Source: an uncultured Gammaproteobacteria bacterium
GTDB taxonomy: Bacteria; Pseudomonadota; Gammaproteobacteria; UBA9214
Assembly: GCA_963773065.1 (NCBI GenBank)
Contig: CAVYZN010000014.1
Span: 1 to 64,000, forward strand
Direction of reading: 5' to 3'
DNA length: 64,000 nt
Shown here: piece by piece, positions 1 to 64,000 of the stretch
Layout of the letters: each line of letters begins with the position of its first letter
How positions within the stretch are numbered: the stretch's first letter is position 1
Made by a program: the position numbers and the translations under genes
Notes under the pieces: model-generated
Databases searched by the model: none
Told to the model about the DNA's origin: nothing
What the model saw: only the letters and a program-made list of their open reading frames with translations

Positions 1-2605
<2,605 letters not shown>

Positions 2606-2722
2606 GGCGCTACCACCGTAGGTCCTTAGGTTAAGTAGCAGAAGTACATGCGGAAGGCGTACACCGTCGCCGGGCGTCTGTAGTAGCTGGGAAGCTAGCG
2701 TCTCTCTTCGTTCTTGAGCGCC

Positions 2723-2971
2723 TTAGCGGTGATCTCCTCGTAGAGATGGATGACGTAGGCGCAAAAGCTGTCTAGTCCGGATGCCGGTCCAGCAGCGGTT
2801 TGCTGCGCATGGCATCGCCGATGACTTGTTCCAGGAATTCGATCTCCTGATCATCAAGCACCTCTCCTCGTCAACCTTTTCCTTGAGTAGCAGTAGTCTC
2901 GGCAATCTCTGCTTCTCGAACCGCTCATGCAGCGCCATGATGACGCCGGCTTCTTTGGACGTGTCAGTCAT
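2723..2971 (-). CDS. Small hypothetical protein (probably frameshifted)
   Basis: ORF MTDTSKEAGVIMALHERFEKQRLPRLLLLKEKVD; protein-like N-terminus that degrades toward the C-terminus. Confidence 0.55.
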   Translation of the reverse strand: MTDTSKEAGVIMALHERFEKQRLPRLLLLKEKVDEERCLMIRRSNSWNKSSAMPCAANRCWTGIRTRQLLRLRHPSLRGDHR

Positions 2972-3288
2972 ACTTATCCCCGTCCAGGCCGCCTTGTCGT
3001 GATTTGAAACAGGCCCGCTAACGGAAGCATGGCGTTCTTAAACCCGAAGTCGCAGCAGATGACAAGGAATCGCGTTCGCCAGTTCTTCTGCCCAGATCGC
3101 CCCGGACAAGTATCTGGTTAGATCGGTAGCCGTGGCGATTTCGGCGCCGTCACCGAAGCAAGCGACACCGGATATTCGCGATACCCAGTACCCGTTAGTC
3201 AGGTGGATTTGAGCAAAGCAGCAAGTAGGAGTACATTAGCCATTGATCAAATATCGCCCTTGCAGGCTTTTTTTCGACTTTCCCCACC

Positions 3289-4146
3289 ATGCACATTGTT
3301 GTTTGCGTCAAACAGGTGCCCGACAGCGCGCAGATCCGGGTTCACCCGGTCACCTACACCATCATGCGCCAGGGCGTGCCCGCCATCGTCAATCCCTTCG
3401 ACCTGTTCGCTCTCGAAGAAGCCCTACGCATCAAGGACCGCACCGGCGCCCGGCTGACCGTTCTCTCCATGGGCCCGCTCAAGGCCGACGACGCCCTCAA
3501 AAAATGTCTGTCCTACGGCGCCGACGAAACCATTCTGGTGACGGACAAGGTTTTCGCCGGCGCGGACACGCTCGCGACCACCTATGTGCTGGCCTCGGCA
3601 ATACGCCAGCTCGACAAGCAGCATTCCGTCGATATCGTCTTCACCGGCAAGCAGACCATCGACGGCGACACGGCCCAGGTCGGTCCCGGCATCGCCATCC
3701 GCCTGGGCTGGCAACTGCTGACCTACGTATCCAAGCTGCGCGATCTGGATGCCGGCGAGAAGCGTATCGTCGTCGAGCGTCGGTCCGAAGGCGGCGTGCA
3801 AGTGCTGGAGTCGAGGCTGCCCTGCGTCATCACCCTGCTCGAAGGCGCCAACGAAATGCGCTTCGCCGACATGGCGGGCATGTTCCGCGCGGCCCGCTAC
3901 GAGGTGCCGCACTGGGACCGCCATCTTGCCGGCATCGAGGACGTGAGCAAGGTTGGCCTCAAGGGCTCGCCCACCGTGGTGGCCCGGGTCTTCGGTCCCA
4001 AGCCCAAGGCGGTTAAGGCCCAACACATCGCCGGCGACACGCCGCGCGCCATGGCCGATGCCCTGCTGGACAGGCTGTTCGCCGACCATTCCGAACTGGA
4101 GGAATACCTGCTCGACCATCTGGAAATCGTGGCGGGTGAGCAATGA
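3289..4146 (+). CDS. fixA: Electron transfer flavoprotein beta subunit FixA
   Basis: [34 protein letters not shown]; first gene of an overlapping four-gene operon. Confidence 0.93.
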
Positions 4147-5252
4147 GCGACGCTCTCGACACGGTGACCAAGCCACTCAAGAAACCCAAGCGCGTCCTCG
4201 ATCCCAAGTTCGCCGCCTACCGTGGCGTGTGGGTCTTCATCGAGCATGAGCACGGCCACATCCACCCCGTTGCGTGGGAGCTGATTGGTAAGGGCCGCGA
4301 ACTCGCCGACAAGCTCAACACCGATCTGGCCGGTGTCGTCCTCGGCGCGCCCGGTTACGAAGTCCGCGCCCTCTGCGACGATGCGATATTCCACGGCGCC
4401 GATCTCTGCTACGTCATGCAGGACCCGGTGCTCAAGGACTACCGCAACCAGCCCTACACCAAGGCCGTGACCGAACTGGTGAACACCTTCACACCCGAAG
4501 TGCTGCTGCTGGGCGCCACGACCCAAGGCCGCGACCTGGCCGGCGCGGTCGCCACCACGCTGCTCACGGGCCTCACCGCCGACTGCACGGGGCTGGACAT
4601 CGACACCTCGGACCGCTCGCTGCTCTCCAGCCGCCCGACCTTCGGCGGCAGCCTGATGTGCACCATCGTCAATCTCAACACCCGCCCGCAGATGGCTACG
4701 GTGCGGCCGCGCGTCATGCCCATGCCCGCCCGCGACGCGACGCGCAGCGGCCGCGTTGTCGAGCATCCGCTCGGAATGACCGAGGACGAGGTAGTGACCA
4801 AGGTCATCGACTTCATCCCCGATGCCCGCGCCGGCAAGCCGCAGCTCGCCTACGCCGACATCATCGTTGCCGGCGGCCGGGGACTGGCCAAGCCCGAGAA
4901 CTTCAACCTGCTGTTCGACCTCGCCAAGGTGCTCGGCGCCGAGGTGGGCGCTACGCGGCCGGCGGTGCATGCCGGCTGGGTGGAGGCCGACCGCCAGGTG
5001 GGCCAATCGGGCAAAACCGTGCGTCCCAAGCTCTACATTGCCGCCGGCATCTCCGGCGCCGTGCAGCATCGGGTCGGCATGGAAAGCGCCGACGTGATCG
5101 TCACCATCAACAACGACGACAAGGCGCCGATCATGGACTTCTCCAACTACGCCCTGATCGGCAATGCGATGGAGATCCTGCCGGCTCTAACCGAGGCCTT
5201 CCGGGAGCGCATTGCCTCAGCCAAGGCGAAGAAGAAGGCGAGCCATGACTGA
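4143..5252 (+). CDS. fixB: Electron transfer flavoprotein alpha subunit FixB
   Basis: [38 protein letters not shown]. Confidence 0.93.
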
Positions 5253-6549
5253 GAAATTCGACGTCATCGTCGTCGGCGCCGGCCCCGCGGGCAGCGCCGC
5301 CGCCTACACATTGGCAAAAGGAGGACTGTCGGTGCTGCAACTGGAGCGTGGTGAGACGCCCGGCACCAAGAACGTCCAGGGCGGCATTCTCTATGCCCAT
5401 GCCCTGGAGCAAATCATCCCCGACTTCCGCGACCATGCGCCGCTGGAGCGGCACATCGTCGAACAGCGCATGTGGCTGATGGACGAGGGCCAGGCCGTCA
5501 CCGGCATGAGCTACCGCGACGAAGGCTTCACGACGCCGCCGCACAACCGCTACACCATCGTCCGCGCCCGCTTCGACCGCTGGTTCTCCGAGCAGGTGAA
5601 GCACGCCGGCGCCATGCTGATCTGCGAGACCACGGTGACGGACCTGCTGCGGGACAAGCATGGCCGCGTCGTCGGCGTCCAGACCGAACGTGCCGGCGGT
5701 GACATATACGCTGATGCCGTGATCCTGGCCGACGGCGTCAATTCCCTCGTCGGCCAGCGCGCCAAGCTGCGCCCGGAGATCAGGCCCGAACACGCCGCCC
5801 TGGCAGTAAAGGAAATGCTGTTCCTGCCCCAGGAAACCGTCGATGCTCGCTTCGGTGTGGGCAATGGCCAGGGCGTGGTGATCGAGATCGCCGGCCGCAT
5901 CACCCACGGCATGGTTGGCACTGGCTTCCTCTACACCAACAAGGACTCGCTCTCCATCGGCATCGGCTGCATGCTCTCCGACCTGTGCCGCGAGAAGATC
6001 ACGCCCTATCAACTGCTCGAAGGACTCAAGCGCCACCCGGCAGTGAAGCCGCTGATCGCCGGCGCCGAGATGAAGGAATATTCGGCCCACCTGATCCCTG
6101 AAGGCGGCTACAAGGCGCTACCCCGGCTTTACGGTGATGGCTGGGTAATCGTCGGCGACTCGGCGGGATTCGTCAATGCCGTGCACCGCGAAGGCGCCAA
6201 CCTCGCCATGACCTCGGGACGGCTTGCGGCCGAGACGCTGATAGACCTCAAGACGCGCGGTAAGCCCTTCACGGCGACGAACCTCGCCGCCTACAAGGCG
6301 CGTCTCGACGAGAGTTTCATCATGAAGGATTTGAAGAAATACGCTGACGTGCCCGATTTCCTGCATGACAACCCGCATATACTGAACACCTACCCGACGC
6401 TGCTCAACCAGGCGGCGCGCGAAATGCTGATCGTGGATGGCGTCGATAAGCGCGCCAAGCAGGCGCGCATCCTCGCCGACGTGCGCGAGAGGCGTTCCCT
6501 GCTCGGCCTGCTCGGCGATGCCTATCGTTTCTGGAGGGCCTTCAAGTGA
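5245..6549 (+). CDS. fixC: FAD-dependent oxidoreductase FixC
   Basis: [12 protein letters not shown] Rossmann motif, [29 protein letters not shown]. Confidence 0.92.
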
Positions 6550-6851
6550 CCGCTGTAGCACCGCTGCCGACTATCAACGTCGAGGAAAAACTCTTTCAGA
6601 ACCGCTATCGCGTGGATGCCGGACGCCCGCACATCCGCGTCAAGGATGAAGCCATCTGCGAGCGCTGCGATCTCAAGCCTTGCGTTGTCTGCTGCCCGGC
6701 CGGCTGCTGGCGCGCTGAAGAGGGTGGCCGCATCGACCTGGTGGTGGATGGTTGCCTCGAGTGCGGCGCCTGCCGCATCGTCTGCGAGCCGAAGAACGTG
6801 GACTGGAACTACCCGCGCGGCGGCTTCGGCATTCTTTTTAAGTTTGGCTGA
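6546..6851 (+). CDS. fixX: Ferredoxin-like protein FixX
   Basis: CPAGC...DGCLECGACRIVC...YPRGGFGILFKFG. Confidence 0.92.
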   Translation: MTAVAPLPTINVEEKLFQNRYRVDAGRPHIRVKDEAICERCDLKPCVVCCPAGCWRAEEGGRIDLVVDGCLECGACRIVCEPKNVDWNYPRGGFGILFKFG

Positions 6852-6853
6852 AC

Positions 6854-7330
6854 ATGGATATCCGCACCTTCCTGGCCCACGCCGTGAAGCTGGAAGCGGC
6901 CGCTGCGCAAGGCTCAGACAGCCTTGCCGACGCGATGGCGACCTGGGGCAACCGTGAGGTCGAAGCCTTTTTCCGCAAGATGGCCGAATTCTCCCGGCTG
7001 CACTTGAAGGTAGCCATGGACCGCGCGGGCTTTCATCGCCTATCGGCCTTGCCGGAGGATGGCTATCACTGGCCGGATGACGTCCCTCCCGAATCCGCGG
7101 CTTGGTACGGCATTGACGGCTTCATGGGCATCGAACAGGCGGTCGAGCTTGCCCTGGAAGCGGAACGCCGGGGCTTTGAGTTCTATTCGACCATCGCACA
7201 AACAGAATCCGATCCCCGGGTAAAGATGATGGCGGAAGAGTTCGCGGAGGAAGAGCGTGGCCATGTCGAGGAAATTGAGCGCTTGCGGCGCAGCATTTTG
7301 TTTGTACAGGGTGACGTTCCACGCGCGTAA
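6854..7330 (+). CDS. Rubrerythrin/ferritin-like di-iron protein
   Basis: FLAHAVKLE, ALEAE, FAEEERGH (ExxH) motifs; 2 bp after fixX. Confidence 0.8.
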   Translation: MDIRTFLAHAVKLEAAAAQGSDSLADAMATWGNREVEAFFRKMAEFSRLHLKVAMDRAGFHRLSALPEDGYHWPDDVPPESAAWYGIDGFMGIEQAVELALEAERRGFEFYSTIAQTESDPRVKMMAEEFAEEERGHVEEIERLRRSILFVQGDVPRA

Positions 7331-7360
7331 GCGGCTGCAACAGGGAAATTCACACCGCAT

Positions 7361-10300
7361 CTATACGTGCTGAATCGGTTTCTGCGCGAGCAGGTGGTCG
7401 AGCCAGAGGTTGGTCAGATGCTCCTGCAAGCGGTTTTGCCCCAGACGGTCGTCGAGGTTGTCGAGGTCCACGATATCGAGCGGCTGGTCCTGCCACGAGC
7501 AGCCGAAAACGGCCTTGGTCCGTTGGCCGGTGTGCGGATCCACCTGCCACTGCAGGCACTGCGCGCACACGCCCTTCAAGCCGCACTGGATCGGTGTGCT
7601 GATCGAGGCCACGGTCTCGGGGCGGGTGGTGAAGAAGGGCGCGAGTTCGTTCTCACGCGCGTGCTTTAGCTCACGGATCGTACAGGTCGACGCCTGTATC
7701 ACCAGTCGCCGCACATCCTTGAGTGCAATCGCCGGTTCACCCCATTCGCCGGCGGCGTAGCGGCGGATGACGTCCACGGTATTCCCGGTCGCGGCCCGGT
7801 CCTGCGGCCGGCGCGGTCTGATCGGTACACCCTGGGCGGTGATCCAGAGGGTGGCATCCGCCGCCGCCTCCAGCTCATCGCGCAGGTAGACATCCTGGGC
7901 ACACGCATAGAGCGCCACATGCAGCACGCGCGAACCCTTGTGGCGCAGCGCCGGACCGACGCTGCGCAGATGGGCGACGCCCCAGCCTTCGGTCACGATC
8001 ATGATCGTGTCGTTTTCGACGATTTTGGCGCGCACCCCGGTCGGTCCCATGACCGCCACCGGATCCCCGGGCTTGAGCGCGGCGATCACGCGCGCGCTCG
8101 TGCCGCCCTCGTGCACGATGAACGACACCGTGCCGTGCTCGCGATCGATATGTGAACCGGTGAGCGCGAGCGGTTCGGTCTGCAGTGGCGTGCCGGCTAT
8201 CACGGGTGCGCCGGTTTCGAAAGTCTGCAGGCGGAAGAATTGCCCCGGCTGGAAGCGCTTGGCCGCGAGCGGGGCGTGCACCGTGAGTTCGACCACGTTC
8301 GGCGTCAGGCGCGTGACTTTCGCCACGCGCGCATCGAGCAGGGTATCGATTTTCTGGCGGAACGCGGCGTATTCCTCGTCGTTGCCGTGTTGGCGCGCGC
8401 GTTCGCCGAAGAGCTCGACGATCTTGGGATAGGTGCGCATGCCCGCGGCCACGGCGCCGACGACGCTGCCATGAAACACCGGATGCGTGTCGCCAAGAAA
8501 GCTCACGCGCTTGCGGTCGAGGTGGTAGGAGGTGAAGGGGCCGAAGTCCTCCGTCTTGAGGTGCTTCGCCACCGGTACCGGCACGAGCTTGCCGTCGCGC
8601 TCGTGATGCGTCTGGAAATGCCCCTGCTCCTTGTGGAAGTGACCTTTGTGTTCGAATTCGTAGGCGACATTCGGACGTGCGCCGGTGGCGACCAGCACCG
8701 CGCATGCCGGCAGCACCACTTCCTCGCCGGTCGCCCGCCACTTGCCGTCTTCGCCGCGCGCCTGCTTGCGGAACACCATCGCCTCGACGTGACCATACGG
8801 GTCGAGCCGGGTTTCTTTCGGGTCGAGACCCTCGGCGTAGTAGATGCCTTCCTCGAAGGCCTTGATCAGTTCTTCGTGATTGCGCGTGTAGGCCGGCGAA
8901 TCGTGCAGCGTGCGCCGGTAAGCGATGGTGACGCCGCCCCACTTCTGGATCAGCGGAATGAAATTCGGCATTTCACCGGCGCGGCCGGCGCGTTCGCGCT
9001 CGGCGCGCGCCGCGCGCCCGTGCGCGAGGTACTCATCGAGAATCTTAAGCGAAACCTCATCGAGGCCCTGGCGCACATGCGCCTCGCCGTGTGCCCGCGC
9101 CAGCGCCTCATAGCGTGCAAGCATCTTCTCGACCTGAATGATGTAGTAAGCCTGTACTTCGGTCGCGGCATCGACGCCGGTGAGGCCGCCGCCGATCACG
9201 ACCACGGGCAGGCGCACCTGCAGATTGGCGAGGCTCGATTTCCTGCCCGCGCCGGTGAGTTGCAGCGCCATCAGGAAGTCGTTCGCCTGGCGCATGCCGA
9301 TGGCGAGACTGCCCGGCACCGGCAGCGCCTGCGGGAGCCCCGCGCCGACGGCGATGGCGAGGTGATCGAAACCGAGATGCCAAGCGTCCTCGACCGTGAC
9401 CGCGCCGCCGAAGCGCACGCCGCCGAACACCTGGAAGTGCTTGCGCCGCAGCAGCGACAGGTAGATGAGCTTGAGAAAATTCTTGTCCCAGCGCACCGTG
9501 ATGCCGTATTCAGCGACGCCGCCGAAGCCGGCCAGCACGCGGTCATCGAGCGCCTCGAGCAGTTGCTGAGTCCAATCGCCGGACCGGTTTTTCGATCAGC
9601 TCGCGCGGCAGCGGCTCGATCTTGAGGCCGTCGGTGCCGACGACCGCGAAGCCTTCCATCAATAAATGATGCGCCAGCGTGAAACCGGCCGGCCCCATGC
9701 CCGACCGACCAGAGCATTGTTGCGTTTCGGCAGCCACTGTTTCGCGCGCAGCGGGTTCCAGCGCGTCAGCAGGTCGTAGATTTCCACCCCCCAGGGCAGC
9801 GCCAGCACGTCGGTCAGGCACGCGGGTCTCGATCTGCGGGATGTTGACCGGTTCCTGCTTCTGGTAGATGCAGCCCTTCATGCAGTCGTTGCAGATGCGA
9901 TGGCCGGTGACCGGGCACATCGGGTTGTCCACCATGATCATGGCGAGCGCGGCAATGGTGTCACCCTGTCTCTTCAGGGTGTGCATCTCGGAAATCTTTT
10001 CATCCAGGGGACAGCCCGTGAGGGTCACGCCGAGCGGATTCACCTTGAGCCCTTTCTGCGGTTCGCCTTTCTTCTCCGGGAAGCCCTTGGAGCAGAAATC
10101 GCCGTCGTGGTCGTGGCACAGGATGCAGTAGTGGATTTCGTTCATCACCTCGCGCTCGTTCATGCGCGGGTCGGTGAGCTTGAAGCCGTCGCGGCGGCGG
10201 AAGTGTTCGGCCGGGCCGTGGAAACGGCGGGCCGCGTCGCGATCCATGCGTACGATCGGCACCAGGTGCTCGTGGTCGGTCGGGATCGGGAGCTTAAAGC

Positions 10301-10871
10301 TCACCCAGCCTTTGACGGCGGCCTTGCCTGCGGGCGTCGTCAGCGCGCGGATGCACCAGCGCGTCAGCTTTTCGATGCCGTCGGCGTTGATTTTCTCGGC
10401 GGCGAGCAGCTCGACGCCGAATTTCGCGACCGCCAGTTCCCGATCAGGAATGTTGAGACCGGACTCGTCGAGCGCGGCGCTGAGCCAGCGGTCAAGCGCG
10501 GCAAAGTCCTCGATCTCCTCTTTTTTCATCAGGCGCTTGCGCGCCCGTCGCAGCACAAACTGCTTCTTGAATTCGAACACCGGGTCGTGTGAAACCGTTG
10601 CCGCGCGCGCGCGCCCTGCCGCGTCCTCGATGCCGAACAGCTCGACCATGAAGTCCTCCAGCACCGGCCCGCAGGCGATCAGCAGGTCACTCACCTGCAA
10701 CGCCGTGAGGCCATGGTCGCCACGGCGATAGACGAGCAACTGCTCGTGCAGCCTGGCGTCGCGCGTCTGCAGGCGCGCGAGGAACATTTCGTCGAGCCGT
10801 TGCAGGTTATCGAGTTCGAACAACGACGCGTAGCTGAAACCGTGGTTGAGCGTGAGTGCGGGTGTGGACAT
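7361..10871 (-). CDS. Fused GltD-like Fe-S flavoprotein with C-terminal ferredoxin-NADP reductase/PyrK-like domain (frameshifts near 9540-9800)
   Basis: YCILCH...GCPLDEKI...CPVTGHRICNDCMKGC, GPAGFTLAHHL, VIGGGLTGVD, PGQFFRLQ, C-terminal QCGLKGVCAQC. Confidence 0.8.
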
Positions 10872-11103
10872 ATCAATCGGTGGGCGACGGTCGTTCTCGG
10901 GGCCGCCCGGTGTCTTACCTTACGTGGTCGGAAACCAGGCGCGCTATTGTAAGGCGTCCGCCGCGTAAATACAGCCTGTTTCGATTCGTCTGGAACGGGC
11001 GCCGACTCAATAACAGACCGAGTGTTTTCGGGGAGTGCCTATCCCGGCGAGAAATGCGGGCGAGACGCCGCGACATTCCTCCCCGCCACCCGCCCGCGTT
11101 TCC

Positions 11104-11132
11104 TGGCAAATCACCGCGGGAATTCCTATACT
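11104..11132 (+). promoter_or_regulatory. Putative sigma70 promoter of the SLC13 gene
   Basis: TGGCAA-17 bp-TATACT about 30 bp before ATG 11164; RBS GGGAG near 11151. Confidence 0.5.
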
Positions 11133-11163
11133 CCGCTGCTCGCCGCGAACGGGAGATCATCGG

Positions 11164-12965
11164 ATGGATGTGACGAGCTGGGCGGAACTCGGGTGGCAGG
11201 CATGGTTCACCCTCGGGGTGATCGGGGTGGTGTTTGCCGCGCTGCTGGCGACGCACGTGGCGACCGATGCGGTTCTGGTCGGCGCCGTCACGCTGCTGCT
11301 GCTCGCGGGCGTGCTGACGCCCAAGGAGGCGTTCGCCGGACTCTCCAACGAAGGCATCATCACGATTGCCGTCCTCTACGTGGTCGTGGCGGGTCTCGAT
11401 GCCACGGGCGGCAACACGCTCATCGCGGAGCGCTTCCTGCGTCGCCCCCGATCCGTGTCAGGCGCGCTGACGAAGATGATGTTCCCGGTTACCTTCGTCA
11501 GCGCCTTCATGAACAACACGCCGGTGGTCGCGATGTTCCTGCCGGCCGTGCACGACTGGGCCAGACAGAACCGCATCTCCGTCTCCAAGCTGATGATACC
11601 GCTGAGCTATGCGGCCGTGCTGAGCGGTACCGTGACGATCATCTCCACGGCGACCAATCTGCTCGTCAACGGCATGCTCATGTCCGCGACAGGGCGCAGC
11701 ATGCACATGTTCGAGCTGACGTGGATCGGACTGCCCATCGCCATCGCGGGCGTGCTGTTCGTGGTGGCTTTCAACCGCTGGCTGCTGCCCGAGCGCCGGG
11801 CGGCGATCGATCAGTTCGCGGACACCCGCGAATACTCCGTCGAGATGACGGTGGATCCGGCCGGGCCGCTCGCCGGCAAGACCATCGGGCAGGCAGCGCT
11901 ACGCCAGCTTCCGAACACCTACCTCGTCGAGATCGAGCGCAATGGCGAGATCATGTCCGCCGTCGGACCCGGAGACCAGGCTGCGTGCGAACGACAGGCT
12001 GGTCTTCGTCGGCGTGGTCGGCGCCGTGGTCGACCTGCAGAAGATCCGCGGCCTCATTCCCGCCACGGAGCAGATCTTCAAACTCGATTCCCCGCGCTTG
12101 CAGCGCTGCCTGATCGAGGCCGTCGTCTCGCACCGCTGTCCGATCATCGGCCAGACGGTACGCGATGGTGAATTCCGCTCGCTGTACAACGCGGTCGTGA
12201 TCGCCGTGGCGCGCAGCGGCGAGCGCCTCAACCAGAAGATCGGCGACATCGTGCTCCAGGCCGGCGACACGCTCCTCGTCGAGGCGCATCCGTCGTTCGC
12301 CGACCAGCAGCGCAACTCGCACCACTTCTACCTGGTGAGCAGCGTGGAGGGGTCGTCGCCGGTCAACCACGAGCGCGCCTATGTGGCGCTCGCGATACTA
12401 CTTGTCATGATACTCGCCGCGAGCTTCACCGGTCTCGGCATGCTCAAGGCGGCCATGCTGGCGGCGGGCGCGATGCTGTTCGCACGCTGCTGCACGGGCG
12501 CGCAGGCGCGCCGCAGCGTCGAGTGGAAGGTCATCATCTCGGTGGCCGCGGCGTTCGCTCTCGGCGGCGCCGTCGAGAAATCGGGGCTCGCGGGCACCTT
12601 CGCGGGGAGCCTCACGCACGCCGCCGGCGGCGACCCGACCCTCAGCCTCGCGGCGATCTACGGGGGCACCTTGCTGCTGACGGAGCTCATCTCGCATAGC
12701 GCGGCGGTCTCGCTGCTGTTTCCGATCGCGCTGAATACGGCCGCAACCCTCGGCATCGACTACATGCCCTTCGTCGCCGCCGTGACTACGGCGGGATCGC
12801 TCGGGCTTCGCGACCCCGCTCGGCTACCAGACCCACATGATGGTCTACAGCCCCGGCGGATACCGTTTCACCGATTTCCTGCGCATCGGCATCCCTATGG
12901 ATATCCTGTGCGGGGCCATCGCGATGCTGATGATACCGCTCGTGTTCCCGCTGGTTCCGGTCTGA
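11164..12965 (+). CDS. SLC13 family (sulfate/dicarboxylate) permease with TrkA-C domains (two frameshifts)
   Basis: SAFMNNTPVVAMFLP, SKLMIPLSYA, two RCK_C-like domains, C-terminal TPLGYQTHMMVYSPGGYRFTDF in a third frame. Confidence 0.88.
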
Positions 12966-13260
12966 CTCCGGCCTCTACCCGCCCGGCGGACGACACCGCC
13001 CGGCAGGCGCGGCTTCACCCGGCGCGCCCATGTGGGAATTGATGATTTTGTCGATAACGGCAGGGGCGCTGCCGGCATGAGCTTACCGGACGCGCCATGA
13101 ATACGTCCCTGTACGTTCGTGTGCTGTCGTCCTGGCGCCGCAGGAAGGCACGGCCACACTCCAGATGCCGCGATGTTCATCCCCGACGCCAGCGCCGCGT
13201 TCCTGGCAAATCCATCGCTGGTATTCCTATACTTTTTTGCAAGGGTGAAGTCCATTTCAT

Positions 13261-13387
13261 TAGGGTGGGTTAGGCACGCCGTTTGTGCCGTAACCCGCCA
13301 GTTGTGCCGTCAGGCACTCATTAAAAGATATGTTGTGTTGCTGCGCAACGCTTGGTGGGTTACGCAAAAGACGCTAACCCACCCTAC
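13261..13387. repeat. Inverted pair of GTAG-type REP palindromes (REPIN-like)
   Basis: TAGGGTGGGTTAGGCAC...TAACCCGCCA at 13261-13300; on the minus strand GTAGGGTGGGTTAGCGTCTTTTGCGTAACCCACCA at 13353-13387. Confidence 0.75.
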
Positions 13388-13429
13388 ATTTGCTTAACTC
13401 ACGGACGATGTACCCGGTCAGATCCGCGA

Positions 13430-14789
13430 TTACGCCGCGATGGTTTGATTGCGTCCCCGATGCTTGGCCTCGTAGAGAGCCCGGTCCGCCCGGGCGACGA
13501 GTTCATCGAGCCCCTCGCTGCTGCTCATCTCCGCGCAACCGATCGACACCGTTACGTGCAGACCGGTGGCCAACTCATCGAACTGTTCAACCTCGATACG
13601 ATGCCGAATCTTCTCCGCTATCAGCAGCGCCCCATTCAAGTCAGTGGCCGGCAACAACACGACGAATTCCTCACCGCCCCAGCGCGCCACGGTATCGCCG
13701 CTACGAAGACAGCCACGCGTAAGACGAATGATCCGCTTCAGCACCCGGTCACCGGTCTCGTGCCCGTAAGTGTCGTTGATGCGCTTGAAATGATCTACGT
13801 CGACAAAAACTAAAGACACATTGCTCTTGAATTCTGCGGTGCTGACCGATTTCCTGGCGGGCGTGATTGGCGAAGCTGGCACGATTCATCGCCCCGGTCA
13901 GCCCGTCGCGCCTGGCCCGCGTCTCGGCGCGCCGCCGCAGGACATCGCTTCGGCGTTCCAGGTTGCCGAAGGACAGCGCCAGGAAGGCTACGACAAGCCC
14001 CACGATCTGGCTGCTGGCGACGATCAGGATCAAGAACGAGATCTCGGCGGCATCCGGACTGATATCGATAATGCTGAGGCCCAGCAGGTACGGCGCCATC
14101 ATGACCAGCGCGAGGTGACGCCGCGCGAGCGCGCTGATGCGGGTTGGGCCGAGCAGCGCCCGCAGGAAGCCGTGATAGACGGTGCACAAAGCCGTGGCCA
14201 CACACAGTGGGATCAGCATCAGGACGGTGGCCAGCGACATCTTGGCATGGGGCACCTGCACCCCGAGTACGAACCCGACCAGCGCCAATGCCGGCACGCC
14301 GTACGCGAGTACGGACAACATCTGCGAGATTACCGCGTTACGGTACTGGCGCAACAGCAGTGAGGCAGCCAGCATCAGCAGACAGAGCGCGGTGCTCGTC
14401 GACACGACGGCCTCCGGCCCCGCAGGAAACGGATTGAGTTCCTGGAGCCAGCGGCTGGCTTCATCGGGGTAGGCCAACTGAGCCAGCGCGCCGAGCAGTA
14501 CCACGGCGCAAACTCCATCGACGACCAGACGGGCGCGCTGCATCGTGAGCACGACACAAACCGCCAGCAGTATCACGCTCAGCACGGCAACCGGGTGTAG
14601 CGCCGGACCGTCGGCCAGCGGCTGAATGATGTCGACAAGGCCCAACCGATACGCAACGAGAGCGAGTACCGCGATCAGGAAGCTGCACAGGGCGAACAGG
14701 GAGGCCAGGCCCAGCGCAGTCCTGACCGGCCGCTTCACCTGCGCCGTCGAGACCGCGCCTGCGCGAGTATGACATCGTTCCAAAAACAC
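13430..14789 (-). CDS. Membrane-anchored diguanylate cyclase (frameshift near 13840)
   Basis: Multiple TM helices, then RDGLTGAMNR, DVDHFKRINDTYGH, RWGGEEF, ADRALYEAK. Confidence 0.88.
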
Positions 14790-15231
14790 GTTTCATCTCC
14801 CAAGGCGACTAAGGGATGAAGCCCTTGTTCAGATGCCTTGGAAAAAGCCTAGGCAGACTCTCGCCGGTAGACATTGAAGACCATCACCAAATCGACAAAG
14901 GACGATATCGACGGTCGTTGTTTCGTCGCGGATCGTTAGCCGTGTACAAAACCGGCCGGCTACGTCGAGCCTGAACCGCTTCCCGGTTGCGTGCTCGATG
15001 CATCAATTTGAGACCCGCATCAACGTTCGCCCGAGCATGTCCAGCGGGCAAGCCCATCCCGCACGGCATGGCATGACTTGTGATGGTCTTAGTCATACGG
15101 CGGCCCCAGGATGTGGCCACGCCGGCCGCTCCGGTACCGTTTTCGGTAACTTGTGGACAGACCAACCCGATGGCCGGTAGCGTAACCACGGCGCTATACT
15201 GGTAACCGATGACCTTCAATCCACGGGAGAG

Positions 15232-15441
15232 TTGAACATGTCCGCAATGAGAATGGTGTTTCTGGCGATGGCCGCGCTGATACTGCTCGGCATCTGGCTG
15301 ACCGGATTCGGCGTGGTGCACTGGCTTCTGTATGTCCCGGTGGCGGGATTGATCTTCGCGGGCGTCACCGGCTACTGTCCGAGTTATATGCTGTTTCACA
15401 AACTCGGGTTCAAGGGAGCGGCGACCGGCAACAAGCTTTGA
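15232..15441 (+). CDS. DUF2892/YgaP-like small membrane protein
   Basis: Two TM helices followed by GVTGYCP; RBS GGAG. Confidence 0.7.
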   Translation: MNMSAMRMVFLAMAALILLGIWLTGFGVVHWLLYVPVAGLIFAGVTGYCPSYMLFHKLGFKGAATGNKL

Positions 15442-15582
15442 GGTTGCCTCCGCCAGATAAGCGATCCGACCTGTCGTGTGATCACCGGTATCCGCGGCGG
15501 CGCTTAGCCTGGAGGCCGCAGGGGTATGTCATTAAAAATGCCCCAACAGGCGGAGGCGCTCTATGGGATCCTATGTTGGCGG

Positions 15583-16137
15583 TCATCGCGGGCTTTCTCC
15601 TGACGGCCGTACGCCCAACAGGCGGAGGCGCTGCACGGGATCCAATGTTGGTAGCTCAATCTCATCGGACGGTGCGGGAGAAGGTTCGGACTCGGGCGTT
15701 GAGGTAACCTCAGTTGCGAGGGGTTTGGCTGATTCTTCCGCAGGTTCGGGCATCTTGATGAAGGACCCTTTATACAAACTGATTATCATCGTCTGGCCCG
15801 GTTCTATGATAATTGCGGTTTCAGACGTCGCAACCCGCAACTGATGGATGCCGGGTTTCACCCCATGAAGTGCTGTCGGCGTTTTTCCAAGACTGACGCC
15901 GTCCAGCGAGGCCAGCAGCGCCGGAGGCTCGCTGAAGACCGCCAGTTTGCCTTCAGATTTACCCGAACCATCCAGGGTTCGGGTAGGTTCAATCAAATCG
16001 GCCGCCAAAACGACGTCACCAGCCGGCAGCAGTGAGGCGGCGGAAACGGCTATAAATAGCATCGCAATGATCTTTATCATCCTAACTCCCGGAGCCAGAT
16101 TACGCGGTCTCTGAATGGTCAAATTAAAAAGATTCAC
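15583..16137 (-). CDS. Secreted PEGA-domain protein
   Basis: Signal peptide; LAVFSEPP...LDGVSLGKTP...VKPGIHQLRV. Confidence 0.7.
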   Translation of the reverse strand: MNLFNLTIQRPRNLAPGVRMIKIIAMLFIAVSAASLLPAGDVVLAADLIEPTRTLDGSGKSEGKLAVFSEPPALLASLDGVSLGKTPTALHGVKPGIHQLRVATSETAIIIEPGQTMIISLYKGSFIKMPEPAEESAKPLATEVTSTPESEPSPAPSDEIELPTLDPVQRLRLLGVRPSGESPR

Positions 16138-16297
16138 TGACTCTGAGGTATCACCCGTCTTGGAAGACCTGGCTCAGAGCATATTTTCAATATAATACCC
16201 AAATGATCTTAACGCCATAAACCATGGTGACCCCGGCCTGTGTGATAATACGCACCCCACTATACTGATCGCGCCTCACTCACCGGCTTCCGATTCC

Positions 16298-19200
16298 ATG
16301 TCCCGCTCGGCACAACAACACGATGAGCCTGCCCCGGCGAGCCTGCTCGATCCGGTGCTGCCCGGTGAGCGGCGGTCGCTCACCTGGACCCGGCTCCGCG
16401 GTGACAGTCTGCCGCTCGCGCTCGCGCGCGCCGCTCCTCGACTGGGCGGGCCACTCGCCGTCATCGCGCCGGACATGCAGACCGCCGAGGTGCTGCATGA
16501 ACAACTGGAGTTTTTCCTCACCGGCGGCGCCATCGGCGTCAACACCTTTCCCGACTGGGAGACCCTGCCCTACGATGCCTTCTCGCCGCACCAGGACATC
16601 ATCTCGGAACGGCTCGCCACGCTAAACCACCTGGCCGAGATGCGCCAGGGCGTGCTGATCATCGCCATCACCACCCTGCTGCAGCGCCTGCCGCCCCGGA
16701 GTTTTCTCTACCAGCACAGCCTCATCCTGCGCCGCGGGCAGCGGCTTGACCTCGAGGCGATGCGCATGAAGCTCGACGGCGCCGGTTACCGCTGCGTCGC
16801 CCAGGTCATGGAGCACGGGGAATTCGCCGTGCGCGGCTCGCTCCTCGATCTCTACCCGATGGGCAGCCCGCTGCCCTTGCGCATCGATCTCTTCGATGCG
16901 GAGATCGAGTCCATCAAGACCTTCGACCCGGAAACCCAACGCTCCCTGGCGGAACAGGAGGCCGTCAACCTGTTGCCGGCCAGGGAATTCCCCCTGGACG
17001 AGGAGGCCATCAGGGGATTCCGCCAGCGCTTTCGCGCGACCTTCGAGGGCAACCCGCAGGACTGCCCCATTTATCGCGATGTCAGCCAGGGCATCACCCC
17101 GGGCGGGATCGAATACTATCTGCCGCTCTTCTTCGAGGAAACCGACACCCTGTTCGACTACCTGCCCGCGGACACCTGTCTTGTCTTCCTGGAGGCCACC
17201 GAAGCGGCCGCCGAGCAATTCCAGGAGCAGCTTGCGGAACGCTACGAATCGCGCCGTCATGACCGGGAGCGGCCGCTACTCTCCCCGGACCGGCTCTATC
17301 TCGGCGCGGCCGAACTGCGGGACCGTCAAGGCCGGCATTCGCTGATCCGGATTGCCGCTGCCGGCGCGGCCGAACTGGCGGGCGAGTGCATCCGTTACGC
17401 CACCCACCCGCTCGGTGACCTGAAAATCCGGCCGCGGCACGAGACGCCCGCCGGCGCGCTGCAGGACTTCGTCGCCGGCTTCCCCGGGCGCATCCTGCTG
17501 ACGGCGGAATCGAGCGGCCGGCGCGAGACCCTGCTCGACCAGTTGCAGGGTTACGCGATCCGGCCGGCCGCGGTCAGGACCTGGGAGGAATTCATGGCCG
17601 CGGGCGATCCCGTGTGCCTGACGGTTGCGCCGCTGGAACAGGGTCTGGTGATGGATGCCCCGGCGATTGCCGTCATCACGGAGACCAGCCTGTACGGCGA
17701 ACGCGCCCGGCAGACGCGCCGGCGCAAGCCGGAGCGCGATCCCGCCGCGATCATCCGGGACCTCACCGACCTCAATCTCGGCGCGCCGGTGGTGCACGAA
17801 AATCACGGCGTCGGGCGCTACCGCGGTCTGGAGACGCTGACCGTCAACGCCATCCCGGCCGAGTATCTGTGTATCGAATACGACGGCGGGGACAAGCTCT
17901 ACGTCCCAGTCGCCTCCCTGCAACTGGTCAACCGCTATACCGGCGCGGCGCCCGAACACGCCCCGCTGCACCGGCTCGGCGGCGACCAGTGGCAGCGCGC
18001 CCGGCAGAAGGCCGCCGGCCGCGTGCATGACGTGGCGGTCGAACTGCTGGATATTTACGCGCGCCGGGCCGCCCACCAGGGTCATGCCTATGCGCCGCCC
18101 CAGGACGAATACGCCGCGTTCGCCGCCGCGTTCCCGTTCGAGGAGACGCCCGACCAGGAACACACCATCGCCAGCGTGCTCGATGACATGCAGTCGCCGC
18201 TGCCGATGGACCGGGTGGTGTGCGGCGATGTCGGCTTCGGCAAGACGGAAGTGGCCATGCGGGCGGCCTTCCTCGCGATTGAGGACGGCAGGCAGGTGGC
18301 CGTCCTGGTCCCGACCACGCTGCTCGCGCAGCAGCACCATCAGAACTTCCGCGACCGGTTCTCGGACTGGCCGGTGCGCATCGAGGTGCTGTCGCGCTTT
18401 CGCACCGGCAGGCAGCAGGAGGCGATCCTGGCCGGTCTCGCGGACGGGTCGGTCGACCTCGTCATCGGCACGCACAAGCTGCTGCAGGCCAGCGTCCGGT
18501 TCAAGCGCCTCGGGCTGCTGATCATCGACGAGGAGCACCGCTTCGGTGTCACCCAGAAGGAACGGCTGAAGAAGCTGCGCGCCGAGATCGACATCCTCAC
18601 GCTGACGGCAACCCCGATACCCCGCACCCTGAACATGTCGCTATCGGGGCTGCGCGACCTCTCCATCATCGGCACTCCGCCCGCGCACCGCCTCGCCATC
18701 AAGACCTTCATCTGCGAATGGAACGACGCTGCCATCCGCGAGGCCTGCCTGCGCGAGATCAAGCGCGGCGGCCAGATCTATTTCCTGCACAACCAGGTGG
18801 AGTCGATCGAACGCATCGCCGCGGAGCTCACGCGCATCGCACCCGAGGCAAGCGTCGGCATCGCCCACGGCCAGATGCGCGAGCGCGAGCTGGAGCGCGT
18901 CATGCTCGACTTCTACCACCGGCGCTTCAACCTGCTGGTGTGCACCACCATCATCGAGAGCGGCATCGACATACCGACTGCCAATACCATCATCATCAAC
19001 CGGGCGGACAAGCTCGGCCTGGCCCAGTTGCATCAGGTGCGCGGGCGCGTCGGGCGCTCGCACCACCGCGCCTACGCCTATCTGCTGACGCCCCCGCGCC
19101 AGGCGATGACGGCCGACGCCGTCAAGCGGCTGGAGGCGATCGCCTCGATGGAAGACCTCGGCGCCGGTTTCACCCTGGCCACCCATGACCTGGAAATCCG

Positions 19201-19816
19201 CGGCGCCGGTGAACTGCTGGGCGATGAGCAGAGCGGCCAGATCCACGAAATCGGCTACACGCTGTACTCCGATCTGCTTGCCCGCGCCGTCAAGGCCTTG
19301 AAGGAAGGCCGCCGGCCGGAGTTGGAAAAGCCCCTGCACCAGGGACCGGAAATCGACCTGCTGCTGCCGGCCCTCATCCCCGATGACTACGTTCCCGACG
19401 TCCACACCCGGCTGGTCATGTACAAGCGCATCGCCGGCGCCGCCTCGGGCGATGAACTGCGCGAGCTGCAGGTCGAGATGATCGACCGCTTCGGACTGTT
19501 GCCGGCGCCGGTCAAAAACCTGTTCCGGGTGACGGGGCTGAAACTGGACGCCGCGCCGCTCGGCGTCGCCAAAATCGAGGTCGGCCGAAAGGATGGCCGC
19601 ATCCTGTTCGGACCGGACGCCGCTATCGATACCCGAAAACTGGTAGAGTTGCTCCAGCGCCAGCCGGGACGCTACCGTTTCGAGGGCGGCAACAAACTGC
19701 GCTTCAGCGGCGACTTCGACCCGGAGGAGGCACGCTTTGCCGTGGTGGTGGAGCTGCTCTCCACGCTGGCCCTACCTGACGAGACCCAGGATGAAAAGAC
19801 GACACGCAATACCTAG
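16298..19816 (+). CDS. mfd: Transcription-repair coupling factor
   Basis: FPDWETLPYD, CGDVGFGKTEVAMRAAF, DEEHRFGV, HDLEIRGAGELLG; 1172 aa. Confidence 0.97.
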   Translation: MSRSAQQHDEPAPASLLDPVLPGERRSLTWTRLRGDSLPLALARAAPRLGGPLAVIAPDMQTAEVLHEQLEFFLTGGAIGVNTFPDWETLPYDAFSPHQDIISERLATLNHLAEMRQGVLIIAITTLLQRLPPRSFLYQHSLILRRGQRLDLEAMRMKLDGAGYRCVAQVMEHGEFAVRGSLLDLYPMGSPLPLRIDLFDAEIESIKTFDPETQRSLAEQEAVNLLPAREFPLDEEAIRGFRQRFRATFEGNPQDCPIYRDVSQGITPGGIEYYLPLFFEETDTLFDYLPADTCLVFLEATEAAAEQFQEQLAERYESRRHDRERPLLSPDRLYLGAAELRDRQGRHSLIRIAAAGAAELAGECIRYATHPLGDLKIRPRHETPAGALQDFVAGFPGRILLTAESSGRRETLLDQLQGYAIRPAAVRTWEEFMAAGDPVCLTVAPLEQGLVMDAPAIAVITETSLYGERARQTRRRKPERDPAAIIRDLTDLNLGAPVVHENHGVGRYRGLETLTVNAIPAEYLCIEYDGGDKLYVPVASLQLVNRYTGAAPEHAPLHRLGGDQWQRARQKAAGRVHDVAVELLDIYARRAAHQGHAYAPPQDEYAAFAAAFPFEETPDQEHTIASVLDDMQSPLPMDRVVCGDVGFGKTEVAMRAAFLAIEDGRQVAVLVPTTLLAQQHHQNFRDRFSDWPVRIEVLSRFRTGRQQEAILAGLADGSVDLVIGTHKLLQASVRFKRLGLLIIDEEHRFGVTQKERLKKLRAEIDILTLTATPIPRTLNMSLSGLRDLSIIGTPPAHRLAIKTFICEWNDAAIREACLREIKRGGQIYFLHNQVESIERIAAELTRIAPEASVGIAHGQMRERELERVMLDFYHRRFNLLVCTTIIESGIDIPTANTIIINRADKLGLAQLHQVRGRVGRSHHRAYAYLLTPPRQAMTADAVKRLEAIASMEDLGAGFTLATHDLEIRGAGELLGDEQSGQIHEIGYTLYSDLLARAVKALKEGRRPELEKPLHQGPEIDLLLPALIPDDYVPDVHTRLVMYKRIAGAASGDELRELQVEMIDRFGLLPAPVKNLFRVTGLKLDAAPLGVAKIEVGRKDGRILFGPDAAIDTRKLVELLQRQPGRYRFEGGNKLRFSGDFDPEEARFAVVVELLSTLALPDETQDEKTTRNT

Positions 19817-20504
19817 GCCCGCCCGCGCGCACGACACCTGCCGGCGCATGGCGTTGACGTGGCTGTTATCCGCCGCTGCCGCTTTCTGCTGCCTCACCAC
19901 GGGCGCCGCGTCGGCCGCCCAGTATGACGTCGAGGTGATCGTGTTCCGCAACCTCGCCGCCCGCGATGACGGCGAGCAGTGGCCGGTCGACGCCGCCGGC
20001 CTCTCCGGCGGATTCGCCAGCATCCCCCTCCACCAGGGACTGGAGGAGCTGCCGGAAAGCCAGTTTGCGCTCAACGGCGTGGCGGGCGCACTGCAACGCT
20101 CCGGCGCCTACCAGGTGCTTGCGCACCGGCTGTGGCGCCAGAGCGCCTACGACGACCGCGGCGCGATCCCCTACAGGCTGCACGCGACGCCGGGCGGGGG
20201 GCGCTACACCCTCGATGGTTCGATCAAACTCGCCCGGGAACACTTCCTGCACCTGGCTGTCGACCTCTCGCTCGCCACTTCCGATACGCTGTACCGGCTG
20301 GAAGAGGCACGCCGCATGCGCAGCGGCGAACTGCATTATTTCGACAACCCCCACTTCGGCGTCATCGCCAGGGTGACGCCCTACGGGACTGACGAAATCC
20401 CGGCGGACGATGGCGGCACCGGCGAACCGAGCACGACACCTGGAGAGGAATCCGGCGCCGCGACGAAACAGCCGGACAATGACGCCCCGGTGACCAAACA
20501 TTAG
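19791..20504 (+). CDS. CsiV-like peptidoglycan-binding protein
   Basis: YDVEVIVF, RRMRSGELHYFDNPHFG; typical position after mfd. Confidence 0.8.
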   Translation: MKRRHAIPRPARAHDTCRRMALTWLLSAAAAFCCLTTGAASAAQYDVEVIVFRNLAARDDGEQWPVDAAGLSGGFASIPLHQGLEELPESQFALNGVAGALQRSGAYQVLAHRLWRQSAYDDRGAIPYRLHATPGGGRYTLDGSIKLAREHFLHLAVDLSLATSDTLYRLEEARRMRSGELHYFDNPHFGVIARVTPYGTDEIPADDGGTGEPSTTPGEESGAATKQPDNDAPVTKH

Positions 20505-20936
20505 TCCGGAGGGAAGCCCGAGGGGTTGCAATCCGGGAAATTTGCCTACGCGCGCCGTCCGTCCCAGATCGGCCATTGTTGCCTTCCCCATGAAGACAAA
20601 GTAACCCGAAGACTGCCCCAGTTCTGACATGTCGTCGTTTCAACCTGTCGCTCATTGGGGACAGACTAAATCTTGCTAATTCAGATTGTTAGCTAATTGA
20701 TGTGTATTAGCGTCGCTATTCAGTGACATGAGCAGCATTTTTACCTGGTTTTTACCTTACCCGGACTGTAACAGATCCATCTATGCATTTGTTTTCTAAC
20801 TGCATGCAATCATTTGGTATGTGAATTGCCTGTGTTTCGACGATTAATAAACCCAATGTATTCGATATCAGTGTGTACCTTATCAAAGGACATTGTTTCC
20901 TCGATTAGAAGAGTGATTTATCACAGAGAAGATTAG

Positions 20937-21236
20937 ATGGATAAGTCAATGCTAAAAGGCATCGTGTTTGGCGTAAATACGCCCACTGCCGGCGGCTCCA
21001 TCGCTGGCTTTAATAGTGGTGTCGCTATGATTGGTCGGGTACTGAAGAATTTCAGTCATCGGGTGATGGATAATCTCATTCAAGAAGTACCCGAAGCACT
21101 TTCGGTCTGTGAATTCGACTGCCCATACAATGAATGTACTGTAAGAAACTGGGTTGAATGTGAACTGCGCCACCAAGCATCGCTGCCGGGAACCGTGGTC
21201 AGCCGCTCACTGACACGTGTTCGAGCAGCGCCCTGA
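20937..21236 (+). CDS. Hypothetical protein with Cys motif (VCEFDCPYNEC...WVEC)
   Basis: AT-rich ORF; true start may be the internal ATG near 21028. Confidence 0.45.
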   Translation: MDKSMLKGIVFGVNTPTAGGSIAGFNSGVAMIGRVLKNFSHRVMDNLIQEVPEALSVCEFDCPYNECTVRNWVECELRHQASLPGTVVSRSLTRVRAAP

Positions 21237-21939
21237 CCTGCCGCATGGCGTGTTCCAGGTTGGCTTCGATCTCGCGCATCTCGATGATGCCCTCGCCGCG
21301 GCCCGCGGCCCAGTTGGCGCAGACCGCGCAGTGCGCATAGCAAAGTTCAAGCTCCCGGGCGAGGGCCGCTTCCGGCATGCCGGTCATGCCCACCATGTCG
21401 CAGCCGTCGCGTTCCATGCGGTCGATCTCCGCGGCCGTTTCCAGGCGCGGTCCCTGGGTCGCCCCGTAGGTGCCGTGCGCGATGACCTCGATGCCGGCCC
21501 TGGCGGCGGAGGCGATCAGGGCGCCGCGCAGCTCTTCGCAATAGGGGCGGGTGAAATCGATGTGGGTGACGTGGCTTAGCCCCGTATCGAAAAAGGTATG
21601 CTCGCGCGACCAGGTATAGTCGATGATCTGGTCGGGTATGGCGAGCGCCCGGGGCGCCATGGCCTGGCTGATGCCGCCCACGGCGCATACGGAAATGATG
21701 CGACTGACACCGGCTTCCTTCAGCGCCCAGAGATTGGCGCGGTAGTTCACCCGGTGCGGCGCGATGGTGTGCGCATCGCCATGGCGGGCGAGGAACACAA
21801 GCTCGGTCCCGCCGAGATTGCCGTAGGTCAGCGCCCCGGAAGGCTCGCCATAGGGCGTGTGCATGGCCTCGCGCCGCACGCTCTCGAGGTTCTCAAGCGC
21901 GGTTAACCCGGTACCGCCGATGATCGCCAGATCGGCCAT
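21199..21939 (-). CDS. S-methyl-5'-thioinosine/thioadenosine phosphorylase
   Basis: LAIIGGTG, TPYGEPS, ARHG, QGPRLETAAE, VGMTGMPEA. Confidence 0.9.
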   Translation of the reverse strand: MADLAIIGGTGLTALENLESVRREAMHTPYGEPSGALTYGNLGGTELVFLARHGDAHTIAPHRVNYRANLWALKEAGVSRIISVCAVGGISQAMAPRALAIPDQIIDYTWSREHTFFDTGLSHVTHIDFTRPYCEELRGALIASAARAGIEVIAHGTYGATQGPRLETAAEIDRMERDGCDMVGMTGMPEAALARELELCYAHCAVCANWAAGRGEGIIEMREIEANLEHAMRQVRALLEHVSVSG

Positions 21940-21943
21940 GTCG

Positions 21944-22522
21944 TTAACCCTGCCCCTCCCGGGCATGTTTCCCGCCGAGCGTGAAGATGCCGTTGAGGTT
22001 GCGCAAATAGCCCTTGTAGTCCATGCCGCAGCCGAACACGTAGCGGTCCTCGACTTCCAGTCCGACGAAGTCCGCCGTCATGCCGGCCACGCGCCGGTCG
22101 TGGCGTTTCTCGACCAGGACGGCGCTGTAGACGCGCGCGGCGCCGGCGCGCCGGCAGTAGTCCATGATGGCTCTCAGGGTATGGCCTTCATCGAGGATGT
22201 CATCGACCAGCAGGACGGTGCGCCCCTGCAGTGAAAGATGCGGTTTGCAGATCCAGGCAATTTCCGCGTCGCCGGTCGTCTTGCCGCGGTAGCGCGTGGC
22301 ATGCAGATAATCGGTCTCCAGCGGGAAGGCCAGGCGGGTCAGCAGGTGGCCGGTCGGAATGATGCCGCCATTCAGGACACACAGCACGATCGGCAGCGTG
22401 CCGTCGAGCGCCGCCGTGATCGCGCCCGCCATGCGGTCGAGGGCCGCCGCGACCGCCTCGGGGCCGTGCAGCATGACCGCCTCGTCCCGGATCTGTCGGA
22501 GCATCGCGTCTGTCAGCGTCAT
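21944..22522 (-). CDS. Hypoxanthine-guanine phosphoribosyltransferase
   Basis: VLLVDDILDEGHTL PRPP motif; YVFGCGMDYKG. Confidence 0.9.
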   Translation of the reverse strand: MTLTDAMLRQIRDEAVMLHGPEAVAAALDRMAGAITAALDGTLPIVLCVLNGGIIPTGHLLTRLAFPLETDYLHATRYRGKTTGDAEIAWICKPHLSLQGRTVLLVDDILDEGHTLRAIMDYCRRAGAARVYSAVLVEKRHDRRVAGMTADFVGLEVEDRYVFGCGMDYKGYLRNLNGIFTLGGKHAREGQG

Positions 22523-22570
22523 CGTCGTTTATCCATCCCTGTCAGCCAGCGTGGTCCGCGTGATACCGCC

Positions 22571-23618
22571 TCAAAGACCCAGGTCCAGTTCCGGTTCCGG
22601 CTCGCAGCCGGTGACCGCGGCCACGGCCTGATGCCAGCGCGGATCGCGCCGCAGTTGCGCGAGGTCCGGCGCATGGCGCCCGTGCAGGCGGGCGATGCGG
22701 GTGTGCGTCACCGGGTTGGTGTAATCGGCGAGCGCCTCGGCGACCCGCCCGGCCTGCTCGCGGGCATTGCAGACCAGCACCATATCACAACCCGCCTCCA
22801 GGGAAATCCTCGCCCGGTCGCCGTAGTCGCCGGCGTAGGCGGCGGCCTGCATGCTGAGATCGTCGCTGAACACCAGCCCCTGGAAGCCGAGCCGTTTGCG
22901 CAGCACCTCCCGGATCCAGAACGGCGAGAAGCCGGCCGGGTTGGCGTCCACGTCCGCGTAAACGACGTGGGCCATCATCACCGCGGCCAGTCCGTAATGG
23001 ATCATGCGCTCGAACGGCACCAGGTCCCATTGCGCCAGGTCGGCATAGGGCCGCGGATCGACGGGCAGTTCCAGGTGCGAATCCGCCACCACGGCGCCAT
23101 GTCCGGGAAAGTGCTTGCCGGTGGCCGCCATGCCCGCCTCGTGCATGCCGCTCTGATAGGCGTGCGCGAGTTCCGCCACGACCTCCGGCCGCCGGTGCAG
23201 GGCGCGGTCGCCGATCACCGTGGAGACGCCATGGTCGAGGTCCAGCACGGGGGCGAAGCTGATGTCCACGCCGACCGCGCGCAGTTCGGCGGCCATCAGC
23301 CAGCCGGTGACCTGGGCGAGATGCCGCGCGCGCGCCTGATCGTCGTCATAGAGCTTGCCCAGGCAGGACGAGCGGCGGCAGGCGGGTTAAGCCGTCGCGG
23401 AAACGCTGCACGCGCCCGCCCTCCTGGTCGACCGCCACCAGCACATGCGGTTCGCGCGCGGCATGGATGGCGGCGATCAGCGCGCTCACCTGTTCGGGCG
23501 AGGCGTAGTTGCGCGCGAACAGGATGACCCCGCCGACGGCGGGATGGGCCAGCAGCTCGCGGTCTTCCGGCGTGAGTTCCAGGCCGGCGACATCCAGCAT
23601 CAGGGGGCCGAGTGTCAT
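22571..23618 (-). CDS. nagZ: Beta-N-acetylhexosaminidase (frameshift near 23370)
   Basis: [26 protein letters not shown]...DSH, FSDDLSM. Confidence 0.92.
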
Positions 23619-24427
23619 GTGTCGTGTTTCGTTGCGGTTATGAGGCGTTTATCGAGCCGGTCGCGCAGGCGATCGCCCAGCAGGTTGACCGACAGCACCA
23701 CGGCGCAGATCGCCCCGCCGGGCGCGAGCACCAGGTGCGGCGCCACCAGCATGTAGCGCGTGCCGTCGCGGATCATGGCGCCCCAGGAGGCGCCCGGCGG
23801 CTGCACGCCCAGCCCCAGAAACGACAGGCCGGCCTCGGCGATGACCACGGCCGCGACGCCGAAGGTGGCCTCGACGATCAGCGGCGCGGCCATCAGCGGC
23901 AGCAGGTGCCGGGTCATGATGCGCAGTTTGCCGCTGCCCAGGGACTCGGCCGCCATGACGTGTTCCCGGTGCTTGAGCGAGAGCACCTGCGCGCGCGACA
24001 GGCGAGCATAACCGACCCAGCCGACGACGGCGAGCGCCATCACGACGTTGTCGATGCCGGGACCGAGCAGGCCGGCGAGCGCGATGGCCAGCAGGATGCC
24101 CGGGAAGGCGAGGAAGATGTCGATGACCTGGACGATCACCTTGTCCCACAGCCCGCCCTGATAGGCGCTGACGGTTCCGATCAGGGTGCCGAGCAGCGCC
24201 GACAGGCTGACCACCCAGGCGGCCACGAGAAACGAGGTGCGCGCGCCCACCAGCAGGCGTTGGCCGATGTCGCGGCCGAGGTCGTCATAGCCGAGCCAGG
24301 CGCCCGGCCCCGGCGGCGCCAGGATGTGCTCCAGGTGGATCAGATTGGGCGTGAGCGGCAGGATCCAGACGCTGACGGCCAGCAGCCCCCAGAGCGCCAG
24401 CACACCCGCCGGCAACCAGACCCGCAT
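23615..24427 (-). CDS. Peptide/nickel ABC transporter permease (DppC/NikC type)
   Basis: [28 protein letters not shown]. Confidence 0.88.
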
Positions 24428-25358
24428 CAGATGCCGCCCCCGAGGCGGATGCGCGGATCGACCCAGGCATAGGCGATATCCGTCAGCAGGTTCACCAGCA
24501 CGTAGCCGGCGCTGATCAGCAGCACGCAGGCCTGCACCAGCGGGTAGTCGCGCGACTGGATCGCCTCGATGGTCAAGAGCCCGATGCCCGGCCAGGAGAA
24601 CACGGTCTCCGTGATCACGGCGCCGGCGAGCAGGGCGCCGAGCTGCAGTCCCAGCAGGGTGATGACCGGCAACAGCGCATTGCGCAGGGCGTGATGGAGT
24701 ATCACCCGGTGCGGCGGCAGTCCCTTCGCCCGCGCGGTGCGCAGATAGTCCTCGCCCAGCACCTCCAGCATGCTGCTGCGCACCATGCGCGAGAGCACTG
24801 CCGAAAGCCCGGTGGACAGAGTCAGGGCCGGCAGGACCACCGAGCCGAAACCCTCGCGCCCGCTCACCGGGAACCAGCCCAGCCACAGCGAAAACACCAG
24901 GATGAGCAGCGGCCCCAGCCAGAAATTGGGAATGGAAACGCCCAGCATGGAAAACCCCATGGCGCCGCCGTCCCACAGGCTCCCGCGGCGCACGGCGGCG
25001 AGCACGCCGAGCGGCAGGGCCATGGCCAGCGTGATGGCGAGCGCCACGCCGGCGAGCAGCAGGGTCGATGGCAGGCGCTCCAGCAGGAGGTCGGTGACCG
25101 GGCGGCGCGACTGCAGCGAGGTCCCCAGGTCGAGTTGCAGTCAGGCCGTGGAGGTAATGCGTGAACTGGAGCATGACCGGCTGATCCAGTCCGAGGGCGA
25201 CGCGCAGGGCCTCGCCGGTCCGTCGTGGAGGCGGCTTCGCCCAGCATGATCTCGACCGGGTCGCCCGGAATGAGATGGATCAGCAGGAACACGATGCTGA
25301 TCACCCCGAACATGACCAGTACGGCCCCGGCCAGGCGCTGTGTAAGGTAGGTGAGCAT
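24427..25358 (-). CDS. Peptide/nickel ABC transporter permease (DppB/NikB type; frameshifts)
   Basis: LIHLIPGDPV, EDYLRTARAKGL, ETVFSWPGIG. Confidence 0.88.
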
Positions 25359-25468
25359 GCGTGTCGGTCGGGAAGCGGGCGCGGGTCGGAACGGGTCTGT
25401 TGTATGATGCGGTTATCGGACCGGGCCAACCATAGACAAACATTTCCTTGCAGGCAAGCAAAAACCTG

Positions 25469-26323
25469 GTGATGAACGGCCTCCTGACTCTCGTGTTGCT
25501 GGCGGCTCTCGGCTACGGGGCCTTCGCCGGTTTCATTTACGTCATGCAGCCGCGGCTCATCTACTACCCGGACACGCCGACGCGCGAGTTGACGGCCACC
25601 CCGGCCCAGATCGGCCTCGCGTACGAAACCGTCACGCTGCAAACCGACGACGGCCTGCGCCTCAGCGGCTGGTTCATCCCGCACCCGGCGGCGCGCGCCA
25701 CCCTGCTCTTCCTCCACGGCAATGCCGGCAACATCTCGCACCGGCTCGAATCGATCCGGCTGTTTCACGAACTGCGGCTCGCGGTGTTCATCATCGACTA
25801 TCGCGGCTATGGCCAGAGCGAAGGCAAACCCACGGAAGACGGCACCTACCGCGATGCCGCCGCGGCCTGGCGCTATCTCGTCGGTGAGCGGCACATCGCC
25901 CCGCACGCGATCGTCATCTTCGGCCGCTCGCTCGGCGCCGCCATCGCCGCGGAACTCGCGAGCCACACCCAGCCCGGCGCGCTGATCATCGAATCGGCCT
26001 TCACCTCGGCGCCGAACATTGCGGCGCACCTCTACCCCTGGCTGCCGGTGCGTTGGATGAGCCGCTACCGCTACGACACGCAGCAGTCCCTGCAAGCCAT
26101 CACCTGCCCGCTGCTGGTGATCCACAGCCGCGAGGATGACCTCATCCCCTATGCACAGGGCGAGCAGTTGTTCGCGCACGCGCGCGAACCGAAGCAGTTT
26201 CTGGAACTGCACGGCGGGCACGGCGACGGCTTCCTGGTCAGCCGGGAGATCTATGTGCAGGGGGTTGATGATTTCCTGGAGAGGTATGTCGGGACTGAGG
26301 GATCAAGCGGTCAGAACAATTGA
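25469..26323 (+). CDS. Alpha/beta hydrolase
   Basis: LHGNAGNIS, DYRGYGQSEG, GRSLGAA nucleophile elbow, terminal GGHGD. Confidence 0.9.
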   Translation: MMNGLLTLVLLAALGYGAFAGFIYVMQPRLIYYPDTPTRELTATPAQIGLAYETVTLQTDDGLRLSGWFIPHPAARATLLFLHGNAGNISHRLESIRLFHELRLAVFIIDYRGYGQSEGKPTEDGTYRDAAAAWRYLVGERHIAPHAIVIFGRSLGAAIAAELASHTQPGALIIESAFTSAPNIAAHLYPWLPVRWMSRYRYDTQQSLQAITCPLLVIHSREDDLIPYAQGEQLFAHAREPKQFLELHGGHGDGFLVSREIYVQGVDDFLERYVGTEGSSGQNN

Positions 26324-26388
26324 AAGAGCCTGCTTCAGGCAGGCAATCGCGTCTCATGTATCCTTCAAATGTTCTGACCCCTTGATCC
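26300..26388. repeat. GGGTCAGA-type inverted repeat at the left edge of the accessory region
   Basis: 26300-26327 matches the reverse complement of 26361-26388 at 25 of 28 positions. Confidence 0.7.
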
Positions 26389-26424
26389 TATTAGCTTCCC
26401 TGTCCAGTTATTACTTCCTGTGAC

Positions 26425-28053
26425 CTAAGCCGGCATAGCCGGAACCAAACAGGAAGAGGTATTGTACGCACGGGCTAAGCGGTGGTGGCGACGATGACAC
26501 AGGCGTTGGTGGAACGGTACGCAGATCGGTTGCATGGGGTGCTCTCCTGTTACGACCGCATCGTGATGACGGGCACGTTGCCGGGGGCCTGCTATGCGCA
26601 GGGCATGACGGCGTTTTTGTACGCGAGGGGCATTCGGATTTTCGACTATCCCCGGTTTGCCGAGCCCTTGCGCGAGGCGCTCCGCGAGCGCGCGCAGGAG
26701 CTGGCGCAGTCGGCGGGGATCGAGATCGAGCATATCGCCAAAGCCCACATCCGCAAGGAAGATGTGGTCGCCAAGGTGCTTGAGCGGCGCGGCGATCATC
26801 CGGGTCTGGTGCACATCATTTCGGCGATGGAAGCCTGTCAAAGCTACAAGCCCTGGCATGACAAGGCGAGCGGCAAGACCTACCTCAAGCCCGATACGGG
26901 CAAATGCCTGCACTACTATTTTTACTTCATCGACCCGCTCGTCGGCCTGTGTTACCTGCGGGTGCCGACTTGGTGCCCGTTCAAATTGCAGTTCTATTGC
27001 AACGGCCATGGTTGGCTGGCGCAGAAGCTTAAAACCCGGCGCATCGGCTTTACCCAGGTGGACAATGCCTTTGTGCGCCTGGATGACTTCGCGCGCGCGC
27101 AACAGTTGGCCGATGGCTTCAAGCCCGAGCAACTGCACCGCATCCTGGATCGTTACGCGCGCCAGTGCTGCCCGGTGCACAAGAGCTTCGGGCAAGGCTA
27201 TCACTGGAGCCTGCTGCAGGTGGAGTACGCTACCGATCTGGTGTTCCGCTCCCAAGAGATGCTGGCGCCCCTGTATGAACAGCTCTCCCGCCAGGCGGTG
27301 CTGGGGGTGAAGGCCGAACAGATTGCCACCTTTCTCGGCAAGAAGATCACCCCGCCGCTGGCGCAGGAGATCGGCAACCGCTTTGCCACCCGCATCGAAG
27401 GGACCTGCATCAAACATCGCCTGGGCAAGGTTCAGGTGAAGATGTACGACAAATACGCCCGTGTGCTGCGCATCGAAACCACCGTCAACGACGTCTCCTT
27501 CTTCAAGCACCACCGCAAGGTGGAACATCGAGATAGACCCAGCACGCGGCAACTGGCGCCGCTGAAGAAATCCATCTACAGCCTGATCGATCTGCGCCAG
27601 ATCCTCCTGGGATGCAATCGCCGCTACCTGGAGTATCTGTCCGCGCTGGACAATCACAGCGCCGGACAGCGCGCGCTCTCGCGCCTGACCGACGAGCGGT
27701 GCGAGAGCGACCGGCCGATCAAGGGCCTGAACTTCTTCAAGCGCACCGAGCAGCAACTGCTGCGGGCACTGCAACGTCCGCAGTTCAATATCCACGGTCT
27801 GCGGCGCGCCGATCTGATGGCTTTGCTGCCCCACGCCTCGGCGGCTGCGCTCTCGCGAGAGCTGAAACGGCTGCTTGCCCTCGGCGTGATCAAACGGGTC
27901 ACCGGAACTTATCGTTACTACCTCACGCGCTTGGGGCGCGCCGCCATCGCCGCCGCCTGCTCGCTCACGGAATTCAGTATCGTTCCCGCTTTGGCCACTG
28001 CAAAGTAACAAACTCTTCGCCATTTCTGTCAACAGTAAAGTCATAAGAGACTA
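26425..28053 (+). mobile_element. Insertion element without terminal inverted repeats, copy 1 (CTA direct repeat at both ends)
   Basis: Matches 36204-37832 apart from one substitution seen; interrupts the pAgo frame, which is restored on removal. Confidence 0.9.
26482..28008 (+). CDS. Putative transposase, 508 aa, Rep_trans-like motifs plus C-terminal winged HTH
   Basis: Only convincing ORF of a duplicated element; QVEYATD...KMYDK...LRIE; C-terminal LSRELKRLLALGVIKRV..TYRYYLT. Confidence 0.75.
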   Translation: MVATMTQALVERYADRLHGVLSCYDRIVMTGTLPGACYAQGMTAFLYARGIRIFDYPRFAEPLREALRERAQELAQSAGIEIEHIAKAHIRKEDVVAKVLERRGDHPGLVHIISAMEACQSYKPWHDKASGKTYLKPDTGKCLHYYFYFIDPLVGLCYLRVPTWCPFKLQFYCNGHGWLAQKLKTRRIGFTQVDNAFVRLDDFARAQQLADGFKPEQLHRILDRYARQCCPVHKSFGQGYHWSLLQVEYATDLVFRSQEMLAPLYEQLSRQAVLGVKAEQIATFLGKKITPPLAQEIGNRFATRIEGTCIKHRLGKVQVKMYDKYARVLRIETTVNDVSFFKHHRKVEHRDRPSTRQLAPLKKSIYSLIDLRQILLGCNRRYLEYLSALDNHSAGQRALSRLTDERCESDRPIKGLNFFKRTEQQLLRALQRPQFNIHGLRRADLMALLPHASAAALSRELKRLLALGVIKRVTGTYRYYLTRLGRAAIAAACSLTEFSIVPALATAK

Positions 28054-28907
28054 TGGTGGTAAAGGCAAGCGGTCAATCGTAGGTGCTACTGCTGGAACTT
28101 ACCAGCAGCAGGATACCCAAGATGAGGCGACCCGTGCATGGAACTTCTTTGTTGCCCTGATTTATAAAGCCGGGATTTCCCCTTGGCGGCTCGTTCGGGA
28201 GAGCAAGAACTACGAGTCGTGCTTTGTCGGTGTATGTTTCTACCGGATCTTGGATTCGTCCAAGGTCATGACGAGTATGGCGCAGATATTTAATGAGCGA
28301 GGCGAGGGGATGATTATTCGTGGTGGTCCGGTTGATCTGACCAAGGATGATCCACAACCCCATTTGAGTGAGCTTGATGCCTGGACGCTGCTAAGTCACG
28401 CCTTGAAGAGATATCGAGAAGAGCATCGGCACCTACCCGCCAGGGTCGTACTGCATAAGACCTCAACTTTCAACAAGGCGGAAATGGCAGGATTCTCCGC
28501 AGCGGTTGAGGAACAATCGATTGAATTCTTCGACTTTCTCGCTCTTGCAAAGTCGGGGATGAGGTTGTTTCGACACGGCAAGTATCCTCCGCTTCGCGGG
28601 ACATGCCTGCATCTCGATGACTCGAACCACCTGCTCTACACGCGCGGTAGCAGCGAATTCTATGAAACCTATACCGGGATGTACGTTCCGAGGGCATTGC
28701 ACCTTCAGCTTGCAGCCCGTGAAACAGCTCCCGAGAAGTTGGCGTTAGAAATTTTGGCGCTTACCAAGCTTAATTGGAACAGCACACAAATTGACGGGAG
28801 TTTCCCGATAACGCTTCGGGCTGCCAAGCGAGTTGGAGACGTCCTGAAATACGTGCCCGATGAAGAGGAGCCGAGGGCACAATACAGCTTTTACATGTGA
28901 AAGGTTG

Positions 28908-29018
28908 ATGTCTAAACCCCACGAACACAAAACTATCCAATCCCGCATTTTGGCCTATGCGCAGGAAATCGGCTGGCGTTTTGTGCCGCGCGCCGAAGGT
29001 GACAGATTGCTCCAATGA
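28908..29018 (+). pseudogene. Type I restriction HsdR N-terminal stub (36 aa)
   Basis: MSKPHEHKTIQSRILAYAQEIGWRFVPRAE resembles HsdR N-termini; 7 bp after the pAgo stop. Confidence 0.6.
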
Positions 29019-29198
29019 CGGACACCACGCATAGCCCACCCTCGCGTCCCTCAAAGTTTGAGGACCGATACCGGTTGTATCTGGACGAGTCCGGTGATCA
29101 TGTGTTCCGGGAAACCGGCTCGCCGGCCCACCGCTACCTGTGTCTGCTTGGGTGCTGGTTCAGGAATCCGGATTACACCGAGTTTCATGCGACACTAG
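29015..29198 (+). pseudogene. DUF3800-family protein truncated by IS1634
   Basis: YRLYLDESGD motif; frame runs into the IS1634 terminal repeat. Confidence 0.65.
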
Positions 29199-30702
29199 CC
29201 CAACTTAGCGGATTCGGCGTGTCGGTCGCGCCAACTCATTGATCCCTATGAACGGACCCTCGAAAGTCTGCACTACAAGCGGACGGCTGTCTCGGCCTGA
29301 GCAGTGGTGATCCGAGGCGGTGGTTGGGCCGGCAGTTCGATGTGTAAGCGATCGAGCAGCAGCTTCAGATCACGCTCGGGCTCGGTGTAGCGCGTCAGCA
29401 CGACTTCGCGTCCATCGGTCGTGGGGATGCGCACATCGATCATCTACGGCGGCAAACTTCTCGAGCACGCTGCGCGCGCTCAGTCCGCGCGCGTGCGGGC
29501 GTAGCTGCTGCGTCAATGTCGCGTGCAGGCAGTAGGCCAGGAAGGCGATAAAGACGTGCGCCTCGATGCGGCTCTCCTGCTGATGGAAGATCGGGCGGAT
29601 GGCGAGCTCCCCCTTGAGATTCTTGAACGCCTCTTCGACCTGCACGAGCTGGATGTAGTAACGCCACAGTTCGGCAGGGTCGCTCCCGGTGAGATTGGTG
29701 CGCAGCAGATAGCGACCTTCGCGACGGCGCCGTGCGCGCAGCTTCTCGCGGCGCAGCGCGTAGGTGAAGACGCCCCCGTGTTCGTGAACCTGCACCTCAA
29801 CCAGGCGCCACGCTGAGGGCGACTGGCTGCGTGCCGCGCCCAGTTTCATCAGCAGCGCCTCGCGGCTGAGCTTCATCGTCGAGAGCTGCTTCAGTCGCGC
29901 CCACAAGCGCTTGAGCTGGCGGGTGCGCATCGCGCGCTCTTTCGCGATCCGGTCATGGCTTTGGGCGAAGACGTACATCTCACCCTCCTGTGCGAGGAGC
30001 TTCACTTGCACGCCGGGCCGCGCCTCGTGCCAGGGTTTGAAAAGCAGATCCTTCTCCAGGCGCGAGAGTCGCCCCTTCGGCGTGCCGACCAAGTAGTACA
30101 CGGGCGGATCGCTGCCGCGCATCTCCTGCAACACCTCCTCGGTCGGAATGCCGCGATCCATCACCCACACGCGACGCGCCTTGCCGTACTGACGCTCGAT
30201 GTGCGCAAGAAAACCGCGCAGCGTCGTAGTGTCGGCCGTGTTGCCGGGCAGCACCTCATAGGCGAGCGGCAACCCCTCGGGGGTGACAACCAGGGCGATG
30301 ACGATCTGCACGCAGTCGCTGCGCCGATCGCGTGAGTAGCCGTACTGGCGCTTGTCGCCCTCTGCAAACGGCGGATTCGCCTCGAAGTAGGTGCTGGTGT
30401 AAGTGCCGACCAAAACCCGCGGCTATTTGCCGCGACTGTATTCGAGGCGCACCCCTGCACTTGAGGTCTGCGTTGACGACTCGGTGTGCAAGAACGAGGT
30501 TTGACGGGGCGCGGAGTCACCCGAATCAGGTGACAGAGAATCTGAAAGTTGGTAAGACAGGCTGGCCGAGGAGATAGGCGTAACGCCAGCCATGATTTGA
30601 CGGTCAACCCTGGCGCTACGCCCCCAACCGTGCTTTCGCACAGCCACCGTAGTGTCGCACCTGGCGTGGTCATTATCCAGCGCTCATCGGCCGGTTGTGC
30701 CG

Positions 30703-31128
30703 ATGAAACCCAGTGCCCGTCTGTACCATTGTGCCGGCTGCCATTGCCAGGTCTTTGTCTGTCGACAGTGCGACCGGGGGAACCTCTACTGCGCCCGCGG
30801 TTGCGCTGAACGGGCCCGAACGGCGTCGCTGCGACGCGCCGGATCCCGTTACTGTTCGACGCGCCGGGGTCGCCTGGCCAACGCCGCCCGTCAGGGCCGG
30901 TTCCGTGCGCGTCAAAGACAAAAAGTAACGCATCAGGGTTCCCTTCCGATAGTGGCGCTTGTTCTACTCCTCTGCGCATTGAACAACCCGGAAAGTCCTC
31001 AGGAAGACGCGCGCAGCGGCGCCCCTACCGCGATTTATTGCCATGTCTGTGGTTGTGAATGCGAGCCCTGGTTGAGACGGGAGTTTCTTCGACCCACCGA
31101 ACGCGCTCGACAACCGCGAGCACCGTGA
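30703..31128 (+). CDS. Cys-rich (zinc-finger-like) accessory protein of the IS21 element
   Basis: CAGC..VCRQCDRGNLYC..GC...CHVCG. Confidence 0.65.
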   Translation: MKPSARLYHCAGCHCQVFVCRQCDRGNLYCARGCAERARTASLRRAGSRYCSTRRGRLANAARQGRFRARQRQKVTHQGSLPIVALVLLLCALNNPESPQEDARSGAPTAIYCHVCGCECEPWLRREFLRPTERARQPRAP

Positions 31129-31155
31129 CCGAAGCGCGACAACAGGAGACAGCCA

Positions 31156-32738
31156 TTGACGATCGACAAGGAACAGGAAGCGAAGATTCTGCGCTATCAC
31201 TTCGTGGAGCGCTGGGGGGTGAACACCATTGCCGCGCAACTGGGTATTCATCACTCCAGCGTCGATCGGGTGCTCTCGCAGGCGGGCTTGCCCAAAGCCG
31301 AGCGCACCCGCCAAGCCTCGATCGTCGATCCCTACCACCCGATGATCATCGAGACGCTCGCGCAGTTTCCCCGGCTCACCGCCGCACGCCTGTATGCCAT
31401 GGCGCAGGCGCGCGGCTACGCCGGTGGGGCGAGCCAGTTCAGGGCGCATGTGGCGCAGCTGCGCCCGCGCAAGCCCAGTGAGGCGTATCTGCGACTGCGA
31501 ACCCTGCCGGGCGAGCACGACTGCATGGATGCAGGAGGTAGAGCAACGCAGGAGCAGTTGCCGAGGCACAGATCGACTGGGGGCACTTCGGGCAGGTACA
31601 GATCGGCCGGGCGCAGCGCCCGTTGATGGCCTTCGTGATGGTGTTGAGCTGGAGCCGGCAGATCTTCCTGCGCTTTTATCTCAACCAACGCATGGACAAC
31701 TTCCTGCGCGGGCACGTCGCGGCGTTCAGCGCCTGCGGGGGTGTGGCGCGGGTGCTGCTCTACGATAACTTGCGCTCCGCCGTGCTCGAGCGCCAGGGCG
31801 AGGCGATCCGTTTTCACCCCACGCTGCTGGCGCTGTCGGCACACTATCGCTTCGAGCCGCGGCCGGTGGCGCCCGCGCGAGGCAATGAAAAAGGCCGTGT
31901 CGAGCGGGCGATCCGCTACATCCGCGACAGCTTCTTTGCCGGTCGTCAATGGTCGGATGTCGAGGACTTGAATGCGCAGGCCGCGGCCTGGTACTCGGGC
32001 CTCAGTGCCAACCGCCCGTGTCCGGAAGACCCCGCTATCACCGTCAGGGACGCCTTCGAGCAGGAGCGCGCGCAGCTCATTGCCTTACCGGACAATCCCT
32101 ATCCCACCGAGGAACGCCTCGAAGTGAGTGTCGGCAAGACACCGTATATCCGCTTTGATCTTAATGACTACTCGGTGCCGCACACCCAGGTGCGGCGCAC
32201 CGTGACGGTCCTGGCCTCGCCGACCCAGGTGCGGGTGCTTGACGCCGGCGCGGTGATTGCCGAGCACCGGCGCGTCTATGGCAAGGGCGAGCAGATCGAG
32301 GATCCGGGCCATATCGAGGCGTTGATCGATGCCAAGCGCGGCGCACGCCAGCACCGCGGTCAGGACCGCCTGGCGCACGCGGCGCCGTCGAGCCGCCAGT
32401 TGCTGCGCGAGGCGGCCGAGCGGGGCAACCGCCTGAGCCAGGTCGTCTCGCAGCTGACCCGGCTGCTCGACGAATACGGTGCAAGCGCGCTCGAGCACGC
32501 CATCGCCGAGGCGCTCGCCAACGGGGTTCCGCACCCCAATGCGGTGCGCCAGGCGCTGGAGCGAGCGCGTGAGCAGCGCCACCTGCCGCCACCGCTGGCC
32601 ATCGTGCTGCCGGACAACGCCAAGGCGAGAAACATCGTGGTGCGTCCCGCCTCCCTGGCGGCCTACGATCAACTCGACACCGACGACGCCGCCGAGATGG
32701 CAGAGCAACAGGAGCGCACCGATGACGAGAACCGCTGA
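31156..32738 (+). pseudogene. istA: IS21 transposase IstA, frameshifted by a 47-bp insert
   Basis: LPGE[insert]QAQIDWG, LYDNLRSAV, NEKGRVERAIRYIR. Confidence 0.88.
31518..31564. mobile_element. 47-bp miniature insertion
   Basis: Deleting CGACTGCATGGATGCAGGAGGTAGAGCAACGCAGGAGCAGTTGCCGA restores GAG CAG GCA CAG ATC GAC TGG (EQAQIDW). Confidence 0.8.
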
Positions 32739-33531
32739 TGCAGGGATCCCTCAGGAAGCGCTCAAGCAGCGGGCGCTCGCGCTCAAGCTCCATGAGCTGG
32801 TTGCGCACTGGGAGGAGCTGAGCGACCCGCAGATCGACTGGGTGAGGGCGTTGCTCCAGTGGGAGGACAGCGAGCGCAAGCGCCGCGGTCTGGAACGACG
32901 GCTGAGCGCGGCGCACATCGGCCGCTTCAAACCCCTCGCTGACTTCGACTGGGACTGGCCCGCGCAGTGCGACAAGGCGGCCGTCTCAGAGCTGATGCGC
33001 CTCAACTTCATCAAGGACGCCACCAACGTCATTCTGGTCGGGCCCAACGGCGTCGGCAAATCCACCATCGCACAGAACATCGTGCATCACGCCGTCCTGC
33101 AGGGACACAGCGCCTTGTTCGTCAACTCCGCCCAGATGCTCGGGGACCTGGCGGCACAGGAGGGTGACAACGCCTTGCGCCGACGCCTGAAACACTACGC
33201 GCATCCACAGGTGCTGGTGATCGATGAAGTCGGTTACCTCTCCTACGGCAGTCGCCATGCGGATCTGCTGTTCAACATCGTTAATCAACGCTATGAGCTC
33301 AAGCCAACGATTGTGACCACAAACCGACCCTTTGGCGAGTGGAACGAGGTGTTCCCCAACGCAGCCTGCGTGATCTCAATCGTCGATCGCCTGGTGCATC
33401 ACTCCGAGATCATCGTCCTCGAGGGCGAGTCCTATCGCTTCCGAGAGGCGAAGGAGCGCGCCAGCAGGAAGAAGAAATCCACGAAATCCACGCGTAGCGC
33501 CACTCCAAGAACGCCCGCAGGAGACCGCTGA
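32722..33531 (+). CDS. istB: IS21 helper ATPase IstB
   Basis: GPNGVGKS Walker A, LVIDEVGY Walker B, DRLVHHS. Confidence 0.93.
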   Translation: MTRTADAGIPQEALKQRALALKLHELVAHWEELSDPQIDWVRALLQWEDSERKRRGLERRLSAAHIGRFKPLADFDWDWPAQCDKAAVSELMRLNFIKDATNVILVGPNGVGKSTIAQNIVHHAVLQGHSALFVNSAQMLGDLAAQEGDNALRRRLKHYAHPQVLVIDEVGYLSYGSRHADLLFNIVNQRYELKPTIVTTNRPFGEWNEVFPNAACVISIVDRLVHHSEIIVLEGESYRFREAKERASRKKKSTKSTRSATPRTPAGDR

Positions 33532-33533
33532 CC

Positions 33534-33737
33534 ATGTCGATGAAAGTCACACGCTTATACACCTACTGGGACGCCCCGGAAGCCCATGCCGTCATCGAGT
33601 TCCTGGAGGTGCTTCGAGATCAGCTCTGGGAGATCTATGGCGATCAGATCATTGATCTGCTTCGCGAGGAAACCGTTACCCAGGGCGCAAACGAGCAGCA
33701 GGCCGAGCTTCAGTTCGATGACGACCCTGAGTTCTAG
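33534..33737 (+). CDS. Small acidic accessory protein of the IS21 element
   Basis: 67-aa ORF right after istB, inside the right end. Confidence 0.6.
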   Translation: MSMKVTRLYTYWDAPEAHAVIEFLEVLRDQLWEIYGDQIIDLLREETVTQGANEQQAELQFDDDPEF

Positions 33738-34709
33738 ACGGCACTGATACGGGCGCCACCGATAGCGTCCATAAGCTGTTATGCCTGGATACGGCAAACA
33801 GTCGCGGCAAATAGCCGCGCTTTTACTCCGGCAACAACAGCTGGTGAGATCGTAAAGCAGTACATCGAAGCTGACGTTGAACAGATCACGCCAGCGGCTC
33901 GCCAGATGATCAAACACCGCCGTCTTGTGCGCGAGCAAGCGGTCGTGACACGCATAGAGCGTGTGGATGTCGGCAAGCCGCTCGTCGGCTCCGAGCAAAT
34001 CAGCGAGCGCGCTGCGCTCGAACCACTCCCGGTGCAGTCGCCACTCGCTGCCCGGGGCGAGCAGCCGATAGGCGACCAGCACGAACAGCACCTGATCCCA
34101 GCGCGTCCCCTTGCGGCTCTTGCTCAACCGCACCCCCCAGAACGCATCGAGCTCCAGCTGCTGCCAAAGCCGCCACGCCAACCACACCGCGCCCCACTGC
34201 CGCGGCCGGCACAATCGCAGTTGCGACAGGCACAGCCGCACCACCGCGGCATCCTCGCTCAGCCCCTCACAGCGATCCTCGGGAAGCAGTGCGAGCGTGC
34301 GCGCTGTGCCCTCACGCTCGTCCAACACCTCGATCGAACGGCGCCACGCACGCTCCTGGGAATCGGTGATCTCGCCCAGGTACAGCACGTGCCGTTGCAG
34401 CACGCGCCCATCGGCAAGGCGTCGATTCTCAACCACGCTCCAGTAACGGTGCGTCTTGCCATCCTTCTTGCGGGTCGTCGCACGCAGAAACATGGCACCC
34501 CATTATCCACACCGTTTTGCCGCGGGGAACAAGCAAGGTCTGCACTACAGCGGTTTTCGGGCGATTCCGCTCGAGAGCCTACATACCGATCAATCACTTG
34601 TGCGAAGCGGTCCGCGAAAAATCACGAAAATCAAGGGCGAATCCGCCAAGTTGGGCTAATGTCTCAGCCGTCCTGTTCCGTCGTTTCGCGGACCCACTTT
34701 CTGTCTCTA

Positions 34710-35045
34710 TCAATAGACAAACCAATAGGCTGTCATTGCGATCCAACTGAGCACGAGCAATAACCAAGGTAACCAGTGCTGTCTGTAGACTACTTTTTCC
34801 TGTACCTCAATTTCGTGTGTCTCAGGTGACGCGACCTGTTGCTTGACCTTCTTGAGATTCTTGTCCAACTCTCTGGCCTTGGCGTTTTGTTGCTTCTTGT
34901 ATTGCTCGATACCTTTTTGTATCCCCTGCGTAATCAGCTTTGTCTGTTCCTTGGTCTGCCCGGGACGTTGCGTGCCGCGGGCAATCCGCAGGGCTTCGTC
35001 ATGGGTGGCTTCTGATGGCGGGCGCCTTTTTACATTTCTGGCCAT
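34710..35045 (-). CDS. DUF2956-like membrane-anchored protein
   Basis: TQRPGQTKEQTKLITQGIQKGIEQYKKQQ...WLPWLLLVLSW. Confidence 0.75.
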   Translation of the reverse strand: MARNVKRRPPSEATHDEALRIARGTQRPGQTKEQTKLITQGIQKGIEQYKKQQNAKARELDKNLKKVKQQVASPETHEIEVQEKVVYRQHWLPWLLLVLSWIAMTAYWFVY

Positions 35046-35702
35046 GGGTTTTCCCTATTCTGCCTGTGATTCTTCTATCTCTACCCGGAAGGTGGGAGTA
35101 GTCTGACTCGGCTTATTGGATTTGACCAGCTTCCTGCGATACGACCCCATGGCATGGACTACGGAACTTCCGAATCCGGCCATAACTTGCCGTTCCCGGA
35201 CGGCTAGCGAACGGCAACTTTGCCCGCAACTACGGACATTCATGTCGCTCAGGTTGTGCGGTTGTCCGTGATAGCAGGACGGGGACACGTTTCAGGCACC
35301 GCCATCCAAGCCCATGGGAATTCCAATCTCGCAGTCTCAGTTTGGCGAATAGCTACTGGACCTAAACGAAGCGAAACTCGGCCCTATCATGAGGTGTAAA
35401 AAAACGCCCCTCGGAGTGCAGAGGGGCGATAAGGCCTGATGAGGGTCAACGGCACCTTCCGTGGCACTGAAGTACTGAAAGTGTAGTCGAGCGAAACAGG
35501 TCTGTCTTGTAAAAACGCCGAGGTACACGACATCAGGAAGACAAGGACACCCGGGAAAAAGGCACAAAAAGCGGGACACTTCAGGAACAACCACCTGCTA
35601 AAATTAAATTGCGGAGGTTTCTATCCGCTGATGATTGCAGTGCACTTGGTTACCAAGTTTGCTGTCCACATTGCATATAAAACAGTTGATGAGGTAGTAG
35701 AT

Positions 35703-36113
35703 ATGACTAAGCTGAACAAAACATTGTGTGTCGCTGCCATTGCCGGCGCCCTAGCGGTTCCTTTTACGGCAGCCCAAGCCTGGGGTCCCTGGGGTGGTGG
35801 TGGTCCCTGGAGTAATGGCTGGGGTAATGACAGCTCGGGTGAGGGCTGGGGTGATGGCTCCGGTGACATGGACTTCAGTATGAGCGGTAGCGGCCATGGC
35901 AGTGGTTATGGGCGTGGTCGTGGTTATGGCTCTGGCTATGGTTATGGCTATGGCGGCTATCCGGGTTATGGCTATGGTGGCTATCCCGGTTATGGTGGCT
36001 GGGGTGGTCCTGGCTATGGCGGTGGCTATCCAGGTGCCTATGGTGCGCCGTATGGTTATGCTCCCCCGGCGGTCGCACCCGTACAACCAGCCGCACCGGC
36101 CAGTAGCAAATAA
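35703..36113 (+). CDS. Sulfur globule envelope protein (SgpA/SgpB-like)
   Basis: Signal peptide ending AAQA, then WGPW, GDMDFSMSG and GYGGYP/YGAPYGY repeats; RBS GAGG. Confidence 0.8.
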   Translation: MTKLNKTLCVAAIAGALAVPFTAAQAWGPWGGGGPWSNGWGNDSSGEGWGDGSGDMDFSMSGSGHGSGYGRGRGYGSGYGYGYGGYPGYGYGGYPGYGGWGGPGYGGGYPGAYGAPYGYAPPAVAPVQPAAPASSK

Positions 36114-36132
36114 CACGTAACACGACGAGTAA

Positions 36133-36170
36133 TACAGACGACCCAGCACAGGGAGGTGTGGGGTCGTTGT
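36133..36170 (+). terminator. Stem-loop after the sulfur globule gene
   Basis: CGACCC...GGGTCG hairpin; weak U-tract. Confidence 0.4.
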
Positions 36171-36203
36171 GGCTATAATGGAACAATGGTCGCCTATAGC
36201 TAC

Positions 36204-37832
36204 CTAAGCCGGCATAGCCGGAACCAAACAGGAAGAGGTATTGTACGCACGGGCTAAGCGGTGGTGGCGACGATGACACAGGCGTTGGTGGAACGGTACG
36301 CAGATCGGTTGCATGGGGTGCTCTCCTGTTACGACCGCATCGTGATGACGGGCACGTTGCCGGGGGCCTGCTATGCGCAGGGCATGACGGCGTTTTTGTA
36401 CGCGAGGGGCATTCGGATTTTCGACTATCCCCGGTTTGCCGAGCCCTTGCGCGAGGCGCTCCGCGAGCGCGCGCAGGAGCTGGCGCAGTCGGCGGGGATC
36501 GAGATCGAGCATATCGCCAAAGCCCACATCCGCAAGGAAGATGTGGTCGCCAAGGTGCTTGAGCGGCGCGGCGATCATCCGGGTCTGGTGCACATCATTT
36601 CGGCGATGGAAGCCTGTCAAAGCTACAAGCCCTGGCATGACAAGGCGAGCGGCAAGACCTACCTCAAGCCCGATACGGGCAAATGCCTGCACTACTATTT
36701 TTACTTCATCGACCCGCTCGTCGGCCTGTGTTACCTGCGGGTGCCGACTTGGTGCCCGTTCAAATTGCAGTTCTATTGCAACGGCCATGGTTGGCTGGCG
36801 CAGAAGCTTAAAACCCGGCGCATCGGCTTTACCCAGGTGGACAATGCCTTTGTGCGCCTGGATGACTTCGCGCGCGCGCAACAGTTGGCCGATGGCTTCA
36901 AGCCCGAGCAACTGCACCGCATCCTGGATCGTTACGCGCGCCAGTGCTGCCCGGTGCACAAGAGCTTCGGGCAAGGCTATCACTGGAGCCTGCTGCAGGT
37001 GGAGTACGCTACCGATCTGGTGTTCCGCTCCCAAGAGATGCTGGCGCCCCTGTATGAACAGCTCTCCCGCCAGGCGGTGCTGGGGGTGAAGGCCGAACAG
37101 ATTGCCACCTTTCTCGGCAAGAAGATCACCCCGCCGCTGGCGCAGGAGATCGGCAACCGCTTTGCCACCCGCATCGAAGGGACCTGCATCAAACATCGCC
37201 TGGGCAAGGTTCAGGTGAAGATGTACGACAAATACGCCCGTGTGCTGCGCATCGAAACCACCGTCAACGACGTCTCCTTCTTCAAGCACCACCGCAAGGT
37301 GGAACATCGAGATAGACCCAGCACGCGGCAACTGGCGCCGCTGAAGAAATCCATCTACAGCCTGATCGATCTGCGCCAGATCCTCCTGGGATGCAATCGC
37401 CGCTACCTGGAGTATCTGTCCGCGCTGGACGATCACAGCGCCGGACAGCGCGCGCTCTCGCGCCTGACCGACGAGCGGTGCGAGAGCGACCGGCCGATCA
37501 AGGGCCTGAACTTCTTCAAGCGCACCGAGCAGCAACTGCTGCGGGCACTGCAACGTCCGCAGTTCAATATCCACGGTCTGCGGCGCGCCGATCTGATGGC
37601 TTTGCTGCCCCACGCCTCGGCGGCTGCGCTCTCGCGAGAGCTGAAACGGCTGCTTGCCCTCGGCGTGATCAAACGGGTCACCGGAACTTATCGTTACTAC
37701 CTCACGCGCTTGGGGCGCGCCGCCATCGCCGCCGCCTGCTCGCTCACGGAATTCAGTATCGTTCCCGCTTTGGCCACTGCAAAGTAACAAACTCTTCGCC
37801 ATTTCTGTCAACAGTAAAGTCATAAGAGACTA
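36204..37832 (+). mobile_element. Insertion element without terminal inverted repeats, copy 2
   Basis: Duplicate of 26425-28053; CTA at 36204-36206 and 37830-37832. Confidence 0.9.
36261..37787 (+). CDS. Putative transposase, 508 aa (copy 2)
   Basis: Same protein as copy 1 except LDDH versus LDNH. Confidence 0.75.
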   Translation: MVATMTQALVERYADRLHGVLSCYDRIVMTGTLPGACYAQGMTAFLYARGIRIFDYPRFAEPLREALRERAQELAQSAGIEIEHIAKAHIRKEDVVAKVLERRGDHPGLVHIISAMEACQSYKPWHDKASGKTYLKPDTGKCLHYYFYFIDPLVGLCYLRVPTWCPFKLQFYCNGHGWLAQKLKTRRIGFTQVDNAFVRLDDFARAQQLADGFKPEQLHRILDRYARQCCPVHKSFGQGYHWSLLQVEYATDLVFRSQEMLAPLYEQLSRQAVLGVKAEQIATFLGKKITPPLAQEIGNRFATRIEGTCIKHRLGKVQVKMYDKYARVLRIETTVNDVSFFKHHRKVEHRDRPSTRQLAPLKKSIYSLIDLRQILLGCNRRYLEYLSALDDHSAGQRALSRLTDERCESDRPIKGLNFFKRTEQQLLRALQRPQFNIHGLRRADLMALLPHASAAALSRELKRLLALGVIKRVTGTYRYYLTRLGRAAIAAACSLTEFSIVPALATAK

Positions 37833-38025
37833 AATTTGAATGTCCACAGCGCATTCGAGACCTCCCCAAGAACATAGGGCATGTCGCATTAGGGTCGACT
37901 CCCGCCCATTAGCCGATCCGAATACAAGCACTGACTAAACTTCCGGAGTCGGCCATTCCTGGTCGTACAGGCCACAAATGCTAATGTCCCGATTTAGGGA
38001 TTCTCGAAGAAGTCATCATATTTTA

Positions 38026-38152
38026 CAGGAGGTACGTTTGAAGCTTGGGAAGCTACAGTTCTACCATTGAACTACACCCGCTTAATTCTTTGTGCACAAG
38101 AGTTTACCGAACTGCCAGGGTGAATGTCACCACCCCAGGGTAGAGGAATGGT
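38026..38152 (-). repeat. 127-bp inverted repeat, left copy
   Basis: Reverse complement of 42917-43043 with one mismatch. Confidence 0.95.
38042..38081 (-). pseudogene. 5' half of tRNA-Gly(CCC), not a complete tRNA
   Basis: GCGGGTGTAGTTCAATGGTAGAACTGTAGCTTCCCAAGCT: acceptor 5' strand, D-arm and CCC anticodon loop; no T-arm follows. Confidence 0.85.
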
Positions 38153-38316
38153 ATCAGGGGGTAGAAACGGGCAAAGGTCATCATCAGCAAATCGATTGCC
38201 CGGTCGTCTGAGGGCATGCCATGTAGTCGTTTAGACGTTCACCCCTTCTCTGATGGAAAACGTACGAACGTCTCTACTTTTAGAGAACCGATATCGCCAC
38301 TTTAAACATCAAACGG

Positions 38317-38340
38317 AAACGGCGACCGAAGCCGCCGTTT
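38317..38340 (-). terminator. Intrinsic terminator after the cohesin-like gene
   Basis: AAACGGCG-ACCGAAGC-CGCCGTTT hairpin about 20 bp past the stop. Confidence 0.7.
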
Positions 38341-38362
38341 CTGTTAAATCAAATCTTAATCG

Positions 38363-38944
38363 TCACGCTGCTCTTTTGCGTCTTGATATCCCGAGCAAAC
38401 TCAGCAGGCCGGAACTAAACAACCAAACTGCAGCAGGAATGGGTATAGCACTTATATTCACCGTACCTTCAAGCAGCGTTGGGGTAATCTGTGCTGTGGC
38501 GCTGAAAAATTGCGAACTCCCCAGGATCGTGAGGCTTGGGCTACCTGCAGACGCTGCGGTCAGAGTCATCGTGGCAATAGTAAAAGTCCCGGTGGCCGGA
38601 TCATTGACAAAGGTGTCGAAGCCGATACCCGGCCAGGTATTACCAACGGCCGGCCCACCCCCATCAGGCAGAAAGTCGAAAAGGGCGCTATTAACAGCCA
38701 CCGATACGACTGTGAGCAATGTACTGTCAAACCCAAGATCAATCACACCGCCGGCCAGTTCCGTGAAATTGCTGCCGACAATGTCCACGGTAAACGTGTC
38801 GCCCATTGTGACCGCTTTGAGATCCGGATTGAAACCCACCGTGGTGGCCAATGCCACTCCGTTGCAGCTGAGTAACAATGCAGCCGCACCCAGTGCGCGT
38901 AGCAGTCTGGCGGTCGTTGTTTCAAGTACTCGTATTATGTTCAT
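38363..38944 (-). CDS. Cohesin-like domain protein with VPLPA/PEP-CTERM-type sorting signal
   Basis: Signal peptide; VTMGDTFTVDIV..LAGGVIDLGFDSTLLTVVSV...GTFTIATMTLTAASAGSPSLTI; C-terminal IPIPAAVWLFSSGLLSLLGISRRKR. Confidence 0.75.
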   Translation of the reverse strand: MNIIRVLETTTARLLRALGAAALLLSCNGVALATTVGFNPDLKAVTMGDTFTVDIVGSNFTELAGGVIDLGFDSTLLTVVSVAVNSALFDFLPDGGGPAVGNTWPGIGFDTFVNDPATGTFTIATMTLTAASAGSPSLTILGSSQFFSATAQITPTLLEGTVNISAIPIPAAVWLFSSGLLSLLGISRRKRAA

Positions 38945-39079
38945 TTTGTTCTCCGTAATCAGGTATTGGTTATGTATTGGTTATGTGTTATTGCTGAATT
39001 GCATGCGGTCATCAATCATGACTGTCCCGCTTCGTTGCAGCCCTTCCGGAAGGGTAAACCATTTTCTTCTTGAGCCGCG

Positions 39080-42000
39080 CTAGAACGACCCGCAGCACGA
39101 TGGTCCCGGTGGTTGGCGGTACAGCCCCTTGAGAATATTCAGATCCAGCGTGTTGATCACCCGTCCCCGTTAAAGTCCGAATTGGCAGTGTAGTTGGCAT
39201 CACCCACGGCTGAACGGTATGCAAGCTTGAGCAGGTTCAGATCCAGCGTGTTGGTCGCGCCATCATTATTTAAATCGCCATCGCAAATATTGCCATAGCC
39301 ATCGCCATCCGTGTCACGTTGATCGGGGTTTGGAACGTTGATGCAGTTGTCGGAGGCGTCTGGCACACCGTCACCATCGGCATCAGGAAGTGGAGTTGTC
39401 ACCGGTGTCATCACAATTTTGGCTCTTTTGAATTCCGAGTGGGTTAACGCGCCACATGTGGGTTGAGTTTGGAGAAGTCGAGTTTGCCGGCGATCAGGAA
39501 AATCACAGTACGGATCGTGCTGAACCGACCGTAGCCGCGCGCTTTGCGCTTGGCGGACTGGAACAGCCCGTTCAGTGCCTCCAGGAAACCATTGGTCTGA
39601 CGGGTCTGCGCCCAGGCAATGATGCTCTCGAAATGGTTGCGGATCAGTTTGGCAACTTCCTTCATGGGTTCGACTTTGGAGCGCATGACATTGGTACACC
39701 ACTGCCAGAGCATGGCGGCGACCACGTTGATCTGTTTGCGATCGAGGATCTCGCCGCAACTGCTCACGGTACACCCACGCTCGGGCGGTCCGCTTCGTGG
39801 TGAGTTTGGCGAGCAGGTTGTCGACTTCCGCGCGGGCGGTGTCGCTGAGAGTTCCGTAATTGCGCAGCAGCTTCCAGCGCAACCCCTTGAGGCCGGGCGT
39901 GGTTTTCTGCTCGATGCGCCGGGTCTCGTCCAGGGCCCTGGAGGCGTGGGCGATCACATGGAACTTGTCGAAGGTGATCCGGGCATTGGGAAGACTCTCG
40001 GCGCAGCCCTTGATGAAGGCCGGCGACATGTCGATGCTGACCGAGTCGATGGCATCAATGTCGGCACCATGGGCCCGGATATCCTCGGCCAGCCGCCGGA
40101 TCGCCTCGGCCTCACGGCCTTCGGTGACGAACAGCACCGCGCGGCGCTCGGCGTCGGCGGCCAGGGTGACATAGTCGTGGCCGCGGGCTCGCGAGGTCTC
40201 GTCGATGGCCAGGCGGGTGACCTCGGAGAAGTTGGCCTCGGCCAGCGCGAGATCGACATAGCGCCCGCAAATCGCCGCCACCCGATGCCAGCTCTCGCCG
40301 GTGAGACGTGCCACCGCCGCAAACGGCATCTCGCGCGCCAACATCAGCACAAGTGCCTCAAAGAGCAGCGTGAAGCCCGAGAGCTTCCCGGTCCAGCCCG
40401 GCTCGACCTGGCGCACCGCGCCACCAGGCAGCTTCACGCGGGGTACGCGGACCTCCAGGTAGCACTCGTGCTGGAAGAAATTGAGGTGCCGATAACGCTT
40501 GCTGACCGTATCGTGCACCGGATGGACGCCAGTCTCACCAGCCACAGCGAACCGGCTACCAGCAGTGAAGTCGATGCCTACGGTCAGAGTCTTTGCCGTC
40601 GCGTCCAAGTCAACGGATGTCACATGCCACGGCTCGGCAATGCCCAGGGCTGTTTCAAAAAGCCTGTCGTTCATCCTGATCCTATCGATTATCAGTAGGT
40701 GCGCCTAGAATACGGCTAGCCATCAGATTTCAAAAAGAGGCACAATTTTACCGGTGGTTGAGGAGGCGACAAAACTGAGCCCAGTAACAAACGCAGTCGG
40801 ATTACTGGGATCCAGCATCGCGTCCTCTTCAATGCCTCTCAGGCTAAAGCGACTGACACCATTGGGTACTCCCAGATCATCCACGAAACTGAATAATTGC
40901 CCCCCGGAAATCTTGATACCGGAATCGACATAAATACCTTGAGCATCGTCAAATAGATACAAATCATAAATGCCATCGCCAATACCTGGCGGCGGTTCGA
41001 CTGCGGCGAAATTCGGCGCTCCATCCTCCGCAGAAAAGTCGTAACCCGTCGCGCTAGCAGGGTCGAACCAAACCAGTACGGGCACCGAGTTTCCTCCCGG
41101 TCCGGGCACCGCAATTCCTGCTCTGCGGCAAGGCGACCACTTATTTGAGCATGGGAAATAAAAATTGGGATTGCTCGTTGTCGGCGGGTCCGGTAGAAGT
41201 GGGTTTTCCGGTGTGCTCCCCGGTGCATCCGCACGAATAATCGCCCCAACGGCACCGCCTCCTGTGGTTTGGTAATCCGCATAAAATGCGATTTGGCCCG
41301 CGTCATTGATTGCGTGTGACGAGAGGTTAACTCTTGCAATCGTTTCACTGCTTGTACTGCCATCCGGCAACGTGACGGGTATGGTATCTCCAACCTTAAC
41401 CACACTATTGGCCGCGGGATCGGGACCCGTAAAAATCCCATCTGGAAACACAGGACTGTTCGTAACGGCCGCCTCAAAAGCTACGACGCCGAGGTTGTTG
41501 ATCGAACTTTTCCATATGTGGGTATAGCCGGATCCGGAGGGAACCCGCGTGTCAGTTGCCGTGCCGTCACTTACTTGAAGGACATAGTCATCCAAGAGTC
41601 CTGAACCAAAGCCGTAAGCCACCTGCCCCAGATCATTAATACTGGGCGTTTCTACCCCCACGGCAAGAAGCGATTGGCTAACAGGTATCGTGGTGTTATT
41701 CACAACCTTATAAACTCTCTTATCATCTGCTCCACTACCCGTCGAGGTGGTGAGGCCAACCGTCGCGAGATCGCCGTTGCCATTAGTCGAGAACTCTGAT
41801 GCCACCACCTGGGTAAGTGTCCCCAGCGGTGTAACATCTCCCGGTCCCATTAACCGGCTGATAGCGGTACCGTCATATTTATATACCGCCTCTGCGCCCG
41901 TCGTTAAGATACCCCTGAAATAGACAGCGTTTGACTCATCGATATCGACCGCAGCACCGAGTACAGCAAACTCGGGGTTTGAAGTGGTGCTCAGCAGGCT

Positions 42001-42378
42001 ACTCGGTTCCAATTGTAAGCCGCCCTTGATCAGTTCCGAGCCAAGACCGAATAAAGGGCCAGTTTGGTTAGAAACAACGGAATTGCCGGATGCATTGAGA
42101 TTGAGGTCTTGGGTTGCGACGTTGAGATTCAGCATCAGAGACCGGTTTGTGAAGCCATCGCCGACCCCTACTACTGTCCAGGTACCTTCGACATAGTCAA
42201 CCCACCCGCTGTTGTTGATTGCCGGATTAGCCCGCATCAGGCCAGGACCGGACACGATTTGCCTGTACTTATACGTATTGTCCGCCGCGGTCGATGCTCC
42301 ATTTGGGCCCAGCAAAAGTGATGCGAAAAGAATCTGCCCCACCGCACATCTGGCGCGCCAACGTAGTATTATCATCAT
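39080..42378 (-). pseudogene. Secreted NxxGxxAF-repeat protein with C-terminal TSP3 repeat and dockerin-like domain, split by ISL3
   Basis: INDLGQVAY, INNLGVVAF, INDAGQIAF repeats; removing the ISL3 joins TTGKIV to MTPVTTPLPDADGDGVPDASDNC...DLNNDGATNTLDLNLLK...DFNGDG(V)INTLDLNILK. Confidence 0.82.
39421..40741 (-). mobile_element. ISL3-family element (transposase 39444-40674, one frameshift)
   Basis: Ends GGCTCTTTTGAA / GCCTCTTTTTGAA; 8-bp target duplication ACAATTTT; AIDETS, IDMSPAF, FDKFHVI, TNGFLEALN. Confidence 0.93.
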
Positions 42379-42728
42379 GTTGTCCTCCCTAGGTGTTTTT
42401 TTGAAATCGCGCAATTGCTTTCATTTGCTTATTTCTTGTGCGCGATGTGTAAACAAGCACGTATGTTCCCATGACGTGAGACGAGGGACGAGGGACGGCC
42501 TTGCTAGCCCCAGGTCATGAACGTATTCTTTTGATTCGGTAACCCCTCCTGGCTCCAATTCTTGTTCTTAGCGTTACAAAGTTAACCGTTGGGATTTATA
42601 CAGCACCCGCCAGTCTGGTCTTCTTACTGAAGGAATTAGAGAGTGGGACGGGTTATTTCGCAATGATTAAGTACTGCGCAATAAAAAAGCAACAGAAATT
42701 TTGCTGACATGACGTAGCTGAAAACGAT

Positions 42729-42746
42729 ATACGTAGAAATACGTAT
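42729..42746. promoter_or_regulatory. Palindromic putative operator upstream of the dockerin-protein gene
   Basis: ATACGTA-GAAA-TACGTAT, perfect 7-4-7 inverted repeat in an AT-rich upstream region. Confidence 0.4.
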
Positions 42747-42916
42747 TAACCAGGAATGGTCGAAAAGGTCATAGCCTGTCATTGATCTTCATCACCCCCT
42801 ACTGTTCCTCCCACAATAACCGATATCTAACACCTGCGTAATCATCGTACCCACCCTCAGCCAGCTACAATCCAAAATATCGGGTGGCACAGTCGGCACC
42901 CCCATCACCGACCAAC

Positions 42917-43043
42917 ACCATTCCTCTACCCTGGGGTGGTGACATTCACCCTCGCAGTTCGGTAAACTCTTGTGCACAAAGAATTAAGCGGGTGTAGTTC
43001 AATGGTAGAACTGTAGCTTCCCAAGCTTCAAACGTACCTCCTG
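42917..43043 (+). repeat. 127-bp inverted repeat, right copy
   Basis: Contains GTGACA-18 bp-TAAACT putative promoter, the palindrome TTGTGCACAA and the tRNA-Gly 5' half. Confidence 0.95.
42988..43027 (+). pseudogene. 5' half of tRNA-Gly(CCC), not a complete tRNA
   Basis: Same 40 nt as the left copy; continues TCAAACGTACCTCCTG instead of a T-arm. Confidence 0.85.
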
Positions 43044-43225
43044 CATATCTCCAAACCGGACATTTACTTGCCGTAGCCAGGTGGCTGAGATGGGTCGCTT
43101 TAGGACGTTGCCTGTCAAATCAAGTCTGAAACAATATACCTTTGTCGCTCTGCCGCTGCACGGTGAGAAATGCCGGTGAGGCTCATCGGTCCATGGTGCG
43201 GAGGGCCCGACCCGCACCCGCCGGC

Positions 43226-43672
43226 TCATGGCAAGGCCAGGCGCTCGGCCAGGAATGCCAGCGCGGCCTCCAGGTTAAGCGCCGCCCGCTGGCTCAACTC
43301 CTCCCCCAACTCAAACTCGTATCCGCGGATCGCGAGGACGTAAGCCGGCGGCGCGGCCTGCCCGTAATGGCGCTCATAGGCCGCCAGTACGGCCGGGGGT
43401 GTGAGGGCATGGGAGGAATAACTCTGGTCCGCCAGCGCGGTGATGGGCGCGAATTGAAACGCTTCCTCGCCGGACACGCTGGCGTCGATGAACAGCACTT
43501 CCTCCCGCTCCGCCATATCCAGCAGGTATTCCACCTGCAACTGGAAGTCGGTGAGGAGTTCCACGTCCGGCAGCTTCAGGGCCTCCAGGCGTTCGATGGC
43601 CCGGGGACCCAGCGCATCGTCGCCGCGGCTGGGGTTGCCGATGCCGATGATCAGACGGCTTGCGCGGGTCAA
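43226..43672 (-). CDS. hoxW: Hydrogenase maturation protease
   Basis: IIGIGNPSRGDDALG, FIDAS, SSHALTP. Confidence 0.88.
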   Translation of the reverse strand: MTRASRLIIGIGNPSRGDDALGPRAIERLEALKLPDVELLTDFQLQVEYLLDMAEREEVLFIDASVSGEEAFQFAPITALADQSYSSHALTPPAVLAAYERHYGQAAPPAYVLAIRGYEFELGEELSQRAALNLEAALAFLAERLALP

Positions 43673-43694
43673 CGCAAACCCCCCTTCCGGCGAA

Positions 43695-45161
43695 TCAGTT
43701 GTCCCGGCTGATGGTGTCGAGGCGGCCGCCGTCGGCGTCGAGCAATTCCACGATCAGCGGCATTTTCCCCAGCGCGTGGGTGGCGCAGGAGAGGCAGGGG
43801 TCGAAGGCGCGCACCGCCACCTCGATGTGGTTGAGCAGGCCCTCGTTGAGCTTGCGCCCGTCCAGGTGCTGCCGGGCGACCGCTCGGATGGCCTCGTTCA
43901 TCGCCTGGTTGTTGTGGGTGGTGGAGACGATGAGGTTGGCGCGCTCTACCAGGTCGTCTTCGTTGACCCGATAGTGATGGATGAGCGTGCCCCGGGGGGC
44001 CTCGATCATGCCCACGCCCCGCTCCTGGCGGGTGCCGCTCGTCACCAGGTCCTCACCCATGAGGTCATCGTCGTGGAGCAGTTCCTTGATCATCTCGGCG
44101 GCGTGCAGCATCTCGATCATGCGCGCCCAGTGATTGCCGAGGGTGGCGCCGCTGGCGCTGCCCGCATCGAAGGCGAGGAATTCCCGACGTTCCCGCTCGG
44201 CGAACGGCGTGTCGATGAAATCGCATTGCGTCACCCGGGTCAGGGGCCCCACCCGGTACCAGCCCTGCTCCGGCCCCAGGCTGCGGAAGAAGGGGAATTT
44301 CATGTACGACCAGGACTTCACTTCCTCGAAGATGTAGTCCCAGTAATGATCGTATTCCACGTGGTCGAACAGGGTGTGGCCATCCCGGTCCCGGGCGCGC
44401 AGGCCGCCGTGGTAGAGGTCCATGGCGCCGTCGGCGCGGATCAGGCTGAGGGTGTGGGCGCTAAAGCGGCCGAAGCTGGTGTAGAGCGCCAGGTTCTGCT
44501 CGAACAGGCGCCGCGCCAACTGCACCGCGTCCCGGCTCCAGGCGATGATCTGGTAGATGTCCGCGAGCAGGAAGTCGCGTTCTTCCCGGGACAGGTTCTT
44601 GTTTATCCCGCCGGGGATGGCGCTGGTGCCGTGAATCCGCTTGCCGGCGGTGACGCGGATCACCTCCTGGCCGAACTTGCGCAGCAGCACGCCCTGCCGG
44701 GCGATGTCGGGGTAGGCGGCGGCGACACCGACGAGATTGCGTCTGGCCACGTCGGAATCGAAGCCGAACAGCAGGTCCGGGGAGGACAGGTGGAAGAAAT
44801 GCAGGGCGTGGGATTGCAGGATTTGCCCGTAATGCATGAGCCGGCGCAGCTTTTCCGCCGTGGGCGTGAGCTGCGTCGCGCCGACGATCTGGTCCATGGC
44901 CTTGGATGCGGCCAGGTGGTGGGACACCGGGCAGATGCCGCACAGGCGCTGCACCATGACCGGAATCTCCCAGAACGGCCGGCCCTGGACGAATTTCTCG
45001 AAGCCGCGGAATTCGACGATATGCAGCCGGGCCTGCTGGACGCGGTCGTATTCATCCAGCAGCAGGGTGACTTTGCCATGGCCCTCGACCCGGGACAGGG
45101 GTTCGATGGCCACCCGGCGTAAATTTTCCGGATGGGCGGCGGTTTCCAGTTCAAGGCTCAT
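43695..45161 (-). CDS. hoxH: NAD-reducing [NiFe] hydrogenase large subunit (group 3d)
   Basis: [17 protein letters not shown] (L1), [10 protein letters not shown] (L2). Confidence 0.95.
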
Positions 45162-45197
45162 TGCGATTACCTGTGAGAGTGTCCTCGGCCATGCCGT

Positions 45198-45761
45198 TCA
45201 GTCGTAGGAGATCAGCCCGTGCCCCAGCCTGGGCGTGTGCCCGGCGAGCAGATCGGTGAGGAAAGACCAGATGGCGTCGGCGGACGGGGGGCAACCGGGA
45301 ATGAAATAATCCACCTTCACCACCTCGTGCAGCGGGCGCACCTTGTCCAGGGGCAGGGGCAGTTCCGGGTCGTTGGGGATGAGGCCGTTCTCCAGGCCGG
45401 GTTCGGTGAGATAGACCTCCGAGAGGCAGTCGGCCAGGTCCAGGTGATTGCGCTGGGCGGGCAGCCCGCCGGTGATGGCGCAGGCGCCGATGGCCACCAG
45501 GATCTTGCAGTTCTTCCTGAATTCCCGCAGCACGCGCACATTCTCCGCGTTGCAGATGCCGCCCTCGACGATGCCGATGTCGCAGAGGCCGCAGTGCTTG
45601 ATGTCGGTTAAGGGGCTGCGATCGAACTCCACCAGCTCCAGCAGGGTGAACAGGCGTTCATCGATGTCGAGCAACGACATGTGGCAACCGAAACAGCCCG
45701 CCAGGGAAGTGGTGGCCACCCGCCATTTTTTCGTTACCGGGGGAGAGGAGGCAGCACCCAT
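45198..45761 (-). CDS. hoxY: NAD-reducing hydrogenase small subunit
   Basis: SLAGCFGCHMS, GACAITGG, IPGCPP. Confidence 0.92.
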   Translation of the reverse strand: MGAASSPPVTKKWRVATTSLAGCFGCHMSLLDIDERLFTLLELVEFDRSPLTDIKHCGLCDIGIVEGGICNAENVRVLREFRKNCKILVAIGACAITGGLPAQRNHLDLADCLSEVYLTEPGLENGLIPNDPELPLPLDKVRPLHEVVKVDYFIPGCPPSADAIWSFLTDLLAGHTPRLGHGLISYD

Positions 45762-46513
45762 CAGGGCGACTCCTCGCAGGACTTGCAGGGGTGCTGTGCC
45801 TGGGAACCCCGGGGGGCATCCGCCAGGGCCTGGGCGCTGATGGGCTGTGCATCGTAACGGCGCCGACCGATGGGCACGGCGAACCCCACGCGCTTCTTCA
45901 GGATCACGCCGACGGGACAAACCTCCATGGCCTTGTCGGTGAGGGCGATGTCGGTGTGTTCCAGGCGGCCGGATTCAGAATTCACGATCAAATGCTTGTC
46001 CAGACCCCGGCCGGAGAGAGCGAACACGTTCTTGCCGTCCACTTCGCTGGAGGCGCGCACGCACAGCTCGCACAGGATACAGCGGTTGAAGTCCAGCAGG
46101 ATGTCCGGGTGGGAGGCGTCTACGGGTCTATCGGGGAAGTAGTGGCGGAAGCCGGCGGTCATTACGCCCAAATCGTAGCCCAGTGCCTGCAGCATGCAGT
46201 TGCCGCTCTTCTCGCAGGAGGGGCAGAAATGGTTGCCCTCGGCGAACAGCATCTGCACCAGGGTATGGCGCAGGCCGTTGATCTCCTCCGTAGCGCTGGC
46301 CACCTCGAGGCCGGCCTGGGCAGGCAGGGTGCAGGAGGTGGCGGTGCGGCCGTTGACCATGACGGTGCAGACCTTGCAACTGCCATGGGGTTTGAACTCC
46401 GGGTGGTAGCAAAGATGGGGGATATAGCGCCCCGCAGCCAGGGCCGCCTGGACCACACTCTGGCCCGGCTCGAAGGGGACTTCCTCCCCATCGAGAAGAA
46501 AGCTCTGGGTCAT
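45761..46513 (-). CDS. hoxU: Diaphorase Fe-S subunit
   Basis: IPHLC...GSCKVC, HFCPSCEKSGNC, RCILCELCVR. Confidence 0.92.
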   Translation of the reverse strand: MTQSFLLDGEEVPFEPGQSVVQAALAAGRYIPHLCYHPEFKPHGSCKVCTVMVNGRTATSCTLPAQAGLEVASATEEINGLRHTLVQMLFAEGNHFCPSCEKSGNCMLQALGYDLGVMTAGFRHYFPDRPVDASHPDILLDFNRCILCELCVRASSEVDGKNVFALSGRGLDKHLIVNSESGRLEHTDIALTDKAMEVCPVGVILKKRVGFAVPIGRRRYDAQPISAQALADAPRGSQAQHPCKSCEESP

Positions 46514-48384
46514 GATTCGCTCTCCAGGTGCGCTCCTGCATCGTCCCGGCCGGTCATCAGGCGGGCCCGTGCCAGGGCGCCATCCAGGTCGAAAGCCGGC
46601 TCGAAATCCAGGGATTTGAGGCGCCGTTCATAGGCCGGGCGGAAGCGCTTGAGGGTGTCCAGGGTGGGATTGCAAGCGGTATGTCCCAGGCCGCAGTGGG
46701 CGCTCATGTGCAGCACCCGGTCCAGGGACTCGATCTCTTTCAGGTCGTAGGGAGTGCCGTGTCCCGCCCGGATCTTGTCCATGGTGTCGCGCAACATGGC
46801 CGTGCCGACCCGGCACGGCGTACAGAAACCGCAACTTTCGTGGGCGAAGAAATGGGCGAAGTTGCGCGCCACCTCGAACATGTCCCGGCTGGCATCGAAC
46901 ACCATGAAGGCGCCGGCGGTAGGCAGGTCCTCGAAGGCGATCTTGCGCCCGAACTCGCTGGCGTCGATGCACACGCCCGAGGGGCCGCTGATCTGGACCG
47001 CCTGGGCATGCTCCGCGCCGCAGTCTTCCAGCACCTGGCGCACGCTCGTTCCGAAAGGGTATTCGTAGATGCCGGGGCGGGCGCAGTCCCCGGACACCGA
47101 CAGCACCTTGGTGCCGGCGGATTTGGCCGTGCCGATAGCGCGGTACCAGTCACCGCCGTGGGCGGCGATAAGGGCGGCGGCGCAGAAGGTTTCTACGTTG
47201 TTCACCGTGGTGGGGCGTTGCAGGTAGCCGTGGGTGACGGGGTAGGGGGGGCGGTTGCGGGGGATGCCGCGCTTGCCCTCCAAGGAGTCGATCAGGGCCG
47301 ACTCCTCACCGCAAACGTAAGCGCCGGCGCCCACGTGGATGTCGATATCGAAGTCAAAACTGGCCTGTCCACAAATCTCCCCGCCGAGCAGATGGTCGGC
47401 GCGGCGGCGCTCAAGCACCCGGATCAGAGGCTCCAGCAGATAACGGTATTCGCCGCGCAGATACAGAAAGCCCTGGCTTGCGCCGATGGCATGGGCCGCG
47501 ACCGTCATGCCCTCGAACACCAGGTCGGCGTGACGGGTGAGCAACACCCGGTCCTTGAAGGTGCCGGGCTCGCCCTCGTCGGCGTTGCACACCACGTAAC
47601 GCCGCGGGCAGGCGGCATCGCGGCAGGCTTCCCACTTCAGGCCGGTGGCGTAGCCGGCGCCGCCCCGGCCGCGCAGATTGGAGCGCTTGATTTCTTCCAG
47701 TGTCGAGGGAAGGCCCGCTGCGGCGGTGCCGGTGGCTGCGCGCCGGGAATCCACATCGCCCGCCGGTTCCGCCCGGGCGCCGCGTTCGATGGCCGCACGC
47801 AGCGCATCGCCCGGTTGCAGCTTATGGTTGAGGAGGATATCCGTCCGCCGGATGTTGTCCTCGATGGTGAACAGTTCCATGGGCCAATCTTCCAGCGGCC
47901 GTTGTTCCAGGATCAGACCGGCAATCTCGTCCAGGCGCTCCCGGGTGATGCGCGGGATGGCCCGGCCGTTGACCAGCAGGCCGGGCCCCTGGTCACACAG
48001 GCCGGTACAGGAGGTGAAGTCGATGGATACCAGACCCTCCTCGGACATGTGTCCCCGCTCCACCCAGAGCTTGGTGCACAGGTATTCCAGCAGATCCTGG
48101 TTGCCGCGCATGCGGTCGGTGATGTTGTTGGAGAACAGCACCCGGTAGCGGCCCACCGGCCGCAGGTGAAGAAAACTGTAAAACCCCGCCACCCCCTCCA
48201 CCCGCGCGCGCGGCACGTCGAGGCCGCGGGCCAGAGCGGTCAGCGCCGCGGGCGGGATCCAGCCGTTGAGTTCCTGAACCTCGCGCAGGATCTGCACCAG
48301 CCGGGTGGCATCGCGTCCATGGCGCTCCAGCAGGGTATCCAGCCTATCCTGGGTGAGCGGTGGGGTGGCGGGTGGTGTCGGCAT
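46510..48384 (-). CDS. hoxF: Diaphorase flavoprotein subunit (NuoE+NuoF-like)
   Basis: LRGRGGAG, NADEGEPGTFKDR, GAYVCGEESAL, HESCGFCTPCR. Confidence 0.93.
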   Translation of the reverse strand: MPTPPATPPLTQDRLDTLLERHGRDATRLVQILREVQELNGWIPPAALTALARGLDVPRARVEGVAGFYSFLHLRPVGRYRVLFSNNITDRMRGNQDLLEYLCTKLWVERGHMSEEGLVSIDFTSCTGLCDQGPGLLVNGRAIPRITRERLDEIAGLILEQRPLEDWPMELFTIEDNIRRTDILLNHKLQPGDALRAAIERGARAEPAGDVDSRRAATGTAAAGLPSTLEEIKRSNLRGRGGAGYATGLKWEACRDAACPRRYVVCNADEGEPGTFKDRVLLTRHADLVFEGMTVAAHAIGASQGFLYLRGEYRYLLEPLIRVLERRRADHLLGGEICGQASFDFDIDIHVGAGAYVCGEESALIDSLEGKRGIPRNRPPYPVTHGYLQRPTTVNNVETFCAAALIAAHGGDWYRAIGTAKSAGTKVLSVSGDCARPGIYEYPFGTSVRQVLEDCGAEHAQAVQISGPSGVCIDASEFGRKIAFEDLPTAGAFMVFDASRDMFEVARNFAHFFAHESCGFCTPCRVGTAMLRDTMDKIRAGHGTPYDLKEIESLDRVLHMSAHCGLGHTACNPTLDTLKRFRPAYERRLKSLDFEPAFDLDGALARARLMTGRDDAGAHLESES

Positions 48385-48560
48385 AGGCAAGAAGGCCTGG
48401 TGGTCCCGAGTCGGTCCACATTCAGTTTAGACCGGGTGAGCCACAAATAGGGCCATGCGTGCTTGTGCCTGGAATCTAGCCCCTAACAGGATGAGTGTCA
48501 ACGCAGCAGCAGGCGGGCGGCGGCGATCGGGGTGGCGTAGCCGGCATCGACGGCGTCCCG

Positions 48561-49356
48561 TCAGAGCATGTTATAGGCGAGCACCAGGCACCCGAAGGCG
48601 ATGCGGTACCACGCGAACAGGGAAAAATCGTGATGCGCTATGTAGTGCAACAGGAACTTGACCGCCGCCAGCGCGCTCAGGAACGCAGCCACGAAGCCGG
48701 TGGCGAAAACCTCGGCGTCAGCCACGCTCAACAGGTGCCGGCTCTCGTACAGGTCGTAGGCGGTGGCCGCGAACATGGTCGGTATCGCGAGGAAGAAGGA
48801 GAATTCCGTCGCCGCGCGTCGCGACAGGCCGAATACGAGCCCGCCCATGATGGTCGCGCCCGAGCGCGAGACGCCGGGGATGAGCGCAGCGGCCTGAGCG
48901 ACTCCCAACCTGCAGCGCCTGTTTCCAGCCGATGGCATCGACGTCATCCACGCGCGGTTTGCCGACGAGCCGCTCGATTGCGAGGATCGCGACGCCGCCG
49001 CCGATGAGCGCGCAGGCGACGACGACCGGCGTGAACAGATAGGTCTTGATGTATCCGTGCAGCAGGAATCCGAGCGCGGCGGCGGGCAGGAAGGCGATCC
49101 CGATGTTGAAGGCGAACCGGCGAGCCTCGGGTTCGCGGTGCAGCCCGAGTGCCACGAAGGCGAGGCGGGCGCGATACAGCCAGCACACGGCGAGGATGGC
49201 GCCAAGTTGGATTATGACCTCGAAGGTCTTGGCCTTCTCTCCGGTATAATCGAGCAGGTCGGCGGCGATGATGAGATGTCCGGTGCTGGAGATGGGCAGG
49301 AATTCGGTCAATCCCTCGACGATCCCGAGCAGCAGTGCCTTGAGGAAGAAGTCCAT
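48561..49356 (-). CDS. uppP: Undecaprenyl-diphosphatase (frameshift near 48900)
   Basis: [35 protein letters not shown]. Confidence 0.92.
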
Positions 49357-49453
49357 GGCGATTAATGAATCGGTCAAAAAAAACGGATGATACCATGTCG
49401 GACTGGAAGAAATGTCGCGGCGCCGCGCCGCGCGCCGTGAACGAGGGTGTCCT

Positions 49454-50462
49454 ATGGGCGTAGCACTCAGCCTGGTGGTGATGCTGCTGCTGATCCTCGT
49501 CGCGGCGGAGGTCTTCACGAATGCGCTGGAGCACCTCGGCGAGCGCCTCGGAATCTCGGAGGGCGTGACGGGTTCGCTCTTCGCGGCAGTCGGCACCGCC
49601 ATGCCGGAAAGCATCGTGCCTCTGGTCGCCCTGCTGGCCGGTGGAGAGAATCCGGATGTCAATGCCGCAGATCGGCGTCGGCGCCATCCTCGGCGCACCG
49701 CTCATGCTCTCGACGCTGAGCCTGTCGCTGATGGGTCTCTCGGTCGTGCGCAGACGCGGGCTGCGGGGGCATCTGCGGCCGGAGCGTACCGGCCTCGAGC
49801 GGGATCTCGCCTTCTTCCTGATCGCCTTCGGCATCGCGCTCGTGGCGCTGTTCATCCCGGCCCCGCTTGGCTGGTTACGCGCCGTGTTCGCCGCGATGCT
49901 GATATTGACCTACTTCGTCTACGCGCTGCTCACACTGCGCGTATCGGCGAAGCTGGTCGAGGAAGGACATGCCACGCAGGCGCATCGCAAGATGTATCTC
50001 CACCGCCTCGGCATGCCCGACAACATGGCGATCGTCATCTTCCAGATCCTGTTCGGTCTGGTGCTGCTGGTCGGCGGCGCAAAGGGCTTCGTGCACGGCG
50101 TCAAGGAAGCCTCGGAACTCATCGGCGTATCGCCCTTGCTGCTGTCGCTTCTGCTCATCCCCATCGCGACCGAGTTGCCGGAGAAGGTCAACAGCATCCT
50201 CTGGATCCGGCGCGCCAAGGACACGCTTGCCTTCGGCAACATTACCGGGGCGATGGTCTTTCAGGGAAGCATCCTTCCCGTCATCGGCCTCATGATGACC
50301 CCCTGGCGTTCGACTCCTGAGGTGCTGGTCGGCGTGCTGGTGACCTATGGCGCGGCGCTCTGGCTGTACTGGCACGCACGGCGCAGCGGCGGCCTCAGGA
50401 TCTGGCATCTGTGCGTCAATGGCCTGCTCTACGTCGTTTATATCGTCGTCATGGTCGCCTGA
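49454..50462 (+). CDS. Sodium:calcium antiporter family protein (frameshift near 49660)
   Basis: AAVGTAMPE and PIATELPEK alpha repeats; GAILGAP, GNITGA. Confidence 0.85.
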
Positions 50463-50522
50463 TCGCGAAGCAGATGCCCGCCGTGGCCTCAGCGGATGGT
50501 GCGCCCTGCCGCCGGTGCGGGA

Positions 50523-51657
50523 TCAGGCAGCCGATGCTTTTTGGTCCTTGCGGTTTCTGGTCAGAGCCACGCGTTTCTCATAGGCTTCCCGCGCAATCCC
50601 GACATCCTCGAGGAAGCTGTCCAATTCATCCATATGCAGCGCCTGGGGACCATCGACCAGCGCCTTGCTCGGGACGGGGTGGAAATCGACGAGTATCATG
50701 TTGGCGCCGGCGATGACGCCCTGGGCGGTGACGTGGAATACATCCAGTATGCCTTCCGGCGAGGCCTCGCGGCTGCCCACGGAATGCGAGGGGTCGATAC
50801 ACACGGGCATGCGGGTCAGGCGTTTGACGACCGGAACATGGGAGAAGTCGACAAAGTTGCGATGCGGGTCGCCCATGTTGGTCTTCATGCCGCGCAATCC
50901 GAATACGACACGCCGGTTGCCTTCGCTGGCGAGGTACTCGGCCGCGTTGAGGGATTCCTCCAGCGTGATGCCGAAGCCGCGCTTGAGCAGCACGGGGAAT
51001 TCACGCTGGCGGCCGACGGCCTTGAGCAATTCGAAGTTCTGGGTATTGCGGGTGCCGATCTGCAGCAGGACACCCCGTCGGGTTGCCCGTCAACTCGAGG
51101 GCTTCCTGGATCTCCCGCACGTGCATGTCATGGGTCACTTCCATGGCGATGACCTTGATGCCGTACCTGCCGGCCAGCTCGAACACATACGGCAGGCAGC
51201 TCTTGCCGTGCCCCTGGAACGAATAGGGGTTGGTGCGCGGCTTGTAGGCGCCCATGCGGGTGCAGGGCAGGCCGCGTTCCTGCAGGGCCTGCATCATGAT
51301 TTTGACATGTTCGGGGGTATCGACGGCGCACAGGCCGGCGAAGACATTCAGGTTGTCCTGTCCGAAGCGCACACCGTTGTATTCGAAATGGGTCGGACGG
51401 TCATCATCGTGATGACGCCCGAGGATACGGTATTCCTCGGATATGCGCACCACCCGCTCCACGCAGGGCAGGCTTGCCATATCCTCGAGTTGCAGCGTGG
51501 CCGTGTCGCCCACCAGATAGATCTCGGACAGCGTCTGCTGCGCGCCCACCTCGTCATGAACCCGGACCGTGATGTTCGGCAGGTTAGCCAGATGTTCCAG
51601 CAGGTGCCGGTAGGCGGTACCGTTCTTGTCGGTATCCGCATGCAGAATCAATATCAT
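50523..51657 (-). CDS. aroF: DAHP synthase, type I-beta (frameshift near 51070)
   Basis: RMGAYKPRTNPYSFQG, VLLKRG, IDPSHSVG, DFHP...DGPQAL. Confidence 0.85.
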
Positions 51658-51751
51658 TATGTCGTTCCTGGAAAGCAGCCAAAGCCGATCGGAACATTAT
51701 CCATGGAATGCGCGGCCCTTACTACCGGCGCGCCCGTGCGCCCGCTCAGGC

Positions 51752-52642
51752 TCAGTCGCGATAGCGCCGCAGCAGGTCCTGGTAGGCGTCGATGCGCCGG
51801 TCACGCAGGTAGGGCCAGAGCCGCCGTACCTGTTCGGTGCGGCCCGGGTCGATCGTGGCGACGACGACGCCGGCGTTATCCTCCGTGGCCTGCTCGAGGA
51901 TCTCGCCCTGGGGACCGATCACCGCGCTGCCGCCCCAGAACTGGATGCCGTCCGTGCGTCCGGAGCCGTCCGTCTCGAGCCCCGTGCGGTTGCAGGTCAG
52001 AACGGGCAGGCCATTGGCGATGGCGTGCCCGCGCTGGATCGTCAGCCAGGCCTCGCGCTGGCGCGCCTGTTCGTCGGCGGCATCCCTCCGGTCCCAGCCG
52101 ATCGCGGTCGGATAGAGCAGGATCTGCGCACCGCCAAGGGCCATCAACCGGGCCGCCTCCGGATACCACTGATCCCAGCAGACGAGTATGCCCAGCATGC
52201 CCACGGACGTCTGCACCGGGTTGAAGCCCAGGTCACCCGGCGTGAAATAGAATTTTTCGTAATAACCGGGATCGTCGGGAATGTGCATCTTGCGATAACA
52301 GCCGGCGATGCGGCCGTCGCTATCGAGCGCGACGGCCGTGTTGTGGTAGAGCCCGGCCGCCCGTTTCTCGAAGACCGAGGCGACGATGACGATCCCGAGT
52401 TCGGCGGCGATGCTGCCCAGGCGTTCCGTGGTGGGTCCGGGAATCGTCTCCGCCAGATCGAAGTTGGCCGGGTCCTCCGTCTGGCAGAAATAGAGGCTCC
52501 GGTGGAGTTCCGGCAACAGCACCAGCCGGGCGCCCCGCGCCGCCGCCTTCCTGATGCCTTCGATACTGGCCGCCAGATTCTGGGCGGCATCCGCGGAACA
52601 GCGCTGCTGTATCAATCCGACGGTTAGCTTCTGTGTGTTCAT
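51752..52642 (-). CDS. aguB: N-carbamoylputrescine amidase
   Basis: LPELH, YRKMHIPDDPGYYEKFYF, VCWDQWYPE. Confidence 0.88.
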   Translation of the reverse strand: MNTQKLTVGLIQQRCSADAAQNLAASIEGIRKAAARGARLVLLPELHRSLYFCQTEDPANFDLAETIPGPTTERLGSIAAELGIVIVASVFEKRAAGLYHNTAVALDSDGRIAGCYRKMHIPDDPGYYEKFYFTPGDLGFNPVQTSVGMLGILVCWDQWYPEAARLMALGGAQILLYPTAIGWDRRDAADEQARQREAWLTIQRGHAIANGLPVLTCNRTGLETDGSGRTDGIQFWGGSAVIGPQGEILEQATEDNAGVVVATIDPGRTEQVRRLWPYLRDRRIDAYQDLLRRYRD

Positions 52643-52688
52643 CTGTGCTGATAGTTTAAATGGTCAGCGCCCAGGCATAGAAAATCAA

Positions 52689-52765
52689 TTCACCGCAAAG
52701 ACGCAAAGAACGCAAAGAAATTCTATGCTAAAAACAATCAAGAAACTTTGCGTCTTTGCGGTGAA
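52689..52765. repeat. Extragenic palindrome built from 9-nt units
   Basis: TTCACCGCAAAGACGCAAAG and CTTTGCGTCTTTGCGGTGAA form a perfect 20-bp inverted repeat. Confidence 0.8.
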
Positions 52766-52805
52766 AGGTTTTTCGGACGAACGCGGAATGGTTTGAAGGA
52801 CCCGC

Positions 52806-53841
52806 TTACAGGATGCCCGCCGGCAACTGCATGGTAGCGCAGTGCAGGCTGCCGTACTGATGGATGAGCGGCAGGCAGTTGATCGGAATGACCCGCCGTC
52901 CGGCAAACGCTCCGGCGAGCCGCTCGAGGGCAATGCCATCGGCCGGGTCGCCATAGACCGGCACGAGCACCGCGCCGTTGATGATCAGGAAATTGGCGTA
53001 ACTGGCCGGCAGCCGTTCGCCGGTGGCGGAGTAGACCGGCGCCGGCAGCGGCAGGGGGAGCAGTTGATAGGGAAGTCCCTCCAGAGTCCTGAAGGTACCG
53101 AGCTGCTTTTCCATCGCTTTCAGTTCCGCGTATTGACTGTCGCTTTGGTCGGTGCATTGCGCGTAGGCGATCATGAGCGGTGAGCAGAAACGGGCCAACA
53201 TATCGATATGCGCGTCGGTATCGTCCCCCTCGAGTTCGCCGTGGTCGAGCCAGAGCACCCGTTGAATGCCCATCTCCTCGGCAAAGAGCCGTGCCAGCGC
53301 CGGTTTGTCGTAGCCGGGATTGCGGCTGTTCGTGATCAGGCAGTTCGAGGTGGTGAGCAGGCTGCCCCGGCCGTCGGTGTCGATGCTGCCGCCCTCGAGT
53401 ACGAGCGGAAAGCGCCGGCAGGCGGTGGCGCCGAAGGCGCCGGCCGACTCCAGCCTCTGGGTGACTTCATTATCCAGGCTCGGCCGGGTATTTGTTTCCC
53501 CAACCGTCGAAGGCAAAATCGAGCAGGCGCAGTTCCGTGCCGTCCGAGACCGCGAGGGGACCGTAGTCACGGATCCAGGTGTCGTTCGTCTGGGCGATGA
53601 AGAAGCTTATGGGATCAAGCGGTATGCCGGCCCGAGCGCATGCCTGCCGGATCTCCCCCGTGTGGTCATGGTCGTAGCAGACGACGAGCAGTTTTTCATG
53701 CGCCACGACCGCCCGGGCAATTTCGAGATACACCGCGGCAACGCTGTCCAGGCTGTCGGCCCAGGCGCTATGGACATGCGGCCATGTCAACAGGATGCCG
53801 GACTGGGGTGCGGTTTCAGGGACAAGATGATACCCGCGCAT
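52806..53841 (-). CDS. aguA: Agmatine deiminase (frameshift near 53480)
   Basis: TNDTWIRDYGP, LEGGSIDTDG, DDTDAHID, GSLHCATMQ. Confidence 0.9.
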
Positions 53842-53890
53842 GGCGTTCGCCAGGCAGGATGGACGGGAACGGCTCGCGGTGCGGTAGGGG

Positions 53891-54199
53891 TTACTTGGCT
53901 TCCGGGGGTTTCACCACGGAGTGCAATACCGTACTGTTCTCAAAGAAAACCGAGTAGCCGTCATAATCCCAGCGGGTAATCGGGGGATGCAGCGGACCTT
54001 CGTTGGAGGGTACGGCGGGATGTTCCGTCACCGGGTTGCCGAATTTTGCGCGCACGGCATCCATGGTCATGCCCCTTTGGGGCGTTACCACCTGGGGGGG
54101 CGACTGGACACTGTCCATCTGCAGCGTATCAGCGTTGGCAGGCCCTGCAAACAGGAAGGCCAGTGATAATGCAAACAGCGCAGAGCGGGTACTATCCAT
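53891..54199 (-). CDS. Small secreted hypothetical protein
   Basis: Signal peptide; PQRGMTMDAVRAKFG...PPITRWDY...VFFE. Confidence 0.7.
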   Translation of the reverse strand: MDSTRSALFALSLAFLFAGPANADTLQMDSVQSPPQVVTPQRGMTMDAVRAKFGNPVTEHPAVPSNEGPLHPPITRWDYDGYSVFFENSTVLHSVVKPPEAK

Positions 54200-54418
54200 A
54201 GCTAACTCCTTGGGAAACAGGATAATTTGCTGAATTCCGACACTCGATGGTGACTATATCACCGCAGGAAAAAATACAAAAGCGCTATTTTGAAGCGTGT
54301 GACGCCTGTCACCTATTAAAGGCGATGATCAACAGGTATCGTCATGGGCGCGGCATAGACCAGCGTCCAGCAGCGCAGAGGCAAACAATTAACAGCTCAC
54401 CCCGCTCAGCGTTTTTCA

Positions 54419-55390
54419 GTGGCGCCCATGATGGAGTGGACCGATCGCCATTGCCGCTATTTTCTGCGCCAGATCTCCCGCCACTGCCGGCTCTACAGCG
54501 AAATGGTGAGCACCGCTGCGCTGCTGCACGACGATCCGGAGCGTCACCTTGCGTTTCATCCCGCGGAACACCCCCTCGCTCTGCAACTCGGCGGCAGCAA
54601 CCCGCGTGAACTGGCGGCAGCGGCCCGCATCGGCGAGGGTTATGGTTATGACGAGGTCAATCTCAATCTGGGCTGTCCCAGTGACCGGGTGCAGACCGGG
54701 CGTTTCGGCGCCTGCCTGATGGCGGAACCCGAACGGGTGGCCGAGTGCGTGGCGGCCATGGTCGCGGCGGTTGCCGTGCCGGTCACGGTCAAGACGCGCA
54801 TCGGGATCGATGACCAGGACAGCCTACGAGGGGTTGGCTGACTTTGTCGAAAGGCTGGCAGGGGCCGGGTGCCGCACGTTTATCGTGCATGCCCGCAAGG
54901 CCATCCTGCAGGGGTTGAGCCCGAAGCAGAACCGCAGCGTGCCGCCGCTCAGATACGATTACGTCTACCGCCTGAAAAGCGAGTTTGCCGACCTGGACGA
55001 TCATTCTGAACGGGGGTATCACGCAACTGGAGCAAGCCGCCGCGCATCTCGAACACGTGGATGGCGTCATGCTGGGCCGTGAAGCCTACCATAACCCCTA
55101 TGTGCTCGCCGGGGTCGATGCCCGCTTCTTTGCCGACACCCACCCGGTAGCGGGTCGTGCCGTCATCGTCGAACGCATGCTGCCTTACATTGAGCGAGGA
55201 ACTGAATGCGGGCACCGCACTCAAACATGATCGCGCGACACATGCTCGGCCTGTTTCAGGGCGTGCCCGGTGCGCGCGCCTGGCGGCGGCATCTCAGTGA
55301 ACACGCCCACGGCGCGGGGCGGGCATCGAGGTCATTCAGGGTGCGCTCGCGGCGGCGAGCGTCGGCGACGAACGTAAACACAAGGCGTAA
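54419..55390 (+). CDS. dusA: tRNA dihydrouridine(20/20a) synthase (frameshifts; start uncertain)
   Basis: [41 protein letters not shown]. Confidence 0.9.
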
Positions 55391-55462
55391 GATACCAAGA
55401 ACCTGTTTCCCGGAATGGGGTGTCCACACATAATTATGATCGCAGGGTAATAGGGAAGGCCA

Positions 55463-56881
55463 GTGACCAGAAAACAGGATGTGGTGGTGATCGGCGGCGG
55501 CCCGGGCGGGCTGGTCATCGCGAGCGTTGCCTCGCAACTGGGTCTGCGGGTGACGCTGATCGAAAAATCGGAACATCTCGGCGGCGACTGCCTGCACAGC
55601 GGCTGCGTACCCAGCAAGACGCTCCTCAATACCGCGCGGCTCGCGCACCGGATGCGCCAGGCCGCGCAGTTCGGTCTGCCGGCCTGCGATCCGGAAATCG
55701 ACATCAACCGGGTGCTGGACCGGGTCGACAGCGTCATCGCCCATATCCAGCAGCACGATGATCCCGAGCGCTTTCGCCGCTACGGCTGCGATGTGCGCTT
55801 TGGCGCGGCCCGCTTCCTCAATCCCCATGAGGTCACCGTCAACGAGGAAATCATCCGGGGCAAGCGCTTCGTGATCGCGACCGGATCGCAGCCGGTCGTC
55901 CCGCCGATCCCGGGCATCGCCGAAGTCGGCTACGACACCAACGAAACCATCTTCAAACGCCGTGAGCTGCCTCCAAGGCTGGCCGTCATCGGCGGCGGAC
56001 CGGTCGGACGTCGAACTGGCGCAGGCGTATGCGCGGCTCGGCAGCCGGGTGACGGTTATCGAGGCGGCCGACCGGATATTGCCCGTGGCCGACAGCCGAG
56101 GTCTCCGCCGTGCTTCGCCAGGTACTGGAAGGCGAGGGCATCACCCTGCACCTGTCCTGCCAGGTGGCCACTGCCCGGCGCGACGGCGACAGCCGCCAAC
56201 TGTTTCTATCCAACGGCGCGAGCGTCGAATGCGAGCGGATACTGGTGGCCGCCGGGCGGCGTCCGGCCGTGTTCGGTCTCGGACTCGATGAGGCCGGCGT
56301 CGAGCACAACTCCAAAGCCGTTGTCGTCGATGCACGTTTGCGCACCAGCCAGCCTCATATTTATGCCGTCGGCGACGTGTGCGGGCCTTACCAGTTTACC
56401 CACATGGCCGAATACCAGGCCGGCATCGTCCTCGCCAGCTTGCTGTTCAGGATTCCGCGCAAAGTCGATTACCGGGTGATCCCGCGCGTCACCTACACCG
56501 ACCCCGAGGTCGCACAGGTCGGCCTGACCGAACAGGAGGCACAGGCGCAGGGACTTCGCTATGATGTCGCTCGCTTCCCGCTCGATGCCATCGACCGCGC
56601 CATCACGGATGGCGCCGGTGAGGGTTTGCTCAAGATCCTGATTGTCCGGGGACGGGTGGCTGGGGCGAGCCTGGTCGGCAGCGCATGCCGGCGAGCTGAT
56701 CCATGAACTGGCGCTGGCCATGCAGGTCAAGGCAAAGGCAGGGGACATCAGCCGTTTGATCCATGCCTACCCGACCCTTTCCCAGATCCACCGGCGCGCC
56801 ATCAACGCGCACTATGCGCGGCGGCTTTATTCCGGCAAGGCGCGGTTGCTCGCCCGGTTGATCAATCGCCTGCTGCCATGA
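55463..56881 (+). CDS. MerA/dihydrolipoamide dehydrogenase-like flavoprotein disulfide reductase (frameshifts)
   Basis: VIGGGPGG, GGDCLHSGCVPSK, YQFTHMA, IHAYPT; no MerA C-terminal Cys pair. Confidence 0.85.
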
Positions 56882-56927
56882 CACTCATGCGGACCGGCGC
56901 ACGGGAAGACTGACGGAATAACACCTC

Positions 56928-57894
56928 ATGCATGCGACATTGCCATTACTGCTGCCGAGCGACTTTCCCGCCATCCGCCGCGGGCGGCTGGAAACGCTGC
57001 AGGTCAACCTGGGTTATCGCTGCAACCAGTCCTGCCTGCATTGCCACGTCAATGCCGGTCCCACGCGCAAGGAGATGATGAACGAGGAGACCCTGGACGA
57101 TGTCATCGGTTATCTGGCCGCCTCCGACATCCGCACCCTCGATCTGACCGGCGGCGCGCCGGAACTCAATCCCGGTTTCCGCCGGCTGGTTGCTCGCCGC
57201 GCGCCGTCAGGGTCATGCGTGTCATCGACCGCTGCAATCTGACCGTCCTTCTGGAATCGGGGCAGGAAGACACCGCCGAATTCCTTGCCGATAACAAGGT
57301 CGAAATCGTCGCTTCATTACCCTGTTATTTGAAAGAAAATGTCGATAGCCAGCGCGGCGAGGGTGTCTATGAGGGCAGCCTCAGGCCCTGCGCCTGCTGA
57401 ACCGGCTGGGTTATGGCAGGACTGATTCCGGTCTGATCCTCAACCTGGTCTACAACCCGCAGGGCCCGGTATTGCCGCCGCCCCAGCAGGACCTGGAGCA
57501 GGATTACCGGAACTACCTCGGCGATCATTACCGCATCGTGTTCAATCACCTGTTGACCCTGGCCAATATGCCGATCAACCGCTTCGGCAGCACGCTGGTT
57601 TCCAGGGGAGAGTTTGCCGGCTACATGGATCTGCTGCGCGCCGCGCACCGCGACGAGAATCTCGCCGGTGTCATGTGCCGCACGCTGCTCAGCATCGACT
57701 GGGAAGGCTATGCCTATGACTGCGACTTCAACCAGATGCTCGGCCTGGCCGCGCCGATCGACGGCCGCGTGAAAACCCATATCTCCAGCCTGGGGGGCAA
57801 GGATCTGAGCGGCAACCGCATCCGGGTGGCCGACCACTGCTATGCCTGCACCGCGGGCCAGGGCTCCAGTTGCGGCGGCGCCCTGGCCGGCTAG
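56928..57894 (+). CDS. arsS: Radical SAM protein of the ArsS (arsenosugar biosynthesis) family (frameshifts)
   Basis: QVNLGYRCNQSCLHCHV, DLTGGAPE, YDCDFNQML, HCYACTAGQGSSCGG. Confidence 0.85.
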
Positions 57895-57906
57895 ACTGAA
57901 TTTTTC

Positions 57907-57973
57907 ACCGCCAAGAACGCCAAGAAAAAACCTATGGAACTGCGAAATAATAAATCATGGCGTTCTTGGCGGT
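57907..57973. repeat. Extragenic palindrome, same family as 52689-52765
   Basis: ACCGCCAAGAACGCCA and TGGCGTTCTTGGCGGT form a perfect 16-bp inverted repeat. Confidence 0.75.
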
Positions 57974-58011
57974 TCAATATCATAAAAACGACAGCGCGCG
58001 AAAAACCGGCC

Positions 58012-58722
58012 ATGACGGCTGCTGCTGAGCCGGGCATGATATCCATCATCATGCCGGTGCTGAACGAGGCCGGCGGCATCGTGGACACGCTCGAGGCATT
58101 GCAGGGCATGCGCCGGCGTGGCCACGAGATCATCGTGGTCGATGGCGGCAGCACCGACAACACCTGGCAATTGTGCGCGCCGCTGGCTGACCGGATCATC
58201 CCTGCGGCCACCGGCCGTGCCAGGCAGATGCAGGCCGGCGCCGCGCTGGCCCGTGGTTCGGTGTTGTGGTTTCTTCATGCCGACACGCGGGCGCCCCAGG
58301 ACGCGGATCGGGCCATCGGCGAATCGCTCGGCTGTCGGCAATCGCCGGTGGGGACGTTTCGACGTGCGCTTCCCGCAAAACGGCCCGGTGCTCAGGCGCC
58401 GTTGCGGCCCTGATGAATCTGCGTTCCCGGCTGACAGGGATCGCTACCGGTGACCAGGGTATATTCGTTACCCGCGAGCTGTTCGATCGTGTCAACGGGT
58501 TCCCGCAAATTCCGCTGATGGAGGACATCGCGCTCAGCCGCCTGCTGAAACACGACTCACGGCCTGTCTGCCTGCATGACAAGCTCTCCACCTCCGCGCG
58601 CCGCTGGCAGGAGCACGGCACCCTGCGCACCATCCTGGTCATGTGGTCGCTGCGGCTGGCCTATTTCCTCGGTGTGTCACCCGTGCGGCTGGCACACTTT
58701 TACGAGACTCGACCGGGCATGA
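58012..58722 (+). CDS. Family 2 glycosyltransferase associated with ArsS (TIGR04283 type; frameshifts)
   Basis: ISIIMPVLNE, VDGGSTD, GRARQM, FLHAD, TGDQGIF, PLMEDI. Confidence 0.85.
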
Positions 58723-59373
58723 AATATCCGGCCTCACGCCTGCTCGTCTTCACCAGGGCGCCGCTGCGCAGGACAGGTCAAGACCCGGCTGATACCCCAG
58801 CTTGGCGCGCAGGGCGCGGCCGATTTTCACGCCCGTCTGATACACCGCTGTCTGGAGACCGTCACACGGGCCGCCTTGTGCCCGGTCGAACTGTGGTGCA
58901 GCCCGTCGCGGGAGAGCCGTTTTTCCAGGCCTGCCGGGAACGCCATGCCATGGAACTGCATGATCAGGCGTTGGGCGATCTCGGGGAACGCATGCACGCC
59001 GCCCTGAGTTCGGCCCTTGGGCGGGCCGAGTCAGCCGTCCTCATCGGAACCGACATACCGTCGCTGGACGCAGCCGATCTCGATGCGGCATTCCAGGCGC
59101 TGCAACAGGGCAAGGATGCCGTCGTGGGACCGGCCCGTGATGGCGGCTATTACCTGATCGGGTTGAAGCATGCCAATCGGCGGCTGTTCGACCAGATGCC
59201 CTGGGGAACTCCGGCCGTCTTTCAGGAGACAGCCACGCGTCTGCGGCAGCTTGAGCATGGATTGGCTGCGCCTGCGTGAGCACGGGGATGTGGATACGCC
59301 GGAAGACTTTCGCCGCCTTCCCGAATCCTTCAGAATAGCCGCCGGCTCAGGCGATACCGCATCGAGCGGTTAA
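58719..59373 (+). CDS. DUF2064 glycosyltransferase associated with ArsS (TIGR04282 type; frameshifts)
   Basis: LLVFTRAP, GDLGERM, LIGTDIP, GPARDGGYYLIG, DVDTPED. Confidence 0.85.
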
Positions 59374-59545
59374 CGCCGACTGGCCAGGATCGGCAAATAA
59401 AAAAATAATTGTCGTTCCATGGGTCAAATTAACCGCGGTGGCTGGCAAAATAGCGCATCTTGTTCTATAAAAAGCGGTATGATCAGTCAATAATATCAAG
59501 GACTTTTGTACATTTTTTGAAACCATACCTTTAAGGAGTTAGGCA

Positions 59546-60055
59546 ATGAGGAGACTTTATTTTCTGCTGCCAGGCATCGATAGCGCGAAGACCATCGTGG
59601 ATGAACTCCTGCTGGCCCGCATCGAGGAACGGCATATCCATATCGCCGCCGCTGACCATCATGCCCTGTCGGAGGCCCATTTGCCGGAAGCTAACCTGCT
59701 GCAGGAAAGCGACTTTGTCCCGGCGGTGGAGCGGGGTCTCGCGATCGGCGGGGCTACCGGTGTCGTGGCAGGCATCGCGGCGATCACCTTCGGCGGCTTG
59801 GCCCTGGCGGGCGGCGCGATACTCGGCATCGGTCTGGCGGGTGCGGGCGTTGGCGCCTGGATCTCCGGCATGATCGGCGTCTCGGCGCCCAGTTCACGGC
59901 TGAAGGAATTTGAGGCGGCGATTGAAAAGGGCAGCCTGATGATGATGGTGGATGTGCCCAAGGCCCGCGTGGAAGAAATCACGATGCTGGTCAAGTCGCA
60001 CCATCCCGAGGCCGAAATCGAGGGCACCGAGCCGGTCATCCCGGCCTTCCCGTAA
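59546..60055 (+). CDS. DUF1269-like glycine-rich membrane protein
   Basis: MRRLYFLLP..., central glycine zipper; RBS AAGGAG. Confidence 0.7.
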   Translation: MRRLYFLLPGIDSAKTIVDELLLARIEERHIHIAAADHHALSEAHLPEANLLQESDFVPAVERGLAIGGATGVVAGIAAITFGGLALAGGAILGIGLAGAGVGAWISGMIGVSAPSSRLKEFEAAIEKGSLMMMVDVPKARVEEITMLVKSHHPEAEIEGTEPVIPAFP

Positions 60056-60103
60056 ACCGCTTTCGGTTTTGGTATGGTACGGCCGGCAGACGCCTGTGTT
60101 CTG

Positions 60104-60652
60104 CTACAGATACAGGCGCCTGATTTCCTCGTCCGGCTCGCTGCGTTCCCATACCTCCATGAAGTACTTCTCCCAATCCGCCACCTTGCCGGGATCATGG
60201 AAGTTGGCGGTGCCTTCGTAGCGGCTGGCTATCGGCCGATGCAGGTAGCCGCAGCCGTCCGCCAGCAGCAATGATTCGTGGAAGTTGCGGTATTGCGGTC
60301 CGGGACGACGCAACTGGATGGCGGAACTCAGGCGCCGGGCGATCTCGATCAGGCGATGGCCGTGCTGCACGACCTTGCGGGCATCGTGAAGCAGGATCCA
60401 GATGCGCGACTGGCTGTGCGTGCGAGCCAGCCGGCTGACCGCATCCAGAAACGCGGCTTCATCGTAGATGGCGGGTTCGAGGTCCTCGGTGTGCAGCAGC
60501 AGGGTGCGCTGCGCCTGGGCGGCCAGCGCGTGCGCCACCGCGCAGGCCTCATGCTGTCTTTCAATCTCGAACTCCAGGCTGGAAACACCGAGGCGCAGAT
60601 CATCGAGATTGAGTTGTACGGCCGTGGTCTTGCCGTGTTCTGGCTGGTCCAT
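60104..60652 (-). CDS. Conserved hypothetical protein usually found next to a GNAT gene
   Basis: DLEPAIYD...RIWILLHD...HGHRLIEIARRLSS. Confidence 0.7.
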   Translation of the reverse strand: MDQPEHGKTTAVQLNLDDLRLGVSSLEFEIERQHEACAVAHALAAQAQRTLLLHTEDLEPAIYDEAAFLDAVSRLARTHSQSRIWILLHDARKVVQHGHRLIEIARRLSSAIQLRRPGPQYRNFHESLLLADGCGYLHRPIASRYEGTANFHDPGKVADWEKYFMEVWERSEPDEEIRRLYL

Positions 60653-60669
60653 AATCTACACCCGCTGTT

Positions 60670-60801
60670 TCACTTGTTTTCATTATTGCTGGTAATGAGC
60701 GTTTTCGCCATTATCAGGTGCTCGATACCGGCTTCGGTGTAGGGCCGGCCTTGTTCCCGGAATCCCGCCTTGCGGTAAAAACCGGCGACCGCGCACTGCG
60801 C
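60670..60801 (-). pseudogene. C-terminal remnant of an ElaA/YjcF-type GNAT acetyltransferase
   Basis: AQCAVAGFYRKAGFREQGRPYTEAGIEHLIM with no start codon, directly after the purB stop. Confidence 0.7.
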
Positions 60802-60808
60802 AAGACCA

Positions 60809-64000
<3,192 letters not shown>

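Follow-up and report, generated by a model that had tools for sequence, protein, structure and literature searches.

The anticodon stem-loop is the classic crossover site for integration into tRNA genes, and small cargo units without a recombinase of their own, bounded by recombination sites, are known as integron cassettes and as the dif-site elements that use XerCD; the sites described below differ from these in deriving from a tRNA gene. A 5' fragment of the target tRNA gene marks only a small known minority of islands (159 of the 3919 in Islander), and, according to the available part of the Islander description, its filters need an integrase inside the island and the same orientation of the fragment, the inverted orientation being discarded as false (PMC4383910). 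The locus studied here lies in a window of 64 kb (the whole stretch of DNA analysed), on contig C14 of the genome of an uncultured gammaproteobacterium. It resembles the 5'-fragment islands in the promoter-proximal fragment of the target tRNA gene at the junction, in an apparent anticodon-loop sublocation and in a tandem array present in the congener G002, but its two fragments are mutually inverted, neither an intact tRNA gene nor an integrase is found at the locus, and the cassettes (1-7 kb) are integrase-less. Because it has no integrase and its fragments are inverted, the Islander filters would reject it. Instead of an intact cognate gene on the same replicon, with a co-oriented fragment and an island between the two, we found the intact gene on another contig (C17), and none of the 9 tyrosine recombinase matches (PF00589) in the genome (G000) lies on C14 or C17.

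The tycheposons and islands of Prochlorococcus are described as cargo elements beside tRNA genes, in which scattered partial tRNAs are the remnants of successive integrations (10.1101/2020.12.28.424599). Cargo-carrying elements by tRNA genes and partial tRNAs are features in common with our locus, whereas tycheposons carry their own tyrosine recombinase, and the available part of their description mentions neither inverted arms nor the retention of a promoter plus 5' part. The layout of inverted or truncated tRNA-gene fragments flanking islands was not described in the literature found by searching.

Results

Anatomy of the inverted arms

The two arms, 38026-38152 on the minus strand and 42917-43043 on the plus strand, form an inverted repeat of 127 nt with 126 complementary positions (99%), a spacer of 4764 nt, BLAST E-values of 2.8e-61 and 9.0e-60 and a sole mismatch at position 42954, and the tRNA parts of both arms point outward, as the initial annotation had it. 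Each near-identical block consists of a promoter, nt 1-48 of tRNA-Gly(CCC) and ACCTCCTG. In the right arm the promoter GTGACA-18-TAAACT (42939-42968, plus strand; -35 at 42939-42944, -10 at 42963-42968) is followed by the tRNA part at 42988-43035 and ACCTCCTG at 43036-43043, and in the left arm, read on the minus strand, the same promoter (38130-38101; -35 at 38130-38125, -10 at 38106-38101) is followed by the tRNA part at 38081-38034 and ACCTCCTG at 38033-38026. This promoter had been recognized before in both arms and is present there, as a weak match (9/12) to the consensus, in a region that holds 6 promoter-like sites against 3.4 +/- 1.7 in shuffled sequences; both hexamers are kept upstream of the intact tRNA-Gly(CCC) in all four congeners (4/4).

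The first 40 nt of the tRNA part are identical to the only tRNA-Gly(CCC) gene of the genome (C17:8452-8525), of which the arms hold a 5' end fragment, and over the 71-nt promoter region the identity is about 87-90%. The earlier description of a fragment of 40 nt, ending after the anticodon loop and followed by 16 non-tRNA bases, stands as to the identity of the 40 nt; the tRNA part, however, runs to nt 48, and of the supposed non-tRNA bases the first 8 (TCAAACGT) derive from nt 41-48 of the tRNA, covering the last part of the anticodon stem and the variable loop, while ACCTCCTG makes up the rest. The homology of the arms extends beyond the 127 nt, both arms continuing into a conserved tail. 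ARAGORN detected no tRNA gene in the 64-kb window.

The conserved tail family

The conserved foreign tail begins after nt 48 of the arms. The right arm carries its short form (43044-43106, plus strand) with the conserved TCTCCAAACCGGACATTT motif, as defined by an nhmmer model of the tail and by alignment with loci L114, L128, L179, L190 and L239 of other organisms, and the left arm carries its long form (37930-38025, minus strand; same model, plus alignments), in which a 21-nt insertion lies ahead of the conserved motif, likewise in L140, L202 and G003:C449. The model, built from the tail only and leaving out both window copies, matched the window at 43045-43106 (E 2.9e-12) and 38002-37930 (E 1.4e-5). 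The junction of AAACGT with ACCTCCTG, together with the tail, was found in 8 instances at 7 loci of other organisms (L114, L128, L140, L179, L190 twice, L202 and L239), and a decayed copy of junction and tail is present in the congener G003.

Upstream of the left arm, the stretch 38197-38243 (minus strand) runs collinear with the sequence that natively precedes the intact tRNA-Gly(CCC) in the congeners G003 and G004 (local alignment scores 34 and 30, matched by 0 of 300 shuffles), and no counterpart of it was found at the right arm. In a pairwise shuffle test, homology of the two arms beyond the block was not significant alone, the upstream score being reached by 450 of 500 shuffles and the downstream score by 221 of 500; it is significant only by the profile test and the comparison with G003 and G004. 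Since the arms bear different tail forms and the tail family occurs in other organisms, they are old paralogues with a homogenised centre and not a fresh duplication, and the alternative of a one-off duplication, considered in the initial annotation, is refuted by the further copies in this and other genomes.

A BLAST search with the tail in 400 genomes of the class yielded 12 weak matches, of which the six covering the motif region were inspected; three of these hold the motif with at most 3 mismatches, by chance, inside a conserved protein-coding stretch, and the remaining six fall on short parts elsewhere. Rfam recognized nothing but tRNA in the tail. Among viral contigs, the 15-mer of the junction gave 76 matches, none with the adjoining tRNA part or tail, and no match was obtained with a degenerate pattern of the second arm type.

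A chimeric tRNA allele

In 5 of the 5 genomes of the genus the native tRNA reads GTAGC-loop-GCTAC-TAACGT, and the window arms read GTAGC-loop-GCTTC-AAACGT, which leaves T27 and T41 mismatched. Other Gammaproteobacteria have GCTTCAAACGT as their allele, and among them a 21-mer across the region is followed by a normal T arm in 183 of 215 instances. The arms are thus chimeric across the anticodon stem-loop, their nt 41-48 matching an allele common in other Gammaproteobacteria. As judged from the sequences, the switch of allele appears to fall between nt 27 and 41, i.e. in the anticodon stem-loop; with the foreign tail setting in past nt 48, the end of a conversion tract would look alike.

A putative RNA product as an alternative

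The arms could instead be genes for an RNA with a function of its own, made from the retained promoter, either a 58-nt T-arm-less tRNA-like RNA or a small RNA like a 5' tRNA half, a reading that we regard as improbable. The T-arm-less tRNAs of nematode mitochondria measure 50-60 nt and have the acceptor, D and anticodon arms and, where the variable loop and T arm would be, a short replacement loop. In likeness to these, the Rfam tRNA model aligns over the full length of the window arms with a deletion of the T arm, scoring 37.3 and 35.0 bits (gathering score 29), as it also does for L114, both arms of L190 and L140; furthermore, 6 of the 7 bases of the acceptor can pair with the 3' CUCCUGC, both promoter hexamers are preserved, and the complete identity of the 5' 40 nt to the real tRNA exceeds that of the promoter region.

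The predicted fold is, however, as stable as that of shuffled sequences (z -0.80, 42 of 200 shuffles as good; z -0.12, 95 of 200), while the real tRNA stands apart (z -4.14, 0 of 200). No compensatory change was found in the acceptor helix among 10 copies: of the 4 variant copies, one remains paired through a wobble, two have one pair fewer and L202 keeps 2 of 7 pairs, and stem-breaking changes occur in the copies of L239, L202 and G003. Moreover, the anticodon stem of the window arms has a U-U mismatch, ARAGORN rejects the arms as tRNA, and plain sequence conservation extends at least 30 nt beyond the proposed 3' end. Unlike the nematode tRNAs, then, the arms lie on a bacterial chromosome and show neither stability above shuffles, nor covariation, nor a matched anticodon stem, and a T-armless tRNA is not supported. 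The earlier suggestion of tRNA halves also lacks support, the arms running past the anticodon loop and through the variable loop.

Recurrence of the layout

The contig C17 of the same genome carries, in addition to the only intact tRNA-Gly(CCC), an outward-facing inverted partial copy around a low-GC insert, with arms of about 274 nt and about 92% identity. Inverted pairs were found in the window, on C17, on C34 of G002 (arms of 909 nt, 100% identical) and at L190 (arm identity 73-96%), L098, L226 and L232, and all 7 of the 7 face outward; the layout recurs in related sulfur bacteria, at seven loci in several genera. The partial copy on C17 is orthologous to that of G002, with flanks 84-91% identical and interiors unrelated, indicating cargo turnover, and the interiors on C14 and C17 have no homology beyond the arms and an 85-nt flank motif.

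The fragments also occur in direct orientation. In G002 a direct array of promoter plus 5' tRNA-Gly(CCC) fragments starts at C34:35094 with the native promoter, 5' part and foreign arm, proceeds with element promoter, 5' part and arm at 28784 and 11875 of C34, and ends on C76 with the intact tRNA behind an element-type promoter; the repeated junction region measures 528 nt, and the cargo includes Shedu, a dCTP deaminase and a sulphur-globule protein. Direct cassettes without an integrase were found at L198 (fragment, then a TSP3/dockerin protein of 1168 aa, then intact tRNA) and at L197 (fragment, then a PEP-CTERM protein, then tRNA). Surface-protein cargo is present at about 7 of about 10 loci, in a small uncontrolled tally that includes the near-identical L098 and L226. 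Fragments of the family end in the T loop or after CCCAAG, and next to each comes a conserved foreign arm common to distant taxa; the 5' tRNA part varies little or not at all among many Gammaproteobacteria.

The att-like origin proposed in the initial annotation is supported by the dispersed family of promoter plus 5' fragment, from the chimerism in the anticodon stem-loop and from the direct tandem array of G002, which is like that left by islands replacing the 5' part of a tRNA gene; what the proposal lacks is a tyrosine recombinase on C14 or C17. The initial annotation suggested looking for an integrase beside the intact tRNA-Gly(CCC), and C17 is without a PF00589 match. In G002, 0 of 25 PF00589 matches lie on C34 or C76, no PF00589 recombinase is encoded within 7 kb of the module of L114, the genome holding L098 has only 3 matches, one of them broken, and no integrase was identified beside the modules in other genomes.

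These observations bear on an alternative in which no site-specific recombinase takes part: long ago the 5' region of tRNA-Gly(CCC) would have been duplicated in inverted orientation, giving two divergent and strongly conserved homology arms; incoming DNA bordered by like arms would replace the interior through a RecA-dependent double crossover, and gene conversion would keep the arms alike. We hold this to be unlikely, though in its favour stand the orthologous locus of two species in which the arms persist and the interior is replaced wholesale, the spread of arm identity from L190 through C17 to the perfect arms of G002, which is typical of episodic conversion, the (near-)identity of the 5' tRNA part across many Gammaproteobacteria, and the lack of an integrase nearby. 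It leaves unexplained, however, why the fragments end in the T loop or after CCCAAG, both of them sublocations classic for integrases, why the foreign arm is shared by distant taxa and how the direct tandem array of G002 arose; in addition, perfectly shared stretches of 37-48 nt plus about 70 nt at 80-90% identity are short for efficient RecA exchange.

Cargo and flanks

The interior of the window locus, foreign-looking like that on C17, has a GC content of about 50% (41-49% for that on C17), about 12 points under its flanks (60-68%). Its genes lie on the minus strand. Cargo gene 1 is split into a 5' part (40745-42414) with choice-of-anchor NxxGxxAF repeats, DUF7453 (Pfam) and a match to NCBIfam TIGR05002 (50.6 bits), and a 3' part (39157-39420) with TSP3 repeats and the first of two dockerin repeats; an apparent 1-nt frameshift near 39157-39165 puts the second one (VINTLDLNILKGLY) in another frame. 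Cargo gene 2 (38363-38944; 193 aa) encodes a signal peptide, a cohesin-like domain and a PEP-CTERM-like C-terminus (IPIPAAVWLF...RRKRAA), an anchor motif recognized by eye, with a weak match to NCBIfam floc_PepA, and it is followed by a terminator-like hairpin of 11 pairs (38316-38341, minus strand). Cargo of the cohesin/dockerin type does lie between the arms, as annotated at first, but both labels are sub-threshold in Pfam (Cohesin 18.3 bits, cut-off 24.1; dockerin 16.9, cut-off 22.9), while TSP_3 (31.7) is above its cut-off.

The two parts of cargo gene 1 are separated by an ISL3-family insertion sequence (39421-40744, minus strand; Pfam DDE_Tnp_ISL3, E 2.4e-36), with a DDE transposase, terminal inverted repeats (GGCTCTTTT../..AAAAAGAGGC), an 8-bp target duplication ACAATTTT at 39413-39420 and 40745-40752, and 4 more copies, full or partial, elsewhere in the genome on C22 (two), C27 and C6. 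The statement that no recombinase lies inside is thus literally wrong, this transposase copy sitting within the dockerin gene, but the ISL3 copy is unrelated to the arms. The cargo is decaying, the dockerin gene being broken by the ISL3 copy and the frameshift. The window cargo was not found in the congeners G004, G003 and G001, and a relative 78% identical to it is present in G002; a homologous cassette suspected at G002:C93 and C57 consisted of short dispersed motifs only. A composite transposon was also considered and rejected, the arms having no transposase-family ORF and the flanks no direct repeat.

A multicopy repeat of 1.63 kb without family assignment (36202-37833) lies 192 nt outside the left arm, with 6 copies of 99.8-100% identity and no Pfam or NCBIfam match. 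On the right, the genes for a hydrogenase maturation protease (43226-43672, minus strand) and the NiFe hydrogenase large subunit (43695-45161, minus strand) converge on the right arm, and from 43150 onward this flank is 94% identical to the congener G004.

The GC difference of the interior, the contamination of 6.3% in the metagenome-assembled genome and a repeat length that equals a common maximal k-mer could all be taken to mean that an interior from another organism or locus was joined in the assembly via the conserved tRNA-derived repeat. Such an artefact appears extremely unlikely. The arms differ at one base and run into different tails, so that the paths through them are unique; the interior ISL3 copy, with its own target duplication, is about 99% identical to its counterparts elsewhere in this genome (C22, C27 and C6); the cargo has its relative in the congener G002; and the same layout is found in independent assemblies (C17, G002, L190, L098, L226 and L232). 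Among the public sequencing runs none contains the locus; the best has a fraction of 0.22 of the sampled words, and four runs cover only the ISL3 copy and short tRNA parts. A contig of run X1, with its 292 nt too short for interpretation, agrees with 42988-43250 apart from 1 difference and diverges upstream of 42988.

Inverted arms around a surface-protein cassette also recall an active invertible, phase-variable segment with its recombinase encoded elsewhere, and the perfectly identical 909-nt arms of G002 would fit ongoing exchange. We rate such a switch as very improbable. The promoters lie in the arms and point outward in either orientation, so that flipping the cassette alters no promoter-gene junction and switches nothing; the cargo gene of the supposed switch is already broken; and no recombinase is encoded near the segment.

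Discussion

The explanation that we favour, tentatively and at somewhat less than an even chance, is that the arms are displaced 5' fragments of tRNA-Gly(CCC) left by integrase-less cassettes and trapped by inversion. Each arm would then consist of a native-type promoter, tRNA nt 1-48 and a cassette arm (ACCTCCTG plus the conserved tail). A cassette would recombine in the anticodon loop, presumably in a site-specific manner and with a recombinase acting in trans, and bring its own promoter and 5' part, by which the old 5' fragment would be displaced, the rare polarity of the 5'-fragment islands. The cassettes of this lineage would lack an integrase and often carry one surface or secreted protein gene. 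The window arms represent two sub-types, one short-tailed and one long-tailed, whose central 127 nt would have been homogenised by gene conversion or recombination, the 5' side coming from the genus-specific tRNA allele. As the arms are inverted, a recombinase or RecA could flip the enclosed 4.8 kb but not excise it, and the low-GC cargo would be trapped and decay.

Several points count against this displacement of 5' fragments, besides the missing PF00589 matches given above, the viral contigs without the junction and the uncontrolled cargo tally. A strict attL reading expects an element outside the pair that ends in an intact tRNA, and ARAGORN detected no tRNA in the 64-kb window; between the right tail and the hydrogenase operon there are only about 100 nt; the inverted orientation is the one discarded by Islander, and no route creating it has been demonstrated; the allele switch at nt 27-41 might just as well mark where an ordinary gene-conversion tract ends; and the two arms, with their homogenised centre, are not independent witnesses.

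On a broader scale, sulfur-oxidising and related Gammaproteobacteria might share a tRNA-Gly(CCC) cassette system, a proposal that we consider quite unlikely as it stands. Its small, integrase-less units would each come with a tRNA promoter and 5' part and in many cases with a single 'choice-of-anchor' surface protein (TSP3-dockerin or PEP-CTERM), and enter at the anticodon loop via a recombinase in trans (e.g. a host Xer-like enzyme); the displaced promoter would drive the cargo, and outward-facing inverted arms would serve as a two-site landing pad at which cargo is flipped or exchanged, not lost.

For the window locus itself the practical lesson is a limited one: the arms look like scars rather than tRNA genes, and the dockerin gene between them is broken. 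Island-mapping tools, as far as the available part of the Islander paper describes them, need an integrase and a co-oriented fragment and discard inverted fragments as noise (PMC4383910). If the layout is a regular outcome, a class of small 5'-replacing, integrase-less tRNA-gene cassettes with inverted arms facing outward would be systematically missed, and there would also be a concrete route for the turnover of surface proteins (dockerin, cohesin and PEP-CTERM) in uncultured sulfur oxidisers.

Anatomy of the inverted repeat

The window carries a single strong inverted repeat, with arms of 127 nt at 38026-38152 (left) and 42917-43043 (right) that are 99% complementary and spaced by 4764 nt; BLAST of the arms gave E values of 2.8e-61 and 9.0e-60, and a chance origin is therefore excluded. 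As the initial annotation had described, the two copies differ by one base, their tRNA parts both face outward, and each carries the promoter-like GTGACA-18-TAAACT (9/12 match to the consensus), of which the hexamers are kept upstream of the intact tRNA-Gly(CCC) gene in four of four congeners. Downstream of this promoter, 40 nt are indeed identical to the start of tRNA-Gly(CCC) at C17:8452-8525, the only intact copy of the genome; ARAGORN called no tRNA across the whole window. The tRNA-derived part is, however, 48 nt long, and not 40 nt followed by 16 non-tRNA bases as had been proposed: the next 8 nt, TCAAACGT vs ACTAACGT in the tRNA of this genus, represent the allele of many other Gammaproteobacteria, and only ACCTCCTG is non-tRNA. 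A 21-mer spanning TCAAACGT was present in 86 genome stretches and at least 119 metagenome stretches, continuing as a normal T arm in 183 of 215 instances among the matches listed.

Nor is the homology confined to the 127 nt. The tail, the sequence after ACCTCCTG, was modelled by a profile built from foreign copies only, which matched the right arm at 43045-43106 (E 2.9e-12) and the left arm at 38002-37930 (E 1.4e-5). The right tail is of the short form and the left of the long form, with a 21-nt insertion found likewise in loci L140 and L202 and in a decayed copy in congener G003. Upstream of the left arm, 38197-38243 aligns collinearly with the sequence that natively precedes the tRNA in G003 and G004 (0 of 300 shuffles); the right arm lacks this stretch. 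Since the arms differ in tail form, each form having relatives in other organisms, they are old paralogues that were homogenised recently over their central 127 nt, rather than the product of a fresh inverted duplication. Each arm is a chimera as well, with the genus-specific base at nt 27 and common-allele bases at nt 41 and 43, resulting in a T-T mismatch in the anticodon stem and placing an allele switch inside the anticodon stem-loop. This is the classic crossover region of tRNA-targeting integrases; the end of an ordinary conversion tract would look the same.

The structure is real, correctly seen in the initial annotation though misdescribed in detail. An assembly mis-join is argued against by the one-base arm difference and the different tails, by the ISL3 copy residing in the interior, which has a target duplication of its own, and by the same layout in independent assemblies. 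That the arms encode a 58-nt T-arm-less tRNA-like RNA is improbable: the Rfam tRNA model aligns them end to end as such (37.3 and 35.0 bits), but the bulk of this score is due to the genuine 5′ tRNA part, and the fold is no better than that of shuffles (z -0.80 and -0.12 vs -4.14 for the real tRNA). Across copies the acceptor helix shows no compensatory change, with a pair lost in two copies and the helix destroyed in one, and other copies of the module carry stem-breaking changes.

Cargo and neighbouring repeats

The interior has a GC content of about 50% vs 62-66% in the flanks. The product of its first cargo gene is a choice-of-anchor repeat protein that has TSP3 repeats and ends in a dockerin-like part; that of the next is cohesin-like, 193 aa long, and resembles PEP-CTERM at its C-terminus. 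The cargo is decaying, and nothing at the locus points to present activity. The ISL3 copy (39421-40744), which has terminal repeats and is flanked by an 8-bp target duplication, interrupts the large cargo gene, its transposase contradicting the earlier statement that no recombinase lies inside, and the dockerin gene has a second lesion, an apparent frameshift in its second dockerin repeat. A 78%-identical relative of the cargo lies on G002:C70, and none was found in congeners G001, G003 and G004 (genomes 88-100% complete). TSP3/dockerin proteins are also cargo in L198 and L239, a VWA/TSP3 protein in L179, and PEP-CTERM proteins in L197, L098 and L226; this uncontrolled tally is suggestive of recurrent surface-protein cargo at these tRNA fragments. 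Upstream of the dockerin gene, a 50-70-nt motif (42581-42656) has 82-94% identical copies in G002 (C70, C57 and C93), the C70 copy likewise preceding a dockerin/cohesin pair, and may be a shared regulatory leader.

Other repeats lie nearby. A 1.63-kb repeat (36202-37833) has six genome copies (C14 twice, C27, C20, C19 and C6) of 99.8-100% identity; its long, overlapping ORFs (539 aa, minus strand; 508 aa, plus strand) had no match in Pfam or NCBIfam, and the repeat may represent an insertion-sequence family not yet described. The 3.3 kb at 30399-33738, 100% identical to C11:231931-235270, carry an ORF with a Mu-transposase C-terminal domain (31623-32738) and are adjoined by a DDE_Tnp_1 transposase (29370-30413). 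A diverged second copy (73%) of 43098-43266 brackets a 1.24-kb insert with small ORFs, after the end of the hydrogenase operon, in the closest relative (locus L043, G004:C76:4625-6084), and a related 85-118-nt stretch lies at C17:5258-5376.

Copies in the same genome and in other organisms

On C17, the intact tRNA-Gly(CCC) forms an inverted pair (arms about 274 nt, 90-96% identity) with an outward-facing partial copy at 15536-15641, at a distance of 7 kb; GC content is 41-49% in the interior (ISL3 copy excepted) vs 59-68% in the flanks. C17:15521-15655 is orthologous to the partial copy G002:C34:39706-39842; the right flanks share 84-91% identity across 3.9 kb, and the interiors are not related to each other. 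The inverted pair of G002 has perfect 909-nt arms enclosing gtrA, a GT2 glycosyltransferase and DUF6056; such identity is due either to homogenisation in the very recent past or to the assembly. These arms (L039:10058-10966 and 13919-14827, on G002:C34) take in 181 nt from the start of the gtrA-like gene, thus giving a second, truncated gtrA start in the opposite direction. G002 also holds a direct array, in which native promoter, 5′ tRNA part and foreign arm are followed by two units of element promoter, 5′ part and arm, and at the end, on a different contig, by the intact tRNA, which is preceded by an element-type promoter; such an array is the hallmark of islands replacing the 5′ part of a tRNA gene. 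It carries Shedu, dCTP deaminase and a sulphur-globule protein among its cargo. Sulphur-globule-protein genes are a dispersed multicopy family (72-84% DNA identity; window 35631-36113 and many G000-G004 loci), one adjoining the tRNA fragment in a G002 cassette (C34:29812-30408) and one directly downstream of the tRNA in L197.

Of 196 loci retrieved for their tRNA-Gly(CCC) core, 22 have two copies: an outward-facing inverted pair in four (L098, L190, L226, L232), a direct fragment with cargo and tRNA in two (L197, L198), an adjacent direct pair in L231, two full genes in L150, and a tandem copy interrupted in the T loop in 14 (L049, L051, L053, L055, L083, L087, L129, L136, L163, L168, L176, L206, L207, L241). 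In these 14, from other Gammaproteobacteria, the intact tRNA is preceded, at a distance of 180-235 nt, by the co-directional second copy (e.g. L049:4981-5215), which keeps to the tRNA sequence until inside the T loop (..GGGTTCGA) and there gives way to a 9-bp hairpin whose sides covary between loci (CCAGTTTGC/GCAAACTGG, CCAATTTGC/GCAAATTGG, CCAATCTGC/GCAGATTGG); it scores about 37 bits with the Rfam tRNA model and may be a structured tRNA-like RNA or small element. All seven inverted pairs (window, C17, G002, L098, L190, L226, L232) face outward, and they are not independent, L098 and L226 being near-identical and C17 and G002 orthologous. L190 repeats the window layout exactly, about 1.5 kb being enclosed by a pair of arms that both bear the tail (about 240 nt, 73-96% identity). 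Single tail-bearing modules lay within 305 nt of a contig end in four of six cases; repeats tend to fall near contig ends.

Origin of the arms

The evidence best supports the arms being fragments displaced from the 5′ part of tRNA genes, i.e. junctions of integrative cassettes. Gene conversion would keep the arms alike, and their inverted arrangement would permit flipping of the enclosed DNA, not its excision, so that this DNA would persist and decay. The initial annotation had set a one-off duplication against a cassette with further copies and an integrase: copies were found in the same genome, in G002 and in other organisms, but no tyrosine recombinase on C14 or C17. Its absence there, on G002:C34 and G002:C76 and near L114 counts against cassette junctions, as do the only three PF00589 matches in one genome with an inverted pair and the tRNA-fragment/tail junction being carried by none of the viral contigs searched. 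A strict attL reading predicts an intact tRNA, which the window lacks, and the step creating inverted arms is left unexplained. In Islander, 159 islands have a 5′ fragment vs 3760 with a 3′ fragment, and inverted tRNA fragments are rejected (PMC4383910). Alternatively, conserved arms could act, free of any recombinase, as homology arms for cassette replacement, which accounts for arm persistence and cargo turnover but leaves unexplained both the shared foreign arms at classic crossover positions and the G002 direct array. With cassette junctions as the preferred reading, the window locus exemplifies a variant of tRNA-gene island scars that recurs and had not been described.

Follow-up and report, generated by a model that had tools for sequence, protein, structure and literature searches.

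Two adjacent, co-oriented genes at positions 38363 to 42378 of the window, a 64,000-nucleotide stretch from an uncultured gammaproteobacterium, raise the question of whether an anchored protein might act as a docking post for other secreted proteins. A sequence-only reading had proposed that the downstream gene encodes an exosortase-anchored cohesin and the upstream gene a dockerin-tagged cargo. Judged from gene content and fold models, an exosortase-sorted single cohesin is likely to capture dockerin-tagged secreted proteins, both the binding and the anchoring being putative. The system is probably one of indirect surface display, or matrix retention, in double-membraned bacteria. The three refuting conditions that computation could probe all turned out in favor of the sequence-only reading, namely the cohesin fold of the domain, the dockerin nature of the tail by sequence and fold, and the co-occurrence and proximity of the two gene types. 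The features of the locus, all on the minus strand, are as follows.

40742 to 42378, minus strand: 5' part of the cargo gene, with signal peptide, NxxGxxAF repeats (DUF7453-like) and C-terminal beta domain
40742 to 40749, minus strand: upstream copy of the target-site duplication
39421 to 40741, minus strand: ISL3-family insertion sequence with a frameshifted transposase, cutting the cargo gene just before its TSP3-dockerin tail
39413 to 39420, minus strand: downstream copy of the target-site duplication
39286 to 39384, minus strand: TSP3 calcium-binding repeats before the dockerin (PF02412, 41.2 bits)
39157 to 39285, minus strand: first dockerin repeat, linker and the calcium loop of the second repeat, closed by a TGA that stems from a one-base deletion
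39080 to 39160, minus strand: helix of dockerin repeat 2, conserved Pro-Gly-Pro-Ser end and stop, in a shifted frame
38945 to 39079, minus strand: 135-bp spacer between the dockerin and cohesin genes, kept in the cassette of genome G009
38846 to 38944, minus strand: signal peptide of the cohesin protein (sequence inspection and N-terminal helix of the model)
38453 to 38845, minus strand: single cohesin domain (profile match and AF2 model fold)
38363 to 38452, minus strand: VPLPA-CTERM-type tail and stop (Pro motif, hydrophobic helix, basic cluster)
38316 to 38341, minus strand: 11-bp stem-loop with T-rich tail, directly 3' of the cohesin gene

The cohesin gene is the open reading frame 38363–38944 (193 amino acids), in which the signal peptide, single beta-sandwich and quoted VPLPA-type tail of the sequence-only reading are all seen. 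Pfam PF00963 aligned with the protein over profile positions 11–139 at 18.3 bits, below the curated cut-off of 24.1, and a genome search with this model gave no match. A profile search of the PDB returned five matches, all of them cohesin-bearing chains (best E 0.012). When the AF2 model (pLDDT 84.6) was searched against 48,161 chains, ranks 1–20 were all cohesins (Z 17.3–12.0), headed by 6kgc_A (Z 17.3, rmsd 2.0 Å, 133 residues), and the first non-cohesin chain had Z 10.2. As modelled, the domain has the nine-stranded cohesin beta-sandwich fold, in agreement with the cohesin-like pattern first noticed in its sequence.

By profile, the earlier assignment of the tail to the VPLPA/PEP-CTERM class had a mixed outcome. 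The tripartite tail can be read from the window sequence, the model has a C-terminal helix at residues 171–192, and 57 of 66 aligned cohesin homologs matched TIGR03370, the VPLPA tail model, at E ≤ 0.001; the window protein itself gave no match to TIGR03370, and its paralogs on contig C27 matched below the cut-off. The stem-loop behind the gene is likely a terminator, such sites numbering 4 in the region against 4.9 expected from shuffles. No promoter signal in the region rose above shuffles.

The cargo gene is broken. Its 5' reading frame now stops six codons inside the insertion sequence, and the resulting ORF, ending at 40723, holds three NxxGxxAF repeats (TIGR05002, 50.9 bits; cut-off 50), which together with the TSP3 match bears out the repeat protein described earlier. 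The ends of the ISL3 element are imperfect inverted repeats, flanked by an 8-bp direct repeat (40742–40749 and 39413–39420), and four more full or partial copies with 99% identity lie elsewhere in the genome. Excision in silico restored the cargo frame, giving 630 amino acids up to the next stop, and the closest cargo homolog, P0235 (40% identity, 97% cover), runs unbroken across the junction. The target duplication, the frame and P0235 all agree, which rules out an arbitrary join and upholds the proposed reconstruction.

The suspected loss of one base near 39160 was also confirmed. Compared with the intact gene of the same-genus genome G009 (L002), the window has a one-base deletion there, either a lesion or an assembly error, because of which a TGA follows the second calcium loop and the second calcium-loop/helix motif is out of frame. 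Over 1031 bp, the TSP3-dockerin, spacer and cohesin gene are 78% identical to the G009 cassette. The window's own gene does not hold an intact dockerin module, with ISL3 upstream and the deletion inside. Owing to these two interruptions, the window copy of the cargo is probably dead, and its cohesin, itself intact, is probably orphaned by the ISL3 cut. A metagenome scan with the window cargo as query found no relative.

The calcium-loop/helix duplication at the end of the cargo is a dockerin by sequence and modelled fold, as had been supposed. PF00404 matched even the partial dockerin of the window (24.6 bits; cut-off 22.9), the intact G009 dockerin (28.6 bits) and 46 of 53 aligned members at E ≤ 0.001. 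Each repeat consists of a calcium loop (positions 1, 3, 5, 9 and 12) followed by a helix, and Asp is invariant at positions 1 and 12 of both repeats in 22 of 22 non-redundant dockerins. The model has two helices, 13–22 and 46–55. Fold search with the G009 dockerin model placed dockerin chains at ranks 1–15 of 18, the best of them being NagJ-NagH of Clostridium perfringens (2ozn; Z 6.6, rmsd 1.8, 52 aligned); the small size of the domain keeps Z modest, and the next unrelated chain had Z 2.2. In a further search all 19 matches were dockerin-bearing chains. Run against 1.84 billion representatives, the dockerin profile found mostly multi-repeat proteins of unassigned origin. A second, insert-bearing dockerin-like family gave weak matches in family genomes that lack cohesins.

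Further components are present in the same genome. The sequence-only reading had noted no exosortase gene in the window; XrtD, the VPLPA exosortase, lies on contig C6 amid EPS genes. Its best match is TIGR04152, at 333.4 and 224.4 bits in two adjacent frames (profile 3–268 and 284–486), a split that could stem from faulty assembly or from a real lesion. The genome also encodes a type II secretin. The genome carries three cohesin-VPLPA genes, that of the window and two more, each directly 3' of a dockerin gene, and four intact dockerin cargoes. The working pairs would appear, from sequence, to be those of contig C27. Among 26 dockerin genomes, XrtD was above the cut-off in only 14 and matched at any level in 20.

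Dockerin cargoes are unrelated secreted proteins, among them proteases, hydrolases and enzymes of redox chemistry. A scan of 44 cargoes (E ≤ 1e-6) found no glycoside hydrolase family, and for 13 of them Pfam gave no match whatever. Every sorted protein seen carries a single cohesin, and tandem arrays of such genes go no further than two. A cellulosome was ruled out, no scaffoldin with several cohesins having been seen and no glycoside hydrolase found among the cargoes scanned. In the initial description as a miniature non-cellulolytic cellulosome analogue, 'cellulosome analogue' is an overstatement, since an anchor bears just one cohesin and a scaffold with several is lacking.

Both proteins of the pair carry a Sec-type signal peptide. 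In the proposed mechanism, XrtD would remove the VPLPA tail, after which the cohesin would stay fixed to the envelope. The dockerin would be folded by calcium, and its two matching helices could bind the cohesin in either orientation, each anchored cohesin holding one cargo. A recognition code peculiar to each genome might let one to three cohesin genes serve as many as ~19 cargoes. Since an anchored cohesin would recruit cargo, the dockerin tail would serve as an alternative to a direct VPLPA tail. In line with this, P0235 has a direct VPLPA tail at the very junction where the window cargo has TSP3-dockerin. In a second tail swap, a cargo of G357 is related to two tailed proteins of G156 (39–41%).

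It is unlikely, but worth weighing, that the pair binds without being held on the outer surface, the processed cohesin being shed into the EPS or the complex staying in the periplasm, so that the cohesin is a matrix hook, an escort or a stabilizer. The position of xrtD among EPS genes fits such an arrangement, as do the untailed cohesins of some cassettes and several redox cargoes of CCP/MauG and multicopper types, which are often periplasmic. In the available text of PMC11980579 and bioRxiv 10.1101/2023.06.07.544157, exosortase-mediated anchoring at the surface is described as apparent or as an inference, and direct chemistry is given as shown for archaeosortase and rhombosortase only. Nevertheless, Zoogloea floc data in the same papers are taken as favoring anchoring over release, and in G217 the VPLPA cohesin is replaced or accompanied by one whose tail resembles GlyGly-CTERM, a hint that the conserved property is membrane anchoring in itself.

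Retention of cargo by an anchored cohesin presupposes that the two gene types travel together, and they were found to co-occur and adjoin far beyond controls. Custom cohesin and dockerin profiles were used because PF00963 and PF00404 alone miss most members; profile A7 spans the tail and so also finds tail-only matches, which were set aside by model coordinates. In the family set of 54 genomes, 13 cohesins occurred in 8, and dockerins (E < 1e-10) in 8 of these 8 against 5 of the 46 others, counts that are partly circular, since G000, G009 and G047 seeded the models, and that include kin which are not independent. Eight of the 13 cohesins lie ≤1.5 kb from a dockerin, against 3 of 115 other VPLPA tails; the other five are 10–22 kb from the nearest one or on another contig.

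The class sample comprised 399 other gammaproteobacterial genomes not used for seeding. A full-length dockerin (E < 1e-15) was present in 14 of 18 cohesin genomes against 1 of 381 others, and in this sole exception, G051, a cohesin-VPLPA gene adjoins the dockerin gene. The 14 genomes span 12 families, and their cohesin and dockerin genes are mostly neighbors. At E ≤ 1e-6 the counts were 15 of 18 and 11 of 381. Among metagenome loci chosen by tail alone, a dockerin gene accompanied all three cohesin loci of at least 5 kb and none of 22 others. PF00963 itself matched in 14 genomes of a 400-genome sample, mostly longer unsorted proteins that are uninformative about the pair. Sorted cohesins also occur in genomes where no dockerin was found (G132, G306 and G234, all three on retesting, and G409, G441 and G155), so a cohesin can exist alone. 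Conversely, dockerins but no cohesin were found in the family genomes G010, G026 and G049, which are 85–91% complete.

The dockerin repeats carry a pattern that would be expected of a binding face. Repeat symmetry was measured on 22 non-redundant dockerins out of 51. Repeat-to-repeat identity inside a single dockerin, relative to identity between dockerins, was 0.77 to 0.09 at position 10, 0.68 to 0.10 at 11, 0.91 to 0.12 at 14, 0.95 to 0.32 at 17 and 1.0 to 0.36 at 21, and was not raised at positions 2, 4, 15, 18, 19 and 22. Similarity of the two repeats is the published sign of dual binding, and positions 10, 11 and 17 are published recognition positions (PMC6780208, PMC8063739). The recognition positions 18 and 22 are non-symmetric here, whereas 10, 11 and 17, with 14 and 21, are strongly symmetric. 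The alternation of matching and non-matching positions follows the period of a helix, which rules out simple duplication or gene conversion as the source of the symmetry. Across 62 dockerins, identity at positions 10, 11, 14, 17 and 21 was 0.75 within and 0.20 between genomes, compared with 0.44 and 0.27 at other variable positions. As far as sequence can tell, these matching, genome-specific positions are as expected of a cohesin-binding face.

These data bear on whether there is any binding at all. The cohesin-VPLPA protein might be just one among many structural matrix proteins of the PEP-CTERM class and the dockerin-like tail a calcium-stabilized cap, both gathering in secreted-protein gene islands. 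Dockerin genes do cluster in islands of 30–90 kb that also carry other VPLPA genes, and this explanation would accommodate the cohesins without dockerins and the weak matches of the insert-bearing family in cohesin-free genomes. We consider it improbable. Only 3 of 115 other VPLPA tails in the family set adjoin a dockerin, at least one of them being a broken cohesin, a cohesin domain is present in 15 of 15 class genomes with a full-length dockerin, and an inert cap would not keep genome-specific, two-fold symmetric residues on one helix face.

A Mantel test of cohesin against dockerin distances for 17 neighboring pairs gave rho 0.22 (p 0.007), falling to 0.17 (p 0.07) without close kin, and the mirror-tree correlation is thus weak. 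Complex prediction for the natural G009 pair gave scores of 0.29 and 0.25, short of the 0.32 mark, and counted neither for nor against the pairing. SGNH cargoes are 85–88% identical, while their dockerins are 32% and the neighboring cohesins 29% identical; the window has a different cargo, while its dockerin and cohesin are 79% and 77% identical to those of G009. Such cassette swaps could reflect physical linkage alone. A further explanation would give the symmetric dockerin face some different ligand (a second dockerin, an unrelated receptor or a polymer) and make the cohesin fold a binder of carbohydrate or EPS, with selection keeping the genes together for a common task at the surface although their products do not touch. 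It is very improbable: the weak mirror-tree signal, the 14 dockerins of G043 with a single intact cohesin found on another contig and the several dockerins of G049 with no cohesin found point that way, but in the loci read the dockerins are accompanied consistently by no gene for an alternative partner, and dockerin and cohesin types change together under the same cargo.

The proposed capture has parallels in known systems. OlpA and OlpC of Clostridium thermocellum, which we take to be single-enzyme anchors, matched the window cohesin model well (3ul4, Z 16.0; 4dh2, Z 15.7). Here too a single, putatively anchored cohesin would serve individual dockerin-tagged enzymes, but OlpA and OlpC are SLH-anchored on a Gram-positive wall and belong to a cellulolytic setting, unlike the 44 cargoes scanned here. 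The Archaeoglobus fulgidus cohesin (2xdh, Z 16.4) and NagJ-NagH likewise place cohesin-dockerin modules outside cellulose breakdown. ScaE of Ruminococcus flavefaciens (2zf9, Z 12.8), as described in the available text of PMC12484212, combines one cohesin with a tripartite C-terminal sorting signal, LPXTG, as a surface post for dockerin proteins including a peptidase. The present system differs in its two-membrane host, its VPLPA/PEP-CTERM tail and XrtD, the lack of a scaffoldin or X-module, and the TSP3 repeats before the dockerin.

The 'Planctosome' of Nemodlikiaceae, also a hypothesis, is in the accessible part of PMC6461901 a cohesin-dockerin peptidase assembly with TSP3 repeats in a double-membraned bacterium; it was proposed to use a lamin-tail anchor on a 2,210-residue protein plus an adaptor, with no sorting signal or exosortase there described. 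VPLPA-CTERM/XrtD and PEP-CTERM/exosortase systems share the tail, enzyme and EPS-locus context (TIGR03370, TIGR04152). In published descriptions each tagged protein, mostly a non-enzyme, is sorted directly, whereas here a single protein with the tag would bring in, at one remove, many enzymes that lack it. The literature searched yielded neither an exosortase-anchored cohesin docking dockerin cargo nor an exosortase-type anchor on non-cellulosomal modules, although the survey of Peer et al. 2009 may list proteobacterial examples.

The role of non-cellulosomal cohesins and dockerins is described as unknown in the available text of PMC5244752, and most PEP-CTERM/VPLPA proteins are without known activity. 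If true, docking on a sorted cohesin would give a function to both orphans at once, provide a double-membrane counterpart of sortase-anchored ScaE and show how sediment and sulfur-cycling bacteria keep the proteases and redox enzymes that they secrete close at hand. Nature offers many orthogonal pairs, with distinct symmetric codes, which could widen the cohesin-dockerin toolkit for Gram-negative display.

A broader and rather speculative proposal is that the TSP3-dockerin tail is a second-tier sorting signal of Gammaproteobacteria. Secreted enzymes of whatever kind might be taken up by one cohesin that an exosortase has processed, with loading perhaps as early as the periplasm and joint export afterwards. 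Through the genome-specific helix code, the sockets would take no enzymes but those of the cell itself, which in flocs and sediments would act as a private-goods lock on extracellular proteases and redox enzymes. In the course of evolution, direct anchor and plug would take each other's place, as the window cargo illustrates.

The pair in the window is a real feature, and both parts of the layout described in the sequence-only reading, a 193-residue gene and an interrupted cargo gene upstream of it, were recovered. The relevant features of the window and of its genome (G000; 3.84 Mb, 33 contigs, 90.9% complete) are as follows, C and L denoting contigs and the DNA loci read.

Window 38363-38944, minus strand: cohesin gene with C-terminal VPLPA sorting tail, 193 aa
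Window 39421-40741: ISL3 inside the cargo gene, 8-bp direct repeat on both flanks
Window 35631-36113, plus strand: sulfur globule protein (PF17228, 26.8 bits, cut-off 26.7)
G000:C27:114912-126523 (L040, L041): second locus, intact, with four TSP3-dockerin genes and two cohesin-VPLPA genes
G000:C6:36722-37480 region (L042): xrtD, broken across two frames, within an EPS locus

The Pfam cohesin match of the downstream protein fell below the cut-off (18.3 against 24.1 bits). Fold comparison supported the claimed cohesin domain: when an AF2 model built on 66 homologs (pLDDT 84.6) was ranked against 48,161 chains, cohesins filled ranks 1-20, with Z falling from 17.3 to 12.0, and the best different fold followed at Z 10.2. 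The proposed dockerin was confirmed on its intact relative in L002, a locus of G009, which is of the same genus as G000 and has a protein identical to that of L002. This dockerin was over the Pfam cut-off, 19 of its 19 sequence matches in the PDB were dockerin-bearing chains (best E 6.8e-6), and dockerins were the first 15 of 18 matches to its model (best Z 6.6). As for the VPLPA/PEP-CTERM tail, its tripartite form held up, but TIGR03370 did not match the window's protein, while 57 of 66 aligned members do match.

Removal of ISL3 restored a single 630-residue frame, as had been proposed, with the stop falling within the dockerin. The last 26 residues sit in a different frame, the gene having one base fewer than the intact L002 gene, which is the missing base already suspected. 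The deletion may be an assembly error, since one-base breaks are numerous in G000: the window's ISL3 has one extra base relative to three other copies, and xrtD is broken. ISL3, of which the genome has four additional full or partial copies (99% identity), is a real insertion, and the window's cargo is therefore probably produced without its dockerin tail. Two membrane-protein genes at 48718-50462 also look frameshifted, a further sign of frequent one-base breaks in the assembly.

Additional transposase-like genes, some broken, were seen at 29370-34493 and 36261-37787. They flank the 38-43 kb stretch that holds the pair, where GC is lower (0.49-0.57), suggesting from composition and gene content a putative acquired island. 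The sulfur globule protein points to a sulfur-oxidizing host. A minus-strand cluster at 43226-48390 reads in translation like what we take to be an NAD-reducing NiFe hydrogenase with its maturation protease.

The suggested genome-wide count gave four intact dockerin proteins and two further cohesin-VPLPA genes on C27, and the VPLPA-specific exosortase XrtD on C6, amid gmd, fcl, wecA-like and PrsT-like genes. A type II secretin lies on C9. The four C27 proteins are secreted (one PKD protein, two subtilases and one SGNH/GDSL protein), and each cohesin-VPLPA gene is immediately 3' of a subtilase-dockerin gene. All C27 dockerins have a Gly-Pro type code; relative to the window's types, they are ~31% identical and the cohesins 28%. 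As G000 yielded no further dockerin of the same type as the window's, the window's cohesin may be orphaned.

In a family sample of 54 genomes, where the counts carry some circularity and related genomes are not independent of each other, 13 cohesins were found in 8 genomes, all with a VPLPA-type tail. Dockerins at E<1e-10 were present in 8/8 cohesin genomes compared with 5/46 remaining genomes; two of those five (G050, G051) have divergent cohesin-VPLPA genes. No cohesin was found in the dockerin-bearing G010, G026 and G049 (85-91% complete). Dockerin matches and cohesins numbered 14 and 1 in G043, 11 and 2 in G044, and 19 and 3 in G045. A dockerin lay <1.5 kb from 8 of the 13 cohesins; the other VPLPA tails, drawn from ten of the genomes, had one that close in 3 of 115 cases.

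A class sample of 399 other genomes was scored with profiles A5 and A6 and gives the cleaner test, none of its genomes having been used to seed these profiles. With 10 to 15 candidates scored per genome, its counts are floors: cohesins in at least 18 genomes, and dockerin matches at E<=1e-6 in at least 26. At that threshold dockerins occurred in 15/18 cohesin genomes and 11/381 others; at E<1e-15, picked after a score gap was seen, the floors were 14/18 and 1/381. The predicted co-occurrence is thus seen, with some cohesins standing without a dockerin. The 14 genomes span 12 families, and in the sole exception among the 381, G051, a cohesin-VPLPA gene adjoins a dockerin gene. Ten of the 14 carry the genes side by side in the same orientation, whichever comes first (G116, G140, G166, G172, G211, G217, G229, G238, G330 and G357; the loci read miss the cohesin tail in G140 and its start in G166). 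In two more of the 14, G085 and G277, the cohesin begins a longer protein, with no visible tail and no XrtD match found. XrtD exceeded the cut-off in 14 of the 26 dockerin genomes, and 20 had any exosortase-like match. Among 79 metagenome loci chosen by tail pattern, 11 were cohesin loci; a dockerin gene was present in 3/3 of those of at least 5 kb, 0/8 short ones and 0/68 other loci (22 of at least 5 kb). No dockerin was found to go with the sorted cohesins of G132, G306 and G234, where the dockerin search was repeated, or with those of G409, G441 and G155. The dependence is therefore one-way: dockerins nearly always accompany a cohesin, and cohesins sometimes lack a dockerin.

Repeats were compared in 22 non-redundant dockerins out of 51 parsed. 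At positions 10, 11, 14, 17 and 21, same-protein repeats agreed at 0.77, 0.68, 0.91, 0.95 and 1.0, and different-protein repeats at 0.09, 0.10, 0.12, 0.32 and 0.36 (permutation p 0.0002 each). No excess agreement was found at positions 2, 4, 15, 18, 19 and 22 in these dockerins; positions 5, 7, 9, 13, 16 and 20 matched too, some being calcium or core positions. Plain duplication was rejected as the source of this symmetry, as it would not give alternating matched and unmatched positions. Two papers (PMC6780208, PMC8063739) give 10, 11, 17, 18 and 22 as recognition positions and treat repeat similarity as a sign of dual binding; here 14 and 21 stand in place of 18 and 22. Judged by sequence agreement among 62 dockerins, the code is specific to each genome: agreement at code positions was 0.75 inside a genome and 0.20 across genomes, and at the remaining variable positions 0.44 and 0.27.

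Among G009, G007 and G000, the SGNH cargoes share 85-88% identity. Nevertheless, the cohesins of G009 and G007 are only 29% identical to those of C27, and the G009 and C27 dockerins, both on SGNH cargo, 32% identical to each other. The window's cargo, unrelated to SGNH, carries the G009 types (dockerin 79%, cohesin 77%). On these identities, the dockerin and cohesin types switch jointly while the cargo stays unchanged, which linkage alone could explain. The overall mirror-tree signal was weak: rho was 0.22 (p 0.007), and 0.17 (p 0.07) once close kin were removed.

Of three non-self homologs, the one nearest to the cargo in the window is P0235 (40% identity, 97% cover). It has a direct VPLPA tail exactly where the window's gene runs on into TSP3-dockerin; the remaining two terminate in Ig-like or HYR domains. 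When 57 dockerin cargoes were set against 186 proteins with a tail, a second case emerged, in which a cargo of G357 matches two proteins of G156 (39-41%). These two cases, few as they are, fit a dockerin that would be an alternative route to the same place as the direct tail.

With folds, tails, enzyme, genomic coupling and a symmetric code established here, a mechanism can be proposed. Sec would export both the cohesin protein and the cargo. XrtD would, by analogy, cleave the VPLPA tail and anchor the cohesin; according to two papers (PMC11980579, bioRxiv 10.1101/2023.06.07.544157), exosortases appear to leave their substrates at the cell surface. The cargo dockerin would dock on the cohesin 1:1 in a calcium-dependent manner and in two orientations, and bound cargo would be displayed outside the cell. 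We consider this mechanism as a whole probable. Its main rival has the complex released, or located in the periplasm. The display system would work like ScaE and OlpA/OlpC. The window's pair is a damaged example, yet the system to which it points is well supported and testable.

Full-text searching returned no paper combining cohesin or dockerin with PEP-CTERM, or all three; one paper lists cohesin and exosortase separately for ANME archaea. A further search returned a review on cellulosomes, a paper on xyloglucan and a 'planctosome' proposal (PMC6461901). Judged by titles, none of 14 full-text matches to VPLPA deals with cohesin-dockerin pairing. Database annotation has cohesin-domain proteins with PEP-CTERM tails.

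The comparison with a cellulosome was not upheld: no glycoside hydrolase family was found at E<=1e-6 in 44 cargoes scanned with Pfam (from 54 whole ones plus two added), and the system is not a cellulosome. By Pfam, the cargoes included subtilases, a GDSL hydrolase, a sulfatase and a galactose-oxidase-like protein, along with CCP/MauG di-haem and multicopper-oxidase-like proteins; PKD, Ig, LamG and LVIVD proteins were also found. Islands with 6-10 dockerin-tagged genes each (G044:C6:714-805 kb; G045:C1:15-93 kb; G043:C7 and C8) are rich in CCP/MauG and multicopper-type proteins.

A second dockerin-like family has an insert in the second loop and is N- or C-terminal (G000:C6:120581-121837, C16:125623-126690); weak matches (L072-L082) occur in many family genomes in which no cohesin was found. 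TSP3-dockerin lies close to the N-terminus in some cargoes (L124, L158, L118, L129), L124 and L158 being related large proteins directly after a cohesin-VPLPA gene. Three-gene cassettes (L134, G217:C12; L132, G357:C5; L209; L210) consist, in this order, of a dockerin cargo, a second cohesin and a cohesin-VPLPA gene; the middle cohesin has a GlyGly-CTERM-like tail in G217 and is tail-less in G357, L209 and L210. In L114:412-1389 (G140:C100), a 326-residue protein 5' of a cohesin gene joins a cohesin-like domain to TSP3 and a dockerin; it is a possible adaptor, which might form chains.
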